Below are positions 1-32,000 of a DNA stretch of 32,000 bases, piece after piece. Both the position numbers and the translations under genes were made by a program. The DNA is from Promethearchaeum syntrophicum. Lineage in GTDB: Archaea > Asgardarchaeota > Lokiarchaeia > Sigyniarchaeales > Promethearchaeaceae. The first letter of the stretch is position 1, and each line of letters opens with the position of its first letter. The notes under the pieces are model-generated. The model worked only from the letters and a program-made list of their open reading frames with translations, was not told the origin of the DNA and did no database searches. The stretch spans positions 360,001-392,000 of the forward strand of contig NZ_CP042905.2 of assembly GCF_008000775.2 (NCBI RefSeq). The letters are read 5' to 3'.

Positions 1-791
1 AATATGGTACCAATTATAGTTTAGGCATAGTTGCTTTTAGCGTAGCTCAACAGGAAACGATTAGGTCAGCATTAGAGAAGTTGATAAAAAAGGATCCTTC
101 AGTAGAATCCATCATGAATAAAGATGAAGAAGAAGGATTATTTATTAAAAATTTGGAGAGTGTGCAAGGAGATGAACGAGATTTCATATTTTTTAGTGTT
201 GGTTATGCCAAGGATCCAAAAGGTAAGTTATCTCTAAATTTCGGTCCTTTAAACAGAAGTGGTGGATATAGAAGATTGAATGTTGCAATCACTCGTGCGC
301 GTTTTCATATAAAACTATTTGCTTCATTTTTACCTAGCGATATTAATATAGAGAAAGTTAAAGCGCGGGGTTTAAGTGATCTAATTGGCTACATGAGATA
401 TGCAAGAACCAATATATTGACCAAGGTTAAATCTGTTTCAAAGAAAAAAATCTTTGAATCAGATTCTTTTGAATCATGTGTTAAATTATCATTAGAAAAA
501 GCAGGTTTTACTGTTAAAACTTTGATAGGGCATTCAAATTTTCGTATAGATCTTGCTATTATAGATCCAAAAAATCCTTCTAGGTTTATTCTTGGATTGG
601 AATGTGATGGTGGGTCCTATAAAGCAGCAAAAAATACTCGCGATAGAGACCGAATTAGAAATGAAGTTTTAGATGGTTTGGGGTGGGAAATATTACATAT
701 ATGGGGTCCAGATTGGTATATCAATAGAGAAAAAGTAATAAGAAAAATTAAGAGAAAAGTTAACCAAAGAATGAAAAAAATCGAAGTTTAA
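1..791 (+). CDS. SF1 (Upf1/DNA2-like, AAA_12-type) helicase, C-terminal part, fused to a DUF559/Vsr-like endonuclease-fold tail; 5' end outside window
   Basis: The frame of ORF 81..791 stays open back to nt 3 (YGTNYSLGIVAFSVAQQETIRSALEKL...), so the gene is cut by the window edge. It has helicase C-terminal motifs VQGDERDFIFFS and GYRRLNVAITRAR. The tail FRIDLAI...LGLECDGGSYK...RDRDRIRNEVLDGLGWEILHIW resembles the DUF559/REase-like domains found at the end of large SF1 helicases. Confidence 0.85.
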   Translation, partial: YGTNYSLGIVAFSVAQQETIRSALEKLIKKDPSVESIMNKDEEEGLFIKNLESVQGDERDFIFFSVGYAKDPKGKLSLNFGPLNRSGGYRRLNVAITRARFHIKLFASFLPSDINIEKVKARGLSDLIGYMRYARTNILTKVKSVSKKKIFESDSFESCVKLSLEKAGFTVKTLIGHSNFRIDLAIIDPKNPSRFILGLECDGGSYKAAKNTRDRDRIRNEVLDGLGWEILHIWGPDWYINREKVIRKIKRKVNQRMKKIEV

Positions 792-1168
792 GGAGTTTCT
801 TTGAATATTTTTCTTCCTTTTTCTTTTATCGTTTCAATAACTCTCTTTTTAGCAACAATTCCAACAAATCGAGAAAAACGAGCGTTTCTTAGCTCACTCT
901 GAATATGTTGTTCTAATATTACCCAAGTTTTCGCTGTAAATTCTGTTTCATATGGAATAAATCTTTCATCAAGTTTTCTGAAAAAAGCCATATATTGCTT
1001 ATCTTTGAATGAATATACAATATATACCTCAACACCATTAATTTTGTCTCGGTATCGCAAAAAATTTGCTTCATCATCAAGACATCCGATTTTAACATCA
1101 ATTTCTTCAGTGTATGAGTCATCGCATACATTTTCTTCATTAAACTCTTCTACTAATTGTGGTCCCAA
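788..1168 (-). CDS. hypothetical protein (126 aa as drawn; TTG start, first ATG only at codon 59)
   Basis: ORF with balanced, non-shadow-like composition. It runs in the same direction as the upstream minus-strand genes. Its stop overlaps the helicase stop within TTAA at 788-791. I recognise no motif and the start is uncertain. Confidence 0.4.
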   Translation of the reverse strand: MGPQLVEEFNEENVCDDSYTEEIDVKIGCLDDEANFLRYRDKINGVEVYIVYSFKDKQYMAFFRKLDERFIPYETEFTAKTWVILEQHIQSELRNARFSRFVGIVAKKRVIETIKEKGRKIFKETP

Positions 1169-1246
1169 TTTAATTCAATTAATAGAGTATTAGAAGAACA
1201 AAAAACCTTGCTCTAATAAAAAATAATGAAAAAAAACTCTTGTCTT

Positions 1247-1888
1247 CTACCAAGAAAAATTTTTAATGTTAGACTTTAACTTCTGCCAGGCTTGATTCAA
1301 TTGCAATACAGCAGTAACGACGAAAGAATTACTGTGACTTTTGTTGTGATATTGTTTTTGGACTTGACTTTTTTCTTTTCTAAGTTGATTCTCAATTTTT
1401 TCTAGTTTCGATCCCGTAACCATCTGATCAGAACGTGCTTTATTCATTTCTGAAGCCGTATTTTTCCAATTTGCCTCGTATTTATTTAATTTTGATAATT
1501 TTCTTCCATAATCTTTCAAAGTTTTTGAATATTCTTTATAACCCTGTGAAACATCCTTAATGTCATTAACCATTTCTATTTGAACTTCAATAGCTCTTTC
1601 AACATGAGTTACGTGATCTTTTAAAGTTGCTATATCCTTTGAATTTATCAAATTTGACTTTTGGTTTTGAAATTGAACATAGCTTCTGAGTGTTTCTCTT
1701 TGAAGGATTAGATATTTTTTAAGCTCGTTATTTGCTTTTTCCATATCGTGTGCAACGGATTTAAAACTTTTTTCGATGTTCTCTTCCAATCCCGCTAATT
1801 TATGAACTGATTGTTCCAGCTTTTTATCATATGAAATTTGTTCTAGTTCAACATCTAAGGGAAGAAATTCTTTAATTAATTGAGACAT
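1247..1888 (-). CDS. hypothetical all-helical / coiled-coil protein (213 aa)
   Basis: ATG-initiated ORF, K/E/Q/L-rich with heptad-like stretches (LEQSVHKLAGLEENIEKSFKSV..., LEKIENQLRKEKSQVQKQ). It lies 42 nt downstream of the Nudix-like gene on the same strand. No family recognised. Confidence 0.55.
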   Translation of the reverse strand: MSQLIKEFLPLDVELEQISYDKKLEQSVHKLAGLEENIEKSFKSVAHDMEKANNELKKYLILQRETLRSYVQFQNQKSNLINSKDIATLKDHVTHVERAIEVQIEMVNDIKDVSQGYKEYSKTLKDYGRKLSKLNKYEANWKNTASEMNKARSDQMVTGSKLEKIENQLRKEKSQVQKQYHNKSHSNSFVVTAVLQLNQAWQKLKSNIKNFSW

Positions 1889-1930
1889 ACATTGAAATTT
1901 ACTATTTAAATTAAAAAAATTTGGGATTTT

Positions 1931-2872
1931 CTATTTGAGTTTATATTTTTTTTTCAGTAAGGCAACCATTTTTTTAAATAACCCTAAATGGTGCTTTAAT
2001 CCAAAATTCGGATGATTATCCTTATTTTTCCCTCTGAAAAAATCAGTAACGTTAAGATAATACATTTTGGCTGCATCATCTCCAGCTTCAAAAACCTGTC
2101 GAAGTTGTTTTTTAGCAAGTTTTGTTCCATTTATATCAATTAATACTGCAAATGCAGTTGCGGTGTAAACTCGTTTTGTTCCATCTTTAAGTTTTTCTTG
2201 CTTTGTTGTAGGAACTGTTGTAACATAGTGCATATAAGTTCTAATATCTCCTAATTTGGGATCTAAAACTTCAAAACCTTTTATTTTAACTGAAACCCTT
2301 GAAATTGTATAATTTTCACGAAGTTTCTTTAGATTCCCTAGATATCTCATTGTGAAATTTGCTTCCTCTTTAGTTTCTTTAAGCATAGTATATGCTGCGG
2401 AGTCTAAAACAGAACCTGTATTCATAATTCCTCCAATTAAAGCAGGTTTTCCTTTACCGGGCTTATTTTTCCGAACAATACCAATAAAAAATATTTTTTC
2501 ATCATTTTTCACAAAAAGTCCTAAATCTGAAGCCATTGTCGCTTTTAACCACGATGATTGGCCAATTATATCAAGATTAAGGTATTTTTCATTTTTAATT
2601 TCGAATTCAGAACATTTTATCCAATCTCCGTATTGACCAGGAAAATATTCTTTTTCAAGTATTAAATTATTATAATATTCCATTACAGATTCTTGAACTT
2701 CATCTTTAGTTTTATTTGATATATTCCATGTTTTAGTTGAATAAGTTGTGAATTTAGATTCAAGAATTGGAGATAATATATCATTATAATTACTAATAGA
2801 ATTTAGTCCCAGAGAATGAGGTTCACCATTACTAATAAATAACCAGAGAACTTTTGATTTAATTTCACTCAT
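1931..2872 (-). CDS. Nudix-fold hydrolase-like protein with ~120-aa N-terminal extension
   Basis: FFIGIVRKNKPGKGKPALIGG...D-x7-KETKEEANF approximates the Nudix box Gx5Ex7REUxEExGU, with a 3-residue insertion and the substitutions E>D, R>K and G>N. Its ATG lies 2 nt after the stop of the upstream tRNA-binding gene. Confidence 0.55.
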   Translation of the reverse strand: MSEIKSKVLWLFISNGEPHSLGLNSISNYNDILSPILESKFTTYSTKTWNISNKTKDEVQESVMEYYNNLILEKEYFPGQYGDWIKCSEFEIKNEKYLNLDIIGQSSWLKATMASDLGLFVKNDEKIFFIGIVRKNKPGKGKPALIGGIMNTGSVLDSAAYTMLKETKEEANFTMRYLGNLKKLRENYTISRVSVKIKGFEVLDPKLGDIRTYMHYVTTVPTTKQEKLKDGTKRVYTATAFAVLIDINGTKLAKKQLRQVFEAGDDAAKMYYLNVTDFFRGKNKDNHPNFGLKHHLGLFKKMVALLKKKYKLK

Positions 2873-2874
2873 AT

Positions 2875-3216
2875 TTAACCAACTTTTGAACCTGGGTTTA
2901 CTTTTTCTACATAATTTTCATCGATTTTAAGGAGAACTGCTGTATTATCAACATCAGCTGCAAGAAGCATCCCTTTACTCTCGATCCCCATTATTTTTCT
3001 AGGTTTTAAGTTAGCTAAAACAATAATTTTCGAACCTTTAAGGTCTTCGATACTATACCAATTTTTTATTCCCGAAACTATTTGACGCGGATTTTCTTCA
3101 CCAATATCGACTTGCATTTTTAACAAATTACGTGATTTAGGGACCTCTTCAACCTTTAATATTGTTCCGACTCTTATATCTAAAGTGTTAAAATCCTCAT
3201 ATGATATCGTAGTCAT
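2875..3216 (-). CDS. Trbp111/CsaA-type tRNA-binding (OB-fold) domain protein
   Basis: FNTLDIRVGTILKVEEVPKSRNLLKMQVDIGEE..QIVSGIKNWYSIEDLKGSKIIVLANLKPRKIMGIESKGMLLAA is the classical Trbp111/CsaA/MetRS-C domain. Homology starts at the internal ATG 3216 (MTTISYEDF). The upstream 15 codons (to 3261) are hydrophobic junk overlying a TATA-like tattatataat. Confidence 0.85.
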   Translation of the reverse strand: MTTISYEDFNTLDIRVGTILKVEEVPKSRNLLKMQVDIGEENPRQIVSGIKNWYSIEDLKGSKIIVLANLKPRKIMGIESKGMLLAADVDNTAVLLKIDENYVEKVNPGSKVG

Positions 3217-3273
3217 TTTATAATTATATAATAGGAAAAAAGAACAAAAAATGTTTTTCATTTTATCTGAATT

Positions 3274-5565
3274 TTAATCTTTTTTAATTAGTTTCTTCTC
3301 AGGAATTATTTGACAGCTATCACCATCACAATAAACAGTCCCCGCACTTTTTTCAGTAGTTTTCCACATCTTAATTGGTTTTAATTGAGAAATTCTTTTT
3401 TCATAATCATCTTGTGAAATTGTCTCATACGGCATTTGCTTGTAACCAGATTCTGTTAAGGGTAACATACTTAATCCTTTTATTTTATCTTCAACGAAAC
3501 TTAAAGCATATGGAATACTGGATATTTCGTGTTCTTGGAAGGTTACTGTTATTGATACTTGATTATCACTCCAATAGTGTTGATAATCTATAGCATTTGC
3601 TAACTGCTCCCACATAGTAGTATCTTTTTTTGCTCGCAGAAAATTTTTTTCATGAATAGGGAATTCTACAACCATCGAATTATCAGAATAAGCATCCTTT
3701 TCAACTGGATAATTAGCTTCTCTAAGTAAATCAACTAAACTAGATTTATTCGAGATTCTAATACGTCTAATATAATATTCTGCATGAGGATAGTGAATTC
3801 CTGGAGAGACACCTGCTAAAAGACTAACAGTTCCACTGGGTTTCACAGTTGTTATCTTAATAGATTGAGGAACACAGAAAAAATCCGAATAATTCTCATC
3901 TATTTGTCGTAAATAATCATAGCCCTTATCACTCCATTCTAAAACAGTTCTTCTTCCATGTTTGGCAAACGCATCAATAATCCCAGTTTGAGATGTTCCA
4001 ATGCGGCGATTTTTACCCATGACTGCATTTGTTTCGTTCCAATGAGTGTTCACCAATGTAACACTTTTTGCATATAGATAGGCGTATTTTAGCGTTTCTT
4101 CAAATTCTTCATAAGAATCGTGTCTGGAAGGGAAAGTTTCTACAAGACAGCATAATTCAAAGCTTTCAAGAGTTTGTTCTCCGCATGGATTTACTCCAAC
4201 AGCTTTTTTATCTTTAAAATCTGCTTCATATCCCATTCTGCTAAAATTTTTTGCATTTTCTAGGAAAATAATCCCTGGTTCTCCATTTTTTGCAATACTC
4301 TCAACTATTTTAAAATAGTCCATCCCTTTTTTTCCAATAATACTATTATTACTTGCCCATCTGTGATGATATAAAGCTTCTTTATCTTGTTTACAATTAA
4401 TATATTCCTCATCATCGGAAGAGCCAAGCGCAATTTGTGCTGACCTGCGGACATTACCCGCAACAACACATTTTCCTATCAAGTTCATCATATCAACAAT
4501 ATCTACTGAAGTTAATGTTGAACCAATTCTTTTATCTAGTAATTCTTTTTGGCTATTCAACATTTCCTGTAAAGGCTCTGGACCGGATGCAACACCACCA
4601 AATCCACGAATTAATGCTCCTGCAGGTCGAATTTTTGAAAAATCATAAACTGGTATTGGATCTCCATCAAAATATGCCAATAATAGGTATCGAAGTGCAT
4701 GAACCCACCCTTCTCTTGAATCAGGAATTTCAAAAACAAAAGTTTCATCTTTTGGTTCTTTAATTATTTGTTTTCCTGCACCTTTAGTATCAAATCCGAC
4801 TCCCACACCCAACATAAGTGCATCCATCAACCATTCAAAGGGTTTAGCCTTTTTGATAAGTATATCCTCAGTAGAACAGAATCCACAATTATTTAGGGCC
4901 ATACTACCATGTTTGTCAATAAATTCCGTTCCCATCATCCAAAGTCCCCGACCAGGAGGTATGAATTTGAAATTCCAAATCTTTTCAAACATAGTTTGAG
5001 CTGATTTCTGGGCTTTTTCTGGGATCCAAGGTAAACTTAATTTGAAGCAATGCTCCTTTTGAATAGAATACGCACCTTCAACAACTCTACGAATTGTTTC
5101 ATAAAATTCTTCTGTGCGATTCTCATTTTCAATTAATCGTGCATAGGTTCGTTTATAAGTAATATATCCAAGAGGACCCCAATCTGGTTGAATTTTTTTA
5201 AATTTTTCGATAAATGCTTCTTCTAATTTAAATTTGAGAACGCTTGATAGTATTAATTTTGCATAGATATTTCTTTCTTTAATATAACCTCTTGCCATTA
5301 ATTCTAAACACATGATCTCTCGGATCATCGATGTTTGAATCGTTTTTAATGCTAAAATAGTAATTTTTTTTAACGATTCTTTTACGATTATAATACATTC
5401 ATTCCAATCTAAACCTGTTTCCTTATTCAAACTTTTTACTAATTTGTCTGGATCAAAAGGTTTGAGATCTCCCCGAGAGTTTTTAATAAATCGGGGAAAA
5501 ATATCTAAAACTGTAAGTTTGTTATTATCATTATTAGGTATGATTGATTGAACCATTTCTTTCAT
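3274..5565 (-). CDS. nrdJ: class II (adenosylcobalamin-dependent) ribonucleotide reductase with N-terminal ATP-cone
   Basis: Active-site signature VNPCGEQTLESFELCCL. N-terminal ATP-cone-like RGDLKPFDPDKLVKSLNKETGL. C-terminal Cys pair CDGDSC. The 763-aa length is typical of archaeal NrdJ. Confidence 0.9.
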   Translation of the reverse strand: MKEMVQSIIPNNDNNKLTVLDIFPRFIKNSRGDLKPFDPDKLVKSLNKETGLDWNECIIIVKESLKKITILALKTIQTSMIREIMCLELMARGYIKERNIYAKLILSSVLKFKLEEAFIEKFKKIQPDWGPLGYITYKRTYARLIENENRTEEFYETIRRVVEGAYSIQKEHCFKLSLPWIPEKAQKSAQTMFEKIWNFKFIPPGRGLWMMGTEFIDKHGSMALNNCGFCSTEDILIKKAKPFEWLMDALMLGVGVGFDTKGAGKQIIKEPKDETFVFEIPDSREGWVHALRYLLLAYFDGDPIPVYDFSKIRPAGALIRGFGGVASGPEPLQEMLNSQKELLDKRIGSTLTSVDIVDMMNLIGKCVVAGNVRRSAQIALGSSDDEEYINCKQDKEALYHHRWASNNSIIGKKGMDYFKIVESIAKNGEPGIIFLENAKNFSRMGYEADFKDKKAVGVNPCGEQTLESFELCCLVETFPSRHDSYEEFEETLKYAYLYAKSVTLVNTHWNETNAVMGKNRRIGTSQTGIIDAFAKHGRRTVLEWSDKGYDYLRQIDENYSDFFCVPQSIKITTVKPSGTVSLLAGVSPGIHYPHAEYYIRRIRISNKSSLVDLLREANYPVEKDAYSDNSMVVEFPIHEKNFLRAKKDTTMWEQLANAIDYQHYWSDNQVSITVTFQEHEISSIPYALSFVEDKIKGLSMLPLTESGYKQMPYETISQDDYEKRISQLKPIKMWKTTEKSAGTVYCDGDSCQIIPEKKLIKKD

Positions 5566-5800
5566 CTTTGTTTTGTTTTGTTTTTATCCGAATTTTGTCT
5601 TAAAATAGAACACGTTCGGAATGATCTTTTAACGTATTTAACTTAATCGCATTGTATATTTTAATTTTTTTACGAGAAATAACTAATGTAAAAACATAAA
5701 ATCTGTTTATTAGAATTAACACCGACAAAAATTTTTTAATTAATTGTTTAAATAGCAATTCAATAACTTATTTTTGATATATGATTTTTATAATTCAATA

Positions 5801-5808
5801 TTTATAAA
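5801..5808 (+). promoter_or_regulatory. TATA-box-like element upstream of sufC
   Basis: tttataaa lies ~32 nt upstream of ATG 5840, a spacing compatible with a leaderless or short-leader archaeal transcript. AT-rich background makes this weak evidence. Confidence 0.3.
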
Positions 5809-5839
5809 TTCGAAAATTATGATTTTTATGATCGATAAT

Positions 5840-6667
5840 ATGTTACGTATTGAAAATTTAACCGTTCGAGTGGAAGACCGCCAAATTCTTAAAGATTTTA
5901 ACCTGAATATTAATAAAGGAGAGGTTCATGTCCTTTTAGGGCCAAATGGGGCAGGAAAAACAACTTTAATTAAAGCAATTCTCGGTTATAAAAACTATAT
6001 TATTGAAAGCGGAAAAATATATTTTAAAGGCAAGGATATTACTAATTTATCAATTTCTGAACGAGTTTCACAAGGTATTGGTGTTTTATTTCAACGTCCA
6101 CCAGAAATAAATGGAGTTAAATTATCCAAACTTCTATCAGTCTGTGATCAAAAACGTAATTCATTTATCCACAAAACATCTGAAAATGCTTGTGATTCAG
6201 ATTTGGATGATTATATGAACAATTTAACTAAAAGAGTAAAATTTTCAGACCATTTTTTAGAACGTGATGTAAATACTGGGTTTAGTGGTGGTGAGGTCAA
6301 ACGCTCAGAAATATTACAAATGATGGTAATGCAACCTGATCTACTCCTTTTCGACGAACCAGATAGTGGTGTTGATGTTGAAAATGTAGAGTTAATTGCC
6401 AGCGTTATGCGTGAATTATTAGATAGAGATAAAGTTCCATCAAAACAGGAGAAATCTGGATTAATAATTACTCATTTAGGTTATATTTTAAAGTTCCTAG
6501 GTCATATTACTCGAGCTCACATTTTAATGCATGGAAAAATTCTATGTTCAGGTAATCCAAAACAGATCATTAATGCGGTAATGAAAAATGGCTTTGAAAA
6601 ATGTAAAGAGTGCATATCTTGTATCGATCCAATTGAAAGCTTTAAAGAGGTCGATTTAACATTATGA
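5840..6667 (+). CDS. sufC: Fe-S cluster assembly ATPase SufC (ABC ATPase) with internal insertion and C-terminal CxxCxxC tail
   Basis: Walker A GPNGAGKTT, signature FSGGEVKR, Walker B LLLFDEPDSGVD, H-loop ITH. Homology to SufC begins at MLRIENLTV (ATG 5840). The ORF is open from TTG 5774, with other ATGs at 5819 and 5828. It overlaps sufB by ATGA. Confidence 0.9.
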   Translation: MLRIENLTVRVEDRQILKDFNLNINKGEVHVLLGPNGAGKTTLIKAILGYKNYIIESGKIYFKGKDITNLSISERVSQGIGVLFQRPPEINGVKLSKLLSVCDQKRNSFIHKTSENACDSDLDDYMNNLTKRVKFSDHFLERDVNTGFSGGEVKRSEILQMMVMQPDLLLFDEPDSGVDVENVELIASVMRELLDRDKVPSKQEKSGLIITHLGYILKFLGHITRAHILMHGKILCSGNPKQIINAVMKNGFEKCKECISCIDPIESFKEVDLTL

Positions 6668-7875
6668 TAAAAAAAAAAAAGGATAACAAAGACATAGATC
6701 TTAATGAATATAAAATCGAGAACTTAGAAACCAATCAGACATACGATTCAGAACAGGAAATTCCCGTTGAATTAAAAGAATCTATGAAGAAAGTTGGAAT
6801 TGAAGTCGATTCAGATAAAAGTGGTATTTTTCTTCAATCCGGAAATAAACCTGATTTATGTGTTAGTAAAGTTCAAGGTATAGAGTTAATGCCTCTTAAA
6901 GAAGCGTTAAAAAAATTTGATGGCTCAAATGGAAAACTCAATCTACAAAATTATTTCTGGAAAGCGGTGGCATCTGATAAGGATAAATTTACAGCTGAAG
7001 CAGCTATTAATGAAATTACTGATGGATATTTTATTCACGCTCTTGCTGGTAAAAAAACAGTTTTTCCATTACAATCATGTCTTTTTATTCCCCCACTCCC
7101 TGGATTAAAACAAGTAGTTCACAATATAATAATTGCAGAACCGGGCTCCCAATTAGATATAATAACGGGATGTACTGCTCATACAGGTGCAAAAAGTGCA
7201 ATTCATTTAGGAGTCTCTGAATTTTATGTTAAAAAAGATGCGAAAGTATCCTTTACAATGGTTCACAATTGGACCGAATCAACAAAAGTCCGACCCCGAA
7301 CGGGAATTGTTCTTGAAGAGAATGCAAAATTTTCCAATTTTTATGTAGTAATGTCCGAAGTTAAAAACCTCCAGACAAATCCAGTCATTAAACTTATTGG
7401 AAAAAATGCATCATATTTTGGACAGACCTTAATTTATGCAAAAGGAGAGAGTTATTATGATACAGGGGCAACTGCACATTTAATTGGTGAAGGTAGCAAA
7501 GCAGAAATTATTTCGAGGGTACTTGCTGTTGATAATTCTCATGTTATTGCACGAGGAAAAATAATAGGGGATGGAAAGAATGTCACTGGACATATTGATT
7601 GTTCAGCATTACTTCTTTCTCCAAATGCTAGAGTTGATTCTATTCCAGAGATAAATGCTCAGAACCCAGAAGTTAGTTTAACCCATGAAGCCTCAGTAGG
7701 TAAAATTAGTGATGATCACATTGAGTATTTAATGAGTCGTGGATTAACTGAAGACGAAGCAATAAATCTAATAGTGAGTGGGTTCTTAGATGTTGATACA
7801 AGCCCTCTACCTCCTAGTTTAGCAGAAGAGACAAAAAAAATAATTGATATCGTATCGCGCTCTGAAATGGGTTGA
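6664..7875 (+). CDS. sufB: SufB/SufD-family Fe-S cluster scaffold protein
   Basis: The beta-helix region HNIIIAEPGSQLDIITGCTAH... and the C-terminal HEASVGKISDDHIEYLMSRGLTEDEAINLIVSGF are typical of SufB/D. There is a 4-nt overlap with sufC. Confidence 0.9.
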   Translation: MIKKKKDNKDIDLNEYKIENLETNQTYDSEQEIPVELKESMKKVGIEVDSDKSGIFLQSGNKPDLCVSKVQGIELMPLKEALKKFDGSNGKLNLQNYFWKAVASDKDKFTAEAAINEITDGYFIHALAGKKTVFPLQSCLFIPPLPGLKQVVHNIIIAEPGSQLDIITGCTAHTGAKSAIHLGVSEFYVKKDAKVSFTMVHNWTESTKVRPRTGIVLEENAKFSNFYVVMSEVKNLQTNPVIKLIGKNASYFGQTLIYAKGESYYDTGATAHLIGEGSKAEIISRVLAVDNSHVIARGKIIGDGKNVTGHIDCSALLLSPNARVDSIPEINAQNPEVSLTHEASVGKISDDHIEYLMSRGLTEDEAINLIVSGFLDVDTSPLPPSLAEETKKIIDIVSRSEMG

Positions 7876-7878
7876 CCA

Positions 7879-8220
7879 TTATTCATCTTCGATGAATTTT
7901 TTAACTTCTTCCCCAAATTTTTTAACTTCTTTTCCTACTTTCTTTGCAGTCTTAATGCTTTTGCGGACAACTTCTTTGGTGACTTTTTCTATATTTCTTC
8001 CGAGCTTTTCCATATTTTGCTGTAAATCGACACCAGTTTTTTCCCAATCAATTAATGGCTTTCTTTTAGCTTCAGATTCGACACTCGTAATTTTGAGTTG
8101 AAATTTTTGACCACAACCTTCACAGTACGCAATTTCCCCCAAAACTAATGAATTTATTAAATCTTTTGGAAGCGCCGTACCACAATTTGAACAAAATAGT
8201 TGCTTAGGTAATTTTACCAT
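7879..8220 (-). CDS. zinc-ribbon protein with K/E-rich helical C-terminus
   Basis: CSNCGTALP...(x19)...CEGCGQKF gives two CxxC pairs. The C-terminal KKVGKEVKKFGEEVKKFIEDE is encoded by an exact 16-nt direct repeat. Convergent with sufB with a 3-nt gap. Confidence 0.6.
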   Translation of the reverse strand: MVKLPKQLFCSNCGTALPKDLINSLVLGEIAYCEGCGQKFQLKITSVESEAKRKPLIDWEKTGVDLQQNMEKLGRNIEKVTKEVVRKSIKTAKKVGKEVKKFGEEVKKFIEDE

Positions 8221-8262
8221 ACATTTTCACATTTTATTCTTAATCTCAAAAAATAAAAACAT

Positions 8263-9006
8263 TTACTTTTTACAATGATACAATATTATATCCTCAAAGA
8301 AGATATGATGAGATTTCTGTTCCAAAATTTTAACTTCTTGAATTTTTAAAGCCTGTTGGATAGTTTCCTGATTAACCAAACTGGAAGTTATAAAAAATAA
8401 TTCTCCATTTTTTTTAAGAAATTTAGAAAGATGATTTAAAAACTCTAATAACACTTCATTCCCAGTAGGTCCTCCATCCCATGCTAGATCTATTAATTGT
8501 CGATTTGTTTCATTAATAACATCAAGGTCACTTTGAAGGTATGGAGGATTGAAAAGAATTAGATCATAAGGTTGAACCAATTCATCGGTATTAAGAGGTT
8601 TAAAAAGATTTCCTTCCAAAAATTGAGCATAATTTTCGAGTTTGTTTAATTTTGCATTATATTTGGCAGTTTCCACCGCTAATGGGTTAATCTCAGTTCC
8701 GACGTGAAAGAAATTTACTTTTTTTTTTAAGAATCGAGAGATAAGGAGAAGAGAAATTGTTCCAGGGCCATAACCAATTTCTAAAACGCGAATTGGTTTT
8801 ATGTTTAAATTTCTTTTTGGGATTTGAATTTTTTTAATCCAATCAAGTATGAACTCAGAAATTAATTTTGTATCATCATGCGGAGAATAAACTTGTTCAG
8901 GAATTACCATATTTATTTCATAATATTCAATAATTTTATATTTTGAAAAATCATGACCCATCCAATTCAAACTCCTGTAGAATTTCATTTTTTCCTGTAG
9001 TTCCAT
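8263..9006 (-). CDS. HemK/PrmC/Mtq2-family class I SAM methyltransferase (NPPY)
   Basis: Motif I VLEIGYGPGTISL, catalytic LILFNPPYL, N-terminal VYSPHDDTKLI. Three in-frame ATGs (9006, 8988, 8961) are possible starts. They give 56-, 38- or 11-nt overlap with the ksgA stop at 8951. Confidence 0.8.
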   Translation of the reverse strand: MELQEKMKFYRSLNWMGHDFSKYKIIEYYEINMVIPEQVYSPHDDTKLISEFILDWIKKIQIPKRNLNIKPIRVLEIGYGPGTISLLLISRFLKKKVNFFHVGTEINPLAVETAKYNAKLNKLENYAQFLEGNLFKPLNTDELVQPYDLILFNPPYLQSDLDVINETNRQLIDLAWDGGPTGNEVLLEFLNHLSKFLKKNGELFFITSSLVNQETIQQALKIQEVKILEQKSHHIFFEDIILYHCKK

Positions 9007-9934
9007 ATCGCATAAGATTAAACAATTGCTGGGGACTAAATCTTCTAAGCTTTTTGTTGATAAAAGGGAATGATTCTGGGATTTTTATGATTTTTTTGAA
9101 GTACTTAAATTGAATTGCAGCATTTTCGTCATTTTTTAAGAAAAATGAAATAGCATTTCGTAATGATTTGTTTTTAAATGGGAAAATTCCCCTTAAAAAT
9201 GATAGGTAATCTTTTCGGTATAAATTTTCTGGAGAATCACTTGATAGAGAATTTTTTGCTGTCAATTCAATAACTACCGAAGTAACACGAGGTTTTGGGA
9301 AAAAACAAGATGGTGGAACAGTTTTAATTTTTTTGATATTAAGGTAGAGTCCCACAGCTGCGCTAATCCGAGAATAATTTTTAGAATTTACTTTTGCGAC
9401 CAGTCTATTTGCAAATTCATCTTGAACCATCAAAATGCAATTTTTTAATTTATCTATAGTCCATGAATCAATAATTTTAAAAATTAAAGGTGCTGAGATT
9501 TGATACGGAATATTTCCTACGATTTTGGTAACTCCTGGAAAGGGGATTTTAATCGCATCTCCATTAATAATAATTGCATCTAATTCTGTATATTGTTTAA
9601 AATCAATCGGATCTGATGTAAATTTAATTAATTCTACTTTATATTCTGCTTTCAGATTGTTATATAGGAAATTTGTTATTTTTTCATCATTATCTATTAA
9701 ATAAACCTTCTTCCCTCTTTTAATCAATGAATTAGAGAGTGTTCCTAACCCAGAGCCAATTTCCAGAATAATATCCTCATACTTATCTATATCCACTTCC
9801 TTTAGGATGAAATTTGCAATATTTTCATCGATTAGGTAACATTGACCTCTATTCTTATCTAAACGAATATTCAATTCACTTAGTTTATCTAAAAGTTGTC
9901 GTTTGGAATAAAATGGCACAAGAATGTTCTCCAA
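8951..9934 (-). CDS. ksgA: 16S/18S rRNA (adenine-N6,N6)-dimethyltransferase KsgA/RsmA/Dim1
   Basis: LDKNRGQCYLIDENIANFI, SAM motif ILEIGSGLGTLS, and VGNIPYQISAPLIFKI. It has a longer than usual C-terminal tail. Confidence 0.9.
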   Translation of the reverse strand: MENILVPFYSKRQLLDKLSELNIRLDKNRGQCYLIDENIANFILKEVDIDKYEDIILEIGSGLGTLSNSLIKRGKKVYLIDNDEKITNFLYNNLKAEYKVELIKFTSDPIDFKQYTELDAIIINGDAIKIPFPGVTKIVGNIPYQISAPLIFKIIDSWTIDKLKNCILMVQDEFANRLVAKVNSKNYSRISAAVGLYLNIKKIKTVPPSCFFPKPRVTSVVIELTAKNSLSSDSPENLYRKDYLSFLRGIFPFKNKSLRNAISFFLKNDENAAIQFKYFKKIIKIPESFPFINKKLRRFSPQQLFNLMRYGTTGKNEILQEFELDGS

Positions 9935-9971
9935 AATATGAAATTAAAAAATTTTTTTTTTAAAAATCTAC

Positions 9972-10676
9972 TTATCCTCGCTTTCGGGATCGCTTAACAA
10001 ATAAATAATGTTTTAAATCATCCCCCATAATTTCTTCAATAATCCGTTTACGAAATGTCTCAACTGGTTTAAATCCTGGGACTCTTGAATGTAAATCTTC
10101 AAAACTCTTAAATGGAGGTTTTTCACGGTTATTAATTATTTCCCACATCAATTTTTTTCCAATTCCAGGTAAAACTTCTAAGGAATGTCGTTTTATTGTA
10201 ATAGGACCTGAGTTATTTATAAATTCTATAAACCTCGGTTCATTTTCGTTAACATATTGTGCAACAACTACATCTAATGTAGAAGATGAAGTAGGAGTTA
10301 ATTCCAAAAATGTTATTTTTCTTTGGATTCTTTCATAGATATCTTGGTTCTCAGTTACAACAATTTTTTCTTGTAAACGTCTTTCTGTTATTTTTGATTT
10401 ATTCAAGCGAATTTCATAAAGCTGAAATTTAGATCCTTCTAAAATTTGAGCAATTGGATTCCATTGATGATCTGCTTTATCGATTCCACCATGTTGAAGA
10501 ATATCTAAGATATAAATTTCAGTACCTGGGTGTAGTCTTAATGTAGACTGAAATTTTGTTCGATCTCTATTTGACTTATAGCCACTTCGACTACTTCTTC
10601 CTCTATAATTTCCTTGAGATCTGTTATCTCTTCTTCTATTATTCCCATCATATCTTTGGTTTCTTCGATCGCTCAT
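9972..10676 (-). CDS. DUF655-family archaeal protein (OB + helix-hairpin-helix) with RG/RS-rich N-terminus
   Basis: LTPTSSSTLDVVVAQYVNENEPRFIEFINNSGPITIKRHSLEVLPGIGKKLMWEIINNREKPPFKSFEDL matches DUF655. It sits in the conserved neighbourhood with ksgA and rpoF. GGGAG lies 9 nt upstream of the ATG. Confidence 0.8.
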   Translation of the reverse strand: MSDRRNQRYDGNNRRRDNRSQGNYRGRSSRSGYKSNRDRTKFQSTLRLHPGTEIYILDILQHGGIDKADHQWNPIAQILEGSKFQLYEIRLNKSKITERRLQEKIVVTENQDIYERIQRKITFLELTPTSSSTLDVVVAQYVNENEPRFIEFINNSGPITIKRHSLEVLPGIGKKLMWEIINNREKPPFKSFEDLHSRVPGFKPVETFRKRIIEEIMGDDLKHYLFVKRSRKRG

Positions 10677-10992
10677 TTTTAATTCTCCCGAATATGCTAT
10701 AATATTTCTTTTATTTTTTCCATTTGTTTTATTACATTTTTTATTTAGAGTGTTTTATTTTTCTCCGAATCTTTAAAATTATATCCCTCTTCTTAACCAT
10801 CGAATTAAAATTACAGTGGTTTATCCTTAACTGCTTTAAGAATTATTGGAGGCGGGTCTAGATTCATTTTCAATCACATTGAAAAACTATGTTACTGCTA
10901 CTTACTACTATAATTTGAAATTAAGCAAATATAAAGCTAACCAAAAATTGTCATCTCCGAAATGGACTTTGAAGAAAAAATTGATTTTTTTA

Positions 10993-11361
10993 TTAAGCTT
11001 GTAAATCACGAATTTTTTGGATCATAATATCTAAATCTTCATCAGATAAATCCCTAAGGGTTACGTCTTTTTCTAAGATAACTCGTAATTCTTGATGATA
11101 GTTTGGATCGATATTGACTATCTGAATGGCGTATTCAATATCCATGGAATAATCTTTTACAAGCATTTTTATAATTTTTTTTGCGACTTCCGCGCTCATT
11201 TTGGAGAAGTTATGAACATATTCATAGGTTGCATCTTGAAATGGATCGGGTTGGATAGTTTCAATTTGTTCCATCTTTTCGAATAATTCTTCCATTATTT
11301 CTTTTACTTCAGGAATCGAAACCAATTCCTCTTTTATAATTTTTTTTACCATATCTACCAA
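10993..11361 (-). CDS. rpoF: DNA-directed RNA polymerase subunit Rpo4 (RpoF)
   Basis: By eye it is collinear with archaeal RpoF: VSIPEVKEIMEEL..., SKMSAEVAKKIIKMLVKDY, IEYAIQIVNIDPNYHQELRVILEKD. It is positioned between rpl21e and DUF655 as in many archaea. Confidence 0.8.
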   Translation of the reverse strand: MVDMVKKIIKEELVSIPEVKEIMEELFEKMEQIETIQPDPFQDATYEYVHNFSKMSAEVAKKIIKMLVKDYSMDIEYAIQIVNIDPNYHQELRVILEKDVTLRDLSDEDLDIMIQKIRDLQA

Positions 11362-11390
11362 ATCCCTTTTCTCATTTATTAAAAATAGAT

Positions 11391-11711
11391 TTATTTCTTT
11401 GCTTTATCTAATTGCGCGCCCTTATTCAATCTAAGGTGCTCACGTCCTAAGAACATGGTTTTCATTTTATTTCCATCTTTGACATGCACTCCATAACAAC
11501 GTCCACGTTCTTCAAATACAACACCAGTTTTTCCATGAAATCTTCTGTGTGGGAAACCCCTCTTCTGAAAAGATGGATCCCCAATAATGTCGATTTTGTC
11601 GCCTACTTTGTAATCTATCATAAATTTGGAAAGGCCGGGTAATCCTCGCTTTCTCACATTCTTTCTAAATATTCGTCTAGTCTTTGATCTGTATCCATGA
11701 TGCTTGGTCAA
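11391..11711 (-). CDS. rpl21e: 50S ribosomal protein eL21 (L21e)
   Basis: HGYRSKTRRIFRK...GLPGLSKFMIDYKVGDKIDIIGDPS..KGFPHRRFHGKTGVV is canonical L21e. There is no in-frame ATG. TTG at 11711 gives MTKHHGYR and is preceded by GGTGG 7-8 nt upstream. The track's TTG at 11735 is the alternative. Confidence 0.9.
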   Translation of the reverse strand: MTKHHGYRSKTRRIFRKNVRKRGLPGLSKFMIDYKVGDKIDIIGDPSFQKRGFPHRRFHGKTGVVFEERGRCYGVHVKDGNKMKTMFLGREHLRLNKGAQLDKAKK

Positions 11712-11821
11712 TGTTTTTCCACCTATAAATAACAACTATATAACAAAGATAGTTTTTAATAAGATTTCTAATTATCCATTTAAAAAAAAATTTGTGATTT
11801 TTGTCAATTTCAACGATTTCT

Positions 11822-12928
11822 TTATTGAGGAATGAAAGACATTTCTTTTGTAATTTTTTGAATGACTGCAACTGTCAACTCAACTATCATATTAACATCA
11901 TTTAGATTGACGATTTCACTCATTGAATGCATATATCGGTTTGGAATGGCGATAACTCCTGTGGCAACTCCTGATCGTGATATTTGAATAGAGCGAGCAT
12001 CATTCCCGGTTGCTCTCGGAGTTGCGAGAATTTGGTATGGTATACCTAATTCCTTTGCAGTTTCTACAAAAAGATTGAATAAAATTGGATTAATGTTGGG
12101 ACCTCTTACAATTACAGGACCACCGCCCATCTTTACTATTCCAATATCACTTTCTTTCATATCTGGAGTATCTGTCGCGAAAGTGACATCATAGGCAATT
12201 CCAACTTGCGGATTCACAGAATAGGTAGATGTTATGGCTCCCCGTGTCCCTATTTCTTCTTGGGTTGTGGCTACAGCATGAACTTCGCCTTCAAATTTTG
12301 TTCCTTTCAAAGATTTAATAACTTCTGCTATTATAAAGGTTCCAATTTTATCGTCAAAACATCTTGAAACAACTAAATCCCCTTTTCCTAAAGGAGCGTA
12401 TGAGTGCTCAAAAATTATTGGATCACCGATTTCGATACCTAATTCTTTAACAGCTTCTTCACGAGATGTTGCTCCTATATCAATAAATTGTTGGTCCAGT
12501 TTTACGACATTTTTGCGTTCTTCGGGTTTTTGTAGGTGAATCGCTTTTTTTCCGATAACACCAAGGATTTTTCCTTTTGATCCAGTTAAAATACGCACCC
12601 TATTTCCTGGAGTTAGATGGGCGTCAACTCCCCCTAACATGTGAAATCGAATAAAACCTTTTTCATCTATATATTTAACTTGAAGGCCAACTTCATCTAC
12701 ATGCGCCATTAGCGCAATTCTTGGGTTACCTTCCAAGTTTAATACAGCATCTACATTTCCCATAACATCTGTTTTTATTTTATCCGCTATATCATTCAAA
12801 TATTCACGGTAAACAGATTGGGCTGGTTGTTCAAATCCAGTCGGACTTGGAGCATTAACCAATTTTTCTAAAAATTTCTCGTTAATAATTCTAGGCTTTT
12901 TTTCAATATTTTCAATTTTTTCAGACAT
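11822..12928 (-). CDS. M42-family (TET/FrvX-type) aminopeptidase
   Basis: LVNAPSPTGFEQ, metal ligands in LMAHVDEVG, CFDDKIG, TTQEEIGTRGA, and IPNRYMHS. Confidence 0.9.
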   Translation of the reverse strand: MSEKIENIEKKPRIINEKFLEKLVNAPSPTGFEQPAQSVYREYLNDIADKIKTDVMGNVDAVLNLEGNPRIALMAHVDEVGLQVKYIDEKGFIRFHMLGGVDAHLTPGNRVRILTGSKGKILGVIGKKAIHLQKPEERKNVVKLDQQFIDIGATSREEAVKELGIEIGDPIIFEHSYAPLGKGDLVVSRCFDDKIGTFIIAEVIKSLKGTKFEGEVHAVATTQEEIGTRGAITSTYSVNPQVGIAYDVTFATDTPDMKESDIGIVKMGGGPVIVRGPNINPILFNLFVETAKELGIPYQILATPRATGNDARSIQISRSGVATGVIAIPNRYMHSMSEIVNLNDVNMIVELTVAVIQKITKEMSFIPQ

Positions 12929-13018
12929 GTTTGATTAAGATTTCTTTAATATTTGTTTTTTTTTAATTTCAAAATTTCCATAATTTATCACATTTTGAAT
13001 GTAGGGTTTCATTAACAA

Positions 13019-13028
13019 ATATTTAAAT
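13019..13028 (+). promoter_or_regulatory. TATA-box-like element upstream of the GNAT gene
   Basis: tatttaaata is centred ~29 nt upstream of ATG 13053, which fits a leaderless start at that ATG. Confidence 0.3.
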
Positions 13029-13052
13029 ACAACTGTGTCAAAGTCTAAAACT

Positions 13053-13913
13053 ATGGAAAATTCCGACATATTGAGAAAAACCTCAAAAAATGAGATAATA
13101 AATGCTATTGATCAAAATTCTATAGATTTTTGGAAAACATTCTCCAATTTTTTAGATAAAGATGAAAGTTTAAAGAAAAATCCCAAATTTGAAATTTCTG
13201 TGAAGAAGGAAGTATCAAAAATTTTTACAGGAATGAATCATCCTATAGGAAATGCGTTTACTAGAGCAAATTTCACAGAGCAACAAGTATACGAAAAAGT
13301 AAGTATCTATCTAAATCTGGCTAAACAAAAAAATATACCTTTTATTTGGTGGGTAGGAGCCTTATCTAAGCCCCATAATTTAGGAGAAATTCTCGCGAAA
13401 ATAGGTTTGATTAAAGATGAATCCCCCGGTATGTATCTAAATTTAAGAGATATTGATGAAACAAAATATAAAGCTGCTTTAAATCGTTCTAAAATTAAAA
13501 TAGAACAAATTTTAAATCCTAAAGAAGAAAAATTCTGGTTAGATCTATGTTCTACAATATTTGAAATGGAAGAAGTTAAAGATGAAATTGATCGTATGTG
13601 GCGCGTATGTTTAAAATTCTGTGATGCATATTTAGCTACTTATGAGGGAAACCCAGTAGGAATTTCTATGGTTTTTTATGGAGGGGGAGTTGCTGGGATT
13701 TATAATGTTGGTGTTCATCCTGATTATCGAAATCGAGGGATAGGTACAGCAATAACTTTAGCACCAACAATTCAAGCTAAAAAAAAAGGTTATGAAATTA
13801 GTATTTTAATGTCTTCAGAAATAGGATTCAAAGTATATTCTCAAATAGGGTTTCAAGAATGTTGCAAATTTAATCAATATATATATATTCCACAACCAAA
13901 TGAAGAAAAATAA
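13053..13913 (+). CDS. GNAT-family N-acetyltransferase
   Basis: The acetyl-CoA motif VGVHPDYRNRGIGTAITLA lies in the C-terminal half. The ORF opens at GTG 13035, but ATG 13053 fits the TATA spacing. Confidence 0.75.
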   Translation: MENSDILRKTSKNEIINAIDQNSIDFWKTFSNFLDKDESLKKNPKFEISVKKEVSKIFTGMNHPIGNAFTRANFTEQQVYEKVSIYLNLAKQKNIPFIWWVGALSKPHNLGEILAKIGLIKDESPGMYLNLRDIDETKYKAALNRSKIKIEQILNPKEEKFWLDLCSTIFEMEEVKDEIDRMWRVCLKFCDAYLATYEGNPVGISMVFYGGGVAGIYNVGVHPDYRNRGIGTAITLAPTIQAKKKGYEISILMSSEIGFKVYSQIGFQECCKFNQYIYIPQPNEEK

Positions 13914-14050
13914 GTCTATTTTGTATGGTTAGCTTAGGAAATCTCGAATTTCAATGACGCATGGACACATATGGTCTCATATGATCTCATAGGAATTTTA
14001 TTATTTTTGTATAACTCCCTAAGCAATTAGGGTATTAGATCATGATTTGA
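13824..14050. repeat. diverged direct repeat, copy 1 (last ~90 nt of the GNAT gene plus ~135 nt of downstream non-coding DNA)
   Basis: It aligns without gaps over the coding part, and with one 2-nt indel over the non-coding part, to 14990..15215. By hand count identity is ~71% in the coding-derived part and ~84% in the non-coding part. Confidence 0.85.
13960..13994 (+). promoter_or_regulatory. phased CATGG/CATATG repeat cluster, copy 1, upstream of the transglutaminase-like gene
   Basis: catggacaCATATGGTCTCATATGATCTCATAGGA contains four CAT(A)(T)G(G/A) units at 8-10-nt spacing. It is the best conserved core of the 226-bp repeat. Confidence 0.35.
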
Positions 14051-14105
14051 ATCATTTTTCATTCGAAACATGCTAATATTGAATTAAATTATTTTTATAT
14101 ATCCT

Positions 14106-14933
14106 ATGAATTACTTTGAAGGGATAGAGAAAATGAAGAAAATACATTTGAATAAAAAGAACAAAATTCTGGCAGTGATTGTGGTTCTGCTAGTAGTAGG
14201 TCCTATAACTGTAATTCTTATGTTAATGAATAATTCTCCGAGTCAATCTTATAACGTAATTTCTCAAGATCTCGACTTAGATGAAATGAATAGTTATCCT
14301 CAAGAGATTATTAGAATTAATGAAAATTCTGCAGGTATAGATATAGATATTAAAGTGAAAATCGATAAAAATCGTTTAAAATCTGTTCCATTGGAAAATT
14401 ATACTTATAAGGATGAAATAGCTTATTTCCAAAATCCCTCAAGTAAAATCCAATCGAATTCATCAATAATTGCAGAATTGGCAGAAGAAATTATTGGTGA
14501 AGAACAAGATATCTTAACTATCGTACGTTTAGTTGCAAATTGGACTAGTTCCTCCATTTCATATGATGAATTACTGGCATCTCAAATTTGGAATGGACAA
14601 TCTCAAACGCAAGACGCCTTAACTACATTAGAACTTATGACTGGAACTTGTAGTGAATATGCAAATGTTTTTATCGCAGTTATGAGATATATAGGTGTTC
14701 CTACTCGATTTATTACGGGAAAGAGATTTGAAGGATCTTATCACGCATGGGCGGAAATATATTTATATGAAATAGGATGGATTCCAGTTGATCCCCAACA
14801 TAATGTTATAAATTATTGCTATGAATCAAATGATTTTGTTATTCTTACCTGTGTGAAGCTTTTCGCAGGCTTAGATTTTGTCGATATTGGGATAAAATTA
14901 GCTGATCTTGGAACTATTATAAAAAAGATCTAA
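14106..14933 (+). CDS. membrane-anchored transglutaminase-like (papain-fold Cys-His-Asp) protein
   Basis: N-terminal K-rich segment plus TM (KILAVIVVLLVVGPITVILMLM). Core TGTCSEYANVFIAVMRYIGVPTRFITG...SYHAWAEIYLYEIGWIPVDP is present. An alternative ATG at 14133 (MKKIHLNKK) is equally plausible. Confidence 0.8.
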   Translation: MNYFEGIEKMKKIHLNKKNKILAVIVVLLVVGPITVILMLMNNSPSQSYNVISQDLDLDEMNSYPQEIIRINENSAGIDIDIKVKIDKNRLKSVPLENYTYKDEIAYFQNPSSKIQSNSSIIAELAEEIIGEEQDILTIVRLVANWTSSSISYDELLASQIWNGQSQTQDALTTLELMTGTCSEYANVFIAVMRYIGVPTRFITGKRFEGSYHAWAEIYLYEIGWIPVDPQHNVINYCYESNDFVILTCVKLFAGLDFVDIGIKLADLGTIIKKI

Positions 14934-14989
14934 TAATTATTTCAGTTTCCTAACGTTTCTACATAATTTCTCAGTAATAACAAGCTTAT

Positions 14990-15080
14990 GGATTTATAGT
15001 TTATTCTCAAATTGGTCTTAAGGAATAATTCAAATTTGGACGATAATAACACATGCTATATCCAATTGAAGAAAATTTAG
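14990..15080 (+). pseudogene. remnant of the 3' end of a GNAT paralogue (homologous to 13824..13913)
   Basis: It translates to GFIVYSQIGLKE*FKFGR**HMLYPIEENL*, against GFKVYSQIGFQECCKFNQYIYIPQPNEEK* in the intact gene. The length is the same, the alignment is ungapped, and there are three internal stops. Confidence 0.75.
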
Positions 15081-15125
15081 TCTATTTTGTATGGTTTGCT
15101 TGAGAAATCTCGAAATTTAAAAACA

Positions 15126-15160
15126 CATGGATACATATGGTCCCATATGATCCCATAGGA
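15126..15160 (+). promoter_or_regulatory. phased CATGG/CATATG repeat cluster, copy 2, upstream of the NfeD-like/flotillin pair
   Basis: catggataCATATGGTCCCATATGATCCCATAGGA. Both decamer units carry the same T>C change relative to copy 1. Confidence 0.35.
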
Positions 15161-15270
15161 ATTTTTTTATTGCTGTAAAACTCCTTATTTAATTAGGGCA
15201 TAAGATCACGTGATTATAATCGAAAGTGGACTTTAGGATAATGTATCTTAACCTAAAACGGAGATATAGA

Positions 15271-16146
15271 ATGATCTGGCATGAAATAATATTTTCCTTA
15301 TGCGTAGGCGCTTTAATTTCAGGATTTATTCTAACACTAATACTTTCCATAATGGCTGCTTCCAACTTTTCCAATCAAGAAGCTGGAGATAATGATATTT
15401 CTGAAAATTTTGACGATACAGGGGAATATGGAACAGATGGTGCAGAAACTGACTTTGATGGGGATATCGACTCAGATATTGATGCGGGAGAAATTGATTT
15501 TGATCCTGATTCAGAAATGGATCTTGATTCAGATTTAGACTTTGAAGCAGATACTGAAGTAGAAGTGGAAACTGACCTTGATTCTGAAGTAGAAATTGAC
15601 GAAGATATTCAAATAGAGCCATCGATTGAAAGTGCACTCTCTACAAGTGAAAGTGATTTCATAAATTTTGAAAATCAAACTCCTATGTCATTGATTTTTT
15701 CTTTATATCTTCTATGGTTTGGAGTGATCGGGACTTCTACACATGATTTTTTCTCAAATTCATGGATGTGGCTCTGGTTGATCATAATTTTAATTTGTCC
15801 TGTAATTTTTGTTAAAATCGTTAGTAAATTCTGGAGAAAAATATCTAAAAACACCGCATATCGAGTGAGAGTTGGAAATCAATTATTAGGGCGTGAAGCA
15901 ATGGTAAAAATCCCTGTGTCTTCTGATGGAGGGACCGTATCTGTTAAATCTGCTGATGCTGTTCAACAAATTGGAGTGAAATCTCTACATGAATTATCTT
16001 GGTTCCATTCAGGAATGACTGTTTATATCTGTGAATACAAAGATGGAATGTATTTCGTTGATGATAATCCCGCAAGCGTGAAATTGAAAAAATCTCATCA
16101 TAGGATACAAAATAAGAAAATCAGAATTTCTACAATACAAAAATAA
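15271..16146 (+). CDS. NfeD/YqiJ-like membrane protein with ~80-aa acidic alternating tract and C-terminal OB-like domain
   Basis: One N-terminal TM (IIFSLCVGALISGFILTLILSIMAA), a D/E tract, two TMs, then LLGREAMVKIPVSSDGGTVSVKSADAVQQIGVKS...GMTVYICEYKDGMYFV, which resembles NfeD/YqiJ OB domains. It sits directly upstream of a flotillin, as yuaF-floT and yqiJ-yqiK do. ATG 15271 is preceded by GGAG 7 nt upstream; the ORF opens at GTG 15226. Confidence 0.65.
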   Translation: MIWHEIIFSLCVGALISGFILTLILSIMAASNFSNQEAGDNDISENFDDTGEYGTDGAETDFDGDIDSDIDAGEIDFDPDSEMDLDSDLDFEADTEVEVETDLDSEVEIDEDIQIEPSIESALSTSESDFINFENQTPMSLIFSLYLLWFGVIGTSTHDFFSNSWMWLWLIIILICPVIFVKIVSKFWRKISKNTAYRVRVGNQLLGREAMVKIPVSSDGGTVSVKSADAVQQIGVKSLHELSWFHSGMTVYICEYKDGMYFVDDNPASVKLKKSHHRIQNKKIRISTIQK

Positions 16147-16205
16147 AAAAAAACTTATATATTTCTAATAAAAAAAAAAAAAAAAAAAATAAAGAGAAAA
16201 AAAAA

Positions 16206-17441
16206 ATGATTTATGCTGAATTTAGTTTAGGGGTGGCAGGAATAGTTATTTTAATTGTCTTGTCTATTGTGTTGGTTGCAGTATTCTTTGCTAGCAGATA
16301 CAGAAAGTTCAAAACAAATGAATACGTTATTCATTTAAGGAATGGGAAGGTTGCTTCAGCCGGTAGGGGAGGTAAAATTATCAAATTACCTTTGATCGAT
16401 GAAATTGTAGTAATTCCGACAACCACCAGAAAAACTCTGTTGAATTCTTCAGATAAAATATTGTCTCGTGAATTTCAAGATGTAAAAATAAGCGCAATTC
16501 TTTATTGGCGTGTTTCAGAACCGGAAATATCATTTAATGCTGTTGTATGGGATCCAAGATCACCTGATTATGTTGAAAGGGTACTTAGTACAGCAACGGA
16601 GGCAATTATTCGTACAACTTGTGCTAGTTTAACCGTTGAAACCATTATTTGCGATCGAACTGAAATTATTAAAACAATTACAGATCAATTGTTAAACTTA
16701 ACAAAAGATTGGGGAATTGTAATAGAATCTTTAGAAATTATTGAAGTTCAGGTGCTAGACAAAGATTTGAAAGATAATATGGAAGCTGTTAAGAAGATTC
16801 AAGAACAACAACGCGCGCGTTTAGCCAATGCGGATGCGAAAGAACTGTATAGATTAAGAGAAATCGATGTTAGTCGGCAATCAGAATTAGCAGAAAAAGA
16901 AATGGCAATTCAAATTCAACAACAAGAATTAACTCGTGCTGAAATTGAAGCCGAAGCTTACAAAAAAGCAACTCTCATCAGAGCAGAAGCAGATGCAGAT
17001 GCTATCAAAATGAGAATTCTCGCTGAGAAGGAAGCTGAAGCTATTGGAATTCGTTTAAAAATGACTGCTGAGGCCGAAGGATTTCAAAAGCAAGTTGATG
17101 CAATAAATTCTGGTGATCAAAACTTCCTCACCATGAAATTAATCGAACAAATGCCCGAGATTTACAAAAATATTTCACCTGATAAAATGATTGTAATGGG
17201 AGAGGGAAATAAAGGGTTCAATTCTATTTTAGAAAGCATCCTTCCTTTAATGCAGATTCTCCCCGAATTCAATAAACAAATCAATGGTGTATCAAAAGAT
17301 TCTGTAGAGAAGATTAAAAGGGATAAAGATGTTACCGGTGTGGAATTTGAAGATTCGGAAATCGAAAACTTCCAAAAAATCATGCAGATAGAACAACCTA
17401 TTAAAAATAATAAGAGTAAGGGCATAAAGGTAAAAAAATAA
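16206..17441 (+). CDS. flotillin-like SPFH/Band-7 protein
   Basis: N-terminal TM hairpin (GVAGIVILIVLSIVLVAVFFA), SPFH domain, and an E/A-rich flotillin coiled coil (AEIEAEAYKKATLIRAEADADAIKMRILAEKEAEAIGIRLKMTAEAEGF). Confidence 0.9.
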   Translation: MIYAEFSLGVAGIVILIVLSIVLVAVFFASRYRKFKTNEYVIHLRNGKVASAGRGGKIIKLPLIDEIVVIPTTTRKTLLNSSDKILSREFQDVKISAILYWRVSEPEISFNAVVWDPRSPDYVERVLSTATEAIIRTTCASLTVETIICDRTEIIKTITDQLLNLTKDWGIVIESLEIIEVQVLDKDLKDNMEAVKKIQEQQRARLANADAKELYRLREIDVSRQSELAEKEMAIQIQQQELTRAEIEAEAYKKATLIRAEADADAIKMRILAEKEAEAIGIRLKMTAEAEGFQKQVDAINSGDQNFLTMKLIEQMPEIYKNISPDKMIVMGEGNKGFNSILESILPLMQILPEFNKQINGVSKDSVEKIKRDKDVTGVEFEDSEIENFQKIMQIEQPIKNNKSKGIKVKK

Positions 17442-17603
17442 GATGAAAAATAGTATATTATGCTATTATAAATATACAAGAGCATCTGAAGATTATGTTA
17501 CTAAAAGCTGAATTTATTTAAAATTCAAGGTTGGGAATTTGGTTCTACAATTTCAAATTCGGACCATAATCTGAAAGGGTTTCTTTTCCAGTTCAAATCC
17601 TTA

Positions 17604-17627
17604 TTTTTTATCGTTTTTTAGATTTTT
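17604..17627 (+). terminator. oligo-T tracts (T6, T6, T5), candidate archaeal terminator for the NfeD-flotillin unit
   Basis: ttattttttatcgttttttagattttt is the first T5+ run after the flotillin stop, ~160 nt downstream. This is weak evidence in AT-rich DNA. Confidence 0.3.
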
Positions 17628-17672
17628 CTTCCATTCTTTACAAAGAGTGAAGACCTTAGACAAAAAGATAGA

Positions 17673-17680
17673 TTTATTAA
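17673..17680 (+). promoter_or_regulatory. TATA-box-like element upstream of the giant ORF
   Basis: tttattaa lies ~31-38 nt upstream of ATG 17711. Confidence 0.25.
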
Positions 17681-17710
17681 GAAGTTGTTGAATATTTAAT
17701 AAGACTACTA

Positions 17711-20700
17711 ATGAATAATTCCCAAGAAGATAGCCAAAAATTTTTAAAAGTTACTAATCAATTAACAGATTTTGCCTTCATTTTAATTTTCATGATTGCA
17801 CTTCCCGGTATTATTGGAGTAATTGCTGGAGGAATTGCAATGTTATTTGTTGAAGAAGCATTTTTAATGGGAGAATTTTCACTTGGCACTTTCTTAGCTG
17901 GAATAACCTTTTCACTCCCAATTTTCTATTTACTCTTCTTAAAAACTCGCAAAAAGAAAATATGGTATGAAATCATTCCAATAAGTTATAATAAAGAACT
18001 CACAATTGGTATTTTAATCATTTATGTGCCAACTATTCTGACTTCCTTAATTTTTTATCTCTTCTCTTTAATGATGAATTATTCTAGTTTTGCATTCGAA
18101 TTTCAGTTTTTTATTCTCGCAATTCAGCCTTTAGAATCATTATTTTTCTGTAGATTTTTTAAAATCTTATTCCCAATAAGTGAATCTGTAAAAAAAACAG
18201 GGAATATTCCTGAAATATCAGCCAAACTCAATAAAGAATCTCTTCAAAAAGTAATTTTTAAAGAGTTTGTGATTAAAATAATTTTTGATATTATATGCTT
18301 AGTTTTATCCAATTCAATATTAATAATAATTCTAACAAATGTTATCGGGATTATCCTATATTTTACAACTAAAGATTTAATTTTTAAAGTAGGCAAATTA
18401 AAAACTCGTTTATCTGAATTTAAATTAATTCTAAATCTAAAATTCATTGGGTTTCTGTTAATAATTCAAAGTCTAATCCAGTTTTGGATATGCATATTTG
18501 AACCCAACTTAAATTTAGGTCTTTACATTATAATTACAGCCTTATTAACCATAAAAATATCATTTATCTTATTATATCAATACAGTAAACATCTTTTTAT
18601 AAATTTTCAAATTCGTGTGAAATGGTTTATTGGATTCATGATTAATGATATAATTACTATCGCGATTAATATTTTAGGTGTTATATATATCGTGGTTGAA
18701 GGTTTCAATGTTGAACCTTTTTGGGTATTTTCTGAGTGGTATTTATTAGGGATTTTTATTGTTTTTCTAATAGAAAATATTATTGAAAGACATTTTCATC
18801 TTTCATATAAATTACTTTCTACGTTATTCAACATGATTCAACTAATTGCAATTTATGCGATTATAGCTTTTCTATTAATTGATGTCGAATTATATCTCCA
18901 AATACTTATCTTCTCAGTATTATCAATTTCTATCCCAATAATTTTACATGAAATTAAAGCCATTTCAAAAAAAACTCAAATCATTATTCAAAATATCCTA
19001 TATATCCTAATTTTCTATGAAATTGGAATTTATTTTGCAGTTTTTACAACTGAAAATAATTTATTTATTACTGATTCTCAAATTTTCAATTACCTCTTCT
19101 TTTTATCTCTTAGCTCTCTAAGTTCGCTTTATCGGCTTTATTTTATAAAAATAAGAGGCTTTCAAACCAAATTTTTCTCACAATTAATTCTAATATTTCT
19201 ATTCATTAGCTTTTTTGGAATTTTTCAATTGATTGGAGGTGGCTTAATCGGAATTTCTGTTTTCCTTGTCGAATTTTTTGGAGATATTAATTCTACATTT
19301 CCAATATTTTTCCCAACTGGTTTACTCTCAAATTCATTAGAGAACATATCAAGTATATACAATCAAATTGGAGAAATCGCATTGGATTCGACATTTATTA
19401 TCAAATCAACAAACGGAATAGCAAGTGTATTGAATATTGCAGTTTCAGGTCTTCTATCCTTAGTAGGTTATAATATAATAATTCATTTGCATGAGAATTT
19501 TAAAGTTCTTTCCCCTTATGTTTTAAAATTTAATCAAATATTTAATCGCAGTCTGATTGGATTGTTAGCTTGTATAGGAATATTAGTAATGTTTCAGTCA
19601 ATTTCTGGAATAATTTTGTGTTTGATGTTCATTACTTACTTCAGTGTTTATATTTATGACTCGATTTATGAATTTAGGGAAGAAATACAAAAACCCTTGC
19701 GAAAATCAAAACTACAAGTAAAAAGTATTCTTTTTATCATAAACGCTATTGTGTCTTTGGCATTGTTTCTTTTCATAGGATTAGAATTCTTAGGTTTAGA
19801 TTTTACACTTTCATTTACAATTGCTTTAATTGCACTTTATCTTTATATTAACCTACTTCCTTCGATTAATTCGATTTTAAATCGCACATATAATGAGAAG
19901 AAGCTGTTAAATCTCTTAAATGCGTGCATTTTATTCCTAATTGGGATATTCTTAAATCCCTCAATTAATTTCTTGCTGTCTAGTTATATTAGTCCAGATC
20001 TTGAATTGGGAATCCTCAATTGGATATTAATTTCTGGTCTTTTTATATCACTCTTTTCGTTTTTATCTTTAAAACAGCTTAAATCAGGAAATTATGTTTT
20101 AGGAAAAATCTATGAAATTTCAAACATGCTATTACAATTTTTCTTTTGGTTTATGGCATCTGGATTTATTATATTTAACACATACAAAGTTCTTAATTAT
20201 CTCTTATTAATAATATCAATTAATTTACTTTTATTATCCGTTATATTTAAAATCAATAGTATATTAACTTTTAATAATATCTATCGTGAAGTATATTTAA
20301 CATGGATATACATGATGAGTATTACATGGGAATTAGGATTTGTTACTCTAATTTCGTCTTTTATTATTGCTTTTAATTATATTAATTTAGCTTTTCTTAT
20401 CTTCTTGGGATTACTAATATTAGGAATTTTAACTTACAGAAATATCAAGCAATATATCTCTATTTATCCTGCAAAAAAAGAACAGATTATAAAATTACTC
20501 GATTTTATACATTTGTTTAATCTAATTGTTACTATTGGAATTTTTCAAACTTTCTTTAGTTTTTTTTCTTCTTATCCCGTATTTTTACCACTCTCTTTCA
20601 TGTTAACATCAATTCTTACAAGTATAGTTTTTCATATATCAAAGATTGTTAAAAAATACCTTCCGGATAAAATCGCTATTATAATTGATGTTATATTATT

Positions 20701-23700
20701 ACTCACATTATCAACTTCTAGCATCATCTCAGTTCATTCGATATTTGAAAACTACCTTAATATTCAACTAATTTTTGATTACTCAATAATATTCTCTCTG
20801 GGAGTGGTTATAATTGGCCTAGCTACATTACTTTTAATTGCCTACTATTTAGAAAAGAGAAAAATAATCAATACTCTCACATGGAATTATATAAATTTTG
20901 TAATAATTCAATTGGAAATATTAATTAGCTTTTCGTTTATAATGTATTCCGAATTTGAATGGGTCATTAATAATTTAAATAGCGAATGGGATCAACTTTC
21001 AACTCCAATCACGTATTTAATTCTTGGAGGTATGATATTAGGGCTTTATCTTATATATAAATCATTTTTAAAGTTAAAATATTTAAATGAACATGCCAAG
21101 TTAACTTTACTACTCCTAATTCAAAAAAATTTTACCAGAATTATAGGAACTATAGTTATTTCAATATTTCCGATTATTTTCTTTAACTATGAATTAATAG
21201 GATTTTCAATAGCCTTCTTCTTGATTACTTTTGTATTAGTGTATAGTTTTAAGGAATTTCAAAATACATTTCCGGCTAATCAAAAATTAAATGTTTATTC
21301 GGATATAATCCTGATTTCTAATTTATTGTCAATTTTACTTTTAATTTATTCTATCAGCTCACATTTTATTGGATTGATAATTACTGAATCATTAATATTA
21401 TCCTTCATTACTTTTTGGATATTTCTCTACTTCCTTCCAATTCTTATAAAATATATCCCAGCAAGAATAAAACACGTGATTAATGCAATATTTATGCCTG
21501 TGTTTGCAGTATTAGTAAATATTTCTGTTTATTTGGAAATTTTGAAATTTGAGATTGATCTACTTCAAGATCATACTTTAATTTCAATTCTAATAGGATT
21601 AATACCTCTATTTGCTTCAATTTTATTCGCACTCAACCAATTACAAAAAGGAAAATACCTCAAAGATAAATTACATAAAAAAATTCATTTTCTATTTAAT
21701 ATGGGAATTTATTATGATTTATATGCAATCATAGTATCAGTGATGTTGATATATGTGATAGGATCAAGTAATCTAAATGTATACAGAATTTTATTTCATA
21801 CATCTTGGCCACTTTTGGGATTATTTTTTATTCTGAAGAGAATTGAAATGAAGAATTTTTATTCTGAGATTTCACATTTAAAACTAATTTTAAAGACCCA
21901 AATATTAATGTTTTGGGGGATTTCAACACTGGGTTTGCTCATAATTATAAATTATATATTTGTATTCAATCCTTTAGTCATTGCAATTACAATTTTTATT
22001 GAGACTTTTGTTTTATTTTATTCCATTCTATTATTTGATGAAATTTTGCCAAAATTACACAAATTCTTACTAATAATGAAGGAAATTTTGATTTATATTA
22101 ACCTAATTTCAATTTCATCCGTGATTTACTTTACTAGTAATGAACTATTAGGTTTAATTCCAACATTTTCATTTTTCATAGTGTTAATTATTGTTTCTGG
22201 ATTACTTTTCTCGATTCCTGTTTATAAAACAGGAACAATCCAAAAATCTCTTTATGAGATCATTTCGTTTCTTATTTTTAGTAGTTCAATTTTATTAGCA
22301 ATATCAATCAATCAAATGAATTTTCTTCCAGGAACATCTCCAACATATGCCTATTTTGGACTTCTTCTAATTCCTATTCTTGCCTCTTTTTTTAGCATCT
22401 TTCTCTTTAGTAAAAATACAATATCTAAAAGAATTGCTCGGAAGCTATATCAAAAAAATGAAATATTATTACTCATAAATGTCGCAATTCTAATTGCTTT
22501 ACTATCCAACGAAAATGGATTGAATAATTTTTCTCTGTTAATTTCTTCTTTAATTGTTACTGCTCTACTGGTTGTAGATTATTATACAATATTTCTTTTA
22601 ACAGATAAAAAAACTATTATCTTATCATTTTTCAGCGCATTATTATATAATTTAGTAGGAATTACCTTAGCCATTTCTTTACCTTTATTTGAAACCTTCG
22701 ATAACCCTATATTTATATTTATTCTTGTCCAATTGCCATTTCTGTTTGGAATATTTTATTTTGTGGATTGGGCAAACCGGAGAATTCAATCCGCTACAAA
22801 TTTGAAAGATTTGAACAAAAGACCATTTTCTAAATTATCAAACACTAAGAAAAATCATATTAATCAATCAGATGAACCTTTATTAATAGATAACAATGAA
22901 GAACCTTCTAATAATCCCTCCAAATTTGCCCCAACTACAATTATGAACCGGTTTGCACAATTTATTTCTGATAAATGGATAATCCTAGAAGTTTGTTTTA
23001 TATTTATTACACTCGGTCTAAATCTTTATTTAGGCATCAATATACTTTTAATTTCAGAAGAAATATTTACTCCCCTTCAAATCTTGCTAATTTGTTCTTT
23101 GATTGTTTCAGTTATTACCATATATCAACCTCATTCTCACAAGTTTTTAATTTATTACATTCAAACTCTTGTAACCCTTGGATTAAATTATATAATTTAT
23201 GACTCAACCTTATTCATTAGTGAGTTTCAGATACTTTTCGGTATAATTGCCGCAATTTTAATAAACAGATTGGCTACCAGACATTTTCCTATTAATAATC
23301 TTATTAAATACATTCAAAATTTCCTACTCTTAGGAATTTACTATTTCATTATTCATATCTATGGGTTTACTTTATCTTGGGAATTATTGATTAGCTGTAT
23401 TCTTTTCAGTATTTTTACCAGCCGATCTTATAAAAACTTAACCTTTAATTCATTCAAAGTTTGGGCTTTTTCCTATTTTACTTATGATATTTTAATCAAC
23501 TATTTATCTCAAACAGAATATCCCTTAATCCCTATTTTTGCAGCTTGTGCGATCGGTTTAACTTGGCAATGGATAGTGTTTTTAAAAGATTCTAAATGGT
23601 CAAACTCAATCATAAAATCGTTATTGGGATATATTGTAACAATTTCATGGATTTTCAATTATGCATATTTATTTATCATTAAAAATGAAATAATGGGATT

Positions 23701-26700
23701 AATTTCACCCCCAATTATGGCATTTGTAGTATTATTGTTGCTATTTTTAAAGAAAAAGATCATTATATTCCAGAAAGAAAAATTTTTAGATATTTTAATC
23801 TTAGGAGGTACATTTTTCTTTATCTATACTCTTGGACGTTATTATTTATTCGAAAACTACTACTTTTCTGTTGCATTGGCTTTAACCTTAGCTGGTGCAA
23901 TTTGTGGGTTCTTATTTATATTCATATTAGAATTTTTAAATGCGAAAATAAGAAAAGAACTATCCTTGGCTTTCTTTACTTGTGCTTCTTTATTAGCGGG
24001 AGTATTCACATTCCTAATTTTAATGGAACCTGTTATTTTTACTGAAACTGCTTGGGAAGTTGCTTTACCTATTGGATTTGACATAGCTCTCTTATTGTTT
24101 TATATTGGCATTGGGATATACAAACGTTCCTTTACAAAAATTTGGTCTGTTGGAGTATATGCTTGGATTCTTGCTCCTATTATTAATTTTATAATGATAT
24201 CACGTTTAATACGAGGAATTGATTCTGTTTCATCCGCTTTAGAAGTGTTCAATGTTTCTATTGATGGATCAATTATTCTATCCATAATAATCTGTACACT
24301 AATGTACTTGCCTATAATAATTACAAGATTATTGGAAAATTTAAATAAAATAATCTATATTTTCTGGCTAGAATTACTCGTATTTACTACTTGGGGGGCT
24401 GTAAATCTATTTCCACAAAGTATTCTTTTACAAATCCCATTCATATTTCTAATTGGATTAATATTATTTGTTCCCATATTTTATTACTATAAGCATTGGG
24501 CTTCTTTAAGTCTTATTTGGCCTTTAATTGCGGCTACTAATATAGCATTTGTCCTTAATTTTGTTGCTTTTCAACCAGAGTGGGAGATACCAATAGGAAT
24601 TTTAATCGGTGGTTTCTATATTTTGACTTTAGGATATTTCCCGAATATAAAGAAATCTAAATTAGCTAGTTCGTTAATTATTATTTTTGGGTATTTCACA
24701 ATTTTAACTAGCATTTTCTGGTTATTATATACATTTGTTATTATCATTTTTGACGATATAATTATTTCTGTGAATATTACTCTCATCGTAATATCTTTTG
24801 TTTTACTTACTGGAAAATACTTTAAACTGCGTGATTATTTAATAAAAATAGGGCACTCACTAATAGTAATTATAAATCTAGCAATTTTACTAGCAAGAAC
24901 ATTTTATATAATAGGAAATCATGAATACAAAACTTTTGGAATTTTCCTTGGAATCGCATTTGCTTTTGGAACAACTCTATCATTTCAAGCCCGGAAATAT
25001 TTACCCAAAATATTATTTGAATTAATCTGGTTTGGAATGGCAATATTCTTTGGGTTATCATTATTTGAATTGGGGTTAACAATTTTTGATATAGGGGGTT
25101 GGGCTTCTACAGGAATTTTAGTAATAGTAGCAACTTTGATTTACTTCCCAATAATAAGATCTTATTTAGGGTCCGTTTTTGTTTTACTTGTTAGTGGCAT
25201 CTCAATGGTTATAATGGAACTACTGATTTTAGCTTCTCCATTCGTATCTATGAATCAACCTTTATTGTTCTTGGATGTTCTATTTACATTGGAATTAACT
25301 TATATCTATTTTAGCAGTAAATCAAAAATTGGGTTACTTAAAGATAAAACTACGAATTTTGAAATAGCTTCTATTATTTGGGTTATTTTATCTACATTAT
25401 TTTCTATAACTTTCATTTTTATGATAAATATATATTTCCCAGAAGAAATTTTTTCAAAAATTTTAATCTTCTTAAACACTTTCGCACTACAGAATCTATT
25501 AACAACCTATTCCATAAGACGAAATGAGCTCTTTACACGATATAGAATCATTCAAAAAATCATTCCAATTTTCCACTTCTTACTGATATTTACAATTTAT
25601 CTTTCCACTTCAATATTTTGTGCAATTAAAATACCAGTTAATAGCATAATTGAAATATCCGAACAAAATTTTGCTATTGAAACTTTATATCGTTTTGCAA
25701 TTCTGTTCTTAATTCTATTTATCGAATTTTATGGAATTGATCGTAAAATTGTAAAATTAGTATCAAATAAAATTCGTTATCAATTAGATTGGATAAGTTT
25801 CTTCGCTTTTTCTGCATGTTTAACATTTGGGCTCTTTTTAAACATACATATATGGGAGGTCTCCTTATTAATTTGGTGTATTTTATTTTTTATCACTATA
25901 TTTCTCAATCAAAAAGCAGGTAATAAGATATTTCCTGAAATTCTTAAAATTGTAAATGTACTGTTAATAAATACTGCCATATTTAGTTATATTTGGAAAA
26001 TAAATAATATAACTGATAGCATCAGTAATTTTGAATTTGATTTGCTCTTATTAAATATCGCATTTAATATTGCACTAATATATCTTTTTATGAGATTGAA
26101 AATAATCAATCGAAAAGCGATTAAAGTCATTTTCTCGATTTTATCAATTACAATTGCATTATTTTGTGAGGAAATATCCAGAATTTATTTAATGAAACAT
26201 TTGATTCTTAATATTGCCGTATTCTTTTTCGTCTTTGCAATATTGAACACTTTTAACATAAAACGTGCAATATTAATTTATTTCTATTGGATTTTATTAG
26301 CATTCTCAATCTCCACCTTTTTGATGGAATTCATTCCATTTTTATACCATATGACAACCATTAATTATATTATTACCCTTTCGTTTATATTCGGTTTGCA
26401 ATTATCACTTTTATTCTATCTATTAGCAAATTCCTCCCCAAATTCCAACCTTGAGAATAATGATAAAAAAATTGGTATTTCCATAGTTCATCCAATATTG
26501 GATTCTTCTGAAATTGCTCACAAGATTTTTGTAACTTGGATGATTATTGAAGCATTCATTGTTTCAATTTCTATTGCTCAATTTTGGAATTATTTATTTA
26601 TTGATCTAATGTTTTCACATAAAGATTTTACAGGAGTAGAAAAATTTTTCTTATGGATTTCTATTATCCCGATTATTTTTGCATTCATGTTTTACCATTT

Positions 26701-29533
26701 AAATAAGTATATGCAAAAAAATGAAGTTTGGAAAGATAAAAATTATGTTTTTATTGGAAATTCTGAATTAGGAATAGTTTTTAAAGCCTTATCTGTAATT
26801 TTTCTCAATTTATCTTTATTTTATCATCTTTGGTATGTATTTGATATATATTCAAGCTTAATCATTGCAGAATTTGGACCAATTCTTCTTAATTTGACAT
26901 TAAATCTATTTATTCTTTATAGTTTTATTAGAAAAAACCAATTTTCAAGAAAATGGCAATTTTTAACTTCAATTGCTCTATCGGTTGCTGTTTCTGGAGT
27001 GATTGAAGAATATTTAAGAGTTTTTTCAAATATTAGCCCATTAATGAGTGTTGCAATAATTTTATCCATTATATGTATTTTAAACACAAATAAAATTAAT
27101 ATCACATCTTTAGTCTATAGCTATTGGACAACTATTTCTTTCTGTTTGGCTATTTTCTTATATTCCTTAACAGATTGGATGTGGGGAGGGTTTGGATTAT
27201 CATTCTCATCAGTATTATGGTTTAGTTTCTTATTTGGATTATTTAATACTCTTATATATTATCTTCTAGCACATAGAACTTTAATCAAATTGGAATTCTT
27301 TCAAAAATATTCTCCATATCTTAGAATAATTGAAGGTTTCGATTATGAAATCAAATCAATTGATAATGATGTAGATAAAAAAGATAGTCTCATTTCAAAG
27401 GATAAGCCAAGAACTAAATCAAAATCTGCGTTTTTACTTCTATTTGGACATGAAGATCAAATACAAGCAAAGCAAATTTTCTCAATTTGGTTATTTATTG
27501 AGCTAATAATTTTAAGTTTCTCCCTTGCACAAGGATGGGCTTTCGTTTATAATAATAATATCCTATATAATGTCATATCTGATGATAATTTCATTCAATA
27601 TTTAATTCAAGCTACATTAGTTATTCTCTTATTATCAATTGGATTGGCTATAATTTTCCAATATATTAGATCAAATAATTTATGGGTTGAAAATAAGGAA
27701 TTTAACAAGAACCTAATTTTTGCCTCGAATTTTAATGGAATTTGCTTATATTTTTCTCTCCCCCTTGCTAGTACGTTCTATATACATTATACATTGATGA
27801 ATTTATTTGGAAATACTCTTGTAATTGCATTGATCGATATTTTTGCCTTTACAATATTAGCTTTTATTTGTATTTATTTGATTGATATTAAGAAAACTAA
27901 AATAATCAAGGAGAAACTTGCAAATTCATTAACAATTGGAATAATAATTTTGCTTTCTGCAGACATAAGTTTTATATGGAGTTATTTCACCGAATTAATT
28001 CCAATAGGAATAATAATTTTTGTTTGTATTCCTTATGTATTTAAATTTTTAAACTTAGTCAAAGAAGATATTCTTGGAAAACTTCTTTTTATTTCCAATT
28101 TACTCATTTCAATAGCAATTATGGTTCAAATTGATATATTTTTATTTGGTGTATTTGATTGGATGATTGCGCTTGGATTATTATTCCTAGTTCTCCAAAT
28201 TTTTATTGAATTAGAAATTCGATTAAAATTTTTATCTCCTATTGAAAAATTAATTAAATTTCTAAGAAAAATTTCATGGTTCCTCTTATCTATATGTGTG
28301 AGTTCCTTAACTATATTTTATAATATAGAAGATTTTACAATAATTCGTTTAATTATTGGGATTTTAATTCTTACTTTAATGATGTTTTACGAGAATTATC
28401 TATTATTTAGTGAAGAGAAAATGCAATTAAAATATTCCAAAATAAAAGATATTCTAGGAATGTTTTGTTATATTGAGATCTTCTCACTTCTTTCTACAAT
28501 CATAATTCCACTCAATCTTGCTGTTGAAATAACTGAAACGAAACCAATTTTATTTATGAGGTTACTACTAGTAACAGAACTTTTCGTAATTATATTTATT
28601 CTTTGTCTAATTGATAAGATAAAACTACATTTCATTCCTGATAAGGTTATAAAACCCTTGGATTTAACCTTATTCTTAACTACGATAATTTTAGGAGCAG
28701 TTGACCTCACTTATTTTGCTGTCCTAAATATTGATTTATCTCCTTCAACTACTCCTGGTCCTGGAATTCCTATAGAACAAAAAATGATTCCACTTATATT
28801 CGTTTCTATAATTATTGGAATAGTTCTAATTATTAAATTTAAAAATCGCAAGATTAATCAAATTATTTATTTTGTTCTACTAATTGAGATATTTATATAC
28901 ATTTTGGGTCTCAATCAACCATTAATTCTTATCCCAACAACAATCATTGCGCTTTTACTTTATCCTTTCATATTCTTCCTAGAACAAATGGTCATCCTAT
29001 TGAAATTAATAGGAAAATGGATACTGAATTTAATGATTAAAATTAAAAATTTCTTTAGTTTCTTGTGGAATAAAATTGTTTCTTTTTATTATAAACACAA
29101 AAGATTAGTATTTAGCGTACTGGGTTTAATCCTTGCTGCTGTAAGTTTTATTGTTATTTTAAATTTAGCGATTGAACAAATATCGTTCGCAATTAACGGA
29201 TTTATAAGTGGATTAATCTTTTTGATAGTATATTATCCAGTCTCGCCAGAAAGAGAAGAAGATACTAAACCAAGAAATTTCGCATTAAAGATATTATATA
29301 GAACTTTAATAATGATTTGTTTAGTTGGGTCATCGAGTGCACTGATTCCCTCTGAAGCATGGATTTATACATTGTTTCTCTTAGCATTCTTTGGATATGT
29401 TATTTGGGTAGTTCGACGCAGCGAAGAACTTTATAATCTTCCTATATATTGGCGATTTATGAGTTCATTAGGGGCTATCATTGATTTTATTGTAACTGCA
29501 ATATTATTGATACTCTATTTAGATATAATTTAA
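17711..29533 (+). CDS. giant polytopic integral membrane protein (3,940 aa), no recognisable domain
   Basis: Single uninterrupted 11,823-nt ORF in AT-rich DNA. No other-frame ORF across the span exceeds 80 aa. The sequence is nearly continuous 18-28-residue I/L/F-rich stretches separated by short K/R/N-rich loops. The longest hydrophilic loops are only ~60-70 aa. Confidence 0.9.
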   Translation: MNNSQEDSQKFLKVTNQLTDFAFILIFMIALPGIIGVIAGGIAMLFVEEAFLMGEFSLGTFLAGITFSLPIFYLLFLKTRKKKIWYEIIPISYNKELTIGILIIYVPTILTSLIFYLFSLMMNYSSFAFEFQFFILAIQPLESLFFCRFFKILFPISESVKKTGNIPEISAKLNKESLQKVIFKEFVIKIIFDIICLVLSNSILIIILTNVIGIILYFTTKDLIFKVGKLKTRLSEFKLILNLKFIGFLLIIQSLIQFWICIFEPNLNLGLYIIITALLTIKISFILLYQYSKHLFINFQIRVKWFIGFMINDIITIAINILGVIYIVVEGFNVEPFWVFSEWYLLGIFIVFLIENIIERHFHLSYKLLSTLFNMIQLIAIYAIIAFLLIDVELYLQILIFSVLSISIPIILHEIKAISKKTQIIIQNILYILIFYEIGIYFAVFTTENNLFITDSQIFNYLFFLSLSSLSSLYRLYFIKIRGFQTKFFSQLILIFLFISFFGIFQLIGGGLIGISVFLVEFFGDINSTFPIFFPTGLLSNSLENISSIYNQIGEIALDSTFIIKSTNGIASVLNIAVSGLLSLVGYNIIIHLHENFKVLSPYVLKFNQIFNRSLIGLLACIGILVMFQSISGIILCLMFITYFSVYIYDSIYEFREEIQKPLRKSKLQVKSILFIINAIVSLALFLFIGLEFLGLDFTLSFTIALIALYLYINLLPSINSILNRTYNEKKLLNLLNACILFLIGIFLNPSINFLLSSYISPDLELGILNWILISGLFISLFSFLSLKQLKSGNYVLGKIYEISNMLLQFFFWFMASGFIIFNTYKVLNYLLLIISINLLLLSVIFKINSILTFNNIYREVYLTWIYMMSITWELGFVTLISSFIIAFNYINLAFLIFLGLLILGILTYRNIKQYISIYPAKKEQIIKLLDFIHLFNLIVTIGIFQTFFSFFSSYPVFLPLSFMLTSILTSIVFHISKIVKKYLPDKIAIIIDVILLLTLSTSSIISVHSIFENYLNIQLIFDYSIIFSLGVVIIGLATLLLIAYYLEKRKIINTLTWNYINFVIIQLEILISFSFIMYSEFEWVINNLNSEWDQLSTPITYLILGGMILGLYLIYKSFLKLKYLNEHAKLTLLLLIQKNFTRIIGTIVISIFPIIFFNYELIGFSIAFFLITFVLVYSFKEFQNTFPANQKLNVYSDIILISNLLSILLLIYSISSHFIGLIITESLILSFITFWIFLYFLPILIKYIPARIKHVINAIFMPVFAVLVNISVYLEILKFEIDLLQDHTLISILIGLIPLFASILFALNQLQKGKYLKDKLHKKIHFLFNMGIYYDLYAIIVSVMLIYVIGSSNLNVYRILFHTSWPLLGLFFILKRIEMKNFYSEISHLKLILKTQILMFWGISTLGLLIIINYIFVFNPLVIAITIFIETFVLFYSILLFDEILPKLHKFLLIMKEILIYINLISISSVIYFTSNELLGLIPTFSFFIVLIIVSGLLFSIPVYKTGTIQKSLYEIISFLIFSSSILLAISINQMNFLPGTSPTYAYFGLLLIPILASFFSIFLFSKNTISKRIARKLYQKNEILLLINVAILIALLSNENGLNNFSLLISSLIVTALLVVDYYTIFLLTDKKTIILSFFSALLYNLVGITLAISLPLFETFDNPIFIFILVQLPFLFGIFYFVDWANRRIQSATNLKDLNKRPFSKLSNTKKNHINQSDEPLLIDNNEEPSNNPSKFAPTTIMNRFAQFISDKWIILEVCFIFITLGLNLYLGINILLISEEIFTPLQILLICSLIVSVITIYQPHSHKFLIYYIQTLVTLGLNYIIYDSTLFISEFQILFGIIAAILINRLATRHFPINNLIKYIQNFLLLGIYYFIIHIYGFTLSWELLISCILFSIFTSRSYKNLTFNSFKVWAFSYFTYDILINYLSQTEYPLIPIFAACAIGLTWQWIVFLKDSKWSNSIIKSLLGYIVTISWIFNYAYLFIIKNEIMGLISPPIMAFVVLLLLFLKKKIIIFQKEKFLDILILGGTFFFIYTLGRYYLFENYYFSVALALTLAGAICGFLFIFILEFLNAKIRKELSLAFFTCASLLAGVFTFLILMEPVIFTETAWEVALPIGFDIALLLFYIGIGIYKRSFTKIWSVGVYAWILAPIINFIMISRLIRGIDSVSSALEVFNVSIDGSIILSIIICTLMYLPIIITRLLENLNKIIYIFWLELLVFTTWGAVNLFPQSILLQIPFIFLIGLILFVPIFYYYKHWASLSLIWPLIAATNIAFVLNFVAFQPEWEIPIGILIGGFYILTLGYFPNIKKSKLASSLIIIFGYFTILTSIFWLLYTFVIIIFDDIIISVNITLIVISFVLLTGKYFKLRDYLIKIGHSLIVIINLAILLARTFYIIGNHEYKTFGIFLGIAFAFGTTLSFQARKYLPKILFELIWFGMAIFFGLSLFELGLTIFDIGGWASTGILVIVATLIYFPIIRSYLGSVFVLLVSGISMVIMELLILASPFVSMNQPLLFLDVLFTLELTYIYFSSKSKIGLLKDKTTNFEIASIIWVILSTLFSITFIFMINIYFPEEIFSKILIFLNTFALQNLLTTYSIRRNELFTRYRIIQKIIPIFHFLLIFTIYLSTSIFCAIKIPVNSIIEISEQNFAIETLYRFAILFLILFIEFYGIDRKIVKLVSNKIRYQLDWISFFAFSACLTFGLFLNIHIWEVSLLIWCILFFITIFLNQKAGNKIFPEILKIVNVLLINTAIFSYIWKINNITDSISNFEFDLLLLNIAFNIALIYLFMRLKIINRKAIKVIFSILSITIALFCEEISRIYLMKHLILNIAVFFFVFAILNTFNIKRAILIYFYWILLAFSISTFLMEFIPFLYHMTTINYIITLSFIFGLQLSLLFYLLANSSPNSNLENNDKKIGISIVHPILDSSEIAHKIFVTWMIIEAFIVSISIAQFWNYLFIDLMFSHKDFTGVEKFFLWISIIPIIFAFMFYHLNKYMQKNEVWKDKNYVFIGNSELGIVFKALSVIFLNLSLFYHLWYVFDIYSSLIIAEFGPILLNLTLNLFILYSFIRKNQFSRKWQFLTSIALSVAVSGVIEEYLRVFSNISPLMSVAIILSIICILNTNKINITSLVYSYWTTISFCLAIFLYSLTDWMWGGFGLSFSSVLWFSFLFGLFNTLIYYLLAHRTLIKLEFFQKYSPYLRIIEGFDYEIKSIDNDVDKKDSLISKDKPRTKSKSAFLLLFGHEDQIQAKQIFSIWLFIELIILSFSLAQGWAFVYNNNILYNVISDDNFIQYLIQATLVILLLSIGLAIIFQYIRSNNLWVENKEFNKNLIFASNFNGICLYFSLPLASTFYIHYTLMNLFGNTLVIALIDIFAFTILAFICIYLIDIKKTKIIKEKLANSLTIGIIILLSADISFIWSYFTELIPIGIIIFVCIPYVFKFLNLVKEDILGKLLFISNLLISIAIMVQIDIFLFGVFDWMIALGLLFLVLQIFIELEIRLKFLSPIEKLIKFLRKISWFLLSICVSSLTIFYNIEDFTIIRLIIGILILTLMMFYENYLLFSEEKMQLKYSKIKDILGMFCYIEIFSLLSTIIIPLNLAVEITETKPILFMRLLLVTELFVIIFILCLIDKIKLHFIPDKVIKPLDLTLFLTTIILGAVDLTYFAVLNIDLSPSTTPGPGIPIEQKMIPLIFVSIIIGIVLIIKFKNRKINQIIYFVLLIEIFIYILGLNQPLILIPTTIIALLLYPFIFFLEQMVILLKLIGKWILNLMIKIKNFFSFLWNKIVSFYYKHKRLVFSVLGLILAAVSFIVILNLAIEQISFAINGFISGLIFLIVYYPVSPEREEDTKPRNFALKILYRTLIMICLVGSSSALIPSEAWIYTLFLLAFFGYVIWVVRRSEELYNLPIYWRFMSSLGAIIDFIVTAILLILYLDII
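26240..28060 (+). repeat. protein-level tandem module duplication inside the giant ORF (module A 26240-27076, module B 27077-~28060)
   Basis: The two modules align by eye: ILNTFNIKRAILIYFYW/ILNTNKINITSLVYSYW; LLFYLLA/LIYYLLA; AHKIFVTWMIIEAFIVSISIAQFW/AKQIFSIWLFIELIILSFSLAQGW; KNEVWKDKNYVF/NNLWVENKEFNK; LLNLTLNLFILYSFIRKNQFSRKWQ/LIDIFAFTILAFICIYLIDIKKTKIIKEK. Module B carries a longer hydrophilic loop. The DNA is too diverged to see a repeat. Confidence 0.7.
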
Positions 29534-29557
29534 ATTAAGAAAAGTCGAATTCAAAAT

Positions 29558-31141
29558 ATGCAAATATTTCATGGTAAAATTATAACTTGCGATAAAAACG
29601 ATAATGTATTTAGCTATTTAGTTGAAAATGAGGGAAAAATTGATTATGTTGGAGATGAACTGCCCTCTCAATATTCAAATCATCCTCTTGTAGAATTAAA
29701 TGAAAAATCCTTAATCCCTTCTTTTGGGGATGGACATCTTCATTTTTCAAATTGGGCTTTATTTGCAGCTACCTACTTTGATGTCAGAGAAGCAACAAAT
29801 ATTCCCGAAATTGGAAAAATTATCACTGATTTTTTAGATAAAAATAAGAAATATAAAGTTATTATTGGTTTTGGGGTTTCTAAGCATAGTGTTGAAGAAA
29901 AAAGATTGATCACTAAACAGGAACTTGATCAATTTTGCCCAGATATCCCTATGGTTCTTGTTTGTTATGACGGCCATTCAATGGTAGCCAATAGTAAACT
30001 TTTAGATAAATACCCTGAAAGAATTCGGAAATTACGTGGTTTTAACGAAGATTCTGGTCAACTTTTTCACGAAGCTTTCCTTGAAGGACTTGATTATGCA
30101 ACAGCACTTGTTTCAACTTTGGTCCTTGTTAATAGTATTATCAAAGCTTATGATATAATCGCTGAATATGGAATAGGGATGGTTCATCCTGTTGAAAGTA
30201 TCGGGTTTCCAATGGATATGGATGTGACGTTGGTTAGTATAATTGCTAAGGCTAGAACAAAAAAAAATTCGTTTCAAACTAGACTTTTCTTCCAAACTAT
30301 GGAAGTAAATAAAGCCCTTAAAAGAAAATTACCACGAATTGGTGGATGTTTTGCAACTGCATTGGATGGATGTTTTGGAGCTTGCGATGCTGGTCTGAAT
30401 GAACCATATACGAACGATTTGAATAATAAAGGAATCTTATTTTATAAAGATGAAGATGTAATTAAATTTTGCAAAGAAGCGAATAGAGCGGGTTTACAAA
30501 TTGAAATGCATACTATTGGAGATGCAGCAACTCACCAGGGTATAATGGCTTTAGAAGAAGCTCTAAAAGATTACCCCAGAGAAGATCATCGACATACTAT
30601 TATCCATGCATGTTTAATTTCACAAGACAATCTAAAAAAATGTGCAAAATTAGGAATTGGAATTACTCTACAACCAGGATTTTTAATTAGTTCTTTAGAG
30701 CCCAAAGAATATTTAGAAAAAATCTTGGGCCCTCAACGAGTAAAAGAAAGTTCACCTTTACGGGATATAATTGATTTAGGAATACATCTTAGTAGTGGTT
30801 CCGATGCACCGGTTACTCATCCAGATCCAATCGTAGGAATGTACGGTGCATGTAATCATCCATTTGATCCGAATCAATCAGTGACTATTCAAGAAGCACT
30901 AAAAATGAATACTTATGAAATTGCATATACTACCTTTGATGAAAAAGAGCGCGGTAGTTTGGAACTGGGAAAAATTGCTGATTTGGTTATTCTTAATCGA
31001 AATCCTCTAGCTATGGATCCCAAAGATCTCCTTCAATTGAAAGTGGAACAATTATATCTTTCTGGAAAGAAATTTAAACCTGGAATGTCCATTTTAGGAA
31101 TGCTAGGCAAGGGTCTTTTTCAAAGCACTAAATTAATTTAA
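29558..31141 (+). CDS. metal-dependent amidohydrolase, YtcJ-like (Amidohydro_3) family
   Basis: HxH in SFGDGHLHF, then EMHTIGDAA, HRHTIIHAC, and SSGSDAPV (metal Asp). The ATG lies only 24 nt after the giant ORF stop. Confidence 0.85.
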   Translation: MQIFHGKIITCDKNDNVFSYLVENEGKIDYVGDELPSQYSNHPLVELNEKSLIPSFGDGHLHFSNWALFAATYFDVREATNIPEIGKIITDFLDKNKKYKVIIGFGVSKHSVEEKRLITKQELDQFCPDIPMVLVCYDGHSMVANSKLLDKYPERIRKLRGFNEDSGQLFHEAFLEGLDYATALVSTLVLVNSIIKAYDIIAEYGIGMVHPVESIGFPMDMDVTLVSIIAKARTKKNSFQTRLFFQTMEVNKALKRKLPRIGGCFATALDGCFGACDAGLNEPYTNDLNNKGILFYKDEDVIKFCKEANRAGLQIEMHTIGDAATHQGIMALEEALKDYPREDHRHTIIHACLISQDNLKKCAKLGIGITLQPGFLISSLEPKEYLEKILGPQRVKESSPLRDIIDLGIHLSSGSDAPVTHPDPIVGMYGACNHPFDPNQSVTIQEALKMNTYEIAYTTFDEKERGSLELGKIADLVILNRNPLAMDPKDLLQLKVEQLYLSGKKFKPGMSILGMLGKGLFQSTKLI

Positions 31142-31159
31142 TTTTTTTTCCAGATTTTT
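31142..31159. terminator. T8 + T5 tract between convergent genes
   Basis: ttttttttccagattttt immediately follows the amidohydrolase stop. Confidence 0.35.
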
Positions 31160-31191
31160 CCTTTATTGCCTATATATTTTTAATCTAAAAT

Positions 31192-31869
31192 TCAATTTTC
31201 AATTTCAAAAAGATCAAAAGCGTGAATTTCAAATGGAATTGGATTACCTAGGCGATTATATACTCCTAAAGAAGAGACATTATAGGGATTAGCCATAATA
31301 ATATTTACAGAAAATTTCCGAAAAGTATGTAAATCTGTAGAGCTTGGGTTATTATTCTTGTTCGGGTGAGAGTGACAAGATGCTACTAAAGTATTATCAT
31401 GTCTCATTCGATGTGGTAAAAAAATTGTTGATACTTCAGATGATTCTGAACCTGGAGCAATTATAAATTCCGCTAGAGAACCATTAATTACTCGCAATAA
31501 GCAGAAAGCTTCTTTTGGATGAAAATTTTTTGATAAATAGCTTATATCTTTAATAGTTTTATCTAAGAAATGAACTTTTAATCCAGCGATCATTTCAATA
31601 CTTTGTTTTAAAGCACCTATTACTAGGGATAATAATGGTGGATTAGACTTATCCCAATTTCGGAGAAGGGGAATAAATGCTTCGAAATCTCCCAAGATTC
31701 TTTGTATTTTTTTTGGGAGTGTCATTTTAGGTTTTTTTGGATATCGATTAAGGTTAATCGTTAACGATGCTTTGGGAAAGAGTGAAATCGTTAGGTTATT
31801 TGAGTCAATTATTGTAGTTTCCGGAAATTTTTCCAAGATTTTATCAATTTGATATTTTATTGTTAGCAT
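31192..31869 (-). CDS. JAB/MPN+ (JAMM) metalloprotease domain protein with N-terminal UBC/RWD-like domain
   Basis: C-terminal JAMM signature: E in PKEAFCLL, then HSHPNKNNNPSSTD, which matches H-S-H-x7-S-x2-D. The N-terminal ~110 aa read LTISLFPKASLTINLNRYPKKPKMTLP...IPLLRNWDKSNPPLLSLVIGALKQSI and resemble an E2/RWD fold without a catalytic Cys. ATG 31869 forms TGAAAATG with the upstream ORF stop; the track's TTG 31875 is less likely. Confidence 0.75.
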   Translation of the reverse strand: MLTIKYQIDKILEKFPETTIIDSNNLTISLFPKASLTINLNRYPKKPKMTLPKKIQRILGDFEAFIPLLRNWDKSNPPLLSLVIGALKQSIEMIAGLKVHFLDKTIKDISYLSKNFHPKEAFCLLRVINGSLAEFIIAPGSESSEVSTIFLPHRMRHDNTLVASCHSHPNKNNNPSSTDLHTFRKFSVNIIMANPYNVSSLGVYNRLGNPIPFEIHAFDLFEIEN

Positions 31870-31871
31870 TT

Positions 31872-32000
31872 TCAATCATCAACATTTCTGAGTTTTGTAT
31901 TAGTTAGGATTAGTTCTTGTAACCTTTTTTTAGTTCTACAAAAAGCGCAAGTTTCCATATAAGTCCCCATTCCACATATGATGCATTTTTTTTCAGCTTT
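31872..32000 (-). CDS. C-terminal fragment of a zinc-ribbon/RING-like protein (5' end outside window)
   Basis: The minus-strand frame is open from the window edge: KAEKKCIICGMGTYMETCAFCRTKKRLQELILTNTKLRNVDD*. That gives Cx2Cx8Cx2C. Its stop lies 2 nt before the JAB gene ATG. Only 42 codons are visible. Confidence 0.35.
   Translation of the reverse strand, partial: KAEKKCIICGMGTYMETCAFCRTKKRLQELILTNTKLRNVDD

Follow-up and report, generated by a model that had tools for sequence, protein, structure and literature searches.

The giant gene and its locus

The window, a stretch of 32,000 nucleotides from the closed genome of Promethearchaeum syntrophicum MK-D1, contains DSAG12_00898 (QEE15075.1/WP_147661999.1; positions 17711..29533 of the window, + strand), a gene that starts with an ATG codon and encodes a protein of 3,940 aa and approximately 440 kDa, with approximately 126 predicted transmembrane (TM) helices, which is predicted to lie wholly within the membrane. 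Based on the composition of the gene itself (T 41.7%, A 32.3%), approximately 300 stops would be expected in 3,940 codons, and the log10 probability of encountering none is approximately −135, bearing out the original prediction that this frame is not a chance ORF. The remaining 5 frames over the same span contain 185 to 488 stops each, their longest stop-to-stop stretch being 118 aa, and the only other ORF listed there has a length of exactly 80 aa, in agreement with the earlier claim that none is longer. The protein is composed of 17.8% Ile, 16.0% Leu, and 10.4% Phe, with a GRAVY of +1.01. Because the 16 other ORFs in the window are far less hydrophobic (GRAVY −0.93 to +0.05, with the 3 residues accounting for 17% to 30%), the excess is specific to this gene rather than a bias of the genome, as had been proposed. 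Independent assemblies yield the same gene length. The gene is genuine, occurs in a single copy, and stands alone.

The intergenic region upstream of the gene (17442..17710, + strand) likely comprises the promoter and the 5′ region, with 2 conserved TATA-like A/T boxes located just 5′ of the ATG. This spacer is approximately 70% identical to that of the orthologous locus, exceeding the conservation of synonymous sites within the gene (pS 0.47). No tRNA or Rfam family was found in the 32-kb window, including the spacer. In an available RNA-seq table, DSAG12_00898 has an RPKM of 152, the third lowest of 116 sampled genes (median 244), although this value is weak evidence, since the whole dataset spans only 3.4-fold (RPKM 109 to 375). 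Neither the locus tag nor the accessions were found to be mentioned in paper texts.

The neighbors of DSAG12_00898 are housekeeping genes, with no integrase or ParA among them. The association with flotillin and amidohydrolase genes, raised in the original prediction as potentially conserved, turned out to be local. Adjacency to flotillin is retained only in MK-D1 and in a 73%-identical relative, the whole neighborhood of which is colinear, and is absent from the 42% and 28% homologs as well as from the second of the 2 family subgroups (P0008, Lokiarchaeum ossiferum, and subgroup-2 loci), whereas the amidohydrolase is already missing from the locus of the 73%-identical relative. Thus, an adjacency across lineages of the kind expected of an SPFH/flotillin (NfeD-like) operon partner was not observed, and no gene partner conserved across the family was found. 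Loci of subgroup 2 display strong synteny of their own, involving genes for an aminotransferase, GH4, a Liv ABC system, and an MFS protein, which looks like colinearity within a clade rather than a functional link.

Membrane topology and modular architecture

Counting TM segments in a protein of such composition is not straightforward. Dynamic programming with Hessa deltaG values was unstable and undercounted, returning 1 to 54 segments depending on the parameters, whereas the Kyte-Doolittle scale yielded 83 to 119 segments but could not serve as independent evidence, because shuffling the composition gave approximately 90. Both counts were therefore replaced by an analysis of charge periodicity combined with secondary structure from AF2 models. 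The autocorrelation of K/R residues has a peak at a lag of 62 to 65 aa (z approximately 7 against block shuffles) and a trough at 35 to 40 aa (z approximately −4.5), and the cross-correlation between K/R and D/E peaks at a lag of 30 (z approximately 4), placing the acidic residues half a period away from the basic ones. The 56 K/R clusters, with a median spacing of 66 aa, thus correspond to approximately 126 TM helices, as compared with the order of 100 segments in a protein embedded almost entirely in the membrane that had been extrapolated earlier. In AF2 secondary structure, an 821-aa stretch contains 27 helices of 18 aa or longer, and the 371-aa core described below has 12 TM helices, or approximately 30 aa per helix; according to the model and the charge analysis, the helices are approximately 20 to 25 aa long, with charged loops on both faces. 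A K/R period of 57 to 65 aa was also detected in 8 other family members. DSAG12_00898 is a near-continuous positive-inside array of approximately 63 helical hairpins joined by short loops on both faces.

The longest hydrophilic loops, expected at approximately 22770–22978 and 27272–27480, were located at nearly the same positions and leave no space into which a soluble globular domain could fit, again as anticipated. Loop 1 (22766..22978, + strand; aa 1686–1756, 71 aa) is a low-complexity segment rich in K/R and N and coincides with the window of lowest identity, whereas the low-complexity loop 2 (27272..27475, + strand; aa 3188–3255, 68 aa) is an insertion in the second B repeat relative to the first (see below). 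In hydrophobicity, the family (GRAVY 0.87 to 1.19) equals bona fide permeases encoded by the same genomes (0.96 to 1.12). By contrast, Gly and Ala together make up 4.6% to 8.7% of the family proteins as opposed to 13% to 18.5% of the Liv, MFS, and ABC-3 permeases of these genomes, and Ile, Leu, Phe, and aromatic residues are enriched. Transporter bundles, which are tightly packed and flexible, do not typically have such a composition.

Complete members share the same plan, with a conserved N-terminal module, a variable repeat arm, a conserved core of approximately 12 TM helices, a second variable arm, and a conserved C-terminal tail. The N-terminal module (17711..18190, + strand; aa 1 to approximately 160) is 81% to 87% identical among close orthologs and homologous across both subgroups (hhalign probability 93.4%, E 2.6e-7; decoy 3.1%). 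The C-terminal tail (28829..29530, + strand; aa approximately 3707–3940) contains a YPF[IV]F.LE motif, a long basic amphipathic helix, an SPE-containing loop, an [IV].WRF motif, and the final TM helix, and its conservation between subgroup 1 and subgroup 2 is also evident from hhalign (99.1%, E 1.2e-18 over 226 columns; decoy 27%).

The extended conserved center (23708..25915, + strand; aa approximately 2000–2735), the sole part of the protein that HMMER matches between the subgroups, includes the most conserved windows of the protein and those with the lowest dN/dS (0.11). Within it lies the family-wide core (24008..25120, + strand; aa 2100–2470), modeled by AF2 with a pLDDT of 80.9 and a pTM of 0.62 as 12 TM helices and a short external beta-hairpin loop. 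The charges of the core loops alternate, with 11 K/R and 1 D/E in the odd loops and 1 K/R and 9 D/E in the even ones. Across 20 aligned sequences, the invariant residues (W46, W53, P57, N60, G87, P102, W120, W129, F135, P156, W164, and W171, in core numbering) are exclusively Trp, Pro, Asn, Gly, and Phe; no Asp, Glu, Lys, Arg, or His is ever invariant and, hence, the core carries no catalytic or ion-binding signature. One helix, which includes the invariant P57 and N60, is kinked or discontinuous, and 2 further near-invariant Asn residues are located in TM helices. The external loop displays a G[IV]D motif in 16 of the 20 sequences, with the Asp replaced by Lys or Asn in some members.

Plain self-BLAST of DSAG12_00898 returned the identity match alone, and repeats were therefore sought by comparison of tiles. 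Arm 1 (19460..22585, + strand) consists of 4 tandem A repeats of approximately 260 aa and 8 TM helices each (aa 584–844, 839–1108, 1109–1369, and 1368–1625), detected at offsets of 259 to 270, 526, and 786 aa by tile BLASTP and hhalign (decoys ≤16%) and recovered as 4 copies by an iterated HMM. The orthologs P0007 and P0008 lack approximately 254 aa in this arm, about 1 A unit. Arm 2 (25919..27709, + strand) comprises 2 tandem B repeats (aa 2737–3015 and 3016–3333; BLASTP 63 bits, E 5e-15; hhalign 99.8%), between which the offset shifts from 279 to 318 aa owing to the loop 2 insertion; the corresponding HMM found 2 copies in DSAG12_00898 and 5 in the L. ossiferum homolog. Recent arrays specific to other members repeat every 134, 179, 252, or 298 aa, with identities reaching 78%. 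The A repeat is linked to the C-side unit of subgroup 2 with 85% probability, whereas neither the B repeat nor the N-side unit of subgroup 2 was found to be related to the repeats of the other subgroup, and the 134-aa unit of subgroup 2 was not detected in DSAG12_00898. Units A, B, C, and D yielded no sub-repeats, their halves and quarters matching with at most 27% probability. Collectively, the idea of a repeat-built protein stands for approximately 42% of its length, covered by the 4 A repeats (approximately 262 aa) and the 2 B repeats (approximately 280 to 318 aa).

Family, distribution, and relation to known proteins

The protein is archaeal, in keeping with the original prediction, and has homologs. 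Five near-full-length colinear orthologs (3,926 to 3,945 aa, 63% to 80% identity) align almost without indels. Over the whole gene, dN/dS amounts to 0.20; it stays below 0.32 in each 500-codon block and falls to 0.11 in the core, the same as in the flotillin control. The colinearity, the near absence of indels, and the low dN/dS throughout identify DSAG12_00898 as a real gene under selection. The family includes 28 representatives among 1.84 billion clusters, or approximately 100 clusters at 90% identity, and an exhaustive search with the core profile matched exclusively family members of equal hydrophobicity. Complete members are all giants of approximately 2,500 to 4,900 aa encoded by single ORFs (2,719 to 4,905 aa in more than 30 genomes). 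They share the conserved core with its motif set (aa 2100–2470 of DSAG12_00898), the N-terminal module, the C-terminal tail, a K/R periodicity of approximately 60 aa over the whole length, and a size of at least approximately 2,500 aa. These lokiarchaeial giant hairpin-array membrane proteins constitute a new family.

All independently named sources of family members are Lokiarchaeia, including both cultured species, P. syntrophicum and L. ossiferum, and the sequences available so far point to a small family restricted to Lokiarchaeia-type Asgard archaea. An Asgard-wide distribution was considered and rejected as unproven, because the Hod, Thor, and Hermod labels all come from a single submission series and the respective MAGs are interspersed with Loki-labeled ones at 45% to 76% identity, with common synteny and flanks of 29% to 34% GC.

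Consistent with the claim that DSAG12_00898 contains no recognizable domain and belongs to no characterized family, the whole protein matched no Pfam family at E≤1, no NCBIfam, PHROGs, or PADLOC model, and, in a phmmer search, no PDB sequence. The core, too, is an orphan: a Foldseek search of its model against 350,542 PDB chains yielded no match at E≤0.001 (best E 2.0, TM ≤0.26), BFVD contained no neighbor, and neither profiles nor this fold search linked it to known transporter superfamilies (MFS, APC, RND, and ABC permeases). An AF2 model of 821 aa based on 9 sequences reached a pLDDT of only 48.8 and was left out of the fold search. The top nonsignificant matches were alpha-solenoids (TPR, 14-3-3, HEAT, SNAP, and designed helical repeats) rather than transporter bundles. 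The main text of a TCDB-based survey of the MK-D1 transportome does not mention DSAG12_00898. The conserved core has no known fold.

Piezo channels, previously named as the closest conceptual analog, contain 38 TM helices per chain, built from 4-TM units, together with soluble cap, beam, and anchor parts, which is, to our knowledge, the published record for polytopy. Like Piezo1 and Piezo2, DSAG12_00898 is very large and joins tandem TM-repeat units to a more conserved module. However, it has approximately 126 predicted TM helices, its units span approximately 8 to 10 TM helices (260 to 318 aa) with no detected sub-unit, none of its loops exceeds 71 aa, and it is archaeal rather than eukaryotic, any channel function being putative. 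The Pfam search included PIEZO, Piezo_RRas_bdg, and related domains (none at E≤1), phmmer matched no Piezo sequence in the PDB, and no Piezo was present among the top 50 Foldseek matches of the core model, a comparison confined to the core. The analogy is thus conceptual only and does not extend to a 4-TM unit, a domain, or a fold. If the estimate of approximately 126 helices is right, the architecture is the most polytopic on record by a wide margin, with, as far as we know, approximately 3 times as many TM helices as any characterized protein, raising the question of how so many helices are inserted co-translationally and folded.

Other known systems offer partial likenesses. As in Reticulon, REEP, and Yop1, it would be hydrophobic hairpins in the bilayer, not soluble domains, that bring about any effect on the membrane, and a link to tubular membranes of high curvature is conceivable; however, these proteins are small, carry 2 wedge-like hairpins, and oligomerize, whereas DSAG12_00898 has approximately 63 full-span hairpins with charged loops on both faces and matches neither the Reticulon nor the TB2/DP1/HVA22 domain of Pfam. 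With alpha-solenoid proteins (TPR, HEAT, 14-3-3, and designed), it shares antiparallel helix pairs, putatively stacked, and variation in repeat copy number, but these are soluble and their likeness to the core is not significant (E≥2, TM ≤0.26). A membrane-organizing role akin to that of SPFH/flotillin scaffolds is conceivable, and the genes are adjacent in MK-D1 and 1 close relative, but the proteins are not related in sequence.

A possible role in the plane of the membrane

We tentatively propose, giving this reading somewhat less than an even chance, that DSAG12_00898 acts in the membrane plane as a structural or mechanical element with arms of tunable length. Membrane scaffolding, curvature, and a mechanical function had been named in the original prediction as pure speculation. 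The protein might take the shape of a long ribbon or plate in which TM hairpins are stacked, a "membrane-embedded solenoid," where the fixed N-terminal, central, and C-terminal modules would make specific contacts, with each other or with other copies, and the repeat arms would serve as spacers that determine how large, stiff, or curved a membrane patch is. The arms resemble structural repeat proteins in that their copy number varies by lineage while the ends and the center remain fixed. The hairpin topology along the whole length, the low Gly and Ala content, the absence of invariant charged residues from the core, the lack of matches to known families, the alpha-solenoid character of the top, albeit nonsignificant, matches of the core, the absence of a conserved gene partner, and the restriction to Lokiarchaeia-type genomes are in line with this proposal. 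We do not think that DSAG12_00898 is an enzyme or a solute transporter. The low transcript level, within the narrow range of that dataset, is less than might be expected of a bulk structural protein.

Membrane protrusions are formed by cultured Lokiarchaeia (Imachi et al. 2020, PMC7015854). Possible sites of action are their necks, branches, and blebs, and a conserved all-membrane protein of approximately 440 kDa is a candidate for organizing or shaping the lokiarchaeial membrane; the link between DSAG12_00898 and protrusions is circumstantial. In a more specific and unlikely version of the proposal, the single-chain hairpin solenoid would constitute an intrinsic membrane skeleton and a new class of membrane machinery, the ends and center of which lock copies or arms together, while the arms set the radius or stiffness of the tubular protrusions and necks with which Lokiarchaeia contact partner cells. 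If true, membranes would be shaped by protein alone in a prokaryotic lineage, the one closest to eukaryotes. Asgard archaea are the closest known prokaryotic relatives of eukaryotes, the Lokiarchaeia include both cultured representatives, and their protrusions are central to models of eukaryogenesis. With the gene present in P. syntrophicum as well as L. ossiferum, these ideas are directly testable.

The foremost alternative, which we regard as improbable, is a Piezo-like mechanosensor, channel, or transporter, in which the core of approximately 12 TM helices, possibly oligomeric, would form a pore or translocation path and the arms would act as membrane-embedded blades sensing or transmitting tension or curvature. 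A conserved module with long TM-repeat arms does recall the Piezo pore and blades in outline, the transcript level suits a low-copy sensor, and the broken helix with P57 and N60, the near-invariant Asn residues, and the conserved external beta-hairpin are features also encountered at functional sites of channels and transporters. Yet Pfam, NCBIfam, and PDB sequences yielded no Piezo, channel, or transporter domain, the core has no fold neighbor and no invariant charged residue, the Gly and Ala content is far below that of real permeases, and no 4-TM sub-unit was detected in repeats of approximately 8 to 10 TM helices. Furthermore, since no loop is longer than 71 aa, a soluble cap or gating domain is lacking.

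The conserved external loop of the 12-TM core, with its G[IV]D motif, would also be compatible with a membrane-embedded enzyme, such as a GT-C-like glycosyl or lipid transferase, an envelope polymerase or ligase, or a lipid-modifying enzyme, with the core as the active site and the arms as accessories; enzymes of this kind frequently diverge too far to be recognized by Pfam. We nevertheless consider this explanation quite unlikely, given that the loop Asp is present in only approximately 16 of the 20 aligned sequences and acidic residues are nowhere invariant, as opposed to the invariant acidic motif in the first external loop of GT-C and Wzy proteins. Among the 350,542 PDB chains, Foldseek matched neither GT-C nor Wzy structures nor any other membrane enzyme, envelope-biosynthesis genes are not conserved nearby, and the presence of approximately 110 accessory TM helices would lack a ready explanation.

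The modular repeat organization could, in principle, reflect a polyprotein or a fusion of many small membrane proteins that are cleaved or work as independent units. This is very unlikely: stand-alone homologs of the core are missing from the 1.84 billion representatives, in which matches shorter than 400 aa resemble fragments at contig ends, every complete gene, across more than 30 genomes, is a single ORF, and no protease or cleavage signature was found.

Asgard mobile elements known as aloposons encode giant proteins of 3,000 to 6,000 aa with little or no annotation, among which Otus and Ephialtes are paired in tandem within elements integrated at tRNA genes, downstream of a ParA/MinD gene; Asgard proteins of more than 3,000 aa were catalogued in the same study (Wu et al. 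2022, PMC8813620). DSAG12_00898 is set apart from them by the described context only, as a single gene rather than a tandem pair, among housekeeping neighbors and with no tRNA, integrase, or ParA. Together with the closed genome, the equal length in independent assemblies, the absence of relatives from 2.9 million viral contigs and of PHROGs or PADLOC matches, and purifying selection along the whole gene, this effectively refutes an artifact, a decaying ORF, or a selfish giant gene, for which the low transcript level might have spoken. Giant "hypothetical proteins" dismissed as low-complexity can thus be conserved genes under selection.

The giant gene and its expression

The giant gene DSAG12_00898 (QEE15075.1; annotated 'hypothetical protein') occupies positions 17711-29533 on the plus strand as an uninterrupted frame of 3,940 codons, and is carried on the closed 4.3-Mb chromosome of Promethearchaeum syntrophicum MK-D1. 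At the T (42%) and A (32%) contents of the ORF, some 300 stop codons would be expected by chance (log10 P approximately −135), and the 5 other frames across the ORF contain 185 to 488 stops, with the sole alternative ORF listed there being exactly 80 aa long. Five orthologues of 3,926 to 3,945 aa from independent metagenome assemblies (63% to 80% identity) are full-length and colinear, with indels nearly absent, and comparison with a 73%-identical orthologue yielded an overall dN/dS of 0.20 (Nei-Gojobori), with all 500-codon blocks below 0.32 and a value of 0.11 at aa 2001-2500, compared with 0.11 for the adjoining flotillin gene. Colinearity and dN/dS thus exclude a chance, chimeric or decaying ORF, bearing out the original prediction that the frame did not arise by chance.

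The encoded protein is rich in Ile (17.8%), Leu (16.0%) and Phe (10.4%), with a GRAVY of +1.01; the 16 remaining ORFs in the window range from −0.93 to +0.05, which confines the bias to this gene, as had been proposed. Its 2 longest hydrophilic stretches (aa 1686-1756 and aa 3188-3255) agree exactly with the loops originally located. The gene also stands compositionally apart from its surroundings (GC 26.0% vs 29% to 36%), with a coding strand strongly enriched in T and with GC and AT skews that are negative throughout. This block, which could by mistake pass for a foreign island, is accounted for by Phe, Ile and Leu codon usage.

In Supplementary Table 3 of Imachi et al. 2020 (PMC7015854), the gene has an RPKM of 152, the third lowest among 116 consecutive neighbouring genes (109 to 375, median 244). 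The values for SecY and ribosomal protein L21e in the same table are no higher than 345 to 375, approximately 1.5 times the median, and this very narrow dynamic range makes the table a weak guide to truly expressed genes. DSAG12_00898 is probably transcribed, but this dataset has little discriminating power.

Family distribution and repeat organization

An exhaustive HMMER profile search of 1.84 billion cluster representatives with the conserved centre recovered 28 proteins at E ≤ 0.001, word-indexed searches yielded 9 clusters of the P. syntrophicum type (subgroup 1) and 98 clusters of a second subgroup (subgroup 2), and a pattern scan revealed 53 giant-gene loci among GTDB species representatives. 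All complete family genes are giant, encoding 3,144 to 4,905 aa in subgroup 1 (the longest from Ca. Lokiarchaeum ossiferum) and 2,719 to 3,331 aa in 29 complete subgroup 2 genes read from GTDB loci; subgroup 2 clusters in the protein search span approximately 2,400 to 3,750 aa, and GRAVY is 1.03 to 1.23. No relatives were found in 2.9 million viral contigs. The names given by independent submitters are all Loki (Lokiarchaeota/Lokiarchaeia, Loki_b31/b32 and the Loki's Castle LCGC14 metagenome). The Hodarchaeota, Thorarchaeota and Hermodarchaeota labels stem from a single submission series (JBHL.../ACF... tags; loci L004-L056, proteins P0048, P0066 and P0071), in which MAGs so labelled are interspersed with Loki-labelled ones, with 45% to 76% giant-gene identity, common gene order and flank GC of 29% to 34%. 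These class labels look unreliable, and we therefore claim the family for Lokiarchaeia-type Asgard archaea only. One 1,892-aa member, P0129, carries the label 'Candidatus Nanopelagicaceae bacterium' (an actinobacterial MAG), which is probably explained by wrong binning of a Lokiarchaeial contig and not by horizontal transfer.

Three parts are homologous family-wide, namely, the N-terminal ~150 aa (93%, E 3e-7), the centre at aa ~2000-2735 (HMMER E 1e-29 to 1e-39) and the C-terminal ~230 aa (99.1%, E 1e-18). The family plan thus consists of constant ends and a constant centre, linked by 2 expandable repeat arms. Tile comparison, in which reversed-profile decoys always remained at ≤16% probability, and HMMs identified 4 A units of ~260 aa each (aa 584-1625) and 2 B units of 279 to 318 aa (aa 2737-3333). 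Hence, the idea of a repeat-built protein holds for the ~42% of its length in which tandem repeats are demonstrable; no smaller sub-unit was detectable inside the units. Repeat copy number differs among lineages: in the homologues P0007/8, ~254 aa are missing, roughly equal to one A unit, the L. ossiferum homologue has 5 B units, and the arrays found on either side of the centre in other members are recent duplications of their own, with periods of 134, 179, 252 and 298 aa and copies reaching 78% identity. A remote relationship links repeat A with the C-side repeat of subgroup 2 (hhalign 85% vs 0.7% for the decoy).

Membrane topology and possible function

Hydropathy-based counts of 83 to 119 transmembrane (TM) segments are largely a composition effect, because a shuffled sequence yields ~90. 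Composition-independent evidence for TM topology is provided by charge periodicity: the K/R density autocorrelation peaks at a lag of 62 to 65 aa (z ~7 against block-shuffled controls) and falls to a minimum at 35 to 40 aa, and the D/E density peaks half a period off K/R (lag 30, z ~4). The K/R period is present in 7 of the 8 windows of ~490 aa and in 8 other family members. The 56 K/R clusters, with a median spacing of 66 aa (IQR 58-72), predict ~126 TM helices, in line with the order of 100 segments originally extrapolated, and an equal helix density (~30 aa per helix) follows from AF2 secondary structure. In the AF2 model, alternate loops of the confidently modelled core (aa 2100-2470) carry 11 K/R and 1 D/E versus 1 K/R and 9 D/E, a predicted arrangement of textbook positive-inside type. 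Invariant among 20 aligned core sequences are 6 Trp and 3 Pro residues along with Asn, Gly and Phe, and none is Asp, Glu, Lys, Arg or His. In overall hydrophobicity, the protein matches Liv, MFS and ABC-3 permeases encoded by the same genomes; Gly+Ala content is 4.6% to 8.7% in the family versus 13% to 18.5% in real permeases from these genomes.

Piezo channels, the analogue originally suggested, have been described as holding the largest known number of TM domains (PMC10477517); the giant protein would carry about 3 times as many helices and displays none of the Piezo membership features tested. Asgard proteins of >3,000 aa have been catalogued and mobile 'aloposon' giant genes described (Wu et al. 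2022; PMC8813620), but DSAG12_00898 has none of the context features of the latter, and the literature text searched mentions neither its locus tag nor its accessions. On these grounds, we rate its architecture as categorically new.

Devoid of a soluble domain, the protein must act in or at the bilayer. We tentatively favour, at somewhat less than even chances, an in-plane structural or mechanical element, in which TM hairpins would stack into a ribbon or plate and the arms would be tunable in length. Arm length that varies under purifying selection, constant modules at the ends and centre, invariant residues of packing type, a composition atypical of transporters, and the absence of partners and catalytic signatures all point in this direction. 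The main rival, a Piezo-like sensor or channel with the conserved core as its active part, better accommodates the low transcript level and the kinked helix in which Pro and Asn are invariant; we consider it unlikely. Less likely still are an enzymatic core, which appears improbable, a polyprotein, for which the chances are slim, and an artefact or mobile gene, which is barely credible; the remaining probability falls to something not yet imagined.

Gene neighbourhoods and the upstream region

Comparison of loci from both subgroups revealed no family-wide conserved neighbour gene. Flotillin adjoins the giant gene only where the whole neighbourhood is colinear, and the flotillin synteny considered originally is not conserved beyond the colinear relative. 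The 42%-identical homologue (P0008, locus L003) is flanked by a cupin gene and a Znu-type ABC operon, the L. ossiferum gene follows a His operon, and subgroup 2 genes have GH4 on one side and a Liv ABC operon on the other. In 23 to 30 of ~40 subgroup 2 loci (L005-L055), the giant gene is preceded on its own strand by genes for a GH4 glycosidase and an aminotransferase and followed by those for a complete Liv-type ABC transporter, which we read as clade colinearity. Judging by matching annotations and order in Imachi's table, MK-D1 appears to carry the gene series of the L003 flanks, uninterrupted, as DSAG12_00871-00879, ~25 genes upstream of the giant gene, which would thus have shifted its place against a conserved backbone.

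The spacer of 269 nt that precedes the giant gene (17442-17710) shows ~70% identity to its orthologue in a relative with 47% synonymous-site divergence, and contains 2 conserved A/T-rich TATA-like boxes just 5' of the ATG and several conserved G/C-containing blocks (e.g., TCAAGGTTGG, TTCAAATTCGG and TCTTTTCCAG). It has no Rfam or tRNA match, and the 53-aa gene called in the upstream spacer of the relative corresponds to only a 22-aa ORF in MK-D1. Directly upstream, a same-strand cluster (14106-17441) encodes a transglutaminase-like protein, a 306-aa protein and an SPFH/flotillin protein. The 306-aa protein has 2 predicted TM segments, no Pfam domain and an acidic/Ser-rich low-complexity stretch weakly matching SD-repeat adhesin models. 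The cluster, which is kept in the close relative, may represent a membrane-microdomain module.

Follow-up and report, generated by a model that had tools for sequence, protein, structure and literature searches.

Duplication of helix bundles is familiar in membrane proteins. Transporters of the MFS (6+6-helix) and RND (2x6-helix) types carry in-frame duplications of multi-helix bundles that keep the membrane topology. In Piezo proteins, which are mechanosensitive channels of eukaryotes, repeated helix bundles of four helices each form the curved blades of a trimeric channel with a central pore, and these repeated arms are less conserved than the central functional module. The Piezo subunit has 38 transmembrane domains, arranged in repetitive helical units (PMC10969519).

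We analyzed a giant protein encoded in a 32,000-nucleotide window of the Promethearchaeum syntrophicum genome (contig NZ_CP042905.2, positions 360,001 to 392,000). Like Piezo, it is predicted to be a very large polytopic protein whose membrane part derives from serially repeated units of transmembrane helices, and its repeat arrays are less conserved than its core, as are the Piezo arms relative to the central module. However, searches of Pfam, PDB sequences and Foldseek found no sequence or fold similarity between the two. In addition, the units described here have about eight helices in a structural model, instead of four; the chain would have ~100 helices, roughly two and a half times the 38 of Piezo; the number of units varies between close relatives; soluble cap or beam domains are lacking; and the host is an archaeon. 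With MFS and RND proteins it shares the in-frame duplication of a multi-helix bundle, with a topology that is predicted to be kept. Theirs is a single fixed duplication that yields one pseudo-symmetric functional unit, whereas duplication here appears to be an open-ended process, giving arrays whose copy number varies. No homology of the giant protein to any transporter family was found in Pfam, NCBIfam or PDB sequences.

A giant, nearly all-membrane protein

The open reading frame and one of its long polar segments are located as follows.

17711..29533, + strand: giant ORF of 3,940 aa, with ~100 hydrophobic helix-like peaks and almost no soluble loops
22802..22927, + strand: hydrophilic linker, residues 1698-1739, which follows an array of repeats on the N side (see below) and belongs to the small number of long polar stretches

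A simple 19-residue hydropathy scan gave ~102 helix-like peaks, which is a crude count, and only six polar stretches of at least a dozen residues. Ile, Leu and Phe together make up 44% of the product. These features suggest that the protein is nearly all membrane, with about 100 helices in one chain. Homologous ORFs are intact in many genomes. The giant protein has no match in Pfam (at E 0.01 or below), NCBIfam or PDB sequences, and a literature search found no description of such a protein.

An old tandem duplication on the C side

An earlier note on this DNA had proposed that nucleotides 26240 to 28060, which encode residues 2844-3450, hold an in-frame tandem pair of multi-transmembrane modules, A (residues 2844-3122) and B (residues 3123-3430). 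The similarity might simply reflect a hydrophobic, low-complexity composition instead of a true duplication, all the more so as 44% of the protein is I+L+F and the reversed protein matches the forward one with an E value of 1e-37 under uncorrected scoring. Uncorrected BLAST was thus unusable because of that reversed match, and we used fragment searches with composition correction and reversed controls instead. Plain whole-protein self-BLAST returned nothing beyond the diagonal. In the composition-corrected fragment searches, residues 2737-2963 matched residues 3016-3280 with 76.6 bits (E 5e-19, 26% identity over 265 columns), whereas the best of all reversed-fragment controls reached 28.9 bits. 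The Smith-Waterman score of A against B was 154, compared with 55 +/- 9 for global shuffles (z 10.5) and 64 +/- 13 for local shuffles within 10 residues, which retain the hydropathy profile (z 6.9). Self-comparison no better than shuffles had been named in the note as the outcome that would speak against a duplication, and the observed scores lie well above them.

Profile-profile comparisons using slices of an orthologue alignment gave scores of 155-207 for the pair of units called U1 and U2 below (hhalign, 207 for 2737-2962 against 3016-3279), and at most 28-33 for reversed targets. The pair was recovered in all five close orthologues (59-72% identity). Profile scores of 95-207 stand against controls of 33 or less. 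Polar motifs also align between copies, and copies in Ca. Lokiarchaeum ossiferum are up to 56% identical. The reversed, shuffled and profile controls refute an origin of the similarity in composition, to which we attach practically no probability. Similarity within the protein exceeds composition-matched controls both for the C-side pair and for the N-side array.

The C-side similarity reflects a genuine tandem duplication, old and in frame, of a unit of ~280-317 residues, and in this respect the note was right. It had put the identity at roughly a quarter to a third; the alignments give 20% for A against B globally and 26% locally. No repeat was found at the DNA level within the window ORF, as it had also stated.

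Register and extent of the C-side repeat

The modules as delimited in the note do not coincide with the units that the alignments support. We cut the region at a natural break in a lysine-rich loop (module position 172/173) and compared the pieces by hhalign with profiles made of six close orthologues only and with reversed controls. The results of this split test were as follows.

2737-2843 against 3016-3122: 72.5 over all 107 columns; reversed control 18.3
2844-3011 against 3123-3329: 95.4; reversed control 20.9
3016-3122 against 3333-3438: 9.1; reversed control 11.7
2737-2843 against 3333-3438: 14.8; reversed control 12.4
2545-2736 against the start of A: 18.1; reversed control 13.2
2545-2736 against the start of B: 15.0; reversed control 14.7

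Pairwise z values agreed with these scores: 13.2 for the segment upstream of A against the end of A, 1.1 for the end of A against the end of B, and -0.2 for the upstream segment against the end of B. Because the upstream segment strongly resembles the end of A, and neither of the two resembles the end of B, the region is read as two copies, no more, that adjoin each other in a shifted register. As judged from these alignments, the C-side repeat is best described as two copies arranged head to tail, with the following limits and flanks.

25343..25918, + strand: residues 2545-2736, upstream of U1, in register with the module start but only marginally similar to it, and therefore left out of the copy count
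25919..26755, + strand: C-side unit U1, residues 2737-3015 (BLAST 76.6 bits; hhalign 207; split test 72.5 and 95.4 against controls of 18-21)
26756..27709, + strand: C-side unit U2, residues 3016-3333, which adjoins U1 without a spacer; the similarity of U1 stops at ~3011-3015
27710..28024, + strand: residues 3334-3438, the last ~105 residues of module B (hhalign 9.1 against a control of 11.7; z 1.1)

U1 is composed of what had been taken for a partial upstream copy (residues 2737-2843) and the first two thirds of module A, and U2 of the last third of module A and the first two thirds of module B. The upstream segment had been said to match the ends of both modules. It does match that of A (z 13.2; 72.5 versus 18.3), and it fails to match that of B (z -0.2; 14.8 versus 12.4). 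Likewise, the alignment of the end of A with the end of B, proposed as the last block shared by the modules, was not upheld (9.1 versus 11.7; z 1.1). Residues 3334-3438 correspond to the end of A by position, homology not being demonstrable, and we read them as the probable flank that follows the array. The number of copies also had to be revised, from at least 2.3 with a partial third upstream to two in total, since the supposed "third copy" makes up the initial 107 residues of U1.

Two other descriptions of the region were considered and set aside. Module HMMs built from 9 or 19 copies had indicated two full copies plus a C-terminal third, an arrangement that was overturned by the split test. 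A full third copy at 2545-2843 is unproven: the 19-copy profile aligns with this stretch over the whole module (132.8), with nearly all of the score contributed by 2737-2843, and the N-terminal part alone scores 25.6 against controls of 13-21 with that profile, and 18.1 against 13.2 in the split test.

Anatomy and predicted topology of the C-side unit

An AlphaFold2 model of module A, computed from an alignment of nine paralogous and orthologous copies, has eight long helices and is of moderate confidence (mean pLDDT 70.8, pTM 0.59). Over 19 copies, the number of Lys and Arg residues per loop is 1.5, 5.8, 2.2 and 0.8 in alternate loops, versus 0.3, 0.3, 0.5 and 0.0 in the others. This alternation fits eight passes with both ends cytoplasmic, and on the basis of the model and the charge distribution the unit would cross the membrane eight times, beginning and ending in predicted cytoplasmic loops. 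Since the U register also begins and ends in such loops, eight passes are expected in that register as well. No internal 4+4 symmetry of the unit was detected (score 17.1).

27332..27427, + strand: charged insert in U2, residues 3208-3239; it falls in the variable loop that joins helices 2 and 3 of the modules as first delimited

The expanded charged loop that had been noticed in module B is real and corresponds to this insert. The loop that carries it is the most variable one and is predicted to be cytoplasmic. Few residues are invariant overall: N3, W17 and Y157 are conserved in all of 9 unit copies, and the short motifs G-H-P, H-L-W-Y and E-E-x-x-R recur among copies. A Foldseek search of the PDB with the unit model found no fold match (best E 1.1, TM below 0.3).

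Copy number and age among homologues

The C-side unit occurs in different numbers in homologous proteins. By module HMM counts, the window genus and the homologues P0008 and P0013 have two U copies. The 4,905-aa protein of L. ossiferum, which is collinear with the window protein, has five, and nearly all of its extra ~965 residues fall in the repeat zone. In the same genome, a 3,151-aa paralog has a single U unit; it lacks ~528 aa, corresponding to two N-side units, and ~318 aa, corresponding to one C-side unit. Two relatives of 3,491 and 3,496 aa have two U units and one N-side unit fewer. Among homologues the repeat thus varies by whole units, with one, two or five copies of U.

The inner L. 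ossiferum copies are 55-56% identical, with a period of 299-300 residues, and similarity is preserved in their DNA (66% identity over 1,123 nt at an offset of 897 nt). They form a clade of their own both in the tree of the N-terminal parts (100/100) and in that of the C-terminal parts (93/99), which indicates that they arose within that lineage. In the window's lineage, U1 has a C-terminal part that clusters with its counterparts in P0002, P0006 and P0013 (89/84), and a clade (97/99) unites the C-terminal parts of the A modules. As each half forms its own orthologous set, the window duplication predates the splits among those relatives. Orthology of the copies extends across relatives whose cores are 57-88% identical. 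The loss of DNA similarity and this orthology both point to an old age of the window pair. Deep branching among the units has a support of 50/69 in the N-part tree. We have withdrawn the proposal that the A/B split is older than the divergence of Lokiarchaeum: its support of 100/99 in a whole-module tree came from C-terminal parts that are not demonstrably homologous.

A second, unrelated array on the N side

Slices of a ten-sequence alignment were compared with the whole alignment, profile to profile, and revealed a second series of repeats.

19667..20446, + strand: unit R1, residues 653-912 (653-888 scores 70 with an R2+R3 profile, against a control of 22.5; 652-909 against 1177-1437 scores 58)
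20447..21250, + strand: unit R2, residues 913-1180 (913-1170 against 1181-1429 scores 83; highest reversed control of the whole scan 32.8)
21251..22027, + strand: unit R3, residues 1181-1439 (1047-1272 against 1311-1532 scores 89; single-sequence BLAST 31.6 bits)
22028..22576, + strand: unit R4, detectable part, residues 1440-1622 (56.8 with the R2+R3 profile, against a control of 22.5)

The period is ~260 residues, and several more pairs were found at a distance of one or two periods. Neighboring units meet directly at 912/913, 1180/1181 and 1439/1440, and each unit has seven or eight hydropathy peaks. No homology was detected between the R and U units (R2+R3 profile, 17.8). Residues 653-1622 thus hold a second array of four ~260-residue units, unrelated at a detectable level to the C-side unit.

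Together, the two arrays represent ~1,570 of the 3,940 residues, so that about 40% of the giant protein is demonstrably repeat and about 60% has no detectable repeat. The suggestion that the size of the protein arose by serial amplification of modules gains from the existence of homologues with 1, 2 and 5 units and from this four-copy array. The evidence supports the view that the giant family owes much of its size to the repeated amplification of blocks.

A conserved core and an order-wide family

Conservation along the chain is highest at residues 2101-2520 and at both termini, and lowest in the two arrays.

24011..25390, + strand: conserved core, residues 2101-2560; no other part of the protein is as well conserved, and it is found throughout the order

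The order to which the window belongs includes cultured relatives of eukaryotes. We searched 400 Asgard genomes with a profile of the core (alignment A3). Among the 153 other genomes in the window's order, 113 had a match, mostly a single one, with 11/13, 1/1, 98/135 and 2/4 genomes in its families; there was no credible match in the other 246 Asgard genomes. The open frames around the core range from about 2,500 to 4,920 residues. The C-side unit is detectable only in the window's family. Homologues are rare in protein databases, with about a dozen clusters among 5.8 billion sequences. The profile of the unit had seven matches among 1.84 billion representative proteins, all of them members of the giant family or fragments thereof, and none was a stand-alone protein. 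A contig scan for relatives yielded close relatives only. These distributions suggest an uncharacterised family, mostly single-copy and confined to one Lokiarchaeial order.

We fetched eight distant homologues from across the order. Each has 68-88 helix-like peaks, and no Pfam domain was found at E 0.01 or below in the three that were tested. In five of the eight, tandem arrays of their own flank the core, on one side or on both, with periods of about 121, 134, 180, 250 and 260 residues and identities of 33-70%. These arrays appear to be independent of those of the window protein, and younger. The C-side units of the distant homologues are related to one another (scores up to 83.6), and their similarity to the window U unit is marginal (32.4 versus a control of 16.7). 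Comparison of the distant arrays with the R units likewise gave marginal similarity at best. Tandem amplification of helix blocks in two zones that flank the core thus recurs in the family.

Possible origin and role of the arrays

The chain has conserved N-terminal, central (2101-2560) and C-terminal parts, and two zones of fast-evolving tandem units separate them. In the picture that we favor, units would be gained and lost by unequal recombination between neighboring copies. With eight passes and both ends cytoplasmic, the addition or removal of a unit would leave the topology of the downstream part unchanged, and changes by whole units would therefore be tolerated. More tentatively, the arrays may be non-catalytic. 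They would then serve as intramembrane arms or spacers around the core, capable of expansion, and determine the shape of the protein or its extent in the plane of the membrane. A structural role of this type is suggested by the conservation of the core and the termini, the fast evolution of the arrays, their variable number and the scarcity of invariant residues in them. The resulting arrangement of expandable arms around a conserved core would be loosely Piezo-like, an analogy drawn from conservation patterns only. Taken jointly, old duplications, gain and loss of whole units, an even-pass topology and arrays that serve as arms around a core are, in our judgment, the likely explanation.

Two other readings accept the duplications and interpret them differently. 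Each eight-helix unit could be a working transporter- or enzyme-like domain, the giant protein being then a concatenated multi-transporter in which duplication multiplies an activity or diversifies its substrates. Eight-helix bundles of ~280 aa do match the size of many small transporters, and the recurrence of a few polar or aromatic positions (N3, W17 and Y157 in 9 copies) and of the G-H-P, H-L-W-Y and E-E-x-x-R motifs also speaks for this reading. Yet no match was found in Pfam, NCBIfam or PDB sequences, the unit model has no fold match, and the unit profile recovers giant-family members and never a stand-alone protein among the 1.84 billion representatives. The arrays are moreover the least conserved parts of the protein, and the number and length of units vary freely among relatives, which makes such a reading very unlikely.

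The arrays might conversely be near-neutral ballast: segments with an even number of helices would be duplicated by slippage during replication or recombination and persist because topology is undisturbed, with no contribution to function. Their fast evolution, the free variation of period and copy number, and the lack of a detectable relation between N-side and C-side units are in line with this idea. It accounts poorly, however, for a window pair that an AT-rich genome has preserved whole and in frame for so long that no DNA similarity is left, for the conservation of each copy as an orthologous set across relatives, and for arrays that occupy the same two core-flanking zones in distant lineages. 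We give it little credence, and retain the arm-and-core arrangement.

The order-wide distribution of the family and its mostly single-copy state argue for an important, wholly uncharacterised membrane function. A structure model of the core is poor (pLDDT 63) and has no fold match; in Foldseek searches of the PDB, neither this model nor that of the unit had a hit with an E value under 0.98. Lokiarchaeales are a group of Asgard archaea whose cultured members have long cell protrusions. Going further, the family could represent the largest single-chain intramembrane assemblies known (about 70 to more than 100 helices), with two expandable arrays that, as adjustable arms, shape or stiffen the Lokiarchaeales membrane, as an independent prokaryotic counterpart of Piezo-like membrane bending; we regard this extension, made by analogy, as rather unlikely. 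For structural and genetic studies, the analysis provides a map with a conserved core, two arrays with unit boundaries, and natural variants with one, two and five units.

Gene neighborhood

The genes around the giant ORF have archaeal housekeeping functions (DUF655, M42 peptidase, KsgA, SufBD and ribonucleotide reductase), and a gene for an SPFH protein lies directly upstream. We dropped the neighborhood as a functional clue, the SPFH/flotillin neighbor being kept in close relatives only. From one genus to another the neighborhood changes: a his operon adjoins the gene in L. ossiferum, and unrelated genes are found near P0013 and P0014.

Repeated features outside the C-side array

Similarity within the giant protein extends beyond the C-side array of tandem units (U1 and U2, residues 2737-3015 and 3016-3333). 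Using hhalign, we identified a pair of similar stretches of about 60 residues, one upstream of this array and the other approximately 250 residues downstream of it.

Window 25607-25789 and 28481-28663: paired similar stretches, residues 2633-2693 and 3591-3651

The comparison scored 31.4 with close orthologues, against 9.4 for the control, and 47-49 in the ten-sequence version. This similarity does not fit the tandem-unit scheme.

A short turn motif recurs in the N-side array, at an equivalent position within units R2 and R3.

Window 20654-20674 and 21449-21469: K-Y-[LI]-P-x-[KR]-I turn motif, residues 982-988 (R2) and 1247-1253 (R3)

It occurs a third time at residue 3640, giving three observed occurrences where shuffles predicted 0.2.

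Gene neighborhood

Two genes lie upstream of the giant ORF, and a truncated ORF occupies the window edge.

Window 15226-17441: genes for a 306-aa membrane protein and an SPFH/flotillin-like protein
Window 3-791: truncated ORF, helicase C-terminal AAA_12 domain and REase_MTES_1575 nuclease domain

The upstream pair is also retained in a 59%-identical relative (L022, 477-2712). Both genes are absent beside the homologues in Ca. Lokiarchaeum ossiferum, P0013 and P0014, and the pairing is therefore not a conserved operon. A gene similar to the edge ORF lies near the giant-protein homologue of locus L027.

Paralogs and younger arrays in other genomes

The giant protein is single-copy in most other genomes. 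In contrast, Ca. Lokiarchaeum ossiferum encodes two paralogs about 240 kb apart, of 3,151 and 4,905 aa, which differ mainly by whole repeat units.

L016 3312-12764 and L021 6001-20718: giant-protein paralogs, Ca. Lokiarchaeum ossiferum
L038 (G193) ORF, residues 2452-2677 versus 2702-2927: tandem helix-unit array

Such arrays are present in distant homologues from the same order (L038, L035, L041, L039 and L036), with identities up to 70% and periods of approximately 121-260 aa. They are much younger than those of the window protein, and would be better material than the latter for studying the amplification mechanism.
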